A stretch of DNA of 64,000 nt, taken from Diplonema japonicum. Its lineage: Eukaryota > Protista > Euglenozoa: Diplonemea. The stretch covers positions 186,001 to 250,000 of the forward strand of contig OZ025724.1 of the NCBI GenBank assembly GCA_964019335.1, read 5' to 3'. Every line of letters starts with the position of its first letter. Position 1 is the first letter of the stretch. The notes under the pieces are model-generated. The model was not told the origin of the DNA. It worked only from the letters and a program-made list of their open reading frames with translations, and made no database searches. The position numbers and the translations under genes were made by a program. Shown here one piece after another: positions 1 to 64,000 of this stretch.

Positions 1-478
1 CAAAGTCGTAAATAGGCCGGAACGCAGGAGCGCCCACGGTACTGAGCCTTCCACGGACGGTCTCCACACGGCGTCGCAGTAACTTCTCAGAAGATAAGCT
101 GTGGACTTCACAGTAATCTATAATGACGTCTAGATCTACGGACATTGGAGTGGGCTCAAGAGAGGTACCATGTGCATCAGAAAGGAAGGCTAGAAGAGCA
201 GGGTCTTCGACATCGATCCCTACTAGGGTGGCGAAGGCTTCCCAAGAGGTTGGGTCTTCGATTTTTCTTGCTTCCCTGTCAGCTTCGCACAAGGTGCGTT
301 CTAGTACCTCTTTAAGGGTGTCAGTTGTTGCCTTCTTTTTAACAATTCTTTTATTGGGTTCTGAAGTGGTGTTGGTTGTTATGCTGTAGTTGTTGGCGTT
401 GATGGTGGCTTCTATGGTTTTCTTCTTTTCTTTTTCCTTCTCTTCGCTGGCTTTGAACGACCCGAAGCAACATCCCAT
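1..478 (-). CDS. DCN1-like (cullin neddylation, PONY domain) protein with N-terminal MGCC acylation motif; 3'-partial
   Basis: Not in the ORF track. Hand translation from ATG at 478 is open to the window edge: MGCCFGSFK...WEAFATLVGIDVEDPALLAFL...LRRRVETVRGRL...AFRPIYDF, resembling the DCN1 'LGVDPED..L...F+.+Y.F' pattern. Confidence 0.6.
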   Translation of the reverse strand, partial: MGCCFGSFKASEEKEKEKKKTIEATINANNYSITTNTTSEPNKRIVKKKATTDTLKEVLERTLCEADREARKIEDPTSWEAFATLVGIDVEDPALLAFLSDAHGTSLEPTPMSVDLDVIIDYCEVHSLSSEKLLRRRVETVRGRLSTVGAPAFRPIYDF

Positions 479-494
479 TGAGGTGGGACGGAGC

Positions 495-525
<31 letters not shown>

Positions 526-611
526 CCCCCCGTTCCTCTCCCCTCCCCCCTCTCCCAACTGTCGATTGTGATTTTTTTTTTTTTGTGTTTGAGAATTTAA
601 AAAAAAAAAAA

Positions 612-1392
612 CTCGATAAAATTTCAGTGTGCATGGGGGTGCTCACTGTTCAGGTAGAAATTCACACTAATCGGTCACCGTTCTGCGGTTGCTGTCTGGT
701 GCCTGCGGTGGCTGTTTGTCGCGATGAGATGGACGGCATCTGGGCGAGAAACACTGCTTGGAGTCGTGCTAGGTAGGGGGGGGTTTGGCTCGAGGAGAAG
801 AGTGGTCTCCTGTCGTAGCCGTGTGCCGTCGGGCCCCCAAGATGTCGAAGGGTATGCACCCTTGATTTGGCGTTGGCGGGGAAGGCTGACCTTCCACAGC
901 GTGCTGAGCATTTCTGGATGCGACCCAAGATGTATCGCATCCTTGCGGCCTTCTCCGTGAGCAGGTCCTGATCGTCGAGGGGACCTATGAGTGACCGGCG
1001 GGTGGTCTGCTCATAGTCTATGGCGAGTTCCATTGTAGTGACGGAAGTTTTCTTCTTACCATCGTACCATCGTAGGCCTCTTAGCCACTTGAGGACGTTC
1101 TTCAGATGAAAGGTCAGGACCGCGCCTGACGCCCCGTTCGCCTTCAGCAACGCTTCCGTCGGAACATCATGTTGCCTCCCTGTCGTTACCTCATCCCAAG
1201 GGTTGGAGGTGAGCACTCTCTTGCTTTTTTCCGCTGCTCTGGCGTCACGGACCGTCACTACTTTCAGGAGGTATTGTTGCACCATCCTGGCACGTTCTTT
1301 CCCTGCTTTGTCGGCCCCTCTTGGGACTATCCCGTGAAGGGCTGTGGCAGCTGGGAGGCCTTCTCGCTTCACCTCTGCGTATTGCTCGCTTG
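612..1392 (-). mobile_element. 5'-truncated non-LTR retrotransposon (ORF2 C-terminus + 3'UTR), diverged relative of the element at 22149-28654
   Basis: ORF 662..1420 aligns with the ORF2 C-terminus (ATALHGIVPRG/ATRLHGVVPRG; VQQYLLKVVT/VQKYLLEVVT; TTMELAIDYE/TTLELALDFE; GGPTAHGYDRRP/GGPTTHGYDRRP; GTRQQPQNGD/GTRQSPQNGD). T-runs at both ends on the sense strand. Confidence 0.9.
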
Positions 1393-2539
1393 AAAAAAAA
1401 AAAAAAAGAGAGACGCACAAGAGAGAGAGAGAGAGAGAGAGGGGGATGGTGGATTTAAAATAAAAATAAAAAAATGTTCACGATGATGGAGGAAGTTGTT
1501 TAGCAATACCATCGTATATTCAACAGAGAAAGAAATAGGTTTAAGTGGCGGATATTTAAAAAAGAAAAGGGGGGTAGAGGGGGGACAGGGCTTTCTTTTT
1601 TAATTTTTGCCTATTCACCCCTCTTTCCCCCCCCTTTTTTTTTTTCTTTTCTTTCTTTTTTTATAAATTTTTAAAACTGAGTAAGAAGACTATGAAAAAA
1701 AAAGACAAAAAGATCGAGAGCTAATAAATAAAAAAAAACCCTTTTTCTTTTTATTTTCTAGCGAATAGGTTTTTAGTTTCGCACATTGCATTACTTTTTT
1801 CCCCCCCCTCTCAGCCACCTTAAAAAAAAAAACTCATGTCAAAAAAAAAAAAAAGCAAGCAAATTAATTTCTAGGATCAAATTAATAATTTTTTTGCGGT
1901 AAACGCCTTTAGCTCATAATAAGAAACATGATAATTTTTGAACAAAAGAAAAACAAAAAAAAAAATGTGAGGCATAAAACAAAAAACGAATTTTCTTTTA
2001 TTGTTTCTTTTTTTGAACAAAAAGATATGAATGAGGGAGGGACAAAAAAAAAAAAAAACAAGATTTCTTTTTTTCATTTCCCCCGCGGGAAAAGAGGCCC
2101 ACTCTTTCAGATAGTTTTTGCCTTTAATGTAAGAATGCTAAATAGCGTGAGCACAAGCCTAGATGGACCCTGCACAGCACCATAGCTTCTTCTTAAACTT
2201 CGTCTGGTAGAGAAATACCGACTAGGCATGCGAAAGTAGAGGAAACTCAGAGGGAAAAGAAACAAAACAAGAAAAAGAAAGGGAAGAAAAAAGATTTTAG
2301 AACCACATAAACCGCCCCACCACCCCCCTGTTTCTTTTTTTTTCACAAATATGATTTTCTTTTTGTGATATTTTGGTTCTCGGCTTCTTGTTTTTTTTTT
2401 TTTTTTCTCTCTTTTTTTTTTTTTTTTTTTTTTTAAATTTATTAAAAAAAAACGGGAGCAAAAAAAAAAAAAAAAAAAAAAAAAAATTAAACTTTTGCGA
2501 GAATAACCTATGGGAAAGGAGGGCGGTAAATGCTTTCTC

Positions 2540-2587
<48 letters not shown>

Positions 2588-5500
2588 AGTTTTTTTCCCC
2601 CTGCATTTTCACAGAGGCAAAAAGGAACAGCTGTTACCCCCTTTGTTTGGACTGGTCAAAGACTTTTTCCTTGCACACTGAAAGCCGCCGATACTCTAGG
2701 GTTAAATAGAGAGCCACAACCCGAAACAGTTTTCTGCTCTTTTTTTCTTGTGTATACAAAAAGTTGGCAATATGACCTTTCCTACTTCTCCTCTTGTTGC
2801 AGGTTTAAAGCATAAAGAAAAACAAAGAATAACACGGGGGAGAAAGAAATGTATAAAAAAAGAAGAAGAAGAAAAAAAAAGAGTATTTATGTGAATTTTG
2901 TAATTCTTTTTTTCTTCTTTTGTATTATAATAGAAAAAAAAAAACAGTTTTTTCTTTTTCTTCCTTTGGTGAGTAAAGGGAGTAGGGATGGGGAGATGAA
3001 AGAGGGTAAAGTCTAGAGGTTTTTAGGAACAGAAAAACACGGTTACTTTTTTTTTTTTGTCATAAACACCTCTTTCTTTTGTGTTTTTTCATTTTTTTTT
3101 TTCATTTTCTTTTAACTATAAAAATGAAGTTTCTTTTTTGTTTCTTCTTTTTCCTCTTTTTTTCCCCCCCCCTTTTTTTTTCTTTCTATTTTTCTTTTTT
3201 TGCCAGCTTTTCATTCTCTTTTTTGCCTAAAAATAAAAAATAAAGTTGAAAAAAAAAAAAAAAAAAAAAAAAAGAAACTATATCCAGCTCCCTTCCACTA
3301 AGGGTTGAACCCTCACTCTTTAAAACAACAAGAAATAAAATAGGCAGAGAATTCTTTTGGTTTACTTTTTCTCTTTCTTTTCGTTGCTTTCTATTTCAAA
3401 AAAAAAGGGGGGGGACAAGAAAAGGAGCAAACTCAAAAGGCGACAAAAATTCGAAAAAGAAAAAAGGAAAAAAAAAGAAGAAGAGCAGAGAACATGGAAA
3501 AAAAGACGAAAAAAAAAAAACAAAACAAAAAAAACAAAAGTAAACAAGTAGAAGCAAAAAAAAAGGGGAGGGGGAACGCGAACTGAAGGAAGCATGAAAG
3601 AAATTTCTTTCTTCTCTTTATTCTTTTTTTTTTTCCTTTCTCACTCATGGCATTGCAAAAAAATAAAAAAAAATAAAAATAAAAAACTCTTGGTACTTGT
3701 ATCTGGCTCGTGTTGTCGCATTCCTCCCCCCCCCCCCCCCCCCTCATTTTTCTTTAAGTTTCCACACGTCTCTGTAATTTTTATGCAAAAACGGAAAAGC
3801 TTTATCAAGTTTTTTTTTTCTTCTTTTTTCTATTCAGTATATTTTCTGGTATCATAATAAAAACAAAAGGGGGCTGTGAGTGAGGTAGAGGGAGAAAATA
3901 AAAAAAAAAAGTGCAAAAAAAAGAAAACAAAAGGGAGAAGGAATAAGAGAGGAAAGCTGCGTGCTATTTTTTTTTTTTTTTTTTTTTTAAATTTGATAAT
4001 TAAGGTTCATGCAGCGAAATCTTTTTTTTTTTTTTTTTTTTTTTGAGAAGAGTAAAGAGATAAGGTGCTCTTACCCCCCCGCCTGCCTCTGAAAAAAGAG
4101 GGGAAAAAAAATCAAAAAAAGATAGTGCAGGTACAAATGAGAAGAAGAAAAAAAAGAAATTTTTTTTCCCCTACGTTTTCAGTGTTGCATTTTTGTATTT
4201 TTTTTTTTTTTTTTTTTTTTTGAGAACAAAGAACAATAACCAATCAGTCCACAATTGCTTTATACTTAGGCGCGCACAAAAGAGGAACTACCTCTTTTCC
4301 ATTTTCGTTTTTTGATTATTTTCTTTTTCTTTACGTTTACTTTTTTGATGATTCTTTTTTTTTTTTCTTTGAATCTTTCTTTAAATTTACAACGTTTGCC
4401 GTTTTCTTATTTAACGAAAAGAACATTCCATCTACCTTTTTTTGTAGCCTCTCAGGAAGTCGATGAAAATACTAGCGTTAAAGAGAAAGAAAAACAAAAC
4501 CCTCCCCCCCCAATCCCCCACCCTATATTTCTTTTTTTATTCTTATCTTTCTTTCTTTTCTTTTTTTTTGTTTCTTTTTTTTTTAAAAAAGTGTTTTAAA
4601 AAAATGAAACAAAAACTTTTGTATCACCCCTCCCTTTTTTTTTTTTTTTCCTTCCATTTCATTTTTTTTTTTTTTCGTGGGGGGAAAGAAGATCTTTCTA
4701 GTTTCGGGGGAATGGGTGCTGATTTTTCGAATTTTTTTTTTTTTTTTTTTTGCAGACAGCATAGGAGATTACATCCCACCATTTGCCAACTTTTCTTGAA
4801 TAGGAAAAAAAAGAGGGGGGGGGGTGAGAAGAGATTTAGTTGACAAAAAGAAAAGAAGAAAAGCAACTACACCTGATTGAGGAAAAACTAAAACCCGAGA
4901 AGAAAAAAAAGAAAAAAAAAGAAGGGACACATGTCACGATCAAACACCCACCTTTTTTTGTTTTAAACAAATCAAAGACTCGGTTTGCAAAAAGTTTTTT
5001 CTTTCATCTCCCCCCCCCCCCCCCCCCAAATAGAGAAACGTAACTAAACATTTGGTATAGAACCCTAAAACCTAATTTTTCTTCGACTAAAAAAAAGAGT
5101 CGGTTGATTGTTGTTTGTGCACAGCCGGGATTAACCTGTAGAAGGATAAGCCCAACAATGCCACCACTACTCTTTTTAGCAAATAACAATTCATTATCGA
5201 TATATTGTTTTTCTTGTTCATGCAAAAAAAAAAAAAAAAAAAAAAAAAAAACTGTCAACAGCATCCCTTACAGTTTCCCTGCTGCAACTGATGTCCTCCA
5301 CCCCCCCCCTCCCCGCCCTTTTTTTCCTTCTCCTAAAAATTGACAACAACAAGGAACGAACATTTGTTCATTTCTCCTTATAATCGTAACGAGCTGTCAA
5401 ACGTTCAAAAAAAAAATAAAAATAAAAAATTCATTTACCAACAAAAAAAAACATCACCCCCCCCCCCCCCCCCCCGCCCCATATCCAACTATACTCATTT

Positions 5501-5656
5501 TAAATGGGTGTGTGTGTGTGTTTTTTTCACCCCCCCACTCCCCATTCCCCCTCCACCACCTCCTCCCCTCCCAACGATGAGTTGCGAATACAAAGAAAAG
5601 AAAGAAAAGATAACAACAAAAAAAAAAAGAAAAAAAGAAATGCTAGGGATGCTAGG

Positions 5657-5693
<37 letters not shown>

Positions 5694-5746
5694 CCAAAAC
5701 AAGTTTCAAAAAATCAAGAAAAAAAAAAAGAAAAAAAAAACGGGTT

Positions 5747-6688
5747 TTACGACGCGCAACTTACGGGACGCGAGCGCCTGTGGAACCCAGCAGGGGGGGA
5801 CGAGGCACTGCGGTCATAAGGCCCGGCAGTATGGATGTGCGACCTTGCGATGGGTGGGCGTTCCACCCTGGGCTGTTCCTCCACAACAGGCTGTGGCTCT
5901 ACGACTTCGGTGGGGAGGGATTCCTGAAGGAACCGCTGCTTCCTCAAGTGGATGTGCAGCTTTGTACAGCTCGAGGGAACGCACGTACCCTGAGAAAAAT
6001 TAGGGCACCTTTCAACATCGGTAGCCTTGATCCTCCACTGCGAACAACAAGTCCTGCACCGCAGCAAGCACCATTTCCTCTTAACCCTGACAGAATCCCA
6101 ATTATTGTGATCGCAGGGCTTATCAGTGGTAGGTGGAGCAAGGGGCCTGAATACAGGTCCTTGATGCGTACCAGTTTTGTGGCTTTCAATCCATGTTTTG
6201 ACATCAGCGTGTGTTGGGATGCAGTCCCGTGCGATAAGAATGTTTTCGCTCATTTCATCCTCTTCCTTGGCAGGCAGGATCAGCAGGGAGATGGGAACAT
6301 GGAGTTCTTTGTTGATGTTCACGATGTAAAGGCTCTCTCTCTCCTCTGTCCAGGCACCACCATCGCCCACCACACGTTCTTTGATGACCAGTTTCACAAC
6401 GCCAGGGGTGATCTCCTCTGTGCACAGGGGTTCCCAGGTGATCTTTGAGGTGGGCCCTTTCCAAACTCTGTGAAGCACGTTATTGTAGAAGAGAGCTAGG
6501 AAGTCCCTCCCGATGCAGCTTCGCTCCTCTGACCTGTCGTTCATCTTTGCGCCCTGCGTCAGCAGGAAGTCCTCTGTGAGGTTCGCCTTCGCCCACTCCG
6601 AAAAGTTCCCCTTGTGGAACGACTCGAACAGACCGGCGAGCAGGCCGAGCACCAGGTCCACGTAGCTCACAGGCTCTTTGTGTTCCAT
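5747..6688 (-). CDS. Hypothetical protein with Cys/His motif CDHNNWDSVR...CRTC..QW and a CCCH-like finger (313 aa)
   Basis: Clean intronless ORF, ATG after an A-run; C-terminal CPNFSQGTCVPSSCTKLH resembles a CCCH zinc finger. Confidence 0.75.
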   Translation of the reverse strand: MEHKEPVSYVDLVLGLLAGLFESFHKGNFSEWAKANLTEDFLLTQGAKMNDRSEERSCIGRDFLALFYNNVLHRVWKGPTSKITWEPLCTEEITPGVVKLVIKERVVGDGGAWTEERESLYIVNINKELHVPISLLILPAKEEDEMSENILIARDCIPTHADVKTWIESHKTGTHQGPVFRPLAPPTTDKPCDHNNWDSVRVKRKWCLLRCRTCCSQWRIKATDVERCPNFSQGTCVPSSCTKLHIHLRKQRFLQESLPTEVVEPQPVVEEQPRVERPPIARSHIHTAGPYDRSASSPPAGFHRRSRPVSCAS

Positions 6689-6866
6689 TTTTTTTTCTTT
6701 TTTCTTTTTTTCCTTCTTCTTCTTGTCTTAATTCTAGAAAAAAAGGTGGGGGGAGAATTAGGGGGGGGGGGGGGGGGGCGGACGGAAAGAAAATGGTTAA
6801 AAAAAAAAAACACTATGTTATAGAAACACACTTTTAGACTTTTTTTTTCTTTTTTTTTTTTTTTTT

Positions 6867-7340
6867 TCACGCCGAGGAAGCACGTCCCTCCCGTGGCACC
6901 CTGGGCTGCTTCTCGCAATTCGGGTTTTCCATGATATAAGTGATCTTCTTGAGGTCGTTGTTGCTGACTGTTTGACTTTCGATCCGGCATCCGTACCTTT
7001 TTTTTTTTTTTTTTTTTTTTTCCCCTTCCCCCTTTCTCCCCCCCTTCATACTTTGAAACCAGCAAGTTCAACATTTTCGTTACAGGGAGCCCGGGCCCCT
7101 CGGAACGCATCGCTTCATCTATAAAGGGCTGCAGAGCACTAGGAGGGTTGCTCTTGACACTGCTCCATTCCTCATCAATCCCAACGATCAGAGCAAACAT
7201 CTCAGGAAGTGAACAAGGCGCCGATTCTGGCCGAGAAGTGAAATGGGGATCATCGTATTCAGACGGTTGACCTGTGAAGTCCGGGGTATAACGGTAGTGC
7301 GCGGAATGACCCTGCACATCTTTGTAATACCTAGGGCAAG

Positions 7341-7378
<38 letters not shown>

Positions 7379-7807
7379 ATACAATGGAATGTTTTCACCA
7401 ACTGCCCAGTGTTCCTTCAGCCGGTCAGTGTGGTAATGAGGGAGAATTGTGTCTGGTTCTTGTCCAGTCGCTGAGGACAGGAGAGTGTAAACCATTTTGG
7501 AAGTGTCGAGAGGGTGCCGCGACCATGAAATGACTTTGAAATTACACGCACAGGTCAGATAGTCCACTGTCCCGGACAGTGGTTTCCAACCAGCTAGATT
7601 TTGATGTCTATTAGGCCCCTTTTCCCAATACTGTGCCTCGGCTGCCCGCAGGATTTGGTCCGCTTCATTTGTCGCCGGGTCTAGTGATATCTTCTGAAAA
7701 CTGTCTGTCGAGAATGCATCACCCATGAGCAATGTTACCCCGGGGAGGTTGTGGTTGTGACTGGCTGTTGATGTACACAGCCTCCGTTGTAACAAACGGG
7801 TGGCCAT
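6867..7807 (-). CDS. Hypothetical protein, 3 exons (7807-7383, 7330-7052, 6996-6867; 277 aa), possible mitochondrial targeting N-terminus
   Basis: GTATG..AG introns 7331-7382 and 6997-7051 join three ORF-track fragments in frame (834 nt). N-terminus MATRLLQRRLCTS is Arg-rich and acid-free. Confidence 0.7.
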
Positions 7808-8127
7808 TTTTTTTTTTTTTTTTTTTTTTCCTCTTTTTTTTTTGTTGTGCAAAAAGAGATAAAAAAAAAAATAAAATAAAATAAAAAAAGAAAAAAAGAA
7901 AAAAAAAAAAGAAAACTTTATGTATCAGACAGATTCTTCTTCTACCACGACACCTGTTTGAATCGCCGTATTGGTCTGGGCCAATGAAACCCCCCCTTTC
8001 CCCGGCACTCCCCTGCTATTTGTGTATCAGAAAAGAAAGAGAAAAAAAAAGGAAGGGGAGGAAATAACAGGCTAGGTAATTTTATTCGAAAACATTTTTT
8101 TTTTTTTTTTTTTTTTTTTCCGTTCTT

Positions 8128-8424
8128 CTAGAAAAGGCCCGCCTTCTGGTCCTTCTCAATATGCTCGATAGAATCAATGTAATTAAGCCTCACCTTCTCC
8201 TTCTGCTCTTCAGACATATCAGCAAAGACTGCTTTGAACTGGTTGCCAATGGTATGCTTCTCCACTGCATTCTTCCCAACCATCTTAACGAGCGCATCAT
8301 GAAGGTCATTCAGGTCCTGCATACTGGCGTGGGGCTTCAGTGAAATGATATACTTCTCAGCCGAGCCGACCCAAGCTAGCGACAGCAACACAATTAGAAG
8401 CAACAGTGTGCGAACAACAGACAT
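8128..8424 (-). CDS. Secreted peptidase inhibitor I9 (subtilisin propeptide-like), 98 aa
   Basis: Signal peptide followed by KYIISLK...FKAVFADMSEE...IEHIEKDQ, the I9 pattern. Confidence 0.75.
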   Translation of the reverse strand: MSVVRTLLLLIVLLSLAWVGSAEKYIISLKPHASMQDLNDLHDALVKMVGKNAVEKHTIGNQFKAVFADMSEEQKEKVRLNYIDSIEHIEKDQKAGLF

Positions 8425-8879
8425 GTTTTTTTTTTTCTTTTTTTTTCTTCCTTTTCTTTCTTCTTATTTAAATCCCCTTTGGAAGGAGTCTTGCAGAATG
8501 CCGTAAAAGCAGCAGAGACGCGCTGGGAAACGGCCAGTTTCTTTACTGCGGGGAAAGACAAGCACGCTGGCGTGCCATGAAGGAGCGCACACCGCGTACC
8601 ACGAGTCTGCTGTTGAAAAAACAAGGCAACCGGCTCAAAAACGCATGGGCACGCCGACCGCGCCACAACACCACACAACACGGGAAATCGCTAAAGCACG
8701 ACGACCTAGTCCCGTCACTTTTTTTTTTATATTTTTTTATGATGACAAATATTCTTATTGAAAAGAAGAAGAAGAAAAAAAAAAAAAAAAAGGCATACTT
8801 CTTTCTAAATTGTGAGCGAGAAAAAAAGGTGGAAACACTTAATATTTTCTTTTTTTCTTTTTTTTTTTTTTTTAAATTC

Positions 8880-9650
8880 TCATTTGCGGGGTTTTCTTTT
8901 TTGCCCCTCTCTGGCTTTGCTTTGCTCATGTTTTTCCAACTGCCGTGCCTGCGTTACAGACAGCATCCTGCTATATTCTATTGACCGTTGCAAGGTCCGC
9001 TTTGCAATCTCCTTGTCTTGCTTGTCAAGAGGCCGCAGCAACGTGACCCGAGCAGGCCCTGAAGAATCCTTTTCCACACGCAACACCGTAGAGTCACGAA
9101 GGGCAACAACGAGCTCTCCAGAGGTCACTCCTCGGGACTGAAGAGCAGGAGCGGACAGTATATAAGATAAAGGGACTGATTGGAAAGAATCAAACTCAGA
9201 TAAAGTCATGGCATCGTAGGGCAGACTGTCGGGGCTGAAGTAGTACTCCGCTTGCGACTGTATAGTACAAGTAGATTGTTTGGTTTCGGTCTCCTTTTCT
9301 GACCCGTATTTGAGTGTTTTCTTTGCGATTTTCCGTTCAGATTCGTTAAATGGTTCGATGGTCCTGACACGGTCTCCATCTTTTGAGAGTTCGAGAAAAT
9401 CTGTTTCGCTTTCAGCGGCGTCCCTTGCCGTGTCCAGTTCGCAGCCTAGTCTTTCTGCAACGTAATGCAGCCGAACGAATCTTTCGCTGTTTGTCGACGT
9501 CAGCAACTCGTAGTCGGCAGCGAAGTTCTGTCCGAAGAGCCATAGAAGCCGTTCCTTGATGACGTCAAGCCTTGCTGTGCCCCGCTTTCCTGAGGGGCCT
9601 TGAGAGCCGGAACGAGCTCGGCTGCCTTTACCTCCGCTTGGACCCCCCAT
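8880..9650 (-). CDS. La-motif (winged-helix) RNA-binding protein with two tandem La-like domains, 256 aa
   Basis: QAEYYFSPDSLPYD...VPLSYI...ALRDSTVLRV matches the La motif. An upstream degenerate copy ends FLELSKDGDRVR. Confidence 0.7.
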   Translation of the reverse strand: MGGPSGGKGSRARSGSQGPSGKRGTARLDVIKERLLWLFGQNFAADYELLTSTNSERFVRLHYVAERLGCELDTARDAAESETDFLELSKDGDRVRTIEPFNESERKIAKKTLKYGSEKETETKQSTCTIQSQAEYYFSPDSLPYDAMTLSEFDSFQSVPLSYILSAPALQSRGVTSGELVVALRDSTVLRVEKDSSGPARVTLLRPLDKQDKEIAKRTLQRSIEYSRMLSVTQARQLEKHEQSKAREGQKRKPRK

Positions 9651-10346
9651 ATTTATTTTTTGTAAGCCGTTTTTTTTTTTTTTTTTCTTTTTTTTTTCCC
9701 ACCTGAAAGCAAAAGTATTTTAGAATTAAAAAAAAAAAAAAAAGAAAATGGTTAAAAGGAAAATAAGGGGTGTGTGGGGAGGGGGGGCAGAGAGAGAATA
9801 AAACTTTTTTTTTACTGAGAGAACTAAGAGAACATGAAACTTGAGAGAGACGTATAGAAAAGAGAAGATAAAAAAAAAAAGAGAAAAAAAAAAAAAAAAC
9901 AGGTTTACAGAAAAATGTTAAAAAGAAATTGAAAAGAAGAACGAAAGAACTGGGGAAAAATAAATAATAGAGATAACATTAAAAAGAAAAGGAATTTCTT
10001 AAAAAGAAAAAGAAGAAAGAAATAGGGGGGGAAGAAAAAGTAATAACGTTTAATTCCTTTTCCTCTCTATTCTCGTATTTATTTATTTTTTCTCTCTTTT
10101 TTGTTAAAAAGATTCGCATTTGTGTTTTCATAAGAGCCAATGCTTTTTTTTTTTTTTTTTTTTAAAAAAGATTTTTTTTCTTTTTTTTTATCACGGCCGG
10201 CACAGTTGGTTTCTGACAGCAGCCTGTGCCTTCTTTTTTTGCTTTTTTGTTTTGTTTTGTCGTCAAAAGAAAAAAGAAGAAAAAGAGAAATAAAAATGGC
10301 ATCATTTTTTTTAATGTAGGTATTTCGTTAGCTTTTGGGAAAGTTC

Positions 10347-11990
10347 TCAGAACCCCTTATCATCCTTTGTTGTGGGGAAGATCTGCCCCACGGAGAGATT
10401 GACATCGTTAGGTGTGATCATGAGCTGGTTGCTCCCCTTGGAGAGGTGCTCTACAGAGTCAAGCTTCCTGAGCATGAGGAACATCTTGATCGCCTTGTCG
10501 AGGTCCATGGTGGCAGTGTCCTTCCCTGTGGTCTTCTCCATGAAGGCGACGAGCTTCATGGCCTCTGCCTCTCCCTCGATCCGCGCCTCCGTCTTCAGGT
10601 GGGACTTCTTCAACTCGATGAGCTCCTTCTTCATCTTCTCCTCCTCGATCTCTCCCCCGAGCCTGCTCAGAGCAACCTCGTTCTCACCCTTCTGCCTCTC
10701 CTTCTTCTTCAGCCTGTCCGCTGTCTCCTTGATGATGTCCTGCAGGATCGCATCAGTCTCACTCGAGGCACACTTGAAGCGCAGCACCTCCACCGAGATG
10801 AGGTCCACCCCCCTCTCCTCGTAGAAGGGGTCGTCGATGCACGCCCCGCGGATGATCTCGTTGAACTTCTCCAGGAAATCCAGCAGCTTGATCCTCGACA
10901 CCTCTTGGATGATCTTTGAACGGGCGTGTGTGCACGTGTCCCCAGGGGCATCTGCCGTCTTCTCCACCAACATCGGGACGTCGATGATGGACCAGAAGAA
11001 CGACACGTCCACACACAGCTCCACGTTGTCCACTGTCCTGCAGTTGAACTCGTAGTTCATGTACGACGGGCGCCTGTCGAACTTCCACACAAGGTCCACA
11101 GAGGTGTGCTCCTTCCGCAGGTCTGTCGACCACTCTTGCTTCACGATCTCACAGAAGGGTGGGAGGAAGAAGTTCCTCAGTTCCGAATCCCCTCGCGCGT
11201 AGATGAACTTCCCTGTCTTGTCCTTGTACACCACTGTCTGGTACTCCTCAAGGATGATCTTCTCCTGCACCTCCACGATCTCTTGGTACTTCGAGGGGAT
11301 GAACAGCCCCAGCTGCGAGATCTGCACAAGGCTTCCCGTGTCGGTGTTCCGCACCAGAACACAGTGGTGCTCGTCGACGTTCACCCCGCACTGCACCCCG
11401 CCTATCACCTCCTCCAAGGGGTCTGGAACCACACGCTGCTCCCCGACTTCGATCCTCAGCTTGCCCTCCTGGTCCTTGATCCGCAGGTACTCATTCTTTG
11501 CAAGGTTGTACACCTGTAGTGGTGGTGGTGGTGGGTCGTGGTGGCCATACCTTCTTGTAGGAAGAAATCTCATCATAAGGCCCAGGCTTGAACAGGCTTG
11601 GGCCCACAATGTTCTTCACTGTACCGTTCTCACCTGTTGTGTTTATTTTTTACAGTTTGCCGCTGCTGCTGCTGTTGTGCTGTGTTGTCCCATACCATCA
11701 GTGATAGTGATGTACTGCTGCGCCGTCAGGTTTGGGCAGGTCCCAGAGTGCACCACAGCCTCACGCTCGTTCATCCACACAACGCTTGGCCCGTAGAACG
11801 ACTTCTTCGACCCGAATTCGTCGTTCATCACAATGGAGTACTCCCCGGTCCCGAGCACCAGAGCCCCACGGGACTCCGTGCTGCTGCATGGCCCGTAGCA
11901 CATGACCCCGGGGCCGTTCTCCACCGACCTCTCCCCATTGCACGAGGTGATCAGCAGCTGCTCGTTTTCCTCAAGGCACGAAAAGCACAT
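10347..11990 (-). CDS. Major-vault-protein-like/SPFH (band 7) protein, copy C; exons 11990-11696, 11633-11551, 11513-10347 (514 aa)
   Basis: Introns 11634-11695 and 11514-11550 (GTATG..CAG) restore one frame. N-terminal GP-containing beta repeats, SPFH-like core (CRTVDNVELCVDVSFFWSI..GVDLISVEV), C-terminal coiled coil. Confidence 0.75.
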
Positions 11991-12169
11991 TTTATTTTGG
12001 TAACTTTAACTGTAGCTTTTTAGGATATCTCTCGTGACGTCAGCGTTCTGCCGAACAACAAGCTTTCCAATATTCGTACAGAAGAACACGACGAAGGAGC
12101 CGGTCTTGATGAGAACCCCGGAGTCCCTGATGACGGAATCCCCAGCAACGGCTCATCCTGAATCCATCA

Positions 12170-12750
12170 AAAAAGGATACACCAGAAGGTCAGGAAACCG
12201 TCCAGGACAACACCAAGGACACACCGATAGTACAAACCGACCAAACCTGCCCACGTTCTGCTCTCCAAATAACGCGGCGTCAAGATGTGCAAAGAAGAAG
12301 GAACATCAGTCCGGGTTAAGCAGCGTTCATTGGTCGGAGAAAAAAAAAACAAATAAACTATTACCGACGAACTTGCGCGCTACTTATTCTTACCTTCTCT
12401 TTCTAACCTCCATAAAAAAGTTTGAAATAGTTTCTTTCCCCCCGTTTGGTAACGTTAAAGGAGGTCTTGACGCCTTGTTCATCCACCACCTGTATTTATC
12501 CCTTTCAGCTTTTTCTTCTTCAGTGGTCATGCCGGCCTCCTCCCCAGCTTGCTTTTTCCATGACTGCGCCTGGGCGCCCTTGCGGAAAATGGAAAATACC
12601 AATTCCTTGGTGGTCGTCTCGATCTCTCGTTTACCATCAGAGGTGAAGTACTGAGGTTTCAGATGGGTACAGATAACGCAGAGTTTCAAAACCTTTTCAT
12701 TCCATTTTCTTTCCCTCAGAATCGGCCCCAGACGTCGGTCCAGATTCTTC
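12170..12750 (-). pseudogene. Degenerate coding fragment, possibly hAT-like transposase C-terminus
   Basis: Broken frame with THLKPQY, DKYRWW, VARKFV..SPTNERC, loosely like the hAT LDP.F / WW / LA+K+L..SER motifs. Weak. Confidence 0.2.
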
Positions 12751-12752
12751 TT

Positions 12753-13635
12753 TGATCTGCCCCACGGAGAGATTGACATCGTTAGGTGTGATCAGGTTGC
12801 TCCCCTTGGAGAGGTGCTCCTGATGGCCCTGTCCATGGTCCGTGGGTACTGCCTATCCATTCTCCTCTCGCCTCCGAGCCTAACCTCGTTCTCACCCTTC
12901 TGCCTCTCCTTCTTCTTCAGCCTGTCTGCTGTCTCCTTGATGATGTCCTGCAGGATCGCATCAGTCGATGATGGACCAGAAGAACGACACGTCCACACAC
13001 AGCTCCACGTTGTCCACTGTCCTGCAGTTGAACTCGTAGTTCATGTACGACGGGCGCCTGTCGAACTTCCACACAAGGTCCACAGAGGTGTGCTCCTTCC
13101 GCAGGTCTGTCGACCACTCTTGCTTCACGATCTCACAGAAGGGTGGGAGGAAGAAGTTCCTCAGTTCCGAATCCCCTCGCGCGTAGATGAACTTCCCTGT
13201 CTTGTCCTTGTACACCACTGTCTGGTACTCCTCAAGGATGATCTTCTCCTGCACCTCCACGATCTCTTGGTACTTCGAGGGGATGAACAGCCCCAGCTGC
13301 GAGATCTGCACAAGGCTTCCCGTGTCGGTGTTCCGCACCAGAACACAGTGGTGCTCGTCGACGTTCACCCCGCACTGCACCCCGCCTATCACCTCCTCCA
13401 AGGGGTCTGGAACCACACGCTGCTCCCCGACTTCGATCCTCAGCTTGCCCTCCTGGTCCTTGATCCGCAGGTACTCATTCTTTGCAAGGTTGTACACCTG
13501 TAGTGGTGGTGGTGGTGGTGGCGGTGGCCATACCTTCTTGTAGGGTGATATCTCATAGGCTTGAACAGGCATCGACCCCCCCATTGCACGGTGATCAGCA
13601 GCTGCTCGTTTTCCTCAAAGAGACGCACAAAGCAT
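12753..13635 (-). pseudogene. Internally deleted pseudogene (copy B) of the MVP/SPFH-like gene
   Basis: About 12965-13505 matches copies A and C. Flanks carry several deletions (e.g. junction at ~12965, large loss at ~13570) and no intact start. Confidence 0.85.
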
Positions 13636-14722
13636 ATCTCTATAACCTGCGCAAAGACCTTAAACCTTGGGTAGATGTTGCCCGGGAGATATTGTGAAGG
13701 CAACATTGGGTCACTAAGTAAGTGCGTACGAGAAAAATAAAAATAAAAGTACTACAAAAAAAAAAAAAGAAAGAAAATGTTGTAAAAGGAGGTAGGAACA
13801 CAATATTAGGAGAAGAAAAAGAAAATAGGGGGAAGAAGAAAAAAAATACTGACAAAAATCCCTTTTGCCAAAAGAAAAAGGGAAAAGGAAGAGAGGATAA
13901 GCGCAGAGAAGGAACAAGGGAATCGAACCGTGAGTTGTTATTTTATTTTGTTGTTTTTTTCCTTGTCACTTGTTTTTCGATTCCCTAGAAGAAGAAGAGA
14001 AGAAAGAAGAAAAAAAAAAAAAACGAGACCATGCATCGCTCAGTAACTTAATGTTGCTTTTTTCTTTGATTTCTTTCGTTCTCTTTTAGAGTTTTCTCCT
14101 TTTCTCGATACGTTTATGACAATCTTTTCTTTTATTATTATTATTTTTTTTCTCGTTTCTTTTTTTTTTTTTTTATTATTATTTTTTTGTCTAGCATTTT
14201 GTCATTTAGAGAAATAAAATGGGAAAAAAAAAAAAAAAAAAAGCAGCAGACACCCCTTTGTAAAATAAGGGGAGGAAAAAAAAAAAAGAAGAAGGGAAAA
14301 GAAAAAAGAAAAAGAGACAAATAAAAAAAGAAAACTCATCTAGCGTTTCGTCCTTTTCTTAAAAAAAGAGAAGAATAGGCGAGCGAGGTATTCTTTGTTT
14401 TGTTGGTAACGGCTACAAACTTTTTTTTTCCTACTAAAGAGATTTATCGGTGGTTATGATTTGCATCTTCGTAATCGGTTACAAAAAAAGAGACGTTTTG
14501 AAATCGGGTCATTCTTCTTTTTTTTCTTTTTTACTTCTGTTCAGAGGAAAAAAAAAGATGCAAACTATGGGACTTTCTTTTTTTTTTTTTCTTCTCTCTC
14601 CGTAAAGAAAAGAAAGCAATGCAGAGGGAGGTAAAAAAAAAAAAAAAAAAACAACAAAAAAAAAAAGAATTTCTTTTTTCTTTTTGAGTCGTACTGTGCT
14701 ATGTTTCAGTAAGAGAGTGTTC

Positions 14723-16346
14723 TCAGAACCCCTTATCATCCTTTGTTGTGGGGAAGATCTGCCCCACGGAGAGATTGACATCGTTAGGTGTGATCATGAG
14801 CTGGTTGCTCCCCTTGGAGAGGTGCTCTACAGAGTCAAGCTTCCTGAGCATGAGGAACATCTTGATCGCCTTGTCGAGGTCCATGGTGGCAGTGTCCTTC
14901 CCTGTGGTCTTCTCCATGAAGGCGACGAGCTTCATGGCCTCTGCCTCTCCCTCGATCCGCGCCTCCGTCTTCAGGTGGGACTTCTTCAACTCGATGAGCT
15001 CCTTCTTCATCTTCTCCTCCTCGATCTCTCCCCCGAGCCTGCTCAGAGCAACCTCGTTCTCACCCTTCTGCCTCTCCTTCTTCTTCAGCCTGTCCGCTGT
15101 CTCCTTGATGATGTCCTGCAGGATCGCATCAGTCTCACTCGAGGCACACTTGAAGCGCAGCACCTCCACCGAGATGAGGTCCACCCCCCTCTCCTCGTAG
15201 AAGGGGTCGTCGATGCACGCCCCGCGGATGATCTCGTTGAACTTCTCCAGGAAATCCAGCAGCTTGATCCTCGACACCTCTTGGATGATCTTTGAACGGG
15301 CGTGTGTGCACGTGTCCCCAGGGGCATCTGCCGTCTTCTCCACCAACATCGGGACGTCGATGATGGACCAGAAGAACGACACGTCCACACACAGCTCCAC
15401 GTTGTCCACTGTCCTGCAGTTGAACTCGTAGTTCATGTACGACGGGCGCCTGTCGAACTTCCACACAAGGTCCACAGAGGTGTGCTCCTTCCGCAGGTCT
15501 GTCGACCACTCTTGCTTCACGATCTCACAGAAGGGTGGGAGGAAGAAGTTCCTCAGTTCCGAATCCCCTCGCGCGTAGATGAACTTCCCTGTCTTGTCCT
15601 TGTACACCACTGTCTGGTACTCCTCAAGGATGATCTTCTCCTGCACCTCCACGATCTCTTGGTACTTCGAGGGGATGAACAGCCCCAGCTGCGAGATCTG
15701 CACAAGGCTTCCCGTGTCGGTGTTCCGCACCAGAACACAGTGGTGCTCGTCGACGTTCACCCCGCACTGCACCCCGCCTATCACCTCCTCCAAGGGGTCT
15801 GGAACCACACGCTGCTCCCCGACTTCGATCCTCAGCTTGCCCTCCTGGTCCTTGATCCGCAGGTACTCATTCTTTGCAAGGTTGTACACCTGTAGTGGTG
15901 GTGGTGGTGGGTCGTGGTGGCCATACCTTCTTGTAGGGAGAAATCTCATCATAAGGCCCAGGCTTGAACAGGCTTGGGCCCACAATGTTCTTCACTGTAC
16001 CGTTCTCACCTGTTGTGTTTATTTTTACAGTTTGCCGCTGCCGCTGCATACCATCAGTGATAGTGATGTACTGCTGCGCCGTCAGGTTTGGGCAGGTCCC
16101 AGAGTGCACCACAGCCTCACGCTCGTTCATCCACACAACGCTTGGCCCGTAGAACGACTTCTTCGACCCGAATTCGTCGTTCATCACAATGGAGTACTCC
16201 CCGGTCCCGAGCACCAGAGCCCCACGGGACTCCGTGCTGCTGCATGGCCCGTAGCACATGACCCCGGGGCCGTTCTCCACCGACCTCTCCCCATTGCACG
16301 AGGTGATCAGCAGCTGCTCGTTTTCCTCAAGGCACGAAAAGCACAT
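14723..16346 (-). CDS. MVP-like/SPFH protein, copy A; exons 16346-16052, 16009-15927, 15889-14723 (514 aa)
   Basis: Introns 16010-16051 (42 nt) and 15890-15926 (37 nt). Exons are near-identical to copy C, 4376 bp away. Confidence 0.75.
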
Positions 16347-16619
16347 TTTTATGTTTTTGTTAAGGCTTGTTTAAATGCTAAGGTTTCTTCATATACTATA
16401 TGGGCACAGAAGTTAGTTTAAAATGGATGAGAGAAAAACAAAAGAAATAAAAAAGAATAAAGAGCGAAAAATAATAAAAAAGAAAACAAGAAAAACGGCA
16501 TGAGTCTGGTGAAGAAGATATCTTTCTTTTATTTTCTTTATTTACTGTAAAAGGAAGGTTTACTGGAAGGAAAAATATCCGGAATTTCCTAAGGGGCCCA
16601 GGGCTACCTCTACCCCTCG

Positions 16620-16880
16620 CCGACAAGCTCCCATGCTGCTCAACCCACTGGCTTTGTTTGTGCGTTGTTCAAAAAAAAAGAGGGGGTACACAAACTTTTT
16701 CAGCTGTCTTATAGAGGCGTAGGGCGTAGGGCGTAGGCGTGTTTTTATGTCAAGAGGTTGGCATAAAATAGATGAGGCTGGGGGGACGAATACTATGTGT
16801 ACATTGGTTTCAGAAAACAAGTCCACATCGGCAATGAGGGGAGAAGCAAATCTTCTACTCCCAGAGCCGAAGCATTCCCT
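16620..16880 (-). mobile_element. Relic of pogo/Tc1-mariner (DDE_1-type) transposase
   Basis: ETNVHIVFVPPASSILCQPLDI matches the pogo/Tigger 'I.++F+P.N.T..LQPLD' motif. No TIRs found. Confidence 0.45.
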
Positions 16881-18084
16881 GGTTGGGGATTCCGGTGATT
16901 TTCCTTTTACAGTATTTTTCTTTTTCTTTTTTAAAGTTTTTTTTATTCAAATGCCTCACTGTCTGCTTAAAAGGACAAGCCTCTAAAGAAGAAAATTTGT
17001 TGTTTCACATGAGCAAAAAAAAAAAAAAAAAGGTGCAAATCTTTTTTTTTTTTTTTTGTCCCGCTCGGCACAAGTTGCACGCAAGGTAAAATCATTTGAA
17101 TGGTTAACAGAAGTGGAAAAAAGCGAAGTGGTGGAGAGATATTGAAGAAATACTTAAATAAACGGAGGGAACTGGCCGTTGTGCCGTTTGCGTCCGTACA
17201 CGGAAAGAAGCCTGGAGGTATATAACCCGTAGACACGTTGAAAACACGTTCTAAGAAATATATAAATTATATTATATTAGTTAAAGGAGGTCTGTGCGAG
17301 CCGCTCCCACCTACCTATCTGTTATATGGATCGTTTTCACTCTCACTCCGCTTAAAAAAAAAAAAAAAGAAGAACAAATCTTTTTATCTAACTCTTTCAT
17401 TTTGTTCACTAAAAAACTAGTTTGGCGCTCCATTTGTTTGTGCGCACGAGCGGAAAAAAAAAAGAAAAAAATTTGTATATATAGGTCACCTCTCCGCTAT
17501 TTGTCAATGCTTTTTTTGAAAAATGCGAAAAAACGCTTTTTTAAATTTTCACAAAAAAGGGGCAGCATGCAACCACAGGAAGTATGAAAGAAACGTGTAA
17601 ACAGTCCCGAAAACTCCGTTAAAGGGCTTGCTTTTTTGAGAAAAAATACAATGTGGGGGGCTGAAACATAAAAATGTGTGGTGTATGAACACAGTTTGCA
17701 CAACTTCGACATGGATTAAAGGGAAAAGTAGTGTAAATCATGCTTAATTTTCGCTGGGTTTAAAGAAAGTAAAAAAAAGTGACAGCACCTAGCCATGATT
17801 TTCTTATTCAAAATTTTATTCCACTTCTGGAGCAAATCCAGGCATGGCTTTTTGATTTTTACATTTAAAAAAATATGAAATTTGTGGGCAGTACTTTGTG
17901 ACAAATAGCGAAGAGGTGACCATATATATATATGAGTTAAAGGAAGTCTTTGTGAGACGCCCCCTTGTTCTCATCTTCTACCAAAAAGAAAAAAAAGAAA
18001 GTCATCAGTTGTATGCCACACCTATTTTACAGTCAAAGAACAGCTGCAAATCCTCCATCGTTTCTTTCGTGAGGTCGACACTGC

Positions 18085-18116
<32 letters not shown>

Positions 18117-18140
18117 TAAAATATATAAATTCCTCCCCCT

Positions 18141-19685
18141 TTACTTTTTTTGTTGCTCATACCAGGTGTTCCCTATGACGCCAGCGTTCTGAAAACAGTA
18201 GATGAAATGCCACTCATTGCCCCGGTGGACAATTTTGTACTGAGTGAGCAGCTTCTCACCTTCAAAACAGACGTAGAACGAGGTTTTTGCAGGCGTCTCG
18301 TTCGACAGCTTCTTAACCAACTTCGTACCATTTACGACATGACTGCCAATCTTCGTCATGCTGGCCGTTTTTATTTCCTTAAAGCTGTCAGAGTCGGCTC
18401 TAGGTTCTGGTATATCAATGGCGGTTGGCACCGATGGTTCACCACCGGGACATTTTCCAAGACACATTTTGTTACACCAGACAGCATGTCCGCAAATGGC
18501 GATTTTTCGCTGTCGGCTCCACGTCGTGGTGTATACTTCTACACTCTTGACGATTGTCCGAACGTCCGCCTCCGTTAAGTACGCCGGAATGAGGGTTTTC
18601 CCCGAAGGGTTCTCAAGGCTCAACATACACCGGCATTCGTTCAGAGTCCCTACCATTTCAACGGGCTTCTCGAGAGCTTTTATCACCTTGCCGTACCCAG
18701 CCATTTTTGCCGGATACGACAACACGGATAATGATTTTTCCGAGATTTTTTTTGAGGCTTCCGACGTGTTAAACGCACTACACTGCAGGCATTGGTTGTT
18801 GTCAGTAGGGTGCAGGCACTTCGGGCACCGGTAGAAATGCGATGCTTGGACATCAACGCGTAGCGTGGCTCTTTTCTCCTTGTGCATACCGGTCAACAAC
18901 CCTCTGAGCAAGATCGCGGCAGCTTCCTGACCAACAGACCCTTTGGAGTACCTCACTTTGTAATCTAGGTGAAAAGGGACTGTGTTGAACAGTGCTGAAC
19001 ATGAATCACACAAACCGCCTGTTCCCACCATGCAGTCCGAACATGTGAGTTCCATCGGGCGGGTGTACATGTTAACTAATTCGGTGGTGCCGCGAAGAGA
19101 ATTTATTATACTGGTCGGTGAAAACCTTTGGTCGTTCTTCGAGTCGGGAATAGGGGAAAGTCCGACAAGAACTCGTGCTAGGTTTTCTGCTGTGTCGCCG
19201 TCCTTCCATCTTCGTTCTTTTTTGCTTCCTTCGAGTACCACGTGCTGCCCTTCAGATGAGTCAGCTTCGAATGTTAGATTTATGTTGCGGGAGTACCGTT
19301 TGTTCACTTCTACCGCGATGGTGAAGGCTGATCTGAGCTCGTGGCCGTTAGATTTGATTTTCGAGGCGTGAAGGTGGATTTTTCGGGTTTTTTTGATGAG
19401 GTGGTCTTCTTTGCACTGCCTCATGGGTATTACACCGCCTTCTTCCAACAGTCCGAAGGTCGTGCATGCATCGCAGAGCCACCTGTCGCCGTGTATTCTG
19501 CAGCATTCTACCGCGGCACTTTCGCATCCTTTCGTCCAACATTCTTTCGAAGGGTTTGTCCTTCTGCGCACGCGATACTGAGTAGGGACAGCCTCCTTGT
19601 CATGCTGCTGCGCGCATTCGCAACGTAGCGACTCGCTGTTGCAAGACAACCCGCAGTGGCAACATATCACTTGTATGTTCTGCAT
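18141..19685 (-). CDS. Cys-rich hypothetical protein with several CxxC pairs (514 aa)
   Basis: Long intronless ORF, ATG after an A-run; CCHC, CDAC, CSDC..CDSC, CPKC..CLQC clusters. Family not recognised. Confidence 0.7.
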   Translation of the reverse strand: MQNIQVICCHCGLSCNSESLRCECAQQHDKEAVPTQYRVRRRTNPSKECWTKGCESAAVECCRIHGDRWLCDACTTFGLLEEGGVIPMRQCKEDHLIKKTRKIHLHASKIKSNGHELRSAFTIAVEVNKRYSRNINLTFEADSSEGQHVVLEGSKKERRWKDGDTAENLARVLVGLSPIPDSKNDQRFSPTSIINSLRGTTELVNMYTRPMELTCSDCMVGTGGLCDSCSALFNTVPFHLDYKVRYSKGSVGQEAAAILLRGLLTGMHKEKRATLRVDVQASHFYRCPKCLHPTDNNQCLQCSAFNTSEASKKISEKSLSVLSYPAKMAGYGKVIKALEKPVEMVGTLNECRCMLSLENPSGKTLIPAYLTEADVRTIVKSVEVYTTTWSRQRKIAICGHAVWCNKMCLGKCPGGEPSVPTAIDIPEPRADSDSFKEIKTASMTKIGSHVVNGTKLVKKLSNETPAKTSFYVCFEGEKLLTQYKIVHRGNEWHFIYCFQNAGVIGNTWYEQQKK

Positions 19686-19904
19686 TTCTTTTTTTTTTTA
19701 AAACCCTTTTTTTTTATAACAATATTATTTTTAAAAAAAAAGGAAGAAGAAATAAAAACTTGTACCTAGGCACCCCTATAATACCGCACTTTCTTCTTCT
19801 TTTCTTTTTTCTTTTTTCTTTTTTTTTTTTTTCTCTCCCCCCTTTTACTTCTACAAAGGTTAGATTTAAGAAGAACAAAAAGAAAAGGACTTATATATAC
19901 ATTC

Positions 19905-21260
19905 TCAACGGGAGTAGCAAAGGGAGTAGCATGGGTAAGCACAGTTGGGCCCCACGACACGCATGGTAGAGTTGTTAAGGCGCGTGTCGCTATTTTTCAC
20001 GAGGCAGAGGAGAATGTACCTATCTGGGCCCTCGACGGAGACAAAGCCAGCGTCGGAGTAGGCAGAGATGTAGGCCAACCACGTGCCGAATTTAACGCCC
20101 CCCGACACGCATTTGCTAACGAGAAAACCGGTTTTTTTAATGCTGCGGTGGTTTTCCATTGTACGGGTCCCGTGGAACATCAAGGTTTGGGTGCCGCGGA
20201 CCTTCATGTACTGGGCCAGCACTACAGGGTTGTGCCAGCGTGTGAGCGTCTTGACCCTTACACCGATGGCCTCAGCTCCTGTTAGCGTCCTTATGAAATG
20301 GCCGACTATAATGTTGTACTCTTCAGTGCTCGGGGTGACCACCGCTTCACCGTCGTTGATGTGTTTGTAAGCAATCTGAGAAATCTCTGTACCGCTTGCA
20401 TGCCGTATGGGCTGCATGGTCATTGTCGATAGCTTCACGGTGCCGGTGTTTTGGTGTATCGATGGGACGTATTTTTTCGAATCCTTTTGGGGTTTTTTCC
20501 CCGCGCATGCCGCGCATATCGTTGTATCTCTGGTGTTTCGTTGCTTGCAGGTGAAGCACGTCCAAGACGTGGTGTCATCCCGCGCCGCGATGGCCATACT
20601 GAGCGTCCTGTCCTCCGCGTTTTGTCTGCAATTTTCTAGAAAGCTCTTCATTTCTTCGAGCTGTAGTTCTGCGGCGTAGTGGCTTTCTTTGTTTTGTTGA
20701 GTCTGAAGCATTGCGAAAGCGAAATGAGCCTCCAAATGCTGCACCATTAGGTGCAGCCCAACAGTGTTGTAGCACACTTCGCATGTAGCTACAAGATTCT
20801 CATCCACACCTTCCAATAGATTCTTCGTGCGTTCCTCAAAGAGTGTTGGTTGTGTGTCTTCATAAACAGGGTGGGGGCTTGTTGTGCTTGCTGCCTGGAT
20901 TTCGTCTTCGTACCCGCAGTATATGCACTCTGTTGTGTCTTCACAGTTGCCTTCTCCGCACATTGTGCACTCCCATGAAATGGTGATCTTTTGCGGTTCG
21001 TTGGGTTGAGGGGGCTTGATGTCTTCGTTGACGTCTCCGAGCCTTTTGGATTTTTGCTCTTCTGTTAGTTCCTTTTTCGCGAGGTTTTTGGCCTTCTGCA
21101 GATTTTCTTTATGTTTGTCGCTTGGTGTATAATACCCGCCTTTTATTTTAAAGATTCCACAGGTGCGGCATGCTACGTATTCTTTCTGGTTGTGGCTGTT
21201 GCATGCTTTGCAGTACCATGACTCGGGGGATGGTATAGGTTTCTTCTTCTTTCCAGGCAT
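19905..21260 (-). CDS. RanBP2/NZF zinc-finger and UBZ-like protein with C-terminal PARP-like ADP-ribosyltransferase domain (451 aa)
   Basis: Three W-x-C-x2-C-x3-N-x6-C-x2-C fingers; CEVC..HLEAH; ART motifs LMFHGT, GF, FGTWLAYISAYS, ILLCLV, YPCYSLCY. Confidence 0.8.
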   Translation of the reverse strand: MPGKKKKPIPSPESWYCKACNSHNQKEYVACRTCGIFKIKGGYYTPSDKHKENLQKAKNLAKKELTEEQKSKRLGDVNEDIKPPQPNEPQKITISWECTMCGEGNCEDTTECIYCGYEDEIQAASTTSPHPVYEDTQPTLFEERTKNLLEGVDENLVATCEVCYNTVGLHLMVQHLEAHFAFAMLQTQQNKESHYAAELQLEEMKSFLENCRQNAEDRTLSMAIAARDDTTSWTCFTCKQRNTRDTTICAACAGKKPQKDSKKYVPSIHQNTGTVKLSTMTMQPIRHASGTEISQIAYKHINDGEAVVTPSTEEYNIIVGHFIRTLTGAEAIGVRVKTLTRWHNPVVLAQYMKVRGTQTLMFHGTRTMENHRSIKKTGFLVSKCVSGGVKFGTWLAYISAYSDAGFVSVEGPDRYILLCLVKNSDTRLNNSTMRVVGPNCAYPCYSLCYSR

Positions 21261-22195
21261 TGGTTTTCCCCTCCCTTTTTTTTTTTTTTTTTTTTTTTTT
21301 TTCTCTTTTTTTTTTTTTGTGCTTGCATGTTATGAGGAAGAGTGTGAAAGGAAGACAAAAAGGGAGAAAAAAAAAGTATCGGAAAAAAAAAAAAAGAAAA
21401 AAAAAAAAAAAAGGAACTAAAAGTATCAAGATACGATTTTTTTTTTTTTTTTTTTTTTTCCCTCCCTCCTTCCCGCAATAACTCCGGACGAACGAACCCT
21501 TGAAAGGAGGGGAACGGAAATTTATAAAAAAGAAGAAGAAAAAAAAAGGTTTATAAAAATAAAAAAGAAAGACCCTCGCACTGCACGCAGATAGGCTCAG
21601 GTCATCAACAAAGTCCCCTGGGCTCCACAGCTCAGCTGAAAACAAAAAGGCTTTTTGTAACGACTCTTATCGCTTCATTTTTCATCGTTTTTTTTTTTTT
21701 TTTTTTTTTTCTCGCTCGCAAAGATTTTTTTAAAAATATAAAACCCGTAGAGGCCTTTAAAAAAAGAAATTCACTATGATAGGAACAAAGTGGTTAGCCG
21801 CCGCAGTGTCCCAAAAAAAAAAAAAAAAAAAAGAATAGGCGAGAAGTTAATTATTCTTTTTTGCGCGCGATGGTTACAATTTTTTTCTTCCCTAAAGCCG
21901 AAAAAGAGAAAACGCGTAAAAAAACGCATAAAAATCGCAGCCCAACATTTTTTTTTTTGTTGATGACTACAATTAAACAAGTGCTTTTTTTTTTTTTCTT
22001 TCTTTTTTTTTCTTCTGTTCCATAAAAAAAAGGGGGAGGGATAAGGGGGAAGAAGAAAAAAAAAAAAAAAAAAAACCCTCCTTTTTTTTTTTTTCTTTTT
22101 TTCCTTCCTGCGCACATCCCTGAAGCAACACTAAAAAAAAAAAAAAAACTATTCTTTTAAGGTATGCGTTTTTGCGCTCACCGGCCGCGCTGCGC

Positions 22196-25100
22196 TTAGT
22201 CCCCGTTGTCCCCGTTCTGGGGGCTCTGGCGGGTTCCTACTGCGGTGGTCATGCTGCGGGGCAGCCTTGTCGGTGTCTGCGACAGGTACCTGTCCCGCAA
22301 GCCTTCGATGCTACTCATGGTTCGTTCCGGGAGTACTGGCCTCCTGTCATACCCGTGTGTGGTCGGTCCTCCGATACAGCGTAGGGAGTTGACGCGCTCC
22401 ACTCGCGCCGCTGGGAACGCTACCCCTCTGCCATCAGCGTGGTACAGGTCCTGGACTCGTCTCAGCACATACCGTAGCCTCCTTGCCTTGACGCCCAGGT
22501 CCTCCACCTTGCCCACTTCCCCGCCGTCGTCCAGCGGCAGCTCCATCTCCCGCTCGAAGTCGAGGGCCAGCTCTAACGTCGTCACCGCCGTGTGCCGACC
22601 AGGCGCGTCATCCCACAGCAGGCCTCCCAACCACCTCAGCACCGGCCTCAGCAGCTTGTCCATCACCGTTCCTGACGCCCCCAGCCTTCGTAGTTCAGAC
22701 ACCGCCGGCGTCGGGTGCGCCCTCCCCGTCACGACCGCCCGCCACGGGTAAGCTTGTGTCTGCAGTGCGCGGTTCGCTTCCACCGCTGCATCCCTCCGCG
22801 TGACTACCTCCAGCAGGTACTTCTGCACCAGTAAGGCCCTTGGCTTGTCTTGGCAGCCTCTGGGCACCACCCCATGGAGCCTCGTCGCCTTCGGCATAGC
22901 TGCCGGGTCCAGGTTCGCGTACTCCACCTTGCTCTGCACCGCGACACCCGGCTCGCATCGCCAGAGGGCGTGCTCCAGCACCTCCGTGTAGCTGCCGAAC
23001 CGTTCCTCACACACGTCGCAGAGGTGCTGCAGCGGGTTGTTCGGTTCCTGCGCCACGCCCCGCGCTCCCGGGTAGACCGCAAACACCGCTCCTGCAATCA
23101 GCCTCCTCAGTCGGTACGCCGCCACTGGGTTGCCCGAGAGTGACCTCCACCACACGTTCGTGTCCGGGTCGGCTCCCTCCGGCATGCCGTCGTAGGAGTC
23201 CCTCCCTTCTGCTAGCTCGGCTGCCGTCATGGCCCTCGCCACCCGCCGGATCTCGTGCTTGCGCTCGCGTTCCGGCATGGCACCCAGCCCCACCACGAAA
23301 TTCCAGCCTTTCCCGATCGCCGGCAGCCATCTTCTCATCAGGGTCCCCACTGGCCCCAGGGCTTCAATATCGCACTCCCGGTACAGGGCGGCACACCTCC
23401 CCATCCGGTCCCACAGCTCCGTATCCGACCCGCCTACCTTCACCACTGTGCACAGCAGTCGGTAAAGTGTCACCACCAGCGGGTCCGTCGTGTGCCCTGG
23501 CAGCAAGACGTTCGCAACAGCACACGGCGAGCGCATCTTGAACTTCGGTCCCCAGAGGCACGTCGCAACACTCGCTCGGATTGTACCCGCATCCATTTTC
23601 GAGGGGGGTGCATAGGCAACACCGTAGAGGCAGGAGGGGAGAATGGAGCTGGTGAGGATCCTCGCCTTCTGTGTGAACCCCAGCGGCATGGCGGCCAGTC
23701 TCCCGCAAGCGCGTCCCATCGCCTCAAGGGGCTTCGCCCTGTGCTCGCCGTCCATACATACCCGGACTCCCAGGACGTTGATCTCCTTTTTGGCCGTGAA
23801 CACCTCACGTCCGCACTTCACCGTTCCGTGTTCTGCCGTTGTGAACAGGTCTGTCTTCCTCAGGTTGAGGTTCATCCCTGTCAGCAGAGAGAACTCGCAC
23901 ACCCCCGCTGCCGCCTTCTCCAGGGCGCTGAGCAGAGCTGCTATCAAGTAGACGTCGTCCGCGTATGACAGGGAATCAGCGCCGGGCACCTCCGCCATGA
24001 TGGCCTTCACCATCACCCCTACCAGCGCGTTCACCATCACCACCGAGATCGGGCACCCCTGCAGGATGCCGTTCGACGTAGCAAATTCGTCACCCACCCC
24101 TGTCGGGTATTTGAACCTCCGTCTGAGGGATTCGTACATCGTCTCCAGAGGGCGCAGTATGTTCTGATGCAGTCCCAGGTCCCCCACTAGCCCGAGCGCC
24201 ACTTCCCGCGGGATTCGGTCGAAGCACTTGACAAAGTCTAGCGCGAGCCCGTGCATCGGCGTTCCCGATAGCAGAGCTTCTTCGAGCTGCGTCGTCAGTT
24301 CCAGCAGTAGCGTGTCCGTACCCCTCCTCGACCTAAACCCATGTTGTGACGCGTCCGCCCACGACTCCTGCCAGACCAAGATGCGTCTCATCCTCGTTGT
24401 CGCCCACAGCCTGTACACGGCGCTGGTGACGGTGATCGGGCGGTGGTCCAACGGGGCTCTGCCCTCGCCTTTCGGGATCAGAGAGACAAGCGCTGTCAAT
24501 AGCGCCTCCGGCCACTTGCCGGTCTCCTCGACGATGTTGAAGAGCTGCGCCCACCTCTCGAGCAGCGCGTCAGGTATAGCCTTCAGTTCCGTGATCCTCC
24601 AGCCGTCGACGCCTGGGGTGCCCCTCGCAGGTCTGCTGTTTAACACCTCCCTGAGGTCGCCCCCCGTGATCGGCTCCAGTTCCATGGGGTGTTTATCGAT
24701 ATACCCGCCATACCTCTCTTTGAAAGCAGCGTAGGAAGGTCGGTCACTTTTGTCCGGGTACAGGTGGAAGACGGAGGCCCATGCCCCCCTCATCAGCGCG
24801 TCTATCTCCCCCAGATCTACCGTCAGCCTGCCGTCCTCCTTCGCGACTGCCAATGTGTGAACATCCTTGTCACCTCTAACGTAAGCTACGATCCTCCGCC
24901 TGTCGTCACGGAAATCAGCTGCCACCCGTTTCCTATAACTTGCCTCGTTCTCCAGGCGTTGCCGCATCACCGTGTCTCTGTCAGCCTGCTCCGCCGCAGC
25001 CTCCAGCTCCCGCAGTCCCACCAGCGCAGCCCCCAGGCTAGCCCCCCGTAGCAGGTCCTTGTCCGGCACGACCCCAAGGTGCATCTTCTCGGCCAGCTTA

Positions 25101-26329
25101 ACGATGTTCCGCCACGTCCCGTGCAGCATCGCTGGCAGCGTCCCCGGCCCACCACGCAGCAGTGCCTCGTTCAGCCCCGTCCTGAGCGCCACGATTTTCC
25201 TCCTGAGGCTGCCGTGCATCGTCTGGCCTCGTGCGGCAGCTCCCCCTGACGTCCCCGTCGACTTCGCTGCTACCATCTTCTCCGTCAGCTCTCGCGGCTC
25301 TCCTCTGCCTACGTACGACCTCACCTCCGTCACTCCGGCTGAGCTCAGCATATAGCGTTCGGTAGCGCAGCTCAGCAAGGCGTAGAGGCCCCCCACGTCC
25401 CTGGCGTCAACTGCTTGGTGGATTGCGTCGTCGCCGGCAAGCCCTTGGTCAAGATCAGCGTCGGGCGTCACCGCTCCCACCGGTAGCTCCTTCGGGAGGA
25501 AGAAACGTTTCGTCCGCTTCTTGAGCGTCGGCGTGAAGAGCTCAACGGACAGACACAGGTGCTCCCCGGTCCGCACCCTCTTGTGTGTCCAGAAGCGTTT
25601 CAGCGCTCCGGCAGCCACCGCGTTGGCCAGGACGAAGTCTATCCGCGTCTTCGTCTCCGTCCCGGGTCGTTCGAAGGTGTGGTCCGGTTCCCGTCCGTCC
25701 TTCTCGGCCTGAAGCGCCCCGACGTCGACCCAGTCGTTTTCCACCGCGTGTTTCAGCGTCGCTGACCCGGAAACGTCCGTGTTCAGATCCCCTAAGACCA
25801 GGATCGGCACCTCCCCGAGTTTAGCCCTCAGTTCAACGAGCAGCGAGTGTAGGAGTCGTTCCCTGTCAGCCTTCCCGTAGTGGCCGGCGCTGCAGTACAC
25901 CGTGATGACGTGGACCCATAGATCGCGGCCATCCACATTTATCATAGTGTGCAGCCACCTGTTCGGCTGCACTGTGATCCCCGATACTGGAGCCACGATG
26001 GCCGGCCTGCCTTTCTTCGTCAGCACAGCGACGCCCCCCCTTTGCCCAAGGTTTGGATTGAGTACCCCTGCCCTGTCCGGCGTGCCATCCTGAGCGCGAC
26101 CCCACAGGGGGTGATACCCGCCTTCATCAACAGCTTGCGACAGTTGGCGTTGACCGTGCTCAGTGAGTTTGGTCTCCTGCAGGCAGATCACCTCATCCTG
26201 CGTTGCTAGGACCTGCGGGAGCTTGTTGTGCAGGGACCCGACATTCACCGATGTGATCCGGAGCACGTCATCGAGCAGAGGTGGGCCACTAGCGCTTCCT
26301 CCACTCATCCCTGCCACAAGCTGTAATTG
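22196..26329 (-). CDS. Retrotransposon ORF2: APE endonuclease, reverse transcriptase, C-terminal CCHC knuckle
   Basis: APE: NVGSL, LQET, GDLNT, RIDFVL, GEH. RT: PGVDG, RPIT, QHGFR, DFVKCFD, GILQGCPIS, YADD. CDVC..EHALWRC. Open from the codon right after the ORF1 stop, in the same frame; first ATG at 26308. Confidence 0.95.
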   Translation of the reverse strand, partial: QLQLVAGMSGGSASGPPLLDDVLRITSVNVGSLHNKLPQVLATQDEVICLQETKLTEHGQRQLSQAVDEGGYHPLWGRAQDGTPDRAGVLNPNLGQRGGVAVLTKKGRPAIVAPVSGITVQPNRWLHTMINVDGRDLWVHVITVYCSAGHYGKADRERLLHSLLVELRAKLGEVPILVLGDLNTDVSGSATLKHAVENDWVDVGALQAEKDGREPDHTFERPGTETKTRIDFVLANAVAAGALKRFWTHKRVRTGEHLCLSVELFTPTLKKRTKRFFLPKELPVGAVTPDADLDQGLAGDDAIHQAVDARDVGGLYALLSCATERYMLSSAGVTEVRSYVGRGEPRELTEKMVAAKSTGTSGGAAARGQTMHGSLRRKIVALRTGLNEALLRGGPGTLPAMLHGTWRNIVKLAEKMHLGVVPDKDLLRGASLGAALVGLRELEAAAEQADRDTVMRQRLENEASYRKRVAADFRDDRRRIVAYVRGDKDVHTLAVAKEDGRLTVDLGEIDALMRGAWASVFHLYPDKSDRPSYAAFKERYGGYIDKHPMELEPITGGDLREVLNSRPARGTPGVDGWRITELKAIPDALLERWAQLFNIVEETGKWPEALLTALVSLIPKGEGRAPLDHRPITVTSAVYRLWATTRMRRILVWQESWADASQHGFRSRRGTDTLLLELTTQLEEALLSGTPMHGLALDFVKCFDRIPREVALGLVGDLGLHQNILRPLETMYESLRRRFKYPTGVGDEFATSNGILQGCPISVVMVNALVGVMVKAIMAEVPGADSLSYADDVYLIAALLSALEKAAAGVCEFSLLTGMNLNLRKTDLFTTAEHGTVKCGREVFTAKKEINVLGVRVCMDGEHRAKPLEAMGRACGRLAAMPLGFTQKARILTSSILPSCLYGVAYAPPSKMDAGTIRASVATCLWGPKFKMRSPCAVANVLLPGHTTDPLVVTLYRLLCTVVKVGGSDTELWDRMGRCAALYRECDIEALGPVGTLMRRWLPAIGKGWNFVVGLGAMPERERKHEIRRVARAMTAAELAEGRDSYDGMPEGADPDTNVWWRSLSGNPVAAYRLRRLIAGAVFAVYPGARGVAQEPNNPLQHLCDVCEERFGSYTEVLEHALWRCEPGVAVQSKVEYANLDPAAMPKATRLHGVVPRGCQDKPRALLVQKYLLEVVTRRDAAVEANRALQTQAYPWRAVVTGRAHPTPAVSELRRLGASGTVMDKLLRPVLRWLGGLLWDDAPGRHTAVTTLELALDFEREMELPLDDGGEVGKVEDLGVKARRLRYVLRRVQDLYHADGRGVAFPAARVERVNSLRCIGGPTTHGYDRRPVLPERTMSSIEGLRDRYLSQTPTRLPRSMTTAVGTRQSPQNGDNGD

Positions 26330-26335
26330 CTATTG
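26321..26335 (-). promoter_or_regulatory. Stop-codon readthrough signal CAA-TAG-CAA-TTA-CAG
   Basis: Minus strand reads (CAA)5 TAG CAA TTA CAG CTT GTG; fits the UAG-CAR-YYA consensus and separates two in-frame ORFs. Confidence 0.85.
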
Positions 26336-28624
26336 TTGTTGTTGTTGCACCGGCCCTTGGGGCAGCAGTAGCGGGGTGGCCGGGTGCTGTGGGTCGACCT
26401 GCATCTGTCCCGTTGGTGTGCTAGCGGTGGATCTCGTGCCGGACTTCGAGACCTTCCCGCCCTTTTCCTCACCTCCTGCCGTCCTCTTCCGACTAGCACT
26501 GCTCGTCAACGCCACCGCCGCCAACTCGGCAAGCTGTTGTTCCACGTCCATCAAACGCATTTGCGTGCTCTCCTGCGCCTTCTGCATCCGAGTGATCTTT
26601 GCCAGGGCCTCTCGTAGTGCCTGCGCCATCGCCTGCTGGTCCGCCTGCCTCCTCTCCTGCTCGAGTCGAAGCTTCGCCATCGTCTCCTCGTGTCGGCGGT
26701 CCTTTTCGGCGTACTCGGCCTCCTTGGACTGCCACCACGAGTGGAACGATTGCTCGGCTCCCTCACTCCGCGTCGGACGCTTGGCAGGTCGAGGTTGTGC
26801 GGCGGGCCGCAGGGGTGGGAAGTCGCTCGTCTTGTTCTTGGTCGCAGGTGGAGGGGGAGGCTTATGTGCTGGCTTCTTTGCCCCACACTTGCTCCCCCAC
26901 GTGGAGTGCTTCAGGAGGTCTCCTTCCGCACCGTGCGGCCGGATCAGCCACTGCTCGTCGCCGCTCTCGAACATGAGGCCTGGTGGATCAGCCTCCGACG
27001 CTACCAGCCATGTGCAGGTTTTTCTGCCACTCGCCAGTACGCGCACCGCTTGTGCTGCCCACCCGATCGCGCGCAGCCTCTGCTCCACCACCAGCCCCGG
27101 GACCTGCGTTCCCATCCCCTTGACCGTGAAGGGGGCCCCCTTGATCGGCACCGGACGGCGGTCCTTCACCTTCTTCGCGGTCCTGTTGTGGAGGAAGGCC
27201 ACCATTTCTTCTAGTCGTTCTGCTTTCACGCGGATCCCGTACTCTCCCGTGCCCTTGCTCCATGCCACCCCCAGCCCGTCTGCCTGCTTTGCGAGGAGAG
27301 CGGCGTCAGTCGCCGAGGCGCCTTCGATCCACAGAACGGGAAATTTGCTCGTCGATTGGTGTGGGGGACGTACATAGACTCCACCGGTCCCACTGTGTCG
27401 GTACAGGGTCTCCAGGTCCGCTCGGGCAACTACCATGCACAGCTCGGCGCAGCCGTCCCTCTTCGATCCCGTCCTCGGCTCGACCCGCGCCGTGCACTTG
27501 CTCGCGGCCCAGCGAACGAGGTCCCTCCTTGCGTCGTGGTAGTCCTTCTTGGTCCTCTCCACCAAGTAGACCTCGGCAGCACAGCTCTCGACCGCGGGGA
27601 CTACCACCGTCTTCTTGACCTGCTTCAGGGGTGCGCCGCCCTTCGCCGTCACCCACAGCCTGCGCACACACCTGCCCTTGCCGCCGTCGGTCGCCAGCAC
27701 CACCTGCTCCAGTACTCCCGGCATCGTGGGGAGTTTGGCCCTGGACACCAAGGTGGGTCCTTCCTTGTCGTCTGCGTCCATCAGCCACAGGGACGCCACC
27801 TTTTCCATACCTGCAGGGACGAGCAGGACCGATCTGTTCCTGCCCACCTGCGGCGTCCAGTCGCCGGAGAATGCCTCCCAGCCGTCACTCACCAGCACCG
27901 CGTCGTCTTTCGTCGTTGCCTCGTTGTCACCGTCCTCGGCGTCCTTCGTTTCCTTAGCCTTTCGGGCTGCTGCCGCTCTCCTCTTCGCGCTCTCGCTCAG
28001 GAAGGGCATGGGCACCTTCGGGTTGTTGTAGGTGCCTGCTGCCGGGAGCGTTGTGCCCTCACGCACCGACAGCGCCACGTAATGGGCGGCAGCGAACCCC
28101 AGGTATATGGGGGTGCTCTCTACCGCGTTGCGCGAGGGGAAGGAGGTGCACAACAGCTCCCCGTCCTTCACCTGGTAGCAGGCCAGGTGGCGCCGGCACA
28201 CCACGCTGAGCGCGAGGAGCTGCAGGATGTCCCCCCACGCTCCGTCCTTCACTGCTTGCACATATTCCCCGTAGCGCTCGGGGGCATACAGCAGTGCACT
28301 GTTGTCGGTTGATGCCAGGTGGCTAGCCACCAGCTCCCTCAAGGCCGATCCAGCAGAGGTGCCCTGATGGATCGCTACTGATGTCGCCTCGTAGAGGCAG
28401 TCCCCCTCCGTCTTGGAGAAGTCTCTGATCGAGAACCCTTCTCCCAGCTTCGCCTGAAGCTCCGCCTTCGCCTTGCCCACCTCGCTTCCCGTTCCCGTCC
28501 CGCGGCCGGAGCCTTCGCCGCTACCACCACCCCCCATGTGGCAGCGTTGCCCGGGGTTCAACCTCGAGGAGGTCGCTCCCACCGCGCTGGACGTCGATGA
28601 TAGTGTTGGTGTTGATGTTGCCAT
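26330..28624 (-). CDS. Retrotransposon ORF1: N-terminal OTU-like cysteine protease and C-terminal coiled coil (764 aa)
   Basis: EGDCLYEA (Cys76), LRELVASHL, AWGDILQLLALS, IYLGFAAAHYVAL (His181). Heptad-like region EETMAKLRLEQ...LAELAA near the C-terminus. Confidence 0.85.
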   Translation of the reverse strand: MATSTPTLSSTSSAVGATSSRLNPGQRCHMGGGGSGEGSGRGTGTGSEVGKAKAELQAKLGEGFSIRDFSKTEGDCLYEATSVAIHQGTSAGSALRELVASHLASTDNSALLYAPERYGEYVQAVKDGAWGDILQLLALSVVCRRHLACYQVKDGELLCTSFPSRNAVESTPIYLGFAAAHYVALSVREGTTLPAAGTYNNPKVPMPFLSESAKRRAAAARKAKETKDAEDGDNEATTKDDAVLVSDGWEAFSGDWTPQVGRNRSVLLVPAGMEKVASLWLMDADDKEGPTLVSRAKLPTMPGVLEQVVLATDGGKGRCVRRLWVTAKGGAPLKQVKKTVVVPAVESCAAEVYLVERTKKDYHDARRDLVRWAASKCTARVEPRTGSKRDGCAELCMVVARADLETLYRHSGTGGVYVRPPHQSTSKFPVLWIEGASATDAALLAKQADGLGVAWSKGTGEYGIRVKAERLEEMVAFLHNRTAKKVKDRRPVPIKGAPFTVKGMGTQVPGLVVEQRLRAIGWAAQAVRVLASGRKTCTWLVASEADPPGLMFESGDEQWLIRPHGAEGDLLKHSTWGSKCGAKKPAHKPPPPPATKNKTSDFPPLRPAAQPRPAKRPTRSEGAEQSFHSWWQSKEAEYAEKDRRHEETMAKLRLEQERRQADQQAMAQALREALAKITRMQKAQESTQMRLMDVEQQLAELAAVALTSSASRKRTAGGEEKGGKVSKSGTRSTASTPTGQMQVDPQHPATPLLLPQGPVQQQQQ

Positions 28625-28689
28625 AATGTTTCTTTTAACCCAAATTCAGAACCCCTGAAAAACGTTCTTTTTTTTTTTTTTTTTTTTTT

Positions 28690-30759
28690 TCATTTCTTGC
28701 ACTGGCACGTCTTCGGCTTCCCGACAGCAGGATCAGGGAACACCCCGTTGCCAATGCGGTTCACACATTTCACAGAACTCTTCCCCGCCATTTTCATATC
28801 ATACACACTCCACCGCGTCTCCTTCGGGGTTCCAAATCGCACTACTGTGTCGCACTGACACTCCCCGGCCTCCTTTGCACAATGCACCCACGTTTCTGAC
28901 GACGGAAACGACTGATTCCAAACAATGGACAATGGCCCGTCAGCCATAAGACAGCAGTCATGGCCTTGAATCTCAGCAATACCAGGAGCGGCACTGCAGA
29001 TTTTCTCATTTGTGACGTACCCATCATCATAGATTTCCCTGACGAAAACCGTCCCGATTCTGCTGTGGCTTTCGTAAACATCAATGGGGGTAGGGTCGTC
29101 GCCGCCATGGAGCAGGACAACCTCGTGGGGTTTGTAAGCTTGTGTTACTTCGTCAGACCAAGCCATTGTGCGGGTGGGTGTTGCGTAGATAACTGCGTCG
29201 TACTCTTTTCGAAGGATTCTTTTAGGGATGTCCTCGTGGTCTACCGCCGACGATTCAAATTCATTGTGGGTTCGATGGTTGCCCCACCCGCCCGCTCCTG
29301 AGTAGAATTCTTCTTTTTTCATCGTTTTCACAGATGTCATCAACGCCGTCTTCCTGCCCTTGTTGCAATTTCCGTACATTTTCACCCAATACTCTGAAAC
29401 CGCGTTCCCTTTAGGGGGGACGATGTCGTCTACTTTTTCAAGCTTGCCCATCAATTCCAGTTCTTTAAACCCGCTCCACAACGAGTCGCCCATGAAATCG
29501 GGGTAGCAATGTGAGATAAAAAGAACTTTTTGCGGGTTTGTTGGTCCGCCTGATGCGGTTAAGGCCTCTAGTATGTAAGAAGCCATGGCCTCGGAAGTAA
29601 GGTATTTCCTGGCGTGGGCTTGGATTTTGGACGCGAGGCGGAAGTAATCGGTCTTGTTGAACCGCGACTCATCGATTATAAAGGAGTTCTTTTTGTTGAA
29701 GGAACCGTTGTGATCATCGACAAACGTGACGCCTGGTAGCCGCATGGCTTGTGAAACAAGATCTTTTGGGAAGAATGCCATGGTGTTGCTTGGCATACGG
29801 TCGATGTCTATGAAGTATGGAACACAGCCAGACGATAAAATTTCGTAATGGCGAAGGGCATCCCAACCTTTCTTCTTCCGTGTGACGCAATAGAACGAGT
29901 GTTTGTAATTGCTGAAGTATTCGTGATCCGGCTCGGCTTTTCCTTCTGTGCCCACTTTACCCTTGTGGATATACGTCGCGGTGTTGGATGGGATCAGATC
30001 GGCGAAATGTCTTTCCTTCCACGACACCGAACCGACATACCGATGTCCCGGTACTGAAAACCCAATCGGCCACAGTTCAAAATCCCGGTTTTGATGCCTA
30101 TACCGAACCGGTGAGATGTTTTTCACGGTTTTCCTTGTGGCGGCTTTTTGTGTAGAACATTTTAGAGTGATCTCGGTTTCTCCCGGTTTCACCTCGTGAC
30201 GAACTTCTCGTAAAATATCGCTGGACCCGCATTGGTACTCGATTACGAGTTTGTTCAAACCAGCAACTCGGTCGCCCGGGGCTTTAACTGAACAGGTTTT
30301 TTCCTTCCCGTTGCATTTGGACTGGAAGTGTTTCGACAAATCCGCGTATCCAGGGGGCATTGATGGTACTTTAGGGTATGTTTGAGTATAAGCGTCGTTG
30401 TTGTATTTTGATTGTATGTTGGTGATGATGTTGGTACTTTCTATTGAGGGGCAGTTTGACTGGAGAACTGCGGATGAGATTTGGATAGTGCCGTCGTAGT
30501 CTCTGCTGGGTAGAGCGGGGGTCGATTGGGATCTTTTTTGTGTTGATTCGATTTCGAGTGTTTTTTCCTTGAGGTTTCTCATCTCCCTCCCGAGCTCTTC
30601 GACGCTCCTCCTCGTCTCGTCCAGTTCTTTCTTTACCTTCTCCGTCTCAGCAGTTGAGACCACCACTACATTACCATCGATCACCTTATTGTTTAATGAC
30701 CAGAACACCGGGAACAGCACCAACGGTAGAAGCAGGTATATGACTTTGTTTTGTATCAT
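28690..30759 (-). CDS. Type II membrane glycosyltransferase-like protein (exostosin/GT47-like motif) with coiled coil and Cys-rich modules (689 aa)
   Basis: N-terminal TM VIYLLLPLVLFPVFW; SFYCVTRKKKGWDALRHYEILSSGCVPYF; lectin-like CNGKEKTCSV..LVIEYQC; C-terminal WVHCAKE..CQC..FPDPAVGKPKTCQC. Likely start MIQNK. Confidence 0.65.
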   Translation of the reverse strand: MIQNKVIYLLLPLVLFPVFWSLNNKVIDGNVVVVSTAETEKVKKELDETRRSVEELGREMRNLKEKTLEIESTQKRSQSTPALPSRDYDGTIQISSAVLQSNCPSIESTNIITNIQSKYNNDAYTQTYPKVPSMPPGYADLSKHFQSKCNGKEKTCSVKAPGDRVAGLNKLVIEYQCGSSDILREVRHEVKPGETEITLKCSTQKAATRKTVKNISPVRYRHQNRDFELWPIGFSVPGHRYVGSVSWKERHFADLIPSNTATYIHKGKVGTEGKAEPDHEYFSNYKHSFYCVTRKKKGWDALRHYEILSSGCVPYFIDIDRMPSNTMAFFPKDLVSQAMRLPGVTFVDDHNGSFNKKNSFIIDESRFNKTDYFRLASKIQAHARKYLTSEAMASYILEALTASGGPTNPQKVLFISHCYPDFMGDSLWSGFKELELMGKLEKVDDIVPPKGNAVSEYWVKMYGNCNKGRKTALMTSVKTMKKEEFYSGAGGWGNHRTHNEFESSAVDHEDIPKRILRKEYDAVIYATPTRTMAWSDEVTQAYKPHEVVLLHGGDDPTPIDVYESHSRIGTVFVREIYDDGYVTNEKICSAAPGIAEIQGHDCCLMADGPLSIVWNQSFPSSETWVHCAKEAGECQCDTVVRFGTPKETRWSVYDMKMAGKSSVKCVNRIGNGVFPDPAVGKPKTCQCKK

Positions 30760-31248
30760 TTTTTTTTTTTTTTGGGTTTCCCCCTCCCCCTCCACCTTAA
30801 AATATGGGGGAAGGGAAAAGAGGGGGGGGGAGAAAAAAAAAAAGGGAGAGAGAAAGAAAAAAAAAAAAAAAAAAAAAGAAAAAGAAAAGATAAAAAAAAA
30901 AAAAGAAAATAACTCGCTTTAAGGGGAGGTGTCGTTACGCACCTAGACCCGGGCAAAAAAGAAAAAAAAAAGGTCTTGCTGCCCCCCCTCCCCCCCCCAG
31001 AATAAAAAAATATATTTTTAGTTATGCACATCACGAGGGGAAAAAAAAAGTTCCCCCTCCCCCCTTTTTTTTTTGTATTCCTGATTTGTTTCTGCTAGGA
31101 CTGCTTTGTGACAGCAAGCACTAGAGGGAAGGAAAGGGGGAGGGGTTTCTTTTTTTTTTTTTTTTTTTTTTTTGCTTCGTCCCCACCGGAGTTTTTCTTT
31201 TTTTTTTTTTTTTCTCTTCTTTTTTTTTCTTTGGAGTACAGAAAAGGG

Positions 31249-31279
<31 letters not shown>

Positions 31280-33012
31280 TGGAAAACGGGTGGAGCCAGA
31301 GATGGTAAATTATAATAGAGGTAAAAAGAAAATGTTTTGGACAAAAAAAAAGGGGGGGGGGAACAGATTTGTTGTTAAATTTAAATAGTCCTACGTGTAG
31401 TTGGGTAGTTTTCCCCCTTCCTTGCGGTTCTTTTTTGTCTTTCGTTTTTTTCACACAAAAGACGAAACCAAGGGTGTTTTCGAAGTGACTCGCTTGGTCA
31501 CACAAATTCGAGAAGAAGAGGGAAAATAGAAGAAAGAATAAAAAGAAAAGAATATATATAAGAGATAAAGAAGGCCAGTGTTGGTGGCGCCTTGCATACT
31601 GTCTACTTCAGAACGAATGGAGAGAAAAAAAAATTCACTATGATAGGAAACGAAGTGGTTTGCAACGGCACACCAAAAAACATTGATCTTATTTTTTGTT
31701 CAAATGGAATATGGTCAGCAAAAAGAAAAAAAAAAAAAAAAAAAAAAAGAGACATTTAAGGGTACCTGCGGTATGTGGCAGGACGCCAAAAAAAAAAAAA
31801 GGTTATATTTAAGGGCAAATTCCACTTGAGGAAGTAAGAAAAAGTCCATAATTACTCCTTTGTGCCGAGTAAGGGTTTACTTCTGCAGGTATTTTTTGTT
31901 TTTTTTTTTTTTTTTTTTTTTTCCTTTTTCTTTTACAAGAACGAGTCTTGACTTGTCTAAACGAATGTTGACAAGTTTTTTTTTTTTTTTTTTTACATGC
32001 CATATTATTTGTGCACAGAAAGAAGAGAGAAAAAAAAAAAAAAAAAAGGGGGAAAAAGAAAAGTAAGTTGCTTTTTCCGTTCTCCTTTCCCCCCCTTTCT
32101 GCGCAAGATAAAAAAAGAAGAAAGAAATAAACAGAAGAGAACATCAAATCAATGGGAGGAGGGGAAATAAAAAAAAAATGAAAAAAAAAAAGAAAAGAAA
32201 GAAAAAAGAAACTGTAGAGGATGAACTAGTATACTCACACTATAATCACAACACAAACAGTAGAGTTCCGGGTGCACTGCATGCTCACCCTGGCACTCGT
32301 TTTTTTTTATTTTTCTCTCTGAAAAAAAAACAAAAAAAAATTGCTTCTGGTTACATACGCACAACGCGATATTTTTTTCACAGTTTCTGTGCTCTGGTGA
32401 GATGTGAAATTCTTAACCCTCCTATTTCACTCATTTCACCTCAAGGAAAAACCCAGGTACAAAGAAAATCGCCAGAAATTGCCAACACCGTAATAACCAC
32501 AAAAAAGATTTGCAACAAAAAAATATGGAAAGCTTTTTTGCATCTTGTCGAAATACAGGCTGAGGCGAGGGTCTTTGATTTTTGTTTTGTTTTTTGGAGA
32601 CCGTTTCGAAAAAAAAAAAAAAAAAAAAGAAAAAAAAAACCACAGAGACTGTAGTTCAAAAAAAAAAAAAAAAAATTGCTTCGGTCAGAAACTTTATTCG
32701 CTCAAGGATTCTGTCATTATTTACGCACGAATAAAAAAATTCGATAAAGCTTCAGTGTGCAGGGGGCTCACTGAAAAGAAAACAAAAACAAAAAAAATGC
32801 CACGAAAAATGAATAAAAAAAAAAAAAAAGTACTGTGAATGTAAGGAAACAAACAAACAAAAGGAGAAAGAGAAAGCACATAACAATTTTCGCAAAAAGA
32901 GAAAAAAAAGATCGGGTAGGGGGCGGGAGAACACAATTGAAACTCAACTAAAATAAATAGCTGGGGGTTATAACGGGATATGGGTGGGGCAGGGGGGAAA
33001 TGGTTTCATATT

Positions 33013-36000
33013 TTATATACTGACAGCCTCTCTTCGGAAGCTTGTGCTCGAGGAGACCGGTGAATAATCCGAGTATGGCGAGTGTTGTGGGTGTGAGTGT
33101 GGTGCAGAGTATACTTGTTGTTCGTGCATGCCCTCTGTCATTTCCATAATTTCACGCAAAGTAACATCATTGGAGCCACGCTTCTTCCAGATGACGAAGG
33201 CCAGCATCCCACACATGGCAAGGAGGGAAACGATAGCTACAAGGATCCAGATCCACACGGTGCTGCCCCCATCGCTGCCGCACTCAGCTGCTTCACCGAC
33301 CTTTGTGACGGTCCCGTCGTTCTTGCATGTGCACACATAGTCCCCTTGCACCCCGAAGTCCTTGTCTTCGCACAGCTGGTCTTCCTTCGTGCCACACACC
33401 TCCTTCTCCTCACACTCGTCCTTCCCCTGCGCACCCGGTGCTTCCATCGGCAATGGCACACTTGTCTCCGGTGCAGTGCCAGGACCCATCGTGGGCATCG
33501 CCGTTGCAGGCGCTTTGGTGTCAGGAGCGTCAGTCGTTGGTGGGTAGGTCGACCCAGCAGGCAACGTGGTAGGTTCTGCAGTTGAAGGGGCATTCGTCCT
33601 CGGTGCATCGGTATTCGGTGGGTAGGTCGATCCAGCAGGCAACATAGTAGGTTCCGCAGTTGAAGGGGCACCAGTGGCGGGTGGGTTAGTACTGGGGGCA
33701 TTCGTCCTTGGTGCGTCAGTCGTTGGTGGGTAGGTCGACCCAGCAGGCAACATAGTAGGTTCTGCAGTTGAAGGGGCATTCGTCCTCGGTGCATCGGTAT
33801 TCGGTGGGTAGGTCGATCCAGCAGGCAACATAGTAGGTTCCGCAGTTGAAGGGGCACCAGTGGCGGGTGGGTTAGTACTGGGGGCATTCGTCCTTGGTGC
33901 GTCAGTCGTTGGTGGGTAGGTCGACCCAGCAGGCAACATAGTAGGTTCTGCAGTTGAAGGGGCATTCGTCCTCGGTGCATCGGTATTCGGTGGGTAGGTC
34001 GATCCAGCAGGCAACATAGTAGGTTCCGCAGTTGAAGGGGCACCAGTGGCGGGTGGGTTAGTACTGGGGGCATTCGTCCTCGGTGCGTCAGTCTCTGGCG
34101 GGTAGGTCGACCCAGCAGGAAGCACAGTGGGTGCCATCGTATCAGGTGCAGTGGTGACTGGTGCTGAAGTAACAGGTGCCACAGTGTCACGGGAGGCAGT
34201 GTCGGGTGAGTATGTCTTCCCAGCGGGGAGAGCTGTAGGTGCCATCGTGTCAGGAGCAGATGTTGCTGGTGCCACAGTATTGGGTGCTGTTGTATCAGGG
34301 GCATTAGTGGCAGGTGCTGAAGTCACTGGAGCCATGGTAGCAGGTGCCATCGTGTCAGGTGCGAATGTCTTCCCAGCAGGAAGAGGCGTGGGTGCAACTG
34401 TGTCAGGTGCAGATGTTGCTGGTGCCATAGTGTCGGGTGCATTAGTGGCAGGTGCTGAAGTCATTGGAGCCATGGTAGTAGGTGCCATCGTGTCAGGGGC
34501 AGCAGTGTCGGGTGAGAATGTCATCCCTGCGGGGAGAGGTGTGGGTGCGACAGTATCAGGTGCAGATGTTGCGGGGGCTGTTGTGTCTGGAGCCATGGTA
34601 TCAGGGGCGCTAGTTGCAGGTGCTGATGTAACAGGTGCCATCGTAGCAGGTGCCGTTGTGTCAGGCGCGCCAGTAATAGGAGCGGAGGTGTCTGGGGCAG
34701 GTGTAGCGGGAGCAAACGTTTTACCTGCGGGGAGAGGCGTGGGGGCAACAGTGTCAGGGGCAGATGTTGCGGGTGCCGTTGTGTCCGGGGCCATGGTATT
34801 CGGTGCTGATGTGTCAGGGGAGGCAGTGATCGGGGCTGTGGTAGTTGGTGCCATCGTGTCAGGGGCGGAAGTGTCGGGTGCGAATGTCTTCCCGGCGGGA
34901 AGGGGCGTGGGTGCAACAGTGTCAGGGGCAGATGTTGCGGGTGCCATCGTGTCAGGGGAAATAGTAACTGGTGCCATTGTGGTGGGGGCTGAGGTAGCTG
35001 GTGCCATCGTGTCAGGGGCGGAGGTGTCGGGTGCGAATGTCTTCCCAACAGGAAGAGGCGTAGGGGCAACAGTGTCAGGGGCAGATGTTGCGGGTGCCAT
35101 CGTGTCGGGTGCTGAAGTCACTGGAGCCATGGTATTCGGTGCCATTGTGCTGGGAGCTATAGTGTCAGGGGAGGCAGTGTCGGGTGCGAATGTCTTTCCA
35201 ACAGGAAGAGGCGTGGGTGCAACTGTGTCAGGTGCAGATGTTGCTGGTGCCATAGTGTCGGGTGCCATCGTGTCGGGTGCAGTAGTAGCGGGTGCTGAAG
35301 TCACTGGCGCCATGGTATTCGGCGCCGTTGTGCTGGGAGCCATCGTGTCAGGTGCCATCGTGTCAGGTGCCATCGTGTCAGGGGCGGAAGTGTCTGGTGC
35401 GAATGTCTTCCCAACGGGAAGAGGCGTGGGTGCCATCGTGTCAGGAGCAGATGTTGCTGGTGCCACAGTATTGGGTGCTGTTGTATCAGGGGCATTAGTG
35501 GCAGGTGCTGAAGTCATTGGAGCCATGGTAGCAGGTGCCATCGTGGTGGGGGCTGTGGTGTCAGGTGCCATCGTGTCAGGGGCAGCAGTGTCGGGTGCGA
35601 ATGTCATCCCCACAGGAAGAGGTGTGGGTGCGACAGTATCAGGTGCAGATGTTGCGGGGGCTGTTGTGTCTGGAGCCATGGTATCAGGGGCGCTAGTTGC
35701 AGGTGCTGATGTAACAGGTGCCATAGTTGCGGGAGCCATTGTAGCGGGAGATGATGTATCTGGTGCCACTGTGTCAGGGGCAGCAGTAACAGGTGAGGGG
35801 GTGTCAGGAGGGGTGGTGGTTGGTGCCATCGTATCAGGAGCGAGTGTCATCCCAATAGGTAGTGGAGTAGGCGCAATCGTAATAGGTGCCATCGTGTCAG
35901 GTGCTGCTGTATCAGGAGCTGTTGTGTCGGGTGCTGTTGTGTCAGGAGCCGTTGTGTCAGGAGCTGTCGTGTCAGGAGCTGTTGTGTCAGGAGCTGTCGT

Positions 36001-37713
36001 GTCAGGAGCCGTTGTGTCAGGAGCCGTTGTGCCAGGAGCTGTCGTGTCAGGAGCTGTTGTGCCAGGAGCTGTCGTGTCAGGAGCCGTTGTGCCAGGAGCT
36101 GTTGTGTCAGGAGCTGTCGTGTCAGGAGCTGTCGTGTCAGGAGCCGTTGTGCCAGGAGCTGTCGTGTCAGGAGCTGTTGTGTCAGGAGCTGTCGTGTCGG
36201 GTGCTGTCGTGTCAGGAGCTGTCGTGTCAGGAGCCGTTGTGCCAGGAGCTGTCGTGTCAGGAGCTGTTGTGTCAGGAGCTGTTGTGTCAGGAACTGTCGT
36301 GTCGGGTGCTGTCGTGTCAGGAGCTGTTGTGTCAGGAGCTGTTGTGTCAGGAGCTGTCGTGTCGGGTGCTGTCGTGTCAGGAGCCGTTGTGCCAGGAGCT
36401 GTCGTGTCAGGAGCTGTTGTGTCAGGAGCTGTTGTGTCAGGAGCTGTCGTGTCGGGTGCTGTCGTGTCAGGAGCAGTCGTGTCAGGAGCATCGGTCATCG
36501 GAGCAGGTGTAGGTGCTATCGTCGGTGCATGAGTGTCTTCACAGCCTCTCCACTTGAGTAACTCAGCACCGACAGGCTTCGACCAGCTGCCCGCCGAGTC
36601 GTCGTTGGCCACCCAGAAGAAAGCCCCCCCGTTGCAGGGGTAGGCGTCGTGGAGGTCCTGCAGCACTTTAATGGTCGCGGCAGCATTGGCATTAGAGCCC
36701 GTCGCGCTGCAGTCGTTGATGCAGAAGCCGAAGATAACCTTCTTCGGGTCACCGCCGAAGATGTCGTTGACCATGTCCGTGTAGTGCGTGAGTGCGGCAA
36801 CGGAACCCGACCCCGTTCCAGAGATGCCGTCCTTTGCAGCCATCGTGACACCGTTGTAGTATTGTGGCATGAGAAAGTCGAGCGAGCTGCTCACAGACTT
36901 AAGCGTGTTGAAGTAGCCTGTGCCCTTAACAAGGTCAATATCCATCGGGGCGTGGGTCACCTCCTTGTCCGATGAAAGAGAGGAACGCAGCCCGGTAGTC
37001 ACATCGGCCAGGAACTTCTGCGCTTCAGCTCCTTTCGAAAATGAAGACCCCCTCTGCCCGTTCTCATAGTAATACTCGTAGTCGATGTCCACACCGTCGA
37101 AGCCCTGCGCGTCCACGATGGTTTTAAGCTGCGAGACAACAGAAGCCTCTTTCCCGTAGCAGTACTCCCAGCAGTCGTTGTTCCCGTCCCAGGAGCCTCC
37201 CATGCCGGCACCGCCGAAGGAAAGGATGACCTTTTTGCCAGCGGCCTTCCATGCGGCGACGAGGGTGGGGTTCACTGCGTTGCTGCAGATCGGGACGGGT
37301 GAGGCGATCTTACATGCTGCATCACAGTTGTTCTTCCCTGGGGCCCATGTGTAGGTTACGGCGAAGGACACGAGGATGTGGGTGTACTGTGCGTACTGCT
37401 CGATGGTGGGGCAGGCGTGCCAGTTCCCGAGGTATGCGATGAGCCGATGGTCGTGAGAAGCACCGACGTTCGCCCCTGGGGGCAGCGGGGGGGCTGGGGT
37501 GCTGGGAACCGTACCTGCCATCGCTGGGCACCACGTGTCCCCTGCACCTTGACAACCAGCCTGCGTCCCACTACCCATGTAGCAAGGTGCCGCCCACCCT
37601 GCGTGGTAACACTCAAAACCAGAACCTTTGTTGACACACTCTTGGCATTGTGCAACCGTCTGCCCGTCGACCGACCATGCCACCGCTACTAGCAGTGCAA
37701 AAACAACACGCAT
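33013..37713 (-). CDS. Membrane-anchored GH18 chitinase-like protein with ~1000-aa Pro/Thr/Ala stalk, EGF-like module and TM helix (1566 aa)
   Basis: Signal peptide MRVVFALL after (T)nCCCGCAG; KVILSFGG and DGVDIDYE (DxxDxDxE); DECEE..C..CED..DYVCTC; TM VWIWILVAIVSLLAMCGMLAFVIW-KKR. Confidence 0.9.
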   Translation of the reverse strand: MRVVFALLVAVAWSVDGQTVAQCQECVNKGSGFECYHAGWAAPCYMGSGTQAGCQGAGDTWCPAMAGTVPSTPAPPLPPGANVGASHDHRLIAYLGNWHACPTIEQYAQYTHILVSFAVTYTWAPGKNNCDAACKIASPVPICSNAVNPTLVAAWKAAGKKVILSFGGAGMGGSWDGNNDCWEYCYGKEASVVSQLKTIVDAQGFDGVDIDYEYYYENGQRGSSFSKGAEAQKFLADVTTGLRSSLSSDKEVTHAPMDIDLVKGTGYFNTLKSVSSSLDFLMPQYYNGVTMAAKDGISGTGSGSVAALTHYTDMVNDIFGGDPKKVIFGFCINDCSATGSNANAAATIKVLQDLHDAYPCNGGAFFWVANDDSAGSWSKPVGAELLKWRGCEDTHAPTIAPTPAPMTDAPDTTAPDTTAPDTTAPDTTAPDTTAPDTTAPGTTAPDTTAPDTTAPDTTAPDTTAPDTTAPDTTVPDTTAPDTTAPDTTAPGTTAPDTTAPDTTAPDTTAPDTTAPDTTAPGTTAPDTTAPDTTAPDTTAPGTTAPDTTAPGTTAPDTTAPGTTAPDTTAPDTTAPDTTAPDTTAPDTTAPDTTAPDTTAPDTAAPDTMAPITIAPTPLPIGMTLAPDTMAPTTTPPDTPSPVTAAPDTVAPDTSSPATMAPATMAPVTSAPATSAPDTMAPDTTAPATSAPDTVAPTPLPVGMTFAPDTAAPDTMAPDTTAPTTMAPATMAPMTSAPATNAPDTTAPNTVAPATSAPDTMAPTPLPVGKTFAPDTSAPDTMAPDTMAPDTMAPSTTAPNTMAPVTSAPATTAPDTMAPDTMAPATSAPDTVAPTPLPVGKTFAPDTASPDTIAPSTMAPNTMAPVTSAPDTMAPATSAPDTVAPTPLPVGKTFAPDTSAPDTMAPATSAPTTMAPVTISPDTMAPATSAPDTVAPTPLPAGKTFAPDTSAPDTMAPTTTAPITASPDTSAPNTMAPDTTAPATSAPDTVAPTPLPAGKTFAPATPAPDTSAPITGAPDTTAPATMAPVTSAPATSAPDTMAPDTTAPATSAPDTVAPTPLPAGMTFSPDTAAPDTMAPTTMAPMTSAPATNAPDTMAPATSAPDTVAPTPLPAGKTFAPDTMAPATMAPVTSAPATNAPDTTAPNTVAPATSAPDTMAPTALPAGKTYSPDTASRDTVAPVTSAPVTTAPDTMAPTVLPAGSTYPPETDAPRTNAPSTNPPATGAPSTAEPTMLPAGSTYPPNTDAPRTNAPSTAEPTMLPAGSTYPPTTDAPRTNAPSTNPPATGAPSTAEPTMLPAGSTYPPNTDAPRTNAPSTAEPTMLPAGSTYPPTTDAPRTNAPSTNPPATGAPSTAEPTMLPAGSTYPPNTDAPRTNAPSTAEPTTLPAGSTYPPTTDAPDTKAPATAMPTMGPGTAPETSVPLPMEAPGAQGKDECEEKEVCGTKEDQLCEDKDFGVQGDYVCTCKNDGTVTKVGEAAECGSDGGSTVWIWILVAIVSLLAMCGMLAFVIWKKRGSNDVTLREIMEMTEGMHEQQVYSAPHSHPQHSPYSDYSPVSSSTSFRREAVSI
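33530..34120. repeat. Coding tandem repeat, 186-bp (62-aa) unit x ~3
   Basis: aggttctgcagttgaagggg recurs at 33571, 33757 and 33943. Confidence 0.9.
35900..36490. repeat. Coding 15-bp minisatellite, (D/G)TTAP x ~39
   Basis: gtcaggagctgt(c/t)gt units, encoding the pentapeptide stalk. Confidence 0.95.
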
Positions 37714-37802
37714 GACTGCGGGAAAAAAAAAAAAAAAAAAAAAAAGAAAGATTTCCTGTGAAAAATGAGAAAATGGGGAAGTAAAATGAAAGAAAAGAGA
37801 GG

Positions 37803-38141
37803 TCAGCAAAGCATGCTGTGTAACTCTTCTAAACTGCTCGCTACCTTCACACCACAGGGCAACTCCGAGGCTGCGGTAGTGGTGAACAAGATGAACTTGC
37901 TTATCTGTAAGCCCTTCACAGCTTCGTATAAATCTAGCCCTGCTGTCTGCGATTCTTTTCTCCGCATGTTTGACACGACACACACGCCTGGGTCGCTCTG
38001 CTCCACTGCCTTCACTGCTTCTTCCGTGCTGGTGACCTTCACCACCTCATGCAAGCATTTATCTACGTATTCACGTATTTCTCTCACGTGCTTCCCACCC
38101 CTAGCGGCTTCAAAGGCTTTGTCAGCCCATATTATTCTCAT
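37803..38141 (-). CDS. Stand-alone CheY-like (pseudo)receiver domain protein (112 aa)
   Basis: RIIWAD..VVKVTSTEEAV..CVVSNMRR..AGLDL..FILFT follows the receiver beta/alpha pattern. The phospho-Asp position is Asn. Confidence 0.6.
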   Translation of the reverse strand: MRIIWADKAFEAARGGKHVREIREYVDKCLHEVVKVTSTEEAVKAVEQSDPGVCVVSNMRRKESQTAGLDLYEAVKGLQISKFILFTTTAASELPCGVKVASSLEELHSMLC

Positions 38142-38412
38142 TTTTTTTTCCCTTCTCACTTTCTCTTATATCTGAATGGAGAAAAAAGGAAGGGAAAAAA
38201 AAAAAACAACAACAAAAAGAAATAGAAGAAAAAAATAAAAAAAGAAGAAAAATAGAAGGCTTGATCGAGGGTGTGATGTCAGGTGGGAGGGGGAGGGGGG
38301 GAAGAGAAAAAAAAAAGAGAAGTAAATATCTGATGAATAACACACTACATGGAGAGAAATTGATTATAAAAAAAAGGGGGGGGTGCGTAAAAAAAACAAA
38401 AAAAACATTCTG

Positions 38413-38446
<34 letters not shown>

Positions 38447-38447
<1 letters not shown>

Positions 38448-40554
38448 CAGCACGCCAGGGTGTAACGAGCGACAGGCTGGCTGACGAAAGTAGACCGGGG
38501 CTTCAAAGGCCCAGAAGAGAGATCCTTAGAATCTATTTCAGGAATTGCCGCGTGCCGGTGCGTAGGAGTCCCAATGAAGACAGTAAGCTGACCGACTATA
38601 GGGGCCAAAAGGTGCAGAGTAGAAACCGACATGTAAGTAAGACGGTGGAGGGACAGGATAAGGGGGTGGAACTCAGTGTCTGTAGAAATCAAACCAGAGT
38701 TCCCATCGAGGAAGGACCCCAGCCAATGTGACAACGTTTCGGGCTGGGGGACACCCCGTGAATCCAATTCCTGAGGTTTGGAGTACTCCGCACGAAGAAC
38801 CAACCTGAGGTAAAAATATTTAAGAAGGTTCAATTTTACTTTCTTGGTGACCCCTTCAGATAATTCGACCGCGGTATCGACCGGATCAGGGAGCCTACCG
38901 CAAGACAGCAAAGTATCGGTCATCGCCATTGCAGTTTTGCTTGGTTTGTCAGAAACCTTTTCCCAGATGATTTGAAGCACCTCTGCAGCTAATGATGACG
39001 GCAAGGCCCCTGCAACATTGCTTGTCACAGACCGGAAAAGATCGAGCTTACCTTCCTTTACGAGAAACGGAAGCAGTTTACCGCACATTGCAGGTGTTAA
39101 AACAAACAAATCTGTCTTTGCAATGCTGGCAAGGACCTTCCAAGCTTTTTTGTCAATACAGATTTCGATTGATTTCTTAACGGCTTCTAGTGAAGGTGGT
39201 GTTGAGGACTTCAACATTGCAGTGGCGTCGGAGAGGGATTTGACTGTGACGGGTTTTTGGTTCAGCGTCTTGAAACGGGAAAGAATGTCCTGCGTCTTTT
39301 GCGTAGATGTCTCGATTTTAATGACGGTTGCATGGGGTTGCTTCTTGACGTCTGACTTAAGCATCGCACCGGCGAGAGTTTTGGCCCCGACTTCGGATGT
39401 TTCGAAAAATATTTTATCGTCAACTGACAACCAGTGCTGGCCTCGTAGGGTAGCGTACCTCATGACCCGCGAGCCTATTTTCTCAGCGTTTTCAATCGGT
39501 GTGAACGATTTCACGCTTCCAGACTGCGTACTGAACGTCAGATCGATCGATAACGCTTTAGCAACACCCGTTTTCTCGTTAAACGTTACGATATTTGCTA
39601 CGTTTTCGTCTGTGAAGGCCACCGTGGCCTTGTCCGATTTCACGTTCAGTTTCTCGCAGCCCTTCACCTCCTTGAAGTCGAAGCCTTGCGCGACCGGGCT
39701 CTGCTTCACAACTCCGTTCTTCGTCACGAGAACCCAATGCTGGTTCGCCTCCAGGTGCAACGCCGTGAAGTCCTCCACCTTGTACTTCCCTACAGCAAGC
39801 ACTGTGAACGATCGGGGGAGCACCCGGTACACCCTGACCGTGTTTCGGGCTTCTTTTCTTATGGCGTACACGAAGTAGGATTCATCGTCGATTTCCACAC
39901 CTGCAGCCGCCCAAATCACTTCACCGTCTGCACCATCGTCAAATGGGTCTGACAACGGGCCTGCCAGCTCCGTTGTGTAAGGGTTGAAGATGTGAATGAA
40001 GTCGGCACCCTTTGTGAAGACTGCGACAGCTTGGGTTCTGAGGAAGCCGGTTGCTGGGTTGACCTGGGGGGGCAGGATGTGCGTCACCTCCGACCCCACA
40101 TGAATCCCTGTTTGGAAATGTAAAAAAAAAAAAAAAAGAAAATTCTTTTTCCCCCCCCAAAAAAAAAATACCTGGTGCCAAATGAACTGCTTTGTCAAAC
40201 CCTGCAGACCACGTTACAAGGTGGTCAGGGCGAACCGCCGCCATATATCTGCCGGGGGGGTGAAGGGTATGGGGGTGGGGGCGGGGTGGACATACCTCTT
40301 CTGCGCAACGACGTTTCCGAACTTATGGGAACACACGGATACTATTTCACTGCCTGTTTTCACGGGCCATTCTCTGTCCTTGGCGTCAGTGTAGTGTACC
40401 TGTTTTAGGAAGATGTGATGGGTGGGTTCCAGTGTTTCGTTCTCTTTTGTCATACCCTAACGCCCTTGTCCTTCATCACCACCAGCACACTGTCTCCGTC
40501 ACCTGTCATTGTCGTCACCGTCCCGTGCACTTGCGCTGAGAGTTGCATGCTCAT
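38447..40554 (-). CDS. NOL11/Utp8-like SSU processome protein; exons 40554-40456, 40399-40296, 40248-40172, 40107-38447 (646 aa)
   Basis: Introns 40400-40455, 40249-40295 and 40108-40171 give one 1941-nt frame. N-terminal WPVKTGSEI and C-terminal VPQPETLSHWLGSFLDGN..LILSLHRL resemble NOL11 as I remember it. Confidence 0.6.
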
Positions 40555-40621
40555 TTTATTTGATTTTTCTTTTTTTTTTTTTTTTTTTTTTCCGTCTCCC
40601 GCCCTCCCACAACGGGTTTCC

Positions 40622-40652
<31 letters not shown>

Positions 40653-41283
40653 CCTTCTTTCAAATGCTATGTGAAAATATGTTGGGGAAAAAAAAAAAAA
40701 AAAAAAAAAAAACATTTCGCATTACACACACACATATGATGCAAACTACACATATTAGTTAAAGGAGGTTCTTGTGAGACGCCCCCTTGTTCTCCTCCAC
40801 TACCTATGCATCAAGACTACTAGTTCGTTGAAACGACACAAAAGGCTGCCTTACCCTAGGTTACCAAGTGAAGCAGTTTTTGTTGTACCCTCTTTAGGGA
40901 GTCAGTGGAATCTGACCAGAAATTCGGCCCAAGGGGCCCCCCGTTCATCATTTCTTTTTTGTTGAAAAAAAGAAAGAAAATGCGGTGACTACCGTCTCAT
41001 AGTAAATATAAAGGAAACAAAAAAAAGAGAAAAATAATTCTTTATGACTATATGTCTTTGTTGTTCGCACGAACAAAAAAGGTTTTTTAAAAAGCTGCGA
41101 AAGTTTTTGCTCGGCACAAGTTGCATATAGTTATAAAATCATTTTTTGAAAGATAAATATTTGTAACTAAAAAAAAACTCACACGAGGCACTCGAGGAAA
41201 CAGAAGCAATCTTGCCTCTCTACAAGGGAAACAGGTTGCCTTCTGCAACACTTAGAACCCCACAAGTAGCGATAAAAAAAAAA

Positions 41284-41333
41284 CTATTCTTTTAAGGTAT
41301 GCGTTTTTGCGCTCACCGGCCGCGCTGTACTTA
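41284..41333 (-). mobile_element. Solo 3'UTR stub of the OTU-LINE
   Basis: 44 nt identical to 22149-22192, with similarity continuing to the stop codon; T-runs on both sides of the sense strand. Confidence 0.85.
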
Positions 41334-41434
41334 AAAAAAAGAAGAAGAAAAAAAGGGGGGGGGTATATAACCATCTTTCGTTTAAAAAGAAAAAAAGAAA
41401 GAATCATCGGATTTCTTTTGTAACATTTATCGTC

Positions 41435-41470
<36 letters not shown>

Positions 41471-41503
41471 ATGCTACGTTTATACTGATAAAGCTGCAGC
41501 ATC

Positions 41504-42865
41504 TCACGGCTTGGGGTGAAGACAGGTAGGGTTACAACTCCTGTCACTAACTTCACCAGTATTGTAACTGCAAGGGTCGTAATGATTGAGATAGGCTGGT
41601 GTGCTCAAGGGCTGGTGCCACCACGCGCCAACAGCTTCTTGAATGGAGGTACCGTTTATTCTGAAGCCCATGAACTCCTCGTCATCCTGTGCTTCGCAAT
41701 GGGTGTGGCACGAATGGATGAAGGCACCATTCCCGTTCTTGTTGTAAGAACTTTCAGGAAACATGTCCGCCTTGAAGTCGGCGATGTACTTGTTCATCGT
41801 CACCATCTGTGTCGAGTTGCAATCGTTGGGGTGTTCAACGCAGTTCTGCCAGGGGCTGATTGAATTGCAATTATCGTTCGCGGTACCGTTCTGATTGGGA
41901 AACCCGGGCGCGACCTGACCCGCATAGATACACTCAATTTGGAACAGGTCGTATGCTGAATTAACAGCAAAGAAAGGAGCCTTGATGTGGGGATAAGTGT
42001 ACTGTGCGAAATTACACTTCCACTGCTCGTCTGCAGGGTACGCCGCGATGCACGCATCGTTCACGCCGAAGGTACTGTTCGCAATTTCAAAAATACTCCG
42101 GATCTGTGATTCATAAGCCGGGACACCGATCAGGTTCTTATGATCCAAGAAGAACCCCGACAATGCAGCTGACTTGAACACGTTCATAGAAGGAGCATTC
42201 GTTTGCAGCCATTTGTGAACGATATCCACATGGATGTAAGTGGACAATCCACCGGCAGAACACCCTGTTAAAAAGACTTTATTTGCGTTGGTAATGCCCA
42301 ACGGAAGGAGGGATTCAAGCACAGCATCGATGATGCGACGCCCACGGAAGTACAGAGGCTTACCCTTCACAACGAGGGGTTCGTCACGGTTCCCCGTGAA
42401 GCTGTTCCCGTCGCAGTACGCGAGGTACACTCTGTTGAAGTTGCAGAAATCGGGGTTCACTGTGCAGTTGTCCGACATTATGCCTTTCACTTTCATGGTG
42501 GAAGGCCATTGAGCTGAACTGCCAAGGGCAGAGAAGGACCTTCCGTAGCACCCCATGGCATCGTAGCACCACCCGCCCCCTTCAAAATATATCTGCCAGT
42601 CGTTTGTATTGTTGGGGTTTGCGGCTGGTGTGTAGTAGAACCCTGCTGGTGTGCCGTCCATGCAGACTGCTCCGTTTGCTACCTTGTCGTTCATCAGGTG
42701 CAGCTGCATTGCATTCCCAAGAAGGCCCGGACCGAACTCCACCCCCTTGAAGTCTGCATCGAAGACCCCTGCTCCTTTCCATTCCGGTGCATACCTCATC
42801 TCGCCTGCCGCGAAACGGGTGCTCATCGCTATAAATGCGAGAAATGGTTTTAAAATGTACTTCAT
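41504..42865 (-). CDS. Pectin acetylesterase/Notum-family esterase, copy 1 (453 aa)
   Basis: CMDGTPAGFY, FEGGGWC, YCDG, GCSAGG, HCE; signal peptide MKYILK. Confidence 0.9.
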   Translation of the reverse strand: MKYILKPFLAFIAMSTRFAAGEMRYAPEWKGAGVFDADFKGVEFGPGLLGNAMQLHLMNDKVANGAVCMDGTPAGFYYTPAANPNNTNDWQIYFEGGGWCYDAMGCYGRSFSALGSSAQWPSTMKVKGIMSDNCTVNPDFCNFNRVYLAYCDGNSFTGNRDEPLVVKGKPLYFRGRRIIDAVLESLLPLGITNANKVFLTGCSAGGLSTYIHVDIVHKWLQTNAPSMNVFKSAALSGFFLDHKNLIGVPAYESQIRSIFEIANSTFGVNDACIAAYPADEQWKCNFAQYTYPHIKAPFFAVNSAYDLFQIECIYAGQVAPGFPNQNGTANDNCNSISPWQNCVEHPNDCNSTQMVTMNKYIADFKADMFPESSYNKNGNGAFIHSCHTHCEAQDDEEFMGFRINGTSIQEAVGAWWHQPLSTPAYLNHYDPCSYNTGEVSDRSCNPTCLHPKP

Positions 42866-43736
42866 TTCTTTTTTTTTTTTCCCCCTGAATTTTTTTTTTT
42901 TTGGCCCCAGTTGGTAGATTAACAGATTGTTTTCAAAAATAAGAAAAAAAAAATAAAAAAAAACGTGTGGGGCAATAGGGTGTAAAGAAACGAAAACAGA
43001 TCTTACTTGTTTTATATATGAGTCTGTCCGGAAAGAAATGTGAACAAATGACCCTCTTTTGCAACGGAATACCCTCGGAAGATTTATAAAGTACAAAAGT
43101 AGTCCGACACCACTTTGTGTGCAGAATTGCAGTCTAAGCTTGAACACCACTTAGGTCACAACGCGCGCCGTTTGTTTCATTTCTAAAACGCGCGCGTGCA
43201 AAACATGCTTTTAGAATGGTTTCTTTTTGGTTTTTGGCATTCGGAAATTGTAAAAAACGACTCTGGTTGTACCCAGGGTCACAAGTGTGTATGTGCACCA
43301 CTTTTATGCACCCTAGGTGCTGTATTTCAAGCAATATTTTAAACATTCTTTTCCCGACCTCTGTTCTTCGCTTCCCGGGGGCAACCGGTTGCAAAGCCTG
43401 CCACCCTCATGATCGCAATTGAAAGAACTGCGGCAGGTACACCATATATGTCATCTTCCTATGGTTGCATGCTGCCCTTTTTTTTTTTTTTTTTGCTCAA
43501 AAAATCAAAACAAATGATTTTCGAACTGCCAGTTTTTTCTTTTTCTTTTTTCATTCTTTTTTCTTTTCTTTATTCACTTTGTAAACGTTAGCCAGATATA
43601 CAAAAACACGTCACACCACGTTCACCCATCACCAACAGGTGGCCCGTTCCACAGTATATGTTACAAGAGCATCGCGCTCCTTTCAAAGTTACGGCCGCAA
43701 TAGAAGACCGTTCGTAGATTGATTTTCAATACCACT

Positions 43737-45026
43737 TTACGTATGCAGGCGAGTGGCTAGAGGGGCGGGGTGAAGGCACGTGGGGTTGCATGCCCGTGGC
43801 CCTTCCTCTCCGGTATTGTACAAGCAAGGGTCGTAGTTGTTCTCCCAAGCGGGTACTTTATCACTGAACCACCACTTGCTGACCGCATCCCGCATCGTCA
43901 CATTGCGCACCTTGAAGCCAATCCAATCAGGGTCATGGATACCCTCGACATGTGTGTGGCACGAGTGGATGAAAGCGCCGTTCCCGTTCTTCCTGTAAGT
44001 CTCAGGGGCCGTGAGGTCCGCCATGAAGTCGGTGATGTACTTGTTCATCCTGACCATCTGTGTCGAGGTGCAGTTCTCAGGGTTCGCAACGCATGCTTTC
44101 CAGCCATCGATCGCGTTGCAGTCTCCGTTCAGGGTCGATGTTTGATACGGGAAACCAGGTACCAGCTCAGAACCCAGTACACACCCTGTCTGCCATTGAT
44201 CGTATGCTGAGTTGATCACCATCACAGGGGCCTCCAGATGGGGGTAGGTGTACTGGGCGAAGTTGCACTTCCACTTCTCCCCCGGAAGCTGTGCCGCGAT
44301 GCACGCATCGTTCACACCGTGCGTGCTGTTTGAAATCTCGAAGATGTTCTTAATTTCCCGCTCGAACACATGCTTCCCTTGAAGTGTCTGGTGGTTAAGG
44401 AAGAATCCGGAGTAAGGAAGGACCTTGAACACCTTCAGGTTTGGTGCCCGCTCCTTCAGGAAGTTGTAGATGTGGTCTGCCTGAAGGATGGCCGCAAGAC
44501 CCCCAGCCGAGCCCCCCGAAAGGAGAACCTTCTCGGCATCCCACAGCCCGATCACCCGTAAGGTATTTAGCATTGCGTCCAAGATGCGACGCCCACGGAA
44601 GTACAGAGGCTTCCCCTTCACGTAGAGGGGTTCGTCACGGTTTCCTGCCCAGCTGTTCCCGTCGCAGTAGGCTACAAAGATGGTGTTGTACAAGCAGAAG
44701 TCGGGGTTCACTGTGCAGTTCGGGGACATGAGACCACCCCCGCCGCCCGCTGTTTCTGTCCAGTTCACAGAGCTCCCCAATATTGTCTGCGTCCTCCCGT
44801 AGCAGTCCATGTCGTCGTAGCACCACCCTCCTCCTTCGAACGAGATCTGCCAGTTGTGTCTGTTCTCCAGACTCGTTGTGATCGAGTAGTAGAACCCTGC
44901 GGGCGATCCGTCCAGGCACACTGCCCCTTCATCAGCATATTCTTCCATCAGGTACAGTCGCATCGCCCCAGGGTGGCGTGTCAAACCGAGTGCTGCAATG
45001 CAATGCAAAAGTAGCCCAACTTGCAT
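43737..45026 (-). CDS. Pectin acetylesterase-like, copy 2 (429 aa)
   Basis: CLDGS, FEGGGWC, GGSAGG, YDQWQ, HVE. Confidence 0.9.
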   Translation of the reverse strand: MQVGLLLHCIAALGLTRHPGAMRLYLMEEYADEGAVCLDGSPAGFYYSITTSLENRHNWQISFEGGGWCYDDMDCYGRTQTILGSSVNWTETAGGGGGLMSPNCTVNPDFCLYNTIFVAYCDGNSWAGNRDEPLYVKGKPLYFRGRRILDAMLNTLRVIGLWDAEKVLLSGGSAGGLAAILQADHIYNFLKERAPNLKVFKVLPYSGFFLNHQTLQGKHVFEREIKNIFEISNSTHGVNDACIAAQLPGEKWKCNFAQYTYPHLEAPVMVINSAYDQWQTGCVLGSELVPGFPYQTSTLNGDCNAIDGWKACVANPENCTSTQMVRMNKYITDFMADLTAPETYRKNGNGAFIHSCHTHVEGIHDPDWIGFKVRNVTMRDAVSKWWFSDKVPAWENNYDPCLYNTGEEGPRACNPTCLHPAPLATRLHT

Positions 45027-45221
45027 TTTATTTATTTTGTTTGGCCGGTCGGCCTGAGAAGATGGAAGAGACTAGGTACAGAAAGAAAATATATGAGACA
45101 AGAGGGCAACCCCTCTCCCTTTACACTTACTTCACTCTGCTGGGAAACAATAAAAAAAAAAAAAATCGCTTTGATTGGGACGTTGGTAATAACAGAAATG
45201 AACTAAAATAATGCAATATTC

Positions 45222-46499
45222 TTAAAATGGGTGAGAGCCCAGAGGGGGGGGGTGAAGACACGTGGGGTTGCAGTCCCGTGGCCCCTTCTCTCCGGTTTTG
45301 TACAAGCAAGGGTCGTAGTTGTTCTCCCAAGAAGGAGTGTCAGTCTCATACCACCACTTGCTGACCGCATCCCGCATCGTCACATTGCGCACCGTGAAGC
45401 CTTCCCACAAGGGATCGATAATGCCTTCAACATGTGTGTGGCACGAGTGGATGAAAGCGCCGTTCCCGTTCTTCCTGTAAGTCTCCGGGGCCGTGAGGTC
45501 CGCCATGAAGTCAGTGATGTACTCGTTCATCCTGACCATCTGTGTCGAGGTGCAGTTGTCGGGGTTCGCAACGCACTCTTTCCAGCCATCGATCGCGTTG
45601 CAGTCTCCGTTCAGGGTCGATGTCTGGTCAGGGAAACCAGGTACCAGCTTAGAACCCATCACGCACCCTGTCTGCCATTGATCGTATGCTGAGTTGATCA
45701 CCATCACAGGGAAGTCCAGATGGGGGTAGGTGTACTGGGCGAAGTTGCACTTCCACTGCTCCCCCGGAAGCTGTGCTGCGGTGCACGCATCGTTCACACC
45801 GTGCGTGCTGTTTGAAATCTCGAAGATGTTCTTAATTTCCCGTTCGTACACCCGTTCGCCATGGATGTTTTTGTGGTTCAAGAAAAACCCCGAAACAGGG
45901 GCAACCTTGAACACCTTCAGGTTTGGTGCCCGCTCCTTCAGGAAGTTGTAGATGTGGTCTGCCTGAAGGATGGCCGCAAGACCCCCAGCCGAGCTTCCGG
46001 AGATGAGAACTTTTTCAGCATTCCAAAACCCAATTATTTTCAAGGTGTTTAGCATTGCGTCCAAGATGCGACGCCCACGGAAGTACAGAGGCTTACCCTT
46101 CACGTAGAGGGGTTCATCACGGTTTCCTGCCCAGCTGTTCCCGTCGCAGTAGGTGACGAAAATAGTGTTGAACAAGCAGAAGTCAGGGTTTATTGTGCAG
46201 TTCGGGGACATGAGACCACCCCCGCCGCCCGCTGTTTCTGTCCAGTTCACAGAGCTCCCCAATATTGTCTGTGACCTCCCGTAGCAGTCCATGTCGTCGT
46301 AGCACCACCCTCCTCCTTCGAACGAGATCTGCCAGTTGTGTCTGTTCTCCAGACTCGTTGTGATCGAGTAGTAGAACCCTGCGGGCGATCCGTCCAGGCA
46401 CACTGCTCCTTCATCGACAGAATCCTCCATCAGGTGCAGTCGCATCGCTCCAGGGTGGCGTGTCACACCGAGTGCTGCAATGCAAAGGAGCGTTTGCAT
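45222..46499 (-). CDS. Pectin acetylesterase-like, copy 3 (425 aa)
   Basis: FEGGGWC, GSSAGG, YDQWQ, HVE. Confidence 0.9.
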   Translation of the reverse strand: MQTLLCIAALGVTRHPGAMRLHLMEDSVDEGAVCLDGSPAGFYYSITTSLENRHNWQISFEGGGWCYDDMDCYGRSQTILGSSVNWTETAGGGGGLMSPNCTINPDFCLFNTIFVTYCDGNSWAGNRDEPLYVKGKPLYFRGRRILDAMLNTLKIIGFWNAEKVLISGSSAGGLAAILQADHIYNFLKERAPNLKVFKVAPVSGFFLNHKNIHGERVYEREIKNIFEISNSTHGVNDACTAAQLPGEQWKCNFAQYTYPHLDFPVMVINSAYDQWQTGCVMGSKLVPGFPDQTSTLNGDCNAIDGWKECVANPDNCTSTQMVRMNEYITDFMADLTAPETYRKNGNGAFIHSCHTHVEGIIDPLWEGFTVRNVTMRDAVSKWWYETDTPSWENNYDPCLYKTGEKGPRDCNPTCLHPPPLGSHPF

Positions 46500-47491
46500 T
46501 TTCTTTTATCCTATTCACTCAAATAATAAAGTATTGTCATATTTTTCTTTCTATAACAAGGGAGAGGGGAGGGGAGGGGGGAGACAGGCAAACCATGCTG
46601 GAAAGCAAAAATAAAATAGTAATTTTCTCCCGCTGAGACTTTTTTTTTTCTCGGCGATATTAAATCCGAGAGGCCAGCATGAGCAGGTGGTGACTACGTT
46701 CTCCTTTATCAAGTGCTCGTGGTTCGTGAGAGTTTAAATGTAGTCTATCATCAAACTCTGGCCAGGCTCCGCATCCCACTGGGTGGCGGGATCCGTTTCA
46801 TCTTCTCTTCCTTCTTCCTCAATACCCTCATCCTTGCGCCTTTCTTTAGCGATCCCATCTCATTCAAACACTCTTCTAGAGTTTCAAGTGCGCAGCTCTC
46901 TCAAAAGAGAGGTCAGCCATTGCTGTGACGTGATTGGCTGTCGTGTCCTTTACACATTTGATCTTCTCATTTTTCAGCCCCCTCCAAAATCGTGATTCCT
47001 GTGAAATCTGTGTATATTCAGAGTTTTGTATACCCCCCCCCCCAGTGTGAGGCCCCCCCCCCCCCCCCCCCCCCCCGTGTGAGGCGGATCCTCACACTAA
47101 AAATAAAGGACCTCTTTATATCTGGGCACTGAGCCTAACTCGGGGGCTCAGGGGATTAACTCCTGATGTTAATTGATTTGGGGAAAAAATAAAAGAAATT
47201 CGAGTTTCAGTGTGGAGTGCTCTCTAAGCAAGGTGATGGGCAGCATCAACTACAAGGAAATAATAATAATCACAATAAAAGAGTAAAGAGCAAAAAAAAG
47301 GAAAAAAGAATAACTATTTATTTAGTGAAAATAAGATCGTATGATTTTCACGCGTGGTGGCAGTGGTTTAACGAGTGGGTATATGACTTCACGAGCGAAG
47401 TGAGTGAAGTAACATCAACGAGTTAAACATGCCACCACAAGTGAAAATCGGATCTATTTCACTAAACCCGTTGTTTTATTTAACGTCAGTC

Positions 47492-47749
47492 AGATTTGAA
47501 AGGGTGGGGTATTACAGGTTACAAGTTACAAGCTACAAATTCTACTGGGGTGCATTTGCGCCCCCCGACCCCTTGCTGTGCAGTGAAAATAGGGCAAGCG
47601 TGAATATAAAGTACTTTATATTCACTCATAAAGTAATTTTCATTTCTGCCCCTGTTTTCTTCCTAAAACAAGCCTGAAATCTGCCGTGAAAATAAAGTGA
47701 AGCGTGAAATAATGTGAAATATTATATTCACTCCCACCCTTGAAAATCT
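47492..47749. mobile_element. Possible MITE with imperfect 17-bp inverted ends
   Basis: agatttgaaagggtggg (47492) versus reverse complement of cccacccttgaaaatct (to 47749), 2 mismatches; internal gtgaaa(t/a) repeats. Confidence 0.35.
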
Positions 47750-47981
47750 AACTGGAGTTATATAAAAAAAAGAAAAATTCGATGTAAACTCCGAGAGAGC
47801 CGCAGGAGGGGTATGGACCGTACTTGGTAGTTTTCAGTTTCGGACATATCTCACGACTCTTCTAGGTGGCGCCCCAGATGGTAGGAGAGTACTGTACACA
47901 CAAAAAAGAAAAGAATAGACGTTATTTGTTCCGCTGCTGGGGAAGCCCTCTTCCACCCAATAAAATATGAAAAGGGAGCTT

Positions 47982-49313
47982 CTAAGCTGCAATGCAGGAA
48001 GGGTTGCAGTCCCTGGGGCCCGTGGAGCCTGTCTTGTACTCACAAGGGACGTAGTTGTTCGGAGCAGCAGGTGAGGTGCTGCTGTGCTGGTGCCACCACT
48101 TGCTGACAGCATCACGCATTGAAACACCCCTTACTTTGAAACCCACATAATAATTGCTGTTCTGCGCCTCGCAGTGAGTGTGGCACGAGTGGATGAAGGC
48201 GCCGTTCCCGTTCTTGTTGTACGTGCCGGCAGACTGCATGTCCGCCTTGAAGTCGGTGATGTACTTGTTCATCGTCACCATCTGTGTCGAGTTGCAGTTG
48301 TCAGGGTTCTCTTGGCAGCTCTGCCACGGCCCGAGTGCATTGCAGTCACCGTTCCCTGTCGACGTCTGGTTGGGGAAGCCAGGCTCCAGCTCTGAGGTGT
48401 AGATACATTTTGTCTGCCACGAGTCGTACCCGGAGTTAAGTGCGAGAAAAGGAGCCTGGATGTGGGGGTAGGTGTACTGGGCGAAGTTGCACTTCCACTG
48501 CTCGTCCGCAGGGTACGCCGCGATGCACGCATCGTTCACGCCGTGCGTGCTGTTCGCAATTTGGAAGATGTTCTTCATCTGTGCCTCGTACACAGGCTGG
48601 CCGAGAATGTTCTGATGATTCAGGAAAAAGCCCGAGATCGATGCTGCCTTGAAGGCGTCCAGAGTAGGGACGTTCGTCTTCAGCCACTGGTGCACGTAGT
48701 CAGTGTGGAGGTAGGTGGCGAGCCCACCAGCCGAGCACCCTGTGAGGAAAACATCTTCAGCATCCTTGAGCCCCATTGGCATGAGGGACTCAAGTACAGC
48801 ATCGATGATGCGACGCCCACGGAAGTACAGAGGCTTCCCCTTCACAACGAGGGGTTCGTCACGGTTCCCCGTGAAGCTGTTCCCATCGCAGTAGGCAATG
48901 TACACTCTGTGGAAGTTGCAGAAGTCTGGGTTCACCGTGCAGTCACTGGACATGATGCCGCCTGCCCCGACAGAGGTGTGCCATCCCTTCGAGCTGCCGA
49001 GGGCGGTGCTTGATCTCCCGTAGCAGTCCATGTCGTCGTAGCACCACCCTCCTCCTTCGAAGTAGATCTCCCAGGAGTGTGCAGCGCTAGAATTGGTCGG
49101 CCCAGAGTAGTAGAACCCTGCGGGCGTTCCGTCCAAGCACACCGCTCCGTTGGCCACCTGGTCCTTCATCAGGTGCAACTGCATCGCGCCCTTCAAGTTG
49201 TCCCCGAACTCGATGCCGTTGAAGTCAGCATCGTAAACCCCAGCACCCTTCGATGCAGGGGCGTACTTTGCGGCACACACCACCGCGAAGCTGAGCAGAT
49301 ACCCTGCTTTCAT
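47982..49313 (-). CDS. Pectin acetylesterase-like, copy 4 (443 aa)
   Basis: GCSAGG, YDSWQ, HCE; signal peptide. Confidence 0.9.
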   Translation of the reverse strand: MKAGYLLSFAVVCAAKYAPASKGAGVYDADFNGIEFGDNLKGAMQLHLMKDQVANGAVCLDGTPAGFYYSGPTNSSAAHSWEIYFEGGGWCYDDMDCYGRSSTALGSSKGWHTSVGAGGIMSSDCTVNPDFCNFHRVYIAYCDGNSFTGNRDEPLVVKGKPLYFRGRRIIDAVLESLMPMGLKDAEDVFLTGCSAGGLATYLHTDYVHQWLKTNVPTLDAFKAASISGFFLNHQNILGQPVYEAQMKNIFQIANSTHGVNDACIAAYPADEQWKCNFAQYTYPHIQAPFLALNSGYDSWQTKCIYTSELEPGFPNQTSTGNGDCNALGPWQSCQENPDNCNSTQMVTMNKYITDFKADMQSAGTYNKNGNGAFIHSCHTHCEAQNSNYYVGFKVRGVSMRDAVSKWWHQHSSTSPAAPNNYVPCEYKTGSTGPRDCNPSCIAA

Positions 49314-49644
49314 TTATATTTCGTTGACCCTTTGATGTGAGTTATTAAAAAGAACTATTCAAGGTACGCACTAACATATCGGGAGGAAGAAAAGTGTGTT
49401 CGACAGGTAGAATACTATTTCTAAGGACCATAAGGCTAGCGGTAGGTTTGCGTTATCGCCCTCAAGTTGAGCCTGTGGTTCCCTGTCTGGTCAGGTAAGG
49501 TAAGTTTGCGTTATCGTCATGGAAATAGATGCTCTTTCGACATATTTTTCGATTGATAATCATCATGGAAATAGATAATCTTTCGACATTTTTCGATTGA
49601 TTTTTAACGTCAACCTGCAGTCCATGTGTATCGACGCAGGCTTC

Positions 49645-51132
49645 TCAAGTACTGACGACGTCAACTATTTCTGATCCTATGGGCTGCACTTGAGTCTCGC
49701 TCGATGGCGGATACAGCAGCTTCTTCATTTTGATGGCAAAAGCAAGCCACCCAAGACAACTGACAAGAATGCAAACTTGTATTTTCCACCCTTTGGACTT
49801 ACTAACATTCATGGCAAAAACCGGGGACTCAGGTAGTTGCGGTAGTGGTAGTGGTACTGAAGCCCCAGGATGAAGACACGTGGGGTTGCAGGCCCGAGGG
49901 CCATCCCTCCCTGTGCTGTAAAGACAGGGTTCGTACGTGTTTTCAGATGAAGGTGCATTGTCACTGTGCCACCACTTGCTGACCGCATCCCGCATCGTCA
50001 CATTGCGCACCTTGAAGCCAATCCAATAAGGGTCAATGATGCCTTCAACATGTGTGTGGCACGAGTGGATGAAAGCGCCGTTCCCATTCTTCCTGTAAGT
50101 CTCAGGGGCCGTGAGGTCCGCCATGAAGTCGGTGATGTACTTGTTCATCCTGGCCATCTGTGTTGGGTTGCAGTTCTCAGGGTTCGCAACGCACGCCCCC
50201 CAGCCCCCGACTACGTTGCACATCCCGTTCAGGGTCGATGTCTGGTAGGGGAAGCCAGCCACTAGCTTAGAGCCCAGTACACACCCTGTCTGCCATTGAT
50301 CGTATGCTGAGTTGATCACCATCACAGGGGCCTCCAGATGGGGGTAGGTGTACTTTGCGAACATGCATTTCCAATGTTCCTCCTGTGGGTGTGCCGCGAT
50401 GCACGCATCGTTCATCCCATGGCTGCTGTTCGACATCTCGAAGATGTTCCGCATCTGCCTCTCGAACACAGGTTCCCCGAGAAGGTTGTCTTGGTTCAAG
50501 AAGATACCGGAGTAAGGAAGGACCTTGAACACTTTCAGGTTTGGTGCCCGCTCCTTCAGGAGGTTGTGGATGTGGTCTGCCTGAAGGATGGCCGCAAGGC
50601 CCCCAGCCGAGCCCCCCGAAAGGAGAACATTCTCGGCATTCTGCAGCCCGATCGTCTTCAAGGTGTCTAGCATTGCGTCGATGATGCGACGCCCACGGAA
50701 GTACAGAGGCTTGCCCTTCACAACGAGGGGTTTGTCACGGTCCCCCGTGAAGCTGTTCCCGTCGCAGTAAAGTATGTATACCATGTTGTACAGGCAGAAG
50801 TCAGGGTTCACTGTGCAGTTCGGGGATGTTAGGCCTGCACCGCCCCCGATCGCCATCGGCCTTCGGGAGGTGCTCCCGAACCTTGTCTGTGACCTCCCGT
50901 AGCAGTCCATGTCATCGTAGCACCACCCTCCTCCTTCGAAAGTGAGGTGCCAGTTGTGCGTATTTTCTTGGCTGTTCGTGTTCCAGTAGTAGAATCCTGC
51001 AGGCGACCCATCCAGGCATACTGCTCCTTCAGCTACCTTGTCTTGCATCAGGTGCAGCTGCATGGAATAAGGTCGCCCTTCTTTAGCCAAGAGCATAATA
51101 ATGACGAGCCGGATGGTGCTCGTGGATGTCAT
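49645..51132 (-). CDS. Pectin acetylesterase-like, copy 5 with C-terminal TM (495 aa)
   Basis: GGSAGG, HVE; tail IQVCILVSCLGWLAFAI-KMKK. Confidence 0.88.
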   Translation of the reverse strand: MTSTSTIRLVIIMLLAKEGRPYSMQLHLMQDKVAEGAVCLDGSPAGFYYWNTNSQENTHNWHLTFEGGGWCYDDMDCYGRSQTRFGSTSRRPMAIGGGAGLTSPNCTVNPDFCLYNMVYILYCDGNSFTGDRDKPLVVKGKPLYFRGRRIIDAMLDTLKTIGLQNAENVLLSGGSAGGLAAILQADHIHNLLKERAPNLKVFKVLPYSGIFLNQDNLLGEPVFERQMRNIFEMSNSSHGMNDACIAAHPQEEHWKCMFAKYTYPHLEAPVMVINSAYDQWQTGCVLGSKLVAGFPYQTSTLNGMCNVVGGWGACVANPENCNPTQMARMNKYITDFMADLTAPETYRKNGNGAFIHSCHTHVEGIIDPYWIGFKVRNVTMRDAVSKWWHSDNAPSSENTYEPCLYSTGRDGPRACNPTCLHPGASVPLPLPQLPESPVFAMNVSKSKGWKIQVCILVSCLGWLAFAIKMKKLLYPPSSETQVQPIGSEIVDVVST

Positions 51133-51382
51133 GTGTTTGGGTAAATACCTAATTAAGTTATCACCTCTCGCGTTCCTGAACAGAAGAAATCCAAAAGAAA
51201 ACAAAAGGCAAACCCAGATACCCGCTGAGCGTTGAAAACACTCACATGTGCTCGATAAGTAAGCTTTTTAAGAGTAAACTAAACGGGAAGAATGAAAAAA
51301 ACTCAAATTAACATGCCACAAAAAACAAGAAAACTAAACACGAGCTGAGTGCGCGTGTAGAGGCGAAGCGGACTCAATCCTT

Positions 51383-52810
51383 TTAGGAGAACACCGAATA
51401 GGTCGAAGAAGCGTCGTTACCATTTTTGAATTTCTGCCCAATTTGGGAGTTCATGCAGTACACAAGAAGCCCAAATACGGCAAATAGAACAATTCTCTTC
51501 AGCACATCACCATAACTACCATTCACGACAACCGGGGAATCCGGTACTGAAGCCCCAGGATGAAGACACGTGGGGTTGCAGGCCCGAGGGCCATCCCTCC
51601 CTGTGATGTAAAGACAGGGTTCGTACGTGTTTTCAGATGAAGGTGCATTGTCACTGTGCCACCACTTGCTGACCGCATCCCGCATCGCCACATTGCGCAC
51701 CTTGAAGCCAATCCAATCAGGGTCAATGATACCCTCCATATGTGTGTGGCACGAGTGGATGAAAGCGCCGTTCCCATTCTTCCTGTAAGTCTCAGGGGCC
51801 GTGAGGTCCGCCATGAAGTCGGTGATGTACTTGTTCATCCTGGCCATCTGTGTTGGGTTGCAGTTCTCAGGGTTCGCAACGCACGCCCCCCAGCCCCCGA
51901 CTACGTTGCACATCCCGTTCAGGGTCGATGTCTGGTAGGGGAAGCCAGCCACTAGCTTAGAGCCCAGTACACACCCTGTCTGCCATTGATCGTATGCTGA
52001 GTTGATCACCATCACAGGGGCCTCCAGATGGGGGTAGGTGTACTTTGCGAACATGCATTTCCAATGTTCCTCCTGTGGGTGTGCCGCGATGCACGCATCG
52101 TTCATCCCATGGCTGCTGTTCGACATCTCGAAGATGTTCCGCATCTGCCTCTCGAACACAGGTTCCCCGAGAAGGTTGTCTTGGTTCAAGAAGATACCGG
52201 AGTAAGGAAGGACCTTGAACACTTTCAGGTTTGGTGCCCGCTCCTTCAGGAGGTTGTGGATGTGGTCTGCCTGAAGGATGGCCGCAAGGCCCCCAGCCGA
52301 GCCCCCCGAAAGGAGAACATTCTCGGCATTCTGCAGCCCGATCGTCTTCAAGGTGTCTAGCATTGCGTCGATGATGCGACGCCCACGGAAGTACAGAGGC
52401 TTACCCTTCACGTAGAGGGGTTCGTCACGGTCCCCCGTGAAGCTGTTCCCGTCGCAGTAAAGTATGTATACCATGTTGTACAGGCAGAAGTCAGGGTTCA
52501 CTGTGCAGTTCGGGGATGCTACACCCCCTAGCGTCATCGGCTTTCGAGAGGCGCTCCCGAACGTTGTCTGTGACCTCCCGTAGCAGTCCATGTCATCGTA
52601 GCACCACCCTCCTCCTTCGAAAGTGAGGTGCCAGTTGTGCTTGTTCTTTTGGCTGTTCGTGTTCCAGTAGTAGAATCCTGCAGGCGACCCATCCAGGCAT
52701 ACTGCTCCTTCAACAACCTTGTCCTCCATCAGGTGCAGCTGCATGTAAGGCTGTCCTTCTTTAGCCAAGAGCATTATAATGATGAGCCGGATGGTGCTCG
52801 GGGGTGACAT
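51383..52810 (-). CDS. Pectin acetylesterase-like, copy 6 with C-terminal TM (475 aa)
   Basis: GGSAGG, HME; tail IVLFAVFGLLVYCM. Confidence 0.88.
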   Translation of the reverse strand: MSPPSTIRLIIIMLLAKEGQPYMQLHLMEDKVVEGAVCLDGSPAGFYYWNTNSQKNKHNWHLTFEGGGWCYDDMDCYGRSQTTFGSASRKPMTLGGVASPNCTVNPDFCLYNMVYILYCDGNSFTGDRDEPLYVKGKPLYFRGRRIIDAMLDTLKTIGLQNAENVLLSGGSAGGLAAILQADHIHNLLKERAPNLKVFKVLPYSGIFLNQDNLLGEPVFERQMRNIFEMSNSSHGMNDACIAAHPQEEHWKCMFAKYTYPHLEAPVMVINSAYDQWQTGCVLGSKLVAGFPYQTSTLNGMCNVVGGWGACVANPENCNPTQMARMNKYITDFMADLTAPETYRKNGNGAFIHSCHTHMEGIIDPDWIGFKVRNVAMRDAVSKWWHSDNAPSSENTYEPCLYITGRDGPRACNPTCLHPGASVPDSPVVVNGSYGDVLKRIVLFAVFGLLVYCMNSQIGQKFKNGNDASSTYSVFS

Positions 52811-52871
52811 GGTGTAAAATCCCTTTAGGGATAAGTTTAAGTTCCCTTGAAGACTCTGCAAATGCAGTTAA

Positions 52872-54576
52872 CCCCTAAAGGCCCGCGCGGACGTTTTTGT
52901 CCTTATTTCAAAATTTGCTTTTTCGCTAAGTACTTTTTTTTGAACACGGCCCCTGGACTTCAAAATATGGCATTGTTGCGCGGTTTATTTTGTCTTGGAA
53001 CTACATTTTGCGTTAAAAATTTTGTTTTAATTGAAACCGGCAGGGTTGGCTTAAAATGAAATCAGATGGTCAAAATAGCAGCGAAAACGTGAGTCTCCCC
53101 CGACTGGTCAGATAAAGAAGAAAAAGACGATGAGGCGGTCAAAGAGGGGCCGGAAACGATGCTTAGGTGGGAGAAATACTCCCAAAGGCCCAAAACATAT
53201 CATTTCCGTGAAAAGGTGGGCTTAGGACACCTCTAGGTGAAGCGGCCAATGAGGAGAATGTTTTAAATCTTTTTTTTTGCACACGCGGTACTTGCTAGCT
53301 TATAGTTTCTTCCACGAACGGTCGTTTCGATTCAAAAAAACAGCGGAATCTGGATCCTTCCATCCCAGAGTACAAAATTTAGCTTGGGTTGGTCCTGTTA
53401 ATGGGTTTACGCTCGGCACCGAACATGAAGAGCTACTGGACAACAAATTCTACTTTAACCATCCCGGTTTTTAAGAAAATGAGCAAACCGATTCCGTTGA
53501 CATACAGCGCTACCTCACCTTTGACAACCTGGAAAACAATTGGAAGGCCTGAAACTGCACCTCATGCGCAGGTTTCTTGACATCATTGTCAACCGGTGTA
53601 GGACTGTGCGGACCCCTGGCAAGTGGTTGTCTGTTGACGACAGTGTTATCCCGACAACAACAAAAGTCATGGCACCACGAAAAAGCAACTCGGTGGGCAT
53701 CAAGGTAATCGCTACATGCGACCCAACACAGGACCTAGTCATGCGTGCTGTCGACTCCTAAGGGTTTGCTGTCGACCCCTGACCGGCAAGACCAGCTCCG
53801 GGGGACTGGAGATCGGCATATGAAAACCCGGAAGTGGACCATGGTCGTTTTTTATTGGGTCCTGAAAGCTGTGTTGCCAACTCCTCCATAATCTGGAAGA
53901 AGAGCAGGGAATGTGGCAAAAATTATGGCTTCCCGAGCTTCAAAGAAGAACTTGTTGACAAGCTTCTCGCCCATGCCCCAAAAACCGATAGCACACACCC
54001 CCGACAACACCGTCACCGACCCCCAAGCGCAAACACGCTAGCAATGAGGATTCCCTCACTCAGAAATACCCAAAACGTCTCGATTTGACCCTAAATCACA
54101 CCTCCGAGACCATGATGAACGGAACGAAGGTGGTGCTCTGTGCTGTTCCTGGGTGCGGGAAGAAGGTGCAAACGTGGTGCCCCTGTTGCAAAACCCCCTT
54201 ATGCAAAACGTGTTTTTTACCCTTGCATGCTACAAGTTGCTTTTTTCATCCCACAGCCCCAAAAAGTCTCCAGACTGACCTCAATCCTAGAGTTCAGGGC
54301 ACCAAATAGGGCTGAATGCTCCCCTATTTAGCCCAGCCATAACTCCACGGACCCCCCACGACATGACCCCCCAAAATCGGACATAAAAAGTACCCCCTCA
54401 ACCCCCCTCTTACACACATAGTTAAGTGTTCTCATCTGAATCTGGCACCTGGAATTGAAAATTTTAGTGCCGTTTACCCTTTCCTTGCACCTTCCCATGG
54501 TTGTCTGCCCTTTTTTTGAGTATTCAAAGCAACAACGAAAATGGGGTACCGTAGATAGGCTCCGGGCCTTTAGGGG
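52872..54576 (+). mobile_element. Defective piggyBac-type DNA transposon (1705 bp)
   Basis: 14-bp TIRs CCCCTAAAGGCCCG / CGGGCCTTTAGGGG flanked by TTAA and TTAT. Fragmented transposase: WLSVDDSVIP, KSNSVGIKVIATCD, Cys-rich CAVPGC..TWCPCCKTPLCKTCFLPLH. Confidence 0.9.
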
Positions 54577-54836
54577 TTATCGAAGTTATAAAAGAAGCAG
54601 AAAATACCACGCAAAACCTCGCGTTAGCCCAAGACACACGTTAAGAAGGATACGCTATGTCAGCTGAACAAACACAACACAAAGGTGATGCCCACGAGAC
54701 CTAGCGGGATATACTTTCTGCCTTCACCATCTGCTGGTGGCGGCAGCAGATAAGGGACAGCAAATGTTTTGGAAGTGGGCAGTAACCTCCTCTTTCAACA
54801 ACTGGCATCTTGCCAAAGAAATGCTTTGTAGCACCT

Positions 54837-56162
54837 TTAAAGAAGGCATGTCGGATTGCAGTCCCTGGGGCCCGTGGAGCCTGTCTTGTACTCACAAGGG
54901 ACGTAGTTGTTCGGAGCAGCAGGTGAGGTGCTGCTGTGCTGGTGCCACCACTTGCTGAAGGCATCTCGAATGGTCACACCCCTCACCTTAAAAGTCATCC
55001 ACTGGTGGTCGTTAGTCCCCTCGCAGTGAGTGTGGCACGAGTGGATGAAGGCGCCGTTCCCGTTCTTGTTGTACGTGCCGGCAGACTGCATGTCCGCCTT
55101 GAAGTCGGTGATGTACTTGTTCATTGTCACCATCTGTGTCGAGTTGCAGTTGTCAGGGTTCTCTTGGCAGCTCTGCCACGGCCCGAGTGCATTGCAGTCA
55201 CCGTTCCCTGTCGACGTCTGGTTGGGGAAGCCAGGCTCCAGCTCTGAGGTGTAGATACATTCTGTCTGCCACGAGTCGTACCCGGAGTTAATTGCGAGGA
55301 AAGGAGCCTGGATGTGGGGGTAGGTGTACTGGGCGAAGTTGCACTTCCACTGCTCGTCCGCAGGGTACGCCGCGATGCACGCATCGTTCACGCCGTGCGT
55401 GCTGTTCGCCACGTGAAAGATGTTCTTCATCTGTGCCTCGTACACAGGCTGGCCGAGAATGTTCTGATGATTCAGGAAAAAGCCCGAAACCGATGCTGCC
55501 TTGAACGTGTTTAGAGTAGGGACGTTCGTCTTCAGCCACTGGTGCACGTAGTCAGTGTGGAGGTAGGTGGCGAGCCCACCAGCCGAGCACCCTGTGAGGA
55601 GGACTTCCGTGGCGTTCACCAGTCCCAAGGGCATGAGGGACTCAAGTACAGCATCGATGATGCGACGCCCACGGAAGTACAGAGGCTTCCCCTTCACAAC
55701 GAGGGGTTCGTCACGGTTCCCCGTGAAGCTGTTCCCGTCGCAGTAGGCAATGTACACTCTGTTGAAGTTGCAGAAGTCTGGGTTCACCGTGCAGTTGAAG
55801 GACATGGGCCCTCCAGTTCCAGCAGCGTGGGGCCACTTCTTCGAGCTGCCGAGGGCGGTGCTTGACCTCCCGTAGCAGTCCATGTCGTCGTAGCACCACC
55901 CTCCTCCTTCGAAGTAGATCTGCCAGTGCTTTTTATTTGCGGTGTTGCCTGGTGCGAGGTAGAACCCTGCGGGGGTCCCGTCCAGACATACTGCTCCATC
56001 TGCAACTTTGTCGTTCATCAAGTGAAGGTACATCGCTCCATCGAAGTTGTCTCCAAACTGCGTATTCTCGAAATCCCTGTCGAAAAACCCAGCACCCTTC
56101 GATGCAGGGGCGTACTTTGCGGCACACACCACCGCGAAGCTGAGCAGATACCCTGCTTTCAT
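54837..56162 (-). CDS. Pectin acetylesterase-like, copy 7 (441 aa)
   Basis: Start MKAGYLL as in copy 4; GCSAGG, HCE. Confidence 0.9.
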   Translation of the reverse strand: MKAGYLLSFAVVCAAKYAPASKGAGFFDRDFENTQFGDNFDGAMYLHLMNDKVADGAVCLDGTPAGFYLAPGNTANKKHWQIYFEGGGWCYDDMDCYGRSSTALGSSKKWPHAAGTGGPMSFNCTVNPDFCNFNRVYIAYCDGNSFTGNRDEPLVVKGKPLYFRGRRIIDAVLESLMPLGLVNATEVLLTGCSAGGLATYLHTDYVHQWLKTNVPTLNTFKAASVSGFFLNHQNILGQPVYEAQMKNIFHVANSTHGVNDACIAAYPADEQWKCNFAQYTYPHIQAPFLAINSGYDSWQTECIYTSELEPGFPNQTSTGNGDCNALGPWQSCQENPDNCNSTQMVTMNKYITDFKADMQSAGTYNKNGNGAFIHSCHTHCEGTNDHQWMTFKVRGVTIRDAFSKWWHQHSSTSPAAPNNYVPCEYKTGSTGPRDCNPTCLL

Positions 56163-56314
56163 ATTCTTATTTTTATTTCTTTTTTGTTTTTGTTTCGTTT
56201 TGTTCCCCGTATTACCTGTTTCTCTGTTTACACCTTTTTTTTCATTTTCTTTTAAAAAAGAATAAACATAAAAAAAAAAAAAGAACTTAGATCTTTCCCT
56301 TAATCTTGAGATTG

Positions 56315-56347
<33 letters not shown>

Positions 56348-56960
56348 AAAAAGAAAGTGACAAATCTTTTTACCATTTTTCTACGTTTCTTTTTTTTTTT
56401 TTTTTTTTTTTTATAAAGCGTTGTTATTGCTATATTTCTTTTTAAAGGAAACGGGTTTTTTTTATTTTTTATTTTTTGAAGGATCTCAATAAAAAAGTTG
56501 CCTTTGTAGTGGGGGATTGCGGTATGTGACACCCACCGACACCCTGTGAAGATTCGCCAATCACAGCCACCTCACCAGGGGGGAGGGAGGGCTCAATTTG
56601 AAATCGGTGTGAAGCCCATTCTCAATTGCCACGCTAAAAAGGCTGTCGCATCGTTGAAGTACAAAGCAACGAGCGAGAACGGTCTTAAGATTAGAAATGC
56701 GGCATTGAAGGGGGGGGGGGGGGGGGGGGGAACAAAGAAAGAAAGAAAATCTCACGTTGGTGGGTAAGAAAAAGAAAATACACGCAACACAAAAAAGAGG
56801 TTTCGTTTATAAAAAAATGGACAGAAAAGTGTCCAAAAAAACAAAAAAAAAAAAAAAAGAGTTTCATTCAGCATCAGTAAGGGGGATACACTGCACACTT
56901 GGGGGGGAGGGGGGATTTTGGAAAACGAAAAAACAAAACGTTAGTGATCAGAGAGTCCTC

Positions 56961-58304
56961 TCAGTTTCCAGGGTTCAGGCATGTCGGATTGCAGTCCCTG
57001 GGGCCTGTAGTGCCTGTCTTATAGTCACAGGGCGAGTAGTTGTTCCCTGAAGCGGGTGCTGTAACCGGTCCGTTCCACCAGGTGCTGACAGCCTCTTGCA
57101 TAGTGATGCCCCTCACTGTGAAGCCTGACCACAGATTGCTGCTCTGCGCCTCGCAGTGAGTGTGGCACGAGTGGATGAAGGCGCCGTTCCCGTTCTTGTT
57201 GTACGTGCCGGCAGACTGCATGTCCGCCTTGAAGTCGGTGATGTACTTGTTCATCGTCACCATCTGTGTCGAGTTGCAGTTGTCAGGGTTGCCCACGCAG
57301 TTCTGCCACGGCGACACTGCATTGCATTGTCCGTTCCAGGTGACTGTCTGGTTGGGGAAACCGGGCACCAGCTTCGCAGCGTAAATGCAGCCCGTCTGCC
57401 ACGAGTCGTACCCGGAGTTCAGGGCGAAGAAAGGAGCCTGGATGTGGGGGTAGGTGTACTGGGCGAAGTTGCACTTCCACTGCTCGTCCGCAGGGTACGC
57501 CGCGATGCACGCATCGTTCACGCCGTGCGTGCTGTTCGCAATTTGGAAGATGTTCTTCATCTGTGCCTCGTACACAGGCTGGCCGACCAAGTTGTTGTGG
57601 TCCAAGAAAAATCCCGAGATCGATGCTGCCTTGAACACCTTAAGGGGAGGGACGTTCGTCTTCAGCCACTGGTGCACGTAGTCAGTGTGGAGGTAGGTGG
57701 CGAGCCCACCAGCCGAGCACCCTGTGAGGAGAACATTCTCGGCGTTCCAAAGCCCCATGGGTATGAGGGTCTGAAGCACAGCATCGATGATGCGACGCCC
57801 ACGGAAGTACAGAGGCTTACCCTTCACAACGAGGGGTTCGTCACGGTTCCCCGTGAAGCTGTTCCCGTCGCAGTAGGTAAGAAACACACGGTTGAAGTTG
57901 CAGAAGTCGGGGTTGATGGCGCAGTTGTCCGACATGATACCCCCGACGCCCATGGTCGAAGCCCAGTGGGTGGAGCTCCCCAGTCCGGTGCTTGACCTCC
58001 CGTAGCAGTCCATGTCGTCGTAGCACCACCCTCCTCCTTCGAAGTAGATCTGCCAGTTGTTTCTGTCTTTAACGTCAGCCGCTGGGGAGAAGTAGAACCC
58101 TGCGGGCGACCCGTCCAAGCACACCGCACCTTGGGCCACCTTGTCCTCCATCAGGTGCAAGTCCATGGTCAGCCCGAGGCCTTTCTTATCACCGAACTTC
58201 ACGCCCTTGAAGTCCATGTCAAAGTTCCCCGCACCCTTCCAGCTTGGCGCATGCTCGGAGTTAGCCAGCACAGCGATGCCAAGCAGCAGTGTTGCCTTCA
58301 TCAT
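56961..58304 (-). CDS. Pectin acetylesterase-like, copy 8 (447 aa)
   Basis: Start MMKATLL; GCSAGG, YDSWQ, HCE. Confidence 0.9.
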   Translation of the reverse strand: MMKATLLLGIAVLANSEHAPSWKGAGNFDMDFKGVKFGDKKGLGLTMDLHLMEDKVAQGAVCLDGSPAGFYFSPAADVKDRNNWQIYFEGGGWCYDDMDCYGRSSTGLGSSTHWASTMGVGGIMSDNCAINPDFCNFNRVFLTYCDGNSFTGNRDEPLVVKGKPLYFRGRRIIDAVLQTLIPMGLWNAENVLLTGCSAGGLATYLHTDYVHQWLKTNVPPLKVFKAASISGFFLDHNNLVGQPVYEAQMKNIFQIANSTHGVNDACIAAYPADEQWKCNFAQYTYPHIQAPFFALNSGYDSWQTGCIYAAKLVPGFPNQTVTWNGQCNAVSPWQNCVGNPDNCNSTQMVTMNKYITDFKADMQSAGTYNKNGNGAFIHSCHTHCEAQSSNLWSGFTVRGITMQEAVSTWWNGPVTAPASGNNYSPCDYKTGTTGPRDCNPTCLNPGN

Positions 58305-58779
58305 GTTGTCCTGTTTGGTTCGCTCTTTTTCTTCTTCCCACGGGGATGATAACAGGTATTTAAAAAAAAAAAAAAAGAAAGAAAAAAAAAAGAGTGTGAC
58401 TTTTTTGTTTGTTTTGTTTTTTTTTTCCAGTGGGGATATGCAGTTAGTGACACAACCGAACACCAAAAAAGAAAGAAGAAAAATTATAAGAGATAAGATA
58501 AAGGAGGCCAGGTGTTGGTGGCACTCCTGCACAAGCACCATCTGCGACTACAGGGTGGGGGAGGGAGATGAGGACGCATCACAGGTCGAACTTGTAGCCT
58601 TGCTTTCGCTTCTGCATCCTAAGACAGTCCCCCCCCGGGTAGCCAAGATTTTGTGTTTCTTTTTTTTTTAAAGTGCAGGTTTGCCTACTTTGTTTGCAAG
58701 AAACGCTTTCTTTTCGGAGAAGCAACTCATAACGTAGTAAAGGGGGATCTTTTTTTTTTTTTTTTTTTTTTTTTTGCTC

Positions 58780-59376
58780 TCAAAGGAATATAGAAATAAA
58801 CCCAAGCAAGAAGAGCAATAACAACGAGGGGCGGAGCCCACTTGTGAGGGACACCAGTGAACGCCTCGAGACGACATATGCTGAGTACAGGGGCTTTGTG
58901 GGTAGCGTCTCTAAGAAATCAGTTACGAAAAGGTCGAAATCCCGATTAAGATTGTACCCCTGAGGGAATACAATGGTAACAGTCAATGTGTAATCGCCTT
59001 GATTCGTGAGAACAGCGGATAGGGTGACCTGTTCCATGGGCAGCCAGCGTTCGTTCTCCTTGAGCAAGGCTTCGGTGATCGACGCGGAAGAATAGTCGGC
59101 GAGCAAATAATAATTCTCGTACACCCTCTCGGCGTCCAAGATCGTGTTCCTGCACCACCCCACAGGGCACCCCAGCTGCTTCGTTCCCGCTTCACAACCT
59201 TCAACAGCCTCCATTGTGCATAAGGTGTGCAGCATACATTGATAAGGCCGTTGCAAACACTCGCACCCACCACCTTTGTTTAAACAAGACGAGAATTCAT
59301 CGGACTCTACACACTTCAAAAGGCCTCCAGTGTTGCACCCTATCACGGCTGCTAGTAAAGCAGCAACGAGAATCAT
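58780..59376 (-). CDS. Secreted Cys-rich protein, probably GPI/TM-anchored (198 aa)
   Basis: Signal peptide, Cys-rich N-terminal domain, hydrophobic C-terminus SLLLLFLLGFISIFL. Confidence 0.7.
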   Translation of the reverse strand: MILVAALLAAVIGCNTGGLLKCVESDEFSSCLNKGGGCECLQRPYQCMLHTLCTMEAVEGCEAGTKQLGCPVGWCRNTILDAERVYENYYLLADYSSASITEALLKENERWLPMEQVTLSAVLTNQGDYTLTVTIVFPQGYNLNRDFDLFVTDFLETLPTKPLYSAYVVSRRSLVSLTSGLRPSLLLLFLLGFISIFL

Positions 59377-59728
59377 TTTATCTTCTTTTCTTTTTGGCAG
59401 TAAAATATCTAAAAAAAAAAAAAAAAAAAAAAAAAAATTAACCGCCCCATATCTCTAAAACCCGTCTTTAGTAGTAGGGAAAAGATTTTCGGGAGAATTT
59501 TTTTTTTTTTTACCAAGGGGTTTGGCGTTCGTTTTCAATGCGAAAAAAAAAAAAAAAAAAAAACCACTGGGGTGTTCAAATCATTGAAGAGAGTCGCGAA
59601 ACGAGTTCATTTTTTTGTTTTACAAACAGGTTTTAGAGATTATGGGGCACAAAACTTATCTTATTGTGTAAATAGAGTTCTACCCTTTCTTTTTTTTCTT
59701 TTTTGTTTCTTTCTTCTTTTTTTTTTTT

Positions 59729-62700
59729 TTAGATCATCCCCGCCGCCTTAAGGTACGCGACGCCGATGCAAACCACAATTACGGACGATATTGCAGAGAC
59801 AATTGCCACGGTCCAGTAGTGGCGGTAAATGCACCACCGGCCCCAAGCGAAAAGGTTAAACGGCCAGAAGTCGACTGGTGGCCGGTCGGGCTTGGTTATG
59901 GCGATGACCTTTTTCGATTTCTTCTGCGCATCGCTGAGGTCTGCAAGCTTCCGCGTCGGCCAGGTAGTGACCTGATCCCACGCATCAGCCCCCTCAAGGC
60001 AGTCATCTTGTTCCAGCTCCTTGCTCAATTCCTTGGAGACAAGCTCCATATGTACAGACAGCTGAGCCATCGTCTCTTCACCTCGTTTAGGGTGTGTAAG
60101 GTTAATCCATTTCCCACCCTTTTCAGCGGGCAGTTGTATTGTGATAGGTTTCCGACCCTTAGCATCCAATGCGCGGTCGAAAAATGCTTTCAAGTTGAAC
60201 ACATTCTCCGTGATGGCGTCCGGACCGAAAAGACCCAAGAATTTCGTGGAGTATACGTTCAGCTGAATGAAGTGGAACTTGCACGGCAGGGTGACGGGCA
60301 GCACCATCCGCCAATTGTAGTTCGCAGACATATTCTCAAACGACACACATCGCTGCGAATCGGTGGCGGAGGAAGGACACCGGTCCTCTTCGGCTTCCGG
60401 GAAGCACCACTTCGCTGTTGCTGCGACCTGAATGTTCAACCCACCTGGGCAGCAAACTACACCAGGAGGGCTATCATCAGCCGGGCCTCTTAAACACGGG
60501 AAGCACGGGATCTTCCCAAGAAACCCGAGCTGCATGGTTGGAATCTCCTCTCCTTCATGGTCTGGTGGCGGGCGTACATCTTTCAAATCCATAACAGTGA
60601 GGCGTAGTTCGAAGTCCATCGGGCCGGGGCCTTTAATGTTCATGGGACGGTGTTTTTGCGCGACGTCCATGTCAAGAACTTGCACAAACATCTTGACCTT
60701 TCCCATGGGAGCTCGCGACGTGTGCGAAGCGAGGGAACGCTGCTCAGTGGGCCATGTGGAGTACTCCCATCGGTCCTTCCACGTTGCGAAGTAGTTGTCG
60801 TAGGCAAGGTCTTCAATGTCGAACTTTGTGTAGCCGATTTCAGTTTCGGTTGTTGTGAAGATTCCTTCATCACGGTCGACAAGGGTCATCGTAGCCACCC
60901 CTGCACCCGGGAGGAACACGGCAACATCGGAAAACGTGTGGCGAAAATTTGGTGCCAGCGTTCGTAGCACCATAGGCCAGGCTGTGGCGTTACCACCGGA
61001 CGGTGGGTAACTCTCTTCCAGCATTTCAGCGCCTGACGGGATCGATAGCTTCAGAGTGGGATTCGTGTCGTTCCCCCGTTGCCCGACTAGGTAGTACGCG
61101 TTGTATACGTATGTTCGGCAAACGAGTTCTTTCGGGCTGAAGGTCTCCTCCCATTCTTCTTGTCTTGTGTCCCAGTACCATTGGATGACCTCCCCGCCGC
61201 GTTCGAGTGGTGTCGTCGGGACCCTTTCATGCTCCGTCTCGTCGATGTCAGATATGTCGCTTTGATCGGATTCCTCTTCTTCCTCGTCATCGGAGTTGTT
61301 CGAGCAGCAGGGTTCTGGCGGGACGTCGACATCCTCCCTGTAGTCAATCCCGATGTAGAACAACGGGTGTTCGTTTTGCGGGCGGGTGGCGTATTTTTTC
61401 TTGTTGTGTAGTAGATCGACGATCGGGTATTTTCCGTCGGGGTCCGACCATTCCAAGATTTGCTCCGCGGAGCCAAACTGCGCCAGCGCGCCGAGCTCCC
61501 CGTCGGGTTCGCCGCGTATCGAGCCCCATTTCCCGTTAACAAGCGACGTGAACTCTTTCCCAGGGATCTCCATGGGTTTTAAAACCCTGAACCGGCCTTT
61601 AAATACACCGGATGTGACGAGCTTCGGGCGTCGATCGAATGTTAACGAAAAGGGGTTGAACGCGACGGGAGCCTGGCGTTTTATAAGGTAACGGTTGTAA
61701 GGGAGATGCTTCAGGTTGTCGTCGTAAGGCCCGTCGTACCCGAAGCAAGGCTCGTGGTCTTCTGCGTCCTCGTCGGGGCGGTCGTCTTCAAGGAGTGGGT
61801 TGGTGTTGTCTGGTTCGCGTTTTCGTTTTTTCAGCTCGTCTTGGATTTTTTGTGCTTCGGCTTCGTCGTCCGTCTCGTCGTCGTCACCGCTTTCGCCCTC
61901 CACCTCTGGCTCGTCCATGTCAACCTCGGCGCCGTCGACGTTTGCTCCTTTGTCGACTGCAGCAGCGGGGTCAATTCCATTTCGTTCTAATGCTAGCTTG
62001 AGATGCTCGTCACGAACGCCCTTCACCTTCACGCCTTGTTCTGCTAGAACGTCAGATAGCTTTTGATCGAACATTCCGATGAGCCTGTCCTTGCCATCAC
62101 GCACTTCTACCACTACGTTGGGCACGTACCTCCTGTCCACGGGGTAGTTGAACTTCAAATACCCCACCATTCCGTAGTGTGGGTTCGTCCCGTTCGGTTC
62201 ATCCACACCGGGCAGCAGTTGTGTTTGCATCATCGGCAGCGACAGATATTTCTGTTTTCTGTCCATCAAGTCCTCGTCCGTGTATATAGAACGCTTGTTC
62301 GTGTTGATCCATTCGTAGTCCACAACGTCCTCCCATTCTGCAAACCCGCATTTTATCCTTATCTTCGTTCCCGAAACTGGGGTGTGAGAGAACAATCCGG
62401 GGAGTGGTTCTAAGTCGCGGAGGCCCAGCATGCTGTACTCTAGTATCATGGGTTCGAATTGGATGAAGGGTATCAGGGATCCGTTTTCGGGTAGCTTGTG
62501 GTGTTTTTCTTTGGAGAGGTTGGGGTGCATGATGTCGAAGGAGATGAGGATCTCCCCAGCTGGTATTTTCTTGCCGTCGATGATGTCATAGAGAGACTGC
62601 CATTTCGGTTTGCGGGGTTTGTAGACCTCCCATTGGTTCACGATTATCTTGTTGCTGATCTCGAACTCCGTGCGGCCGATGATTGTGTCTGATGAGAATC

Positions 62701-64000
62701 CTAGCAAGCCCTCTTCCCAGTCCCACACGGCAACGTTGATCATAGGGGCTTGCGAAAGGTCTTCGACCTTGGGAGGCATGAAAATTCTGCCGGTCAACGT
62801 TTCGTACCAAAGAGGGCAAAGTGTTTCCTCGTTCCGTCTTGTTGTCTTTCTATAGTTCCCGCATTGAATCTCCGTGTACGGGTCGGAGGTACCCGTTCGA
62901 TCCGCAGCAGCGAGGCCTCTTGCTTGGTAGATGTGGGATCGTAAAACGTAAGCTTTTTTATCGACGGGGCGAACAGGCTCGCGGACGCCTGCCGGATCGT
63001 AGTCGGAGTTCAGGCCGATACGGAACTGCAAGAACGTGGGGATATCGATCGCTAGCTTTCCCGTCTTTTTCTTTACGGGTTCGAAGAGGTGCCATTTCGG
63101 TCTGTAGCTCGACGTGGTGGAGACAACACTTTCCACGCATTGAGGAATGTCCTTCGGGTGGAGGACGAGCTCGGCAACGGCTTCCTGCGATAACGGTGCA
63201 TCTCTTAGAAGACGGACCACCACTACAGGAAGTTGATCCCAATCGCCCCAATCCGCCGTTTTCGAATCAATATTTTTCGGTTGATCGCCTTGGTTTGGAA
63301 AATCACCAGGGTCCCGGATTTCAGGCCATCGTGCTACAATTTCTTCCAGCGGTTCAAACCAGCATGCGATGCCGTGTTCGTCCTTGTGCATCATGCCTGA
63401 GGAACGGATTTCGTTGCCCCATTCTACTTCGACGATTAGATCTTCGAACCACCCGACGGCTTCGTCGAGAGACGCACCTTGGTACAAGTCGAATCTTAAT
63501 GTCCAGTTGACCTCTCTGGGTTTAACGGGACCGCCTGTGAGCATTTCCTTGTTTTTGTCAGGGAGTTTCACTTCGTCCATGTACTCTGCTTTGAACCCGG
63601 CCAACAGTCGGCCTACATATCTAGTGCGGGTGGGTTCGTTCATCTGACGTTTGTAGCATGCTTTCAACACCTCGTTGAGGTCCGGTTCTTCGGCGTGGCC
63701 GTAGAGGGGGAACCATCTCGGTGCCATTTCCCCGCCTTGCTCGATCAAGCGTTTGAACGAAAACGTTTTGTTCGAAATCAGTTCGTCGAATATTAGATCT
63801 TTATCGAGGAGTTCGAGGATGATTAGGTCGGTCGGAGCCCTTGCGCCGACTTTGAGAGTGATCTTCGTGTTGAACTTTGGGTTCTGATTCTGCTCGAATG
63901 TCTCCGTGGCGATTTTTTGCTTCCCGGCGAAACCAACTTTTAAGAAGGGATCGACAGTGCCCCACATGTCCATAATTGGTAGATCTTGTGCTTCCCATAA
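59729..64000 (-). CDS. Ferlin family protein (multiple C2 domains, tail anchor); 5'-partial
   Basis: C2 motifs (AQDLPIMD..TVDPFL; LRSHIYQARGLAAADRTGTSDPY..TLCPLWYETL; LGLRDL; NYNWRMV) and a terminal TM helix. Frame is open to the window edge. Confidence 0.92.
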   Translation of the reverse strand, partial: LWEAQDLPIMDMWGTVDPFLKVGFAGKQKIATETFEQNQNPKFNTKITLKVGARAPTDLIILELLDKDLIFDELISNKTFSFKRLIEQGGEMAPRWFPLYGHAEEPDLNEVLKACYKRQMNEPTRTRYVGRLLAGFKAEYMDEVKLPDKNKEMLTGGPVKPREVNWTLRFDLYQGASLDEAVGWFEDLIVEVEWGNEIRSSGMMHKDEHGIACWFEPLEEIVARWPEIRDPGDFPNQGDQPKNIDSKTADWGDWDQLPVVVVRLLRDAPLSQEAVAELVLHPKDIPQCVESVVSTTSSYRPKWHLFEPVKKKTGKLAIDIPTFLQFRIGLNSDYDPAGVREPVRPVDKKAYVLRSHIYQARGLAAADRTGTSDPYTEIQCGNYRKTTRRNEETLCPLWYETLTGRIFMPPKVEDLSQAPMINVAVWDWEEGLLGFSSDTIIGRTEFEISNKIIVNQWEVYKPRKPKWQSLYDIIDGKKIPAGEILISFDIMHPNLSKEKHHKLPENGSLIPFIQFEPMILEYSMLGLRDLEPLPGLFSHTPVSGTKIRIKCGFAEWEDVVDYEWINTNKRSIYTDEDLMDRKQKYLSLPMMQTQLLPGVDEPNGTNPHYGMVGYLKFNYPVDRRYVPNVVVEVRDGKDRLIGMFDQKLSDVLAEQGVKVKGVRDEHLKLALERNGIDPAAAVDKGANVDGAEVDMDEPEVEGESGDDDETDDEAEAQKIQDELKKRKREPDNTNPLLEDDRPDEDAEDHEPCFGYDGPYDDNLKHLPYNRYLIKRQAPVAFNPFSLTFDRRPKLVTSGVFKGRFRVLKPMEIPGKEFTSLVNGKWGSIRGEPDGELGALAQFGSAEQILEWSDPDGKYPIVDLLHNKKKYATRPQNEHPLFYIGIDYREDVDVPPEPCCSNNSDDEEEEESDQSDISDIDETEHERVPTTPLERGGEVIQWYWDTRQEEWEETFSPKELVCRTYVYNAYYLVGQRGNDTNPTLKLSIPSGAEMLEESYPPSGGNATAWPMVLRTLAPNFRHTFSDVAVFLPGAGVATMTLVDRDEGIFTTTETEIGYTKFDIEDLAYDNYFATWKDRWEYSTWPTEQRSLASHTSRAPMGKVKMFVQVLDMDVAQKHRPMNIKGPGPMDFELRLTVMDLKDVRPPPDHEGEEIPTMQLGFLGKIPCFPCLRGPADDSPPGVVCCPGGLNIQVAATAKWCFPEAEEDRCPSSATDSQRCVSFENMSANYNWRMVLPVTLPCKFHFIQLNVYSTKFLGLFGPDAITENVFNLKAFFDRALDAKGRKPITIQLPAEKGGKWINLTHPKRGEETMAQLSVHMELVSKELSKELEQDDCLEGADAWDQVTTWPTRKLADLSDAQKKSKKVIAITKPDRPPVDFWPFNLFAWGRWCIYRHYWTVAIVSAISSVIVVCIGVAYLKAAGMI

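Follow-up and report, generated by a model that had tools for sequence, protein, structure and literature searches.

A conserved 3'-terminal hairpin in two T-run-bounded LINE families of Diplonema japonicum as a likely signal for reverse transcription

Insertion of LINEs proceeds by target-primed reverse transcription. Stringent LINEs need a 3' stem-loop that is bound by ORF2p, which recognizes the stem generally and the loop specifically, and retrotransposition of ZfL2 is abolished by deletion of the stem-loop, by its disruption and by loop swaps (PMC4176376). In UnaL2 a mismatch within the stem is needed for efficient retrotransposition (PMC1636434). In diplonemids, whose genes are likely co-transcribed and trans-spliced, the RT-domain orthogroup OG0000014 has 1178 members in Diplonema papillatum and none in the trypanosomatids listed (PMC10161547). 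The 3' stem-loop of stringent LINEs is a known theme; what is new in the locus described here are the T-bounded ends and the very short derivatives.

The window, by which we mean the whole 64,000-nt stretch of D. japonicum DNA that was analysed (contig OZ025724.1), is eukaryotic, with long ORFs mostly on the minus strand and spacers rich in A and T runs. Two LINEs were identified in it, one apparently full-length (E1) and one 5'-truncated (E2). Their features are as follows.

22149..28657, minus strand: E1, apparently full-length LINE of about 6.5 kb, with a 33-nt 5' UTR and T5 before it
26330..28624, minus strand: E1 ORF1, 764 aa, with an N-terminal OTU-like cysteine protease domain
22196..26308, minus strand: E1 ORF2, 1370 aa, APE endonuclease and RT
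22161..22182, minus strand: E1 3' hairpin, with a 4-bp lower stem (one G-U), an A.A mismatch, a 3-bp upper stem and a 6-nt loop
22149..22160, minus strand: E1 tail between hairpin and T run, 12 nt
22133..22148, minus strand: T16 at the 3' junction of E1, likely derived from the target
612..1390 (start approximate), minus strand: E2, 5'-truncated member of a second LINE family that retains the last ~240 aa of ORF2, between T15 and T13
625..648, minus strand: E2 3' hairpin, with a 5-bp lower stem, an A.A mismatch, a 3-bp upper stem and a 6-nt loop

The 5' end of E1 was placed by inference from the T5 junction, and the element lies just downstream of a host ORF ending at 28690. The E2 ORF2 stop is at 662-664 and is followed by the hairpin and a 13-nt tail. 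Elsewhere the window carries a tandem array of eight pectin acetylesterase-like genes (41504-58547; Pfam applied to one), two identical 422-aa SPFH/Band 7 (major-vault-like) ORFs at 10347-11615 and 14723-15991 that represent a recent duplication, and a GH18 glycoside hydrolase with a long Thr/Ala/Pro/Asp repeat stalk (33013-38046).

Analysis of E1 ORF2 revealed an APE endonuclease at residues 21-230 (PF03372), an RT at 612-850 with YADD at 782 (PF00078) and a C-terminal CxxC..H..C motif at 1097; its best PDB matches were L1 ORF2p first and R2 next. With both enzymes in E1 ORF2 and with 5'-truncated copies (E2, M1 and M2) that have a common 3' end, the elements are APE-type non-LTR retrotransposons. 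ORF1 and ORF2 of E1 are in one frame, separated by one TAG and seven codons (26330-26308); read-through and separate trans-splicing are both possible. The E2 protein is identical at 238 of 240 aa to a D. japonicum transcriptome protein and E1 ORF1 is 96% identical to another, and therefore both families have transcribed members. At least four further LINE families are present as proteins of D. japonicum or D. ambulator, and relatives of E1 exist in D. papillatum. In an RT tree of 29 rows, constructed without reference clade members, E1 grouped with three D. japonicum proteins (support 93/98, unstarred).

Two clades were considered for E1 and rejected. Membership of CRE/SLACS was ruled out by the APE endonuclease and by flanks consisting of protein genes. 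The INGI clade was ruled out by a search of ORF2 for RNase H, a feature of that clade, which gave no match at E values up to 0.1, and by the 33-nt 5' UTR, the lack of an Rfam match and the T run at the 3' end.

The OTU-like domain occupies ORF1 residues 72-161 (window 28411-28142, minus strand) and contains candidate Cys and His residues. It stands at the start of ORF1 in E1, and directly before the endonuclease in a single ORF in the protein P0006 and likewise, below the cut-off, in P0007. A search of the ESM Atlas with ORF1 residues 230-600 returned nothing at 0.9 or above. Our literature search, whose scope lay outside subscription journals and Repbase entries, found no description of a LINE with OTU in ORF1. 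At the other end of the coding region, a short G-D/E-(R) motif following a poorly conserved stretch is kept at the ORF2 C-termini of E1, E2, P0001, P0003, P0005, P0082 and P0089; its conservation may reflect either the protein or an RNA signal that overlaps the coding sequence.

The two hairpins had been proposed in a first-pass annotation of this DNA, and both are present on the minus strand exactly as written there, each folding as described and lying 12-13 nt before a sense-strand T run. They start 13-16 nt past the ORF2 stop and, like those of stringent LINEs, sit within the 3'-terminal tail, followed by 12 nt and T16 in E1 and by 13 nt and T13 in E2. Folded alone, the hairpins reached -7.4 (E1) and -7.8 (E2) kcal/mol (z -2.8 and -2.95), and within a context of 105-168 nt the seven shared pairs had probabilities of 0.91-0.96 in E1 and 0.78-1.00 in E2, which makes them the dominant predicted local fold in both elements. 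Compared with shuffles over the whole 3' UTR, the 53-nt UTR of E2 gave z -2.65, and the 50-nt UTR of E1 was not stabler (z 0.02). A search of the window against Rfam gave no matches.

Comparison of E1 and E2 upheld the earlier view of the two sites as 3' ends of diverged LINE families. The ORF2 proteins are 46% identical over the last 250 aa, and fourfold-degenerate sites are saturated (22/71 identical). The remainder of the UTR differs, as had been claimed, with 5/15 positions identical upstream and 5/11 downstream of the hairpin. Within the hairpins 14/24 bases are identical, including 11 of the 16 bases of stem and mismatch, and four of the six loop positions differ. Tested against the fourfold sites, the hairpin identity had a binomial probability of 0.002-0.005, or 0.15 if 30 alignment registers are allowed. 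Among 300,000 shuffles of the E2 UTR the geometry arose in 0.9%, and in 0.13% together with the A.A mismatch. The hairpin is conserved beyond chance, well above the saturated neutral sites.

The pairing changes were examined separately. Four of the eight pairs are invariant, two show double changes (both G-C to A-U), one shows a one-sided change (G-U/G-C) and one outer pair exists only in E2; all five stem base differences keep pairing. When the five stem substitutions were placed at random, all seven shared pairs were kept with at least two double changes in 0.4-5% of cases, depending on transition bias. A partner-shuffle control, in which 117/500 reached the score, is uninformative at n=2. 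Of the compensatory conservation proposed earlier, the conserved hairpin and the pairing of all stem changes therefore stand, while the covariation, which comes from two families and two double transitions, is suggestive only.

These figures bear on two alternative explanations. The likeness of the hairpins could be left over from common descent without selection, and the double changes could be chance transitions; with transitions only, all seven pairs are kept by chance in 13-15% of cases and in 4.5-5% with two double changes, and small hairpins are not rare before T runs, since 13 of the 115 minus-strand T runs in the window are preceded by one at -6 kcal/mol or better. This is the least probable of the readings, given that the hairpin keeps its length, its geometry and 14 of 24 bases where fourfold sites are saturated and the flanks have diverged. 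Alternatively, recognition could depend chiefly on sequence, namely the invariant stem core plus the final bases ahead of the T run, or take place at the DNA level, with the pairing incidental. Conservation is indeed mostly of sequence, four of the seven shared pairs being invariant, and the plus strand can fold as well; we nevertheless consider this very unlikely because every stem difference preserves pairing, including the G-U/G-C pair that is valid only on the sense RNA.

A geometry scan combined with BLAST of the LINE 3' ends in the window revealed, as a new finding of this analysis, two mini-copies that consist of little more than hairpin and tail. They are the short partners sharing the hairpin for which a search had been suggested.

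41284..41332, minus strand: M1, mini-copy of the E1 3' UTR, 49 nt, the last 44 nt identical to E1
32740..32773, minus strand: M2, E2-type mini-copy, 34 nt, starting at the first hairpin base

The M1 hairpin is at 41296-41317, and the copy is preceded by T8 and followed by T10. M2 lacks 3 nt from the loop and top of the stem, has a variant 13-nt tail and lies between T4 and T7. A covariance model built from E1 and E2 (R1) found only E1, E2, M1 and M2 below E=1 in the window; E1 and E2 were used to build it, and M1 has the same hairpin sequence as E1. Nine further window matches at E 2-5 were rejected as chance. A weak hairpin before a T run, on the plus strand at 31656-31694, resembles R1 at E=2 and was treated as chance. 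Both mini-copies are wholly LINE 3' UTR, and the Rfam search of the window detected no tRNA, 5S or 7SL Pol III head of the kind that marks a classical SINE. The LINE tail is thus common to short non-autonomous copies.

Analysis of the junctions indicated that T runs flank both sides of all four copies, a feature absent from the first-pass annotation; the elements end in these and not in poly(A) or short repeats as UnaL2 does. The spacing from hairpin to T run is 12, 13, 12 and 13 nt in E1, E2, M1 and M2, and the A.A mismatch is predicted in all four, a mismatch or internal loop in the stem being a feature of stringent LINEs. The sense-strand 3' T runs measure 16, 13, 10 and 7 and those at the 5' junctions 5, 15, 8 and 4, so that the lengths on the two sides are unequal, which bears on target-site duplication. 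Neither a poly(A) tail nor terminal (TGTAA)n was found in any of the four window copies. The simplest reading of these ends is insertion into A/T tracts with duplication of the T run.

Two regularities at the junctions were noted post hoc. An AG lies within 4 nt of the T run at every 5' junction, against base rates of 11% after T runs and 22% at random E1 positions, and resembles a trans-splice acceptor. Directly after every 3' T run there is an A (base rate 48/146), and this step resembles the T/A site of the L1 endonuclease, which cuts at T/A. For E1, M1 and M2 a host stop codon is found no more than ~240 nt upstream, and the three are therefore likely inside host 3' UTRs. All four copies are co-oriented with the gene cluster, which is not significant (~0.10; 115/204 T runs are on that strand).

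We asked whether similar copies occur in public data by aligning the contigs of four public runs to the E1 3' region (1223, 413, 24 and 38 records). Among the 21 of 149 loose-end rows listed, truncated E1-family contigs pass into a plus-strand A tract at 22190-22195. Of the contigs leaving E1 there, at least nine in X6 carry the M1-type junction (agreement 0.65), and at least two more are from X6, at least five from X2 (mixed consensus) and at least one from X12. M1-like copies are therefore recurrent, whether they form a family or arise at a truncation hotspot, and the window's own M1 may be among them. The E1-family depth in X6 is ~4-10-fold lower 1.1 kb upstream than at the 3' end, as 5' truncation predicts, depth being different from copy number.

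None of the 40 difference rows listed out of 237 falls within 22161-22182, and at least five of them lie at four places in 22191-22202, in alignments that end at 22160; invariance of the hairpin within the E1 family is thereby only hinted at. In one contig from X11, 9 nt of the hairpin appear to be missing, and this deletion, like that in the loop of M2, may reflect decay after insertion. At 22202, a loose end in X2 (2 contigs, agreement 0.87) has an in-frame stop and GGTG 12 nt later within a stretch of 30 letters only, which hints at a third family.

Whether the mini-copies move by themselves is a narrower question, and for them the balance is even between self-propagation and ordinary dead 5'-truncated insertions arising at a hotspot near the stop codon. 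The absence of a tRNA, 5S or 7SL head from M1 and M2 is what dead insertions would show, the two bases that set M1 apart from E1 are also found in contigs extending past 22202 (X12), the loop of M2 is damaged, and further truncation points occur at 22195 and 22207 among the rows listed. On the other side, 22192 is the largest loose-end group among the rows listed in X6 (9) and in X2 (5), above what random truncation over 6.5 kb would give. Self-movement of M1 and M2 is putative.

Metagenome and genome scans (11 and 6 loci) yielded distant relatives only, 28-53% identical in amino acids in the best segment and mostly ending before the stop, and another 22 loci, taken from four genome bins, contributed a single new 3' end (L039). 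The first-pass annotation had named lack of the hairpin in additional families as a result that would speak against it, and here the outcome was unfavourable: none of five distant relatives (L003, L006, L008, L012 and L039; ~30% aa) has the geometry near the ORF2 end, in sequences that may stop short of the true termini and include no diplonemid family. L037 was left out because of a stop inside the ORF. The R1 model gave no matches in 14 relative loci or in the four genomes, and viral contigs contained neither relatives nor matches to the pattern of hairpin plus T run. The absence of a shared geometry in distant relatives counts against a role in RT recognition.

The five distant 3' ends comprise two with strong long hairpins after the stop, one with a terminal hairpin at z -1.3 and two with nothing notable. 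The two long hairpins (L012:4852-4910 and L039:2039-2095, both in G001) directly follow the stop (z -3.3 and -4.2), and the base of both stems carries CACACA, to which an ACACA in L003 is similar. The bins G001-G004 are prokaryotic; their contigs with eukaryote-type LINE ORFs (28, 5, 8 and 5 matches) are likely contamination.

Such hairpins directly after the stop in two distant relatives from one bin are among the observations that would suit a selected RNA structure serving processing or stability (3'-end formation, decay protection or translation of an mRNA cut from a polycistron) in place of RT recognition. The E1 and E2 hairpins follow the ORF2 stop by 13-16 nt, their host lineage regulates expression post-transcriptionally (PMC10161547), and conservation by itself cannot separate the two roles. 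We regard RNA processing as unlikely all the same, as it leaves unexplained both the constant distance of 12-13 nt between hairpin and insertion junction in four of four copies and the recurrent short copies made of UTR only.

Taken together, the hairpin is a structure conserved at the 3' terminus of a lineage of diplonemid LINEs and, judging from sequence comparison, probably a cis signal for RNA selection by ORF2p and for the start of reverse transcription. It is likely a recognition and positioning signal similar to that of stringent LINEs, combined with priming by a target A-run on an RNA U-run; by analogy with those LINEs, loop specificity of ORF2p recognition is putative. The element would have no promoter of its own, as its 33-nt 5' UTR suggests, and would be transcribed within host polycistronic RNA that runs past the element end and through the downstream U run. 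With such read-through of the U run, the start of copying would have to be set internally, and the hairpin would be the evident reference point for it. Having bound the hairpin, ORF2p would nick a genomic A/T tract; the freed A-run would pair with the U-run located 12-13 nt beyond the hairpin, copying would begin there, and a T run would be left on both sides of the new copy, a mirror image of the poly(A)/T-run priming of L1. Recopying of a T-bounded copy would give these ends anew, and copies cut down to the 3' UTR would retain the signal and could be recopied from host transcripts.

A bolder version, which we put forward tentatively and consider possible but doubtful, is that a promoterless diplonemid LINE lineage targets sense-strand poly(T), uses the hairpin as a ruler for the RT start in read-through RNA and mobilises hairpin-only retroposons of 35-50 nt from host mRNAs. 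If true, few self-propagating retroelements would be smaller, and the T-run-AG 5' junctions could also create trans-splice acceptors. The interest of the system lies in its being T-bounded on both sides, in the shortness of the signal (only ~35 nt) and in mini-copies that lack a Pol III head and sit in a polycistronically transcribed genome. If the reading holds, it would supply a minimal cis element that directs insertion by RT to A/T tracts, and internal initiation could be tested in it. Diplonemid retroposons, whose curation the D. papillatum genome paper left open (PMC10161547), also begin to be curated here. Our literature search, with subscription journals and Repbase outside its scope, found no description of this hairpin or of T-bounded diplonemid LINEs, and the words 'stem-loop' and 'SINE' are absent from seven supplements of PMC10161547.

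Among described elements, the D. papillatum orthogroup OG0000014 is an expanded RT family of diplonemids and euglenids of which E1 is a candidate member; it was annotated by similarity only, and its ends are not described in the passages of PMC10161547 consulted. The trypanosomatid INGI elements (ingi and L1Tc, with the short RIME, NARTc and SIDER) are also APE-RT retroposons accompanied by short derivatives, and their euglenozoan host genomes likewise combine polycistronic transcription with trans-splicing, but they have RNase H, a 5' Pr77 promoter/ribozyme and a poly(A) tail (PMC12278014), none of which E1 shows, and E1 has a separate OTU-bearing ORF1. Zorro3 of Candida albicans (L1 clade) shares homopolymer tracts at both ends and insertion into tracts near genes, with the opposite polarity, sense-strand poly(A) in Zorro3 and poly(T) here (PMC3956500).

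The monocot L1 LINE1-1_ZM and ZmSINE2/3 have a common 3' end of ~50 nt with a hairpin backed by compensatory changes, and a conserved CGAG stands 3' of the stem (PMC3472496). CGAG also ends E2, whereas E1 ends otherwise and the match may thus be due to chance. The L2-clade elements UnaL2, ZfL2-1 and ZfL2-2 and their partner SINEs likewise carry a short 3'-end hairpin with a mismatch in the stem; the stem is more conserved than the loop between families and the tail is common to short non-autonomous copies (PMC4176376; PMC1636434). Sequence and geometry differ, with an A.A mismatch and a 6-nt loop in E1 and E2 and a bulged C and U-U mismatch in UnaL2, which ends in TGTAA repeats (PMC3747384) and not in a T run. 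Unlike the SINEs of UnaL2 and ZfL2, the short partners here have no Pol III head, and the function of the hairpin is putative. By analogy, the diplonemid hairpin would work like the tails of UnaL2/ZfL2 and of the monocot L1/SINE pairs, departing from them in the terminal repeat, the place of which is taken by a T run.

What the first reader, a model, noticed from the sequence alone, without database searches (positions are those of the whole stretch)
26306..26347. LINE ORF1 and ORF2 fused by a tobamovirus-type leaky stop (CAA-UAG-CAA-UUA-CAG)
Seen: the ORF1 stop (26330-26332) is in frame with ORF2 and there is no other stop from 28624 to 22196 (2143 codons). The context is (CAA)5-TAG-CAA-TTA-CAG. 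Established: UAG-CAR-YYA with a 5' CAA is the readthrough signal of the TMV replicase, and some LTR elements and gammaretroviruses express gag-pol by readthrough, whereas characterised LINEs (L1, SART1) use reinitiation or coupling. Inference: the element makes abundant ORF1p plus a small fraction of a 2142-aa OTU-ORF1-APE-RT polyprotein, a virus-like way to set stoichiometry. I do not know of this in non-LTR elements. An in-frame ATG at 26308 leaves reinitiation possible.
Basis: partly seen in the sequence, partly recalled or inferred. Interest (0 to 1): 0.92.

Follow-up and report, generated by a model that had tools for sequence, protein, structure and literature searches.

The report
Protist LINE with virus-type leaky stop
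A jumping gene (LINE), likely from a marine diplonemid protist, has its two genes in one reading frame split by a single stop codon whose neighbouring letters match the leaky stop of tobacco mosaic virus and which is followed by a predicted RNA stem, so its copying enzyme is likely made when ribosomes occasionally read through that stop.

Summary
Confirmed: a 6.5-kb LINE has ORF1 (764 aa; OTU, RRM-like, coiled coil) and ORF2 (APE-RT) in one frame across (CAA)5-TAG-CAA-TTA. TAG is a true host stop. The stop is not private: a 96%-identical Diplonema japonicum transcript protein ends at the same residue, and two sister families also break just before APE. The codon pair after the stop is the only in-frame CAR-YYA of 2141 pairs. 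New here: a predicted 14-bp helix, the longest in the element, starts 6 nt after the stop, where viral readthrough stems start. Against: the in-frame ATG 7 codons on aligns with the M(S)GG starts of both sister families, so reinitiation or trans-splicing stays open; no junction DNA from another copy or sister family was obtained; more distant relatives use 2A-like peptides or fusions, none TAG-CARYYA. Readthrough about 0.6, own ORF2 start about 0.3. Readthrough was already proposed for Paramecium Group 3 LINEs, so this is a new variant (type I signal plus stem), untested by experiment.

The parts
22161..28629 (-). APE-type non-LTR retrotransposon, apparently intact, no poly(A) tail seen, inserted just after the stop of a host gene
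   Evidence: ends set by the candidate target-site duplication
28630..28638 (-). candidate 9-bp target-site duplication TTAAAAGAA, 5' copy
   Evidence: longest shared word between the two flanks; A-rich, so chance is possible
22152..22160 (-). candidate target-site duplication, 3' copy
26333..28624 (-). ORF1, 764 aa: OTU domain, RRM-like core, coiled coil, tail ending in five Gln
28064..28492 (-). OTU cysteine-protease domain (aa 45-187), Cys76 and His181 present
   Evidence: Pfam PF02338 E 8e-8; alignment; fold matches OTUD5/OTUD1
26930..27580 (-). ORF1 core (aa ~349-565), predicted tandem RRM-like folds; homologues in Diplonema papillatum and unnamed records
   Evidence: Foldseek hits to Prp24, SFPQ/NONO, Raver1 RRMs at E 3e-5 to 9e-4 with low TM-scores
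26477..26758 (-). predicted long helix / coiled coil (aa 623-716)
26333..26347 (-). (CAA)5 run; gives AA just before the stop
26330..26332 (-). ORF1 stop TAG, in frame with ORF2
   Evidence: transcript protein P0005 ends at the same residue
26324..26329 (-). CAA-TTA, type I (tobamovirus) readthrough hexamer
   Evidence: consensus in PMC3542737 section 14
26311..26324 (-). 5' arm (+6 to +19) of predicted stem after the stop
26130..26143 (-). 3' arm A (+187 to +200), 14 contiguous pairs (2 G-U) with the 5' arm
26220..26237 (-). alternative 3' arm B (about +93 to +110) for the same 5' arm
26306..26308 (-). in-frame ATG (+22 to +24), start of MSGG; inside the loop of the predicted stem
   Evidence: sister families start MSGG and MGG
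22196..26329 (-). ORF2, 1377 codons: APE (25619-26248), RT (23759-24475), C-terminal region; no RNase H found by Pfam
26361..26522 (-). second strong predicted helix (13 bp, arms 26510-26522 and 26361-26373) ending 31 nt before the stop; role unknown

Best explanation
ORF1 and ORF2 of this LINE lie in one frame across a single UAG, and ORF2 is likely made by programmed readthrough: most ribosomes would stop and release the 764-aa OTU/RNA-binding ORF1 protein, while a small share would insert an amino acid at UAG, helped by AA before the stop, CAA-UUA after it and a predicted stem starting 6-8 nt downstream, giving a 2142-aa ORF1-APE-RT protein. Shown: frame, context, domains, TAG as a host stop, rarity of the hexamer and helix within the element, a transcript protein ending at the same residue. 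Inferred: that ribosomes read through, at what rate, that the stem forms, and that the fusion is the active form (it may be cut afterwards).
For: Exact type I context A-UAG-CAA-UUA (PMC3542737 section 14); only in-frame CAR-YYA of 2141 pairs; TTA is rare in element and host. 14-bp contiguous helix from +6: longest and with fewest G-U pairs of the 6 helices of 12 bp or more in the element (span up to 250 nt); 2 of 2053 codon positions reach 14 bp, both this same helix; 1 of 2000 synonymous recodings reaches it; +8 to +19 is paired with probability 0.7-1.0 at all 9 context lengths tried. Viral readthrough stems start about 8 nt after the stop, and benyvirus combines UAG-CAA-UUA with a stem. The ATG lies behind the 5' arm. 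Stop is family-level: P0005 (D. japonicum transcript, 733 of 761 aligned residues identical) ends VQQQQQ; sister ORF2s P0029 and P0030/P0101 are predicted as separate proteins. N-terminal fusion to APE is tolerated in the clade: 5 of 28 distinct proteins with a full APE start are OTU-APE fusions and 3 of 28 carry the ORF1 core before APE (two of the three are gene models that may be spliced). Precedent: Paramecium Group 3.
Against: The in-frame ATG aligns with the predicted first Met of both sister families (MSGG, MGG); Met is 2.2% of residues, so this is unlikely to be chance and fits a real start. No junction DNA of another copy or sister family was obtained, so conservation of TAG-CARYYA and of the stem is untested. 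None of 11 loci (of 86 fetched) with an APE start has a stop-CARYYA at the junction; 8 of them show 2A-like motifs, and 11 of 28 proteins carry 2A-like motifs, a route that frees the APE N-terminus rather than fusing it. A downstream structure also serves reinitiation in SART1. The type I signal has not been tested on diplonemid ribosomes in anything I read.
Confidence: 0.6

Rival explanations
1. Termination-reinitiation: ribosomes stop at UAG and a fraction restarts at the AUG 21 nt on, giving a free 1370-aa ORF2 protein, as in L1 and SART1; the frame and hexamer are by-products of a CAA-rich spacer and the stem assists coupling.
For: M(S)GG start shared by the three families of the subclade (SH-aLRT 98); relatives with 2A also free the APE N-terminus; L1 and SART1 mechanisms (PMC5972666 passages; PMC3894237).
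Against: Does not explain the exact hexamer with a rare TTA codon; the stem lies between stop and AUG rather than after the AUG; reinitiation after a long ORF is held improbable without special signals. Predicted proteins always begin with Met, so the sisters' starts are also what an ORF caller gives after a nearby in-frame stop.
Confidence: 0.22
2. ORF2 gets its own mRNA by spliced-leader trans-splicing at an AG in the junction (TAG, TTACAG or GCAG), so no recoding is needed.
For: Essentially all D. papillatum mRNAs carry a spliced leader (PMC10161547 passages); three AG dinucleotides lie within 25 nt before the ATG; the transcript isoform giving P0005 has ORF1 as its first-ranked ORF and no ORF2 of this family turned up in two searches.
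Against: Only 2-6 T and 12-13 pyrimidines in the 30 nt before these AGs, unlike T-run acceptors seen before some host genes; an ORF2-only mRNA would separate ORF2p from the full-length RNA it must copy (inference). The acceptor consensus of this host was not determined.
Confidence: 0.09
3. The ancestor was one ORF with a Gln-rich linker; a CAG/CAA-to-TAG change fixed in the family or this copy, and hexamer and stem are coincidence.
For: The stop sits in a Gln run; P0009 has an ORF1 core fused to APE through a Gln-rich linker.
Against: P0005 differs at 28 of 761 aligned positions, nearly all N-terminal, yet ends at the same residue; ORF2 is otherwise unbroken over 1377 codons; both sister families also break before APE.
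Confidence: 0.07
4. TAG is a sense codon in this host, or the stop is an assembly error.
For: None found.
Against: A host pectin-acetylesterase-family gene ends at TAG (47982) about where its 86%-identical paralogue ends at TAA; 17 host ORFs hold 292 Gln codons and end at plausible C-termini; an independent transcript protein ends at the same place.
Confidence: 0.02

Closest known systems
Type I viral readthrough: tobamovirus replicase; benyvirus and pomovirus coat-protein extension (PMC3542737, section 14 read)
   Same: A-UAG-CAA-UUA letter for letter; polymerase downstream; benyvirus also lists a stem-loop after the same hexamer.
   Different: Here in a nuclear LINE of a protist; stem is long-range (170-nt loop) like alphavirus type II stems; an in-frame AUG follows; nothing measured.
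Paramecium tetraurelia non-LTR Group 3 (PMC5405496, passages)
   Same: APE-RT LINE with ORF1 and ORF2 in one frame; readthrough of the ORF1 stop proposed from sequence.
   Different: Ciliate clade; the passages seen give no type I signal or stem and no experiment. Its supplement was not read here.
L1 and SART1 ORF2 translation (PMC5972666 passages; PMC3894237 parts 1-2 of 3)
   Same: Two-ORF APE LINE, ORF1 with RRM-like and coiled-coil parts, AUG near the ORF1 stop; human L1 ORF2p is among the nearest solved proteins (E 1e-16).
   Different: L1 has a 63-nt spacer, SART1 an overlapping UAAUG with structure downstream of the restart; neither has a leaky-stop signal.
2A-bearing LINEs: L1Tc, Ingi, CR1, L2, Rex1, Crack (PMC3708506 passages)
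   Same: Recoding just before APE; many relatives of this element carry such motifs.
   Different: This element and its two sister families have no NPGP before APE; a stop stands there instead.
SymbioLINE-Dnmt of Symbiodinium (PMC5890265 passages)
   Same: Two-ORF LINE with TSD and no poly(A) tail, accessory enzyme in ORF1; an unnamed 1535-aa protein (P0013) that by eye resembles such an ORF1 shares the ORF1 core.
   Different: Accessory domain is OTU, not a methyltransferase; no RNase H found here; junction mechanism not discussed in the passages seen.

Membership tests
APE-type non-LTR retrotransposon (LINE) | APE followed by RT in ORF2 | tested here: met
   PF03372 E 2.5e-10, PF00078 E 1.2e-17
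APE-type non-LTR retrotransposon (LINE) | upstream ORF1 with RNA-binding fold and coiled coil | tested here: met
   model pLDDT 70-90 over the core, RRM-protein hits, 94-residue helix; prediction only
APE-type non-LTR retrotransposon (LINE) | target-site duplication, 3' tail | tested here: inconclusive
   9-bp A-rich candidate, no poly(A) or repeat tail; empty site not available
APE-type non-LTR retrotransposon (LINE) | placement in a named clade (L1, Ingi, RTE ...) | not tested
   tree of 40 RT rows holds no named reference elements (quick tree)
Type I (tobamovirus-like) readthrough site | UAG followed by CAR-YYA, in frame with downstream ORF | tested here: met
Type I (tobamovirus-like) readthrough site | adenosines just before the stop | tested here: met
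   CAA before TAG
Type I (tobamovirus-like) readthrough site | signal conserved among relatives | tested here: inconclusive
   no DNA for close relatives; absent in 11 of 11 distant loci with an APE start
Type I (tobamovirus-like) readthrough site | measured readthrough dependent on the hexamer | not testable with these tools
   needs reporter, ribosome profiling or mass spectrometry
Stem-stimulated readthrough (type II/III geometry) | RNA structure starting about 8 nt after the stop | tested here: met
   predicted helix from +6/+8; no covariation test possible
Termination-reinitiation LINE (L1, SART1) | AUG at or shortly after the ORF1 stop, kept in relatives | tested here: met
   ATG at +22; M(S)GG in 2 of 2 sister families
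Termination-reinitiation LINE (L1, SART1) | overlapping stop-start with structure downstream of it (SART1) | tested here: not met
   21-nt spacer; 5' arm lies before the AUG
2A/StopGo LINE | GD(V/I)ExNPGP before APE | tested here: not met
   absent in the window and in P0029, P0030
OTU cysteine protease | OTU fold with catalytic Cys and His | tested here: met
   Cys76, His181; the residue two after His is Val; activity untested
Host with TAG reassigned to an amino acid | TAG not used as stop in host genes | tested here: not met

The most novel reading that the evidence does not exclude
This LINE runs a full RNA-virus expression plan: leaky UAG plus stem makes an ORF1-APE-RT polyprotein, and its own OTU protease then cuts at the Gly-Gly motif kept before APE in all three sister families (MSGG|S, MSGG|A, MGG|A) to free the polymerase; across the clade, 2A skipping, direct fusion and leaky stop are swapped as interchangeable switches at the same point before APE.
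Probability: 0.12. Interest if true: 0.82.

Novelty: new variant of a known kind. Interest (0 to 1): 0.52.

Why it matters
How LINEs translate ORF2 is called an open question in the reviews read, and readthrough in a LINE has, in what I could search, only been proposed from sequence. This junction carries a well-defined viral signal plus a predicted stem and a rival AUG, so three point mutants in one reporter would decide the mechanism. It would extend type I readthrough to a nuclear retrotransposon and to euglenozoan ribosomes, and it sits in a clade whose members use 2A-like peptides or fusions at the same spot.

Tried and rejected
No genome is held for this window and no read data were obtained, so copy number, the share of copies with TAG and RNA ends are unknown. 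Search for a longer, fused form of ORF1: none among 7988 candidates (weak evidence). First ORF2 search drew words from the first 500 residues and found 2 proteins; the RT-region search found 72. Locus scans: 0 in viral contigs, 80 of 86 kept in metagenomes, 6 in prokaryote genome bins; none is from the window's subclade. ESM Atlas did not answer. The careful tree did not finish; the quick tree is used. Gly-Gly before APE as an OTU site: present in only 1 of 5 direct OTU-APE fusions, so kept only as the novel case. ORF1 proteins ending in K, Q or E (codons that can end in AA): 3 of 4 relatives (P0007, P0027, P0013; not P0012), too few to use. Reading LVAGMSGGSASGPP as a decayed 2A: by eye only, not testable. 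Earlier-findings look-ups by sequence, genome and four word sets found nothing on this element. Supplement searches of PMC10161547 (7 files held) gave nothing on LINE structure or splice acceptors; its Additional file 1, which covers repeats and trans-splicing, may not be among the files searched and could bear on the trans-splicing rival.
Full report
Observation. On the minus strand an ATG at 28624 opens 764 codons, TAG stands at 26332-26330, and 1377 further codons run in the same frame to TAA at 22196. The context is (CAA)5-TAG-CAA-TTA-CAG-CTT-GTG-GCA-GGG-ATG. Pfam finds OTU in ORF1 and APE plus RT in ORF2. A model of ORF1 from a 10-row alignment (mean pLDDT 63, confident over the OTU, aa ~350-565 and a helix at 623-716) matches OTU deubiquitinases and tandem-RRM proteins. 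A 9-bp A-rich word flanks the element as a candidate target-site duplication.

Host and code. The best ORF1 hit among 12 is P0005, labelled a Diplonema japonicum transcript protein in EukProt, 733 of 761 aligned residues identical; the neighbouring host gene is also in EukProt. The host is therefore likely this diplonemid. TAG is a stop here: a host gene ends at TAG about where its 86% paralogue ends at TAA.

Is the stop private? Probably not. P0005 differs mainly in its first 180 residues and ends at the same five Gln; the ORF-type field of its name was cut off, so that it ends at a stop is inferred. In a quick RT tree of 40 rows the element groups with two D. japonicum families, P0029 and P0030/P0101 (SH-aLRT 98; 47 and 46% identity over ORF2). 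Both are predicted as complete proteins that start 9-13 residues before APE, with MGG and MSGG, so they too lack a continuous ORF1-ORF2 frame, or have transcripts that start there.

Is the context more than chance? The hexamer matches the type I consensus and the tobamovirus and benyvirus entries letter for letter (PMC3542737, passages and section 14 read). It is the only in-frame CAR-YYA of 2141 codon pairs; composition gives 1.3e-3 to 2.5e-3. If the stop arose in a CAA run, CAA-TAG-CAA is free and only YYA counts (1 of 72 Gln codons has it). TTA is the rarest Leu codon in D. papillatum (PMC10161547, passages).

A second signal. Folding puts a stem right after a short spacer. Bases +6 to +19 pair with +187 to +200 in 14 contiguous pairs, or with about +93 to +110 in shorter contexts; +8 to +19 stays paired at all 9 lengths tried. 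It is the longest of 6 helices of 12 bp or more in the element; by energy only one other helix equals it, and that one ends 31 nt before the stop; 1 of 2000 synonymous recodings reaches it. Weaker results: z -1.41 at 153 nt; z -2.96 at a length chosen afterwards, with 5 of 211 windows lower; duplex rank 122 of 2053. The position fits readthrough stimulators, which begin about 8 nt after the stop.

The case against. The ATG at 26308 aligns with the first Met of both sister families. That fits a real start (reinitiation, or a trans-spliced ORF2 mRNA in an organism that trans-splices nearly all mRNAs), though ORF callers give a Met start after any nearby stop. No T-rich tract precedes the junction AGs. 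Further out the clade uses other junctions: of 145 proteins held, 28 distinct ones keep the APE start; 11 have a 2A-like motif before it, 5 are OTU-APE fusions, 3 carry the ORF1 core before APE, 9 have none of these. Of 86 DNA loci, 11 keep the APE start; none has a stop-CARYYA at the junction and 8 show 2A-like motifs. These are 25-39% identical and outside the subclade, so they neither confirm nor refute conservation. Two loci have ORF1-like frames joined in frame by one stop before APE (L002 TGA-CTG, L030 TAG-GGA).

Mechanism. Most likely (0.6): most ribosomes end at UAG and yield ORF1p; a minority reads through, helped by AA, CAA-UUA and the stem, and yields a 2142-aa ORF1-APE-RT protein, which sets a high ORF1p:ORF2p ratio. 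Rivals: reinitiation at the ATG (0.22), trans-splicing (0.09), fixed nonsense change (0.07), code or assembly (0.02). Readthrough and use of the ATG need not exclude each other.

Comparison with what is known. It is a LINE by domain test; no named clade was tested. L1 and SART1 use reinitiation (PMC5972666 passages; PMC3894237 parts 1-2 of 3; PMC5009743 passages); several clades use 2A (PMC3708506 passages). Readthrough of the ORF1 stop was proposed from consensus sequences for Paramecium Group 3 (PMC5405496 passages), and earlier AI notes of this scan list several other LINEs with in-frame stops, mostly UGA-C (unchecked leads). Five full-text searches listed no paper on a type I UAG-CARYYA signal in a LINE or on this family; the search for OTU in non-LTR elements listed none in its top 15 of 600. 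The library lacks most subscription journals. That viral OTU-like proteases cut polyproteins after Gly-Gly is recalled, not from a call.

Verdict. Real feature, new variant of a known kind, interest 0.52: a clean and cheaply testable candidate for readthrough in a LINE, with one copy, one transcript protein and no conservation test behind it.

Noticed in passing
L030:1435-1437: Distant LINE with a 431-codon ORF1 and 1149-codon ORF2 in one frame across TAG-GGA (type III-like UAG-GGR); first Met is 75 codons on, inside APE; no strong helix found.
   Followed up: partly
L002:1091-1093: Clade relative with 244 open codons ending in a Cys-rich motif, then in-frame TGA-CTG, then 2463 codons with a 2A-like motif before APE; GC-rich, so the open frame may be chance.
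   Followed up: partly
P0032, P0033, P0035, P0042, P0043, P0062, P0068, P0069, P0118; L001, L007, L010, L011, L081, L082: 2A-like motifs before APE are common in this diplonemid-rich LINE clade, with variants such as GIHPNPGP, GDIHPHPGP and GEAxNPGP.
   Followed up: partly
P0083 aa ~160-185; P0058 aa ~135-145: LRGG and IRGG (ubiquitin-tail-like) motifs just before APE in P0083, and LQGG after an OTU domain in P0058; possible protease sites.
   Followed up: no
window 26361-26522: Second-strongest helix of the element (13 bp) closes 31 nt before the stop, so the two best helices flank the junction.
   Followed up: no
window 41504-58541: Tandem array of at least 8 related pectin-acetylesterase-family genes on the minus strand (4 of 4 scanned hit PF03283; BLAST links 8).
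   Followed up: no
window 10347-11615 and 14723-15991: Two near-identical SPFH/Band 7 genes 4376 bases apart.
   Followed up: no
window 59729-64000: Intronless 1424-codon C-terminal part of a protein that by eye resembles a ferlin (C2-like stretches, terminal membrane anchor); not scanned.
   Followed up: no
L081-L086: Six eukaryotic LINE fragments of this clade sit in prokaryote genome bins, likely contamination.
   Followed up: no

Follow-up and report, generated by a model that had tools for sequence, protein, structure and literature searches.

The OTU domain at the N-terminus of the nairovirus L protein is a deubiquitinase and deISGylase, and the OTU-fold proteases of arteriviruses (nsp2 PLP2) and tymoviruses (PRO) are deubiquitinases that also cleave their polyproteins. 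Ubiquitin-family proteases are likewise known on Helitrons, Ginger transposons, NeSL/Utopia, Dualen and a few ORF2 proteins, and to our knowledge nobody has shown what such a protease does for a transposon. The L1Tc/ingi elements of trypanosomes are APE LINEs that bear a 2A peptide. Excerpts of PMC2836005 and PMC6431247 describe Helentron/Helitron and Ginger1 elements in which an OTU domain (PF02338) is fused to the element's own protein, and propose a ubiquitin-pathway role in transposition. For non-LTR elements, an excerpt of PMC9977147 relates the Dualen protease to Josephin, and the excerpted text of a preprint (PMC13405545) places an N-terminal OTU on the ORF2p of the dinoflagellate Symbiodinium necroappetens and a Josephin domain on that of Haematococcus, besides giving a set of eukaryotic 2A-ORF2p proteins. 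Ulp1 proteases, which a preliminary description of the present locus had attributed to other non-LTR elements, do occur on NeSL and Utopia (Utopia-1_TSP) according to an excerpt of PMC4640811. Mobile elements with OTU, Ulp1 or Josephin domains are thus already known, and the OTU on a separate LINE ORF1p reported here is a variation on those; our literature search found no description of an ORF1-borne OTU.

A full-length LINE in Diplonema japonicum

The window analysed here is a 64,000-nucleotide stretch of the D. japonicum contig OZ025724.1, and on its minus strand it holds a whole copy of a non-LTR (LINE) retrotransposon at 22133..28660, delimited by G+C content, by its two open reading frames and by its end sequences. 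The G+C content is 0.62-0.64 at 22-28 kb, against 0.39-0.53 in the flanks, and is continuous over both ORFs. ORF1 (764 aa, 26330..28624, minus strand, stop codon TAG) consists of an OTU domain, a basic linker, an RRM-like region and a helical C-terminal tail. ORF2 (1370 aa, 22196..26308, minus strand) has, besides APE and RT, a Cys/His motif near aa 1095-1118, and its C-terminal region is long. Pfam places Exo_endo_phos (APE) at aa 21-230 and RVT_1 (RT) at aa 612-850 of ORF2; among proteins of solved structure, human L1 ORF2p (E 3.5e-17 to 1.6e-16) is nearest to it, followed by R2. With both domains on the downstream frame, the earlier naming of the upstream frame as a retrotransposon ORF1 was correct.

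The 3′ UTR/tail (22149..22195, minus strand) ends in ...AAAAGAATAG and is followed by a run of 16 T at 22133-22148. A second copy, of 54 nt and consisting of the tail only, lies at 41274-41327. No poly(A) was found at the 3′ end of the element, the tail having the same last letters and being followed by a T-run in both copies, and no target-site duplication was seen by eye at either element end; the 5′ end is bracketed between 28625 and about 28668. Some LINE clades have neither a target-site duplication nor a poly(A) or simple-repeat tail, so that membership in the LINEs is still allowed. In all four sequencing runs the summed contig depth was 20-60x higher at the 3′ end than over ORF1, contig depth being a rough measure. 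This depth profile, together with the tail-only copy, indicates many 5′-truncated copies, as expected of a LINE. The element is a full-length APE+RT non-LTR retrotransposon.

Since neither a target-site duplication nor a mapped 5′ end frames the element, one could suppose that the OTU-coding frame is a host gene that merely adjoins a 5′-truncated LINE. We regard this as extremely improbable. Both ORFs stand in one frame, 21 nt apart, on a common G+C plateau; the junction is preserved in both subfamilies of the element, D. papillatum has multiple copies of the ORF1 family, and the host-gene reading is already contradicted by contigs from four runs that bridge ORF1 and ORF2 and by relatives in which the OTU is fused to APE-RT.

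The N-terminus of ORF1 is an OTU cysteine-protease domain

The span first assigned to an OTU domain, 28067-28441, corresponds to ORF1 aa 62-186 coded on the minus strand, and its motifs lie where they had been placed: aa 74-78 read GDCLY and include Cys76, aa 130-131 read WG, and aa 181-182 read HY, the His being His181. In the secondary structure of the model the folded domain is slightly larger, aa 48-187 (28064..28483, minus strand), an extent drawn from Pfam, the AlphaFold2 model and Foldseek. The profile and structure checks that had been proposed for this domain both came out in its favour. Pfam OTU (PF02338) matches aa 72-161 (E 8.1e-8), its 33.3 bits exceeding the curated cut-off of 23.3; in the PDB, phmmer returns OTUD1 (4bop, E 9e-4) and, more weakly, the OTU of a viral L protein (11nq, E 0.019). 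The AlphaFold2 model of aa 46-205 has a mean pLDDT of 88.4 and a pTM of 0.84, and in Foldseek its listed matches are OTU proteins only: 85 PDB matches lie at E<=1e-3, and the 35 listed all contain an OTU domain (35/35), OTUD5/DUBA (3tmp, TM 0.72) and OTUD1 (4bop, TM 0.71/0.75) being the best. Among the matches listed, cellular OTUs come first (OTUD5, OTUD1, Otu1, OTUD3) and nairovirus vOTUs after them. The match is far beyond chance and confirms that the domain is real.

The predicted catalytic residues, taken from the alignment and the model, are Cys76 (in TEGDCLY, codon at 28397..28399, minus strand), which opens a helix (model helix 31-41 = aa 76-86), and His181 (in AAHYVAL, codon at 28082..28084, minus strand), which leads into a beta-strand at aa 182-187. 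Both are invariant in 12/12 aligned OTUs, as are G74, R96 and G131, the non-family members being 19-36% identical. Together, the profile, the fold and this conservation uphold the claim that this non-LTR ORF1 begins with an OTU cysteine-protease domain. The acidic third residue of OTUD, Otu1 and vOTU enzymes is an Asp three residues before the Cys. The canonical OTUs in our alignment have Asp there, whereas it is Glu73 in this element, Gln in P0022, Ala in P0027 and Gly in the standalone OTU P0025, and a full catalytic triad is therefore not assured.

The variants of the element bear on whether the domain is maintained at all. It could be a decaying passenger, that is, a fragment of a host OTU gene that ORF1 acquired a single time at its 5′ end and that does nothing for transposition. 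Four D. japonicum transcript variants (P0001, P0002, P0047 and P0048) lack an Ala-Trp-Gly stretch that includes the conserved WG, and at E<=0.01 Pfam reports no OTU for P0047 or P0048. Damage to the domain is thus tolerated by one expressed variant at the least. One contig also has a 15-nt in-frame deletion within the domain, and many relatives have no OTU. However, the copy in the window is intact, the subfamily at 80% identity retains the Cys and the His, and a count on the alignment shows that between the two subfamilies the OTU part has diverged about as much as the remaining ORF1. Ten codons of the OTU region (aa 62-186) differ among the variants listed, five of them synonymously, and one of these five is a CAT>CAC change in the His181 codon, carried by a diverged contig. 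Also against a passenger, OTU-first ORF1 proteins persist at only 21-36% identity in D. japonicum, D. papillatum and further assemblies, with the Cys and His invariant throughout the alignment. We thus hold the passenger reading to be very improbable.

The remainder of ORF1

Transcript proteins of D. japonicum are 96-97% and 80-82% identical to ORF1 and share its start and stop. Downstream of the basic linker, AlphaFold2 and Foldseek delineate three modules of beta-alpha-beta-beta-alpha type at aa ~350-565 (26930..27577, minus strand). The model of aa 225-620 has an overall pLDDT of 59.8, with 67-90 per 10-residue block over the RRM-like part, apart from one block at 53. Foldseek ranks multi-RRM proteins (raver1, Prp24, U2AF65) highest for this part, with E-values of 3.7e-4 to 1e-2 and low TM, and the region has motifs common to the ORF1 relatives. 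We tentatively assign it, from the modelled fold, to tandem RRM-like RNA-binding domains. No match to aa 201-764 was obtained by phmmer against the PDB, the best E-value being 0.96. The second-best representative match of ORF1, a bacterial Ig-repeat protein (P0021), aligned through eight short stretches and was taken as a repeat or compositional match.

OTU and 2A among diplonemid LINEs

The OTU recurs in three Diplonema species, across several diverged families of LINEs. Distant ORF1 relatives in D. papillatum have the OTU first and are annotated as hypothetical proteins; P0022 (D. papillatum, an 11-member cluster) and P0027 also repeat the OTU plus RRM-like layout. In P0008 (D. ambulator) and P0009 (D. 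japonicum), OTU, APE and RT form a single ORF. Among the ORF2 relatives scanned with Pfam, 2/12 have an OTU, and among the metagenome ORFs scanned none does (0/6). The OTU of this element is only 27% identical to that of P0008, which suggests that OTUs may have been gained independently in different families.

Several relatives without an OTU carry a 2A NPGP motif closely upstream of APE (P0005, P0007/P0011, P0010, L001, L007 and P0082). In these sister families, the motif takes the form (D/N)(I/V)E(T/Q)NPGP, DVHPNPGP or HPNPGP directly upstream of APE, and P0082 joins an ORF1-like region, 2A, APE, RT and RNH in one ORF. OTU and 2A were found together in no protein among the relatives examined. 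The long N-terminal extensions of four further relatives (L002, L004, L008 and P0024) contain neither an OTU nor a 2A, and in P0024 an ORF1-like region and APE share one unbroken ORF. The search found no longer, fused relatives of ORF1 itself, which is weak evidence.

The ORF1-ORF2 junction and a possible processing role

ORF1 ends in A-TAG-CAA-TTA (26324..26333, minus strand), which by motif match is predicted to be a type I leaky stop; an excerpt of PMC3542737 tabulates this context (UAG-CAA-UUA, UAG followed by CAR-YYA) for tobamoviruses. TAGCARYYA occurs once in the 64 kb, counting both strands, and the 10-mer would be expected 0.02 times. ORF2 shares the frame of ORF1 and begins seven codons beyond the TAG, the 21-nt spacer up to its ATG translating in frame as QLQLVAG (26309..26329, minus strand). 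A subfamily ~12% diverged in DNA retains TAG-CAA-TTA, the frame and the MSGG at the start of ORF2, with QLQLSAG as its spacer. The shared frame, the short spacer and the tobamovirus type I context thus lend support to the earlier premise of a readthrough polyprotein, as far as it can be judged from sequence. A contig variant with a 6-nt gap at the stop had the look of a stop-less ORF1-ORF2 fusion and was rejected as such, for when rebuilt it has three Gln codons instead of five ahead of the same TAG-CAA-TTA. Spliced-leader trans-splicing ahead of ORF2 was judged unlikely by eye, because the CAA-rich end of ORF1 has no pyrimidine tract.

Such a junction raises the main alternative for the OTU, namely that it is a processing protease: ORF2p would be made only by readthrough of the TAG, as a gag-pol-like fusion of ~2142 aa, and the OTU would cut after Gly3-Gly4 of ORF2 (26297..26302, minus strand), a dipeptide that relatives mark out as a candidate site for cutting by a ubiquitin-type protease, and so release APE-RT. 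Polyproteins are cut in this manner by arterivirus and tymovirus proteases of the OTU fold, and in the sister families the 2A skipping peptide would perform an equivalent separation. The exact stop signal, its single occurrence, the in-frame ORF2 and the retention of all these features in the ~12% diverged subfamily speak for this reading. So does the dipeptide itself: ORF2 starts with MSGG here, in the diverged subfamily and in P0004, and with MGG in P0003, the equivalent in P0024 being GKGG, and the Gly-Gly lies 8-14 residues ahead of the first APE strand in this element, P0003, P0004 and P0024. In P0008 and P0009 the OTU-to-APE linker has G-A and G-S, 17 and 11 residues ahead of that strand. 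The unbroken ORF of P0024, the 2A motifs ahead of APE in relatives that lack the OTU, and the lack of any protein with both OTU and 2A among those examined also agree with it.

However, all four families retain the ATG right after the spacer; this fits termination-reinitiation too, in which case cutting is not required. The motif count weighs little, G-[GAS] dipeptides being common and the families that share them kin; and the 10-nt stop context would remain unchanged at 12% divergence with a chance probability of about 0.3. The relatives extended N-terminally with neither an OTU nor a 2A also count against it. A complex prediction of the OTU domain with a 36-residue junction peptide scored 0.09, against a mark of 0.34, which speaks neither for nor against cutting. 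On balance we consider processing rather unlikely as the main role of the domain, even though the conserved Gly-Gly, like the leaky stop and the frame shared by ORF2, agrees with it at least as well as with the deubiquitinase reading given below. Unlikely, too, and a bolder claim, is the view that this LINE is expressed in a retrovirus-like manner, with ORF2p made only as a leaky-stop fusion, the ORF1p OTU acting as its maturation protease at the Gly-Gly, and OTU and 2A interchangeable, within one diplonemid LINE lineage, as means of parting ORF2p from ORF1p.

The junction invites yet another reading, in which the OTU antagonises ribosome rescue: it would remove quality-control ubiquitin from stalled or collided ribosomes so that translation of the LINE mRNA continues past a recoding site, the leaky stop here and the 2A in relatives. 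A recoding site is indeed predicted in this element, and the Foldseek matches include OTUD3 (4bou, rank 8) and an Otu2-40S complex (8c83, rank 25). The excerpted 2026 preprint (PMC13405545) gives OTU and Josephin deubiquitinases on 2A-bearing ORF2p and recalls a viral OTU that relieves the protein loss caused by stalling at a 2A-stop construct. The idea is nonetheless entirely indirect; OTUD5 and OTUD1 outrank the ribosome-directed OTUs among the fold matches, and the lack of any protein with both OTU and 2A among those examined, which suits processing, tells against it. We consider it quite improbable.

A proposed deubiquitinase carried by ORF1p

The identity of the domain, its fold, the invariance of Cys76 and His181 and its fusion to an RRM-like ORF1p are established here. 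The explanation that we favour for them, at roughly an even chance, is that the OTU is a deubiquitinase carried by the RNA-binding ORF1 protein of the element, where it spares the ribonucleoprotein. Most translation would end at the ORF1 TAG, and for that reason the OTU would greatly outnumber ORF2p and be present on every ORF1p that coats the LINE RNA. It could there strip ubiquitin, or a ubiquitin-like modifier, off ORF1p, ORF2p or nearby host factors, and this removal may shield the ribonucleoprotein from proteasomal or ubiquitin-dependent restriction. The nairovirus L-protein OTUs have the same protective role for their polymerase complex. A second role in cis, the cutting of a readthrough ORF1-ORF2 fusion, would be possible alongside it. 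Release of APE-RT and protection from ubiquitin-based defence, the two functions put forward in the preliminary description, are both still hypotheses. By analogy, we infer a protective role like that proposed for the OTU domains of Helentron and Ginger1 and the Ulp1 domains of NeSL in the excerpted sources.

The closely related diplonemid LINEs, with an OTU on ORF1p, an OTU on ORF2p, a 2A without an OTU, or neither, offer a natural comparison set, and the leaky stop between the ORFs makes the question of protection versus maturation directly testable. Diplonema papillatum is transformable, and its multicopy "hypothetical proteins" gain a name from the assignment of an ORF1 with OTU and RRM-like regions.

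Comparison with known systems

Cellular OTUs (OTUD5/DUBA, OTUD1 and yeast Otu1) are alike in fold, with TM 0.61-0.75, and have the G-x-C-[LQ]-[FY], WG and H-[YF] boxes in common with the ORF1 domain. They are only 13-22% identical to it, however, and ORF1 has Glu for Asp at Cys-3; they are host enzymes, whereas the ORF1 OTU heads a retrotransposon RNA-binding protein. The viral OTUs resemble it in setting, being likewise N-terminal on a replication protein of a selfish, RNA-templated replicon, and the vOTUs of CCHFV, Kupe, Hazara and others match the fold with TM 0.58-0.64. A possible double role with a recoded polyprotein would also be shared, the cleavage role being a putative one here. The viral domains sit on the polymerase of a virus, while here the replicon is a retrotransposon and the OTU is on a gag-like ORF1p.

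The excerpted descriptions of Helentron/Helitron and Ginger1 concern DNA transposons with the OTU on a transposase or Rep-helicase, in contrast to the OTU of a LINE ORF1p. As for the junction, the type I readthrough of tobamoviruses and benyviruses (excerpt of PMC3542737) has the identical A-UAG-CAA-UUA with a polymerase-type ORF in frame behind it, but here the host is a euglenozoan, the replicon a LINE, and the readthrough a prediction. Compared with the 2A-bearing APE LINEs in the excerpted 2A-ORF2p set, the sister families are alike, whereas this element has no 2A and instead has a leaky-stop context and an OTU. A further likeness is with NeSL/Utopia, Dualen and the elements of Symbiodinium and Haematococcus, in which, according to the excerpted sources, a non-LTR protein likewise begins with a cysteine protease of the ubiquitin/SUMO type; the ORF2p-OTU layout of Symbiodinium is repeated by the sister families P0008 and P0009. 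Against the proteases covered by those excerpts, the present OTU differs in that it heads a separate RRM-like ORF1p, upstream of a tobamovirus-type leaky stop, in a diplonemid host.

An OTU domain at the N-terminus of ORF1

The preliminary description had proposed an OTU cysteine-protease domain at the N-terminus of the retrotransposon ORF1 (28067..28441), and this interpretation of the sequence was correct: the domain is real. The span is minus-strand coding sequence for residues 62-186 of a 764-aa ORF (28624..26330), with Cys76 in GDCLY, WG at 130-131 and His181 in HY as described. The Pfam OTU profile PF02338 matched aa 72-161 with 33.3 bits against a curated 23.3 (E 8.1e-8), and the PDB sequence search returned OTUD1 at E 9e-4 and the OTU of a viral L protein at E 0.019. 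The AlphaFold2 model of aa 46-205, which rests on a 12-row alignment, reached a mean pLDDT of 88.4 and a pTM of 0.84 and has an OTU fold: Foldseek gave 85 PDB matches at E<=1e-3, and all 35 matches listed were OTU domains, those at the top being OTUD5/DUBA (TM 0.72), OTUD1 (0.71/0.75), yeast Otu1 and OTUD3, with A20, Cezanne, a Wolbachia OTU, many nairovirus OTUs and the Otu2-40S complex lower among them. In the model the folded domain covers about aa 48-187 (28064-28483, minus strand), Cys76 opens a helix and a strand is entered from His181. A cysteine at the start of a helix and a histidine before a strand form the usual papain-like arrangement.

G74, C76, R96, G131 and H181 are invariant across the 12-row OTU alignment (the window OTU, three from D. 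japonicum, the related database proteins P0022, P0027, P0008 and P0009, and four unrelated stand-alone OTUs). At Cys-3 the canonical members have Asp, the window OTU has Glu and three others have Gln, Ala or Gly, which leaves the third residue of the triad uncertain.

The D. japonicum transcript variants P0001, P0002, P0047 and P0048 have lost Ala-Trp-Gly (aa 129-131); all these Trinity isoforms have one common 5' part, with GECLY and the deletion, and P0047 and P0048 had no Pfam OTU match at E<=0.01. The 9-nt deletion was absent among the indels listed for contigs of four sequencing runs, and one contig had a 15-nt in-frame deletion within the domain. These losses of Ala-Trp-Gly, of the Pfam match and of 15 nt point against a strict need for an intact OTU. 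The window copy carries neither deletion and its OTU looks intact. Among the contig differences listed, at least 10 codons of aa 62-186 differ, and five of these 10 are synonymous, including His181 (CAT>CAC), a count to be read as a sample and not as a rate. We regard it as very unlikely that the OTU is a decaying passenger, a reading on which both the deletions and the intact window copy bear.

Relatives and architecture of ORF1p

Two close matches to ORF1 were found, both D. japonicum Trinity transcript ORFs from EukProt (96-97% and 80-82% identical), with the same start and stop as in the window, so that D. japonicum or a species very close to it is the probable host. Only 12 proteins were related to ORF1 at E<=1e-3 when 1.84 billion representatives were searched exhaustively with HMMER. 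P0022, a D. papillatum 'hypothetical protein' representing an 11-member 90% cluster with members on different contigs, has the order OTU, RRM-like region and charged tail; P0027 has the OTU and the RRM-like region, P0023 from D. japonicum the OTU only (36% identity), and in P0024 the RRM-like region and tail read on without a stop into an APE endonuclease domain. The OTU-first ORF1 is thus kept across lineages that are only 21-36% identical. P0037 (D. papillatum) and P0027 have about 100-200 additional residues ahead of the OTU that by eye look similar to an RNase H-like segment, with no Pfam match at E<=0.05. P0028 (1535 aa) combines a C-5 cytosine DNA methylase (aa 105-301) with homology to the RRM-like region of ORF1 (aa 1161-1320), and could be related to the element as a form that carries a methyltransferase.

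The model of ORF1p aa 225-620 was of moderate confidence (pLDDT 59.8 overall, mostly about 70-90 over aa ~350-565) and shows three modules of beta-alpha-beta-beta-alpha type. Its best fold matches were the multi-RRM proteins raver1 RRM1-3, Prp24, U2AF65 and NONO/SFPQ (E 3.7e-4 to 1e-2; the global TM was low), and tentatively ORF1p would be an RNA-binding protein, like the ORF1p of other LINEs. By eye, a long charged helix seems to make up the last ~80 residues. In such a protein the OTU could be a deubiquitinase that would act on the ribonucleoprotein of the element or on host factors, a role to which we give an even chance.

ORF2, element ends and copy number

ORF2 (1370 aa, 26308..22196, minus strand) lies directly downstream of ORF1, and Pfam matches place an APE endonuclease at aa 21-230 and a reverse transcriptase at aa 612-850; among proteins of solved structure it is closest to human L1 ORF2p (E about 1e-16 to 1e-17) and, next, to R2 proteins. 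The G+C content is 0.62-0.64 across ORF1 and ORF2 versus 0.39-0.53 in the surroundings. The 5' end falls no more than about 40 nt ahead of the ORF1 start codon, just past the stop codon and an A-run of the preceding gene; the LINE shares the orientation of that gene and follows 66 nt after its stop. The 3' end comes 47 nt past the ORF2 stop (...AAAAGAATAG) and is followed by 16 T. No poly(A) and no target-site duplication were seen at the element ends, and the T-run in place of poly(A) suggests insertion beside pyrimidine tracts.

In four sequencing runs from one organism, summed contig depth, a rough guide only, increases by a factor of 20-60 between ORF1 and the 3' end (from about 55-177 to 1,519-2,329 in run X1, and from about 3,100-17,700 to 144,000-356,000 in X6), a profile typical of a multicopy LINE whose copies are mostly 5'-truncated. 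Several contigs of other runs break at 22192-22198. Also, an exact 54-nt solitary copy of the last ~44 nt and T-run (22139-22192) lies at 41274-41327 (minus strand), and reflects either very strong 5' truncation at a single point or a non-autonomous partner that consists of the tail only. A C-terminal ORF2 fragment of ~240 aa (674-1393, minus strand), 45.6% identical to aa 1126-1367 of the element's ORF2, comes from another family within this LINE lineage.

Gene neighbourhood

Nearly all long ORFs with domain matches in the window are on the minus strand and intronless, with A- or T-runs between them, an array that fits a euglenozoan polycistronic gene cluster. A stop-free frame of 422 codons that encodes a Band 7/SPFH domain is present twice (10350-11615 and 14726-15991, minus strand); the copies, about 4.4 kb apart and identical across the first 40 residues compared, are a recent tandem duplication. 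At 33013-37713 (minus strand) a glycoside hydrolase family 18 domain precedes repeats of the APDTT/APDTM type, which extend over about 1,000 residues, and a membrane anchor at the C-terminus; the product looks like a mucin-like surface chitinase. The strong pectin acetylesterase match at 41507-43150 (minus strand; PF03283, E 1.8e-89) is in line with the gains of carbohydrate-degrading genes described for Diplonema (PMC10161547).

The ORF1-ORF2 junction

ORF1 ends in ...CAA CAA TAG CAA TTA CAG CTT GTG GCA GGG ATG..., and ORF2 starts in its frame, 7 codons past the stop. The context A-UAG-CAA-UUA agrees letter for letter with the type I leaky stop of tobamoviruses, whose consensus is given as UAG-CAR-YYA (PMC3542737). 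TAGCARYYA occurs only at this stop on both strands of the 64 kb (2.0 expected anywhere), and 0.02 occurrences of the 10-mer A-TAG-CAA-TTA would be expected. Contigs of four runs, with a second organism among their sources, show a second subfamily that differs at 49 of about 418 aligned bases at the junction. Its sequence, reconstructed from the differences listed, is ...QQQ* QLQLSAG MSGGSASGPP..., with TAG-CAA-TTA, the frame and MSGG all unchanged and a C-terminus matching P0002; a stop-less reading of this variant was an alignment artefact and was rejected, as the rebuilt sequence carries TAG. Retention of the 10-mer at 12% divergence has a chance probability of about 0.3, and is consistent with a kept leaky stop without being decisive.

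Gly-Gly recurs near the ORF2 start, as MSGG in the element and P0004, MGG in P0003 and GKGG at the matching place of the fused P0024, 8-14 residues ahead of the first APE strand. Ubiquitin-type proteases cleave after Gly-Gly, and the OTU-fold proteases of arteriviruses and tymoviruses cleave polyproteins after G-G, G-A or G-S. Such dipeptides ahead of the APE, which include R-G-A and T-G-S in the OTU-to-APE linkers of P0008 and P0009 (at a similar position, 17 and 11 residues ahead of that strand), would fit an OTU that cuts a readthrough ORF1-ORF2 fusion at Gly-Gly. However, these dipeptides are common, the families compared are kin, and the ATG retained at the ORF2 start suits reinitiation equally well. 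We consider this processing role rather unlikely. It is quite unlikely that the OTU works against ribosomal quality control at the recoding site, a function that a preprint raises for ORF2p-linked deubiquitinases (PMC13405545). The deubiquitinase, fusion-cutting and quality-control roles are compatible with one another.

OTU and 2A in related elements

At E<=1e-3, 18 relatives of ORF2 were found and 12 were covered by the Pfam scan. An OTU stands immediately before APE-RT in a single ORF in two of these 12, P0008 from D. ambulator (39.9 bits) and P0009 from D. japonicum (22.6 bits, slightly below the cut-off, with Cys and His boxes present), and the OTU thus recurs within the LINE lineage. The window OTU is only 27% identical to that of P0008, and the two placements, on ORF1p and ORF2p, may be separate acquisitions or an old shuffle. 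Four OTU-less sisters have a 2A-type skipping motif at the equivalent position, just upstream of the APE (DIETNPGP in P0005, NIETNPGP in P0010, HPNPGP in P0007 and P0011). Only 14 residues precede the motif in P0005, so its ORF probably continues upstream via a stop or frame change. P0082 (D. papillatum) is one 2372-aa ORF with an ORF1-like region, DVHPNPGP, APE, RT and RNase H, and has no OTU. NPGP was also found ahead of the APE in 2 of 11 related metagenome loci, L001 (100-1143, DVEQNPGP) and L007 (243-3335, EASNPGP), and no OTU in the six ORFs scanned from such loci. No protein among those compared had OTU and 2A together.

Comparison with known systems

The OTU of this element belongs with the known ubiquitin-family proteases of mobile elements. 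OTU domains are reported on Helitron/Helentron and Ginger1 proteins (PMC2836005, PMC6431247), Ulp1-like proteases in NeSL and one Utopia family (PMC4640811), a Josephin-related protease in Dualen (PMC9977147) and, in a 2026 preprint, an N-terminal OTU on one Symbiodinium ORF2p and a Josephin on a Haematococcus ORF2p (PMC13405545). In the D. papillatum genome paper the transposon gene models number about 2,500, and 'OTU' in its main text denotes only operational taxonomic units (PMC10161547). Full-text searches, most subscription journals and Repbase Reports aside, turned up no description of an OTU on the ORF1p of a LINE, nor of diplonemid LINEs with an OTU. What distinguishes the present element is the set of sister layouts (OTU on ORF1p, OTU on ORF2p, 2A, or neither) together with a textbook leaky stop, which makes the function of the OTU testable.
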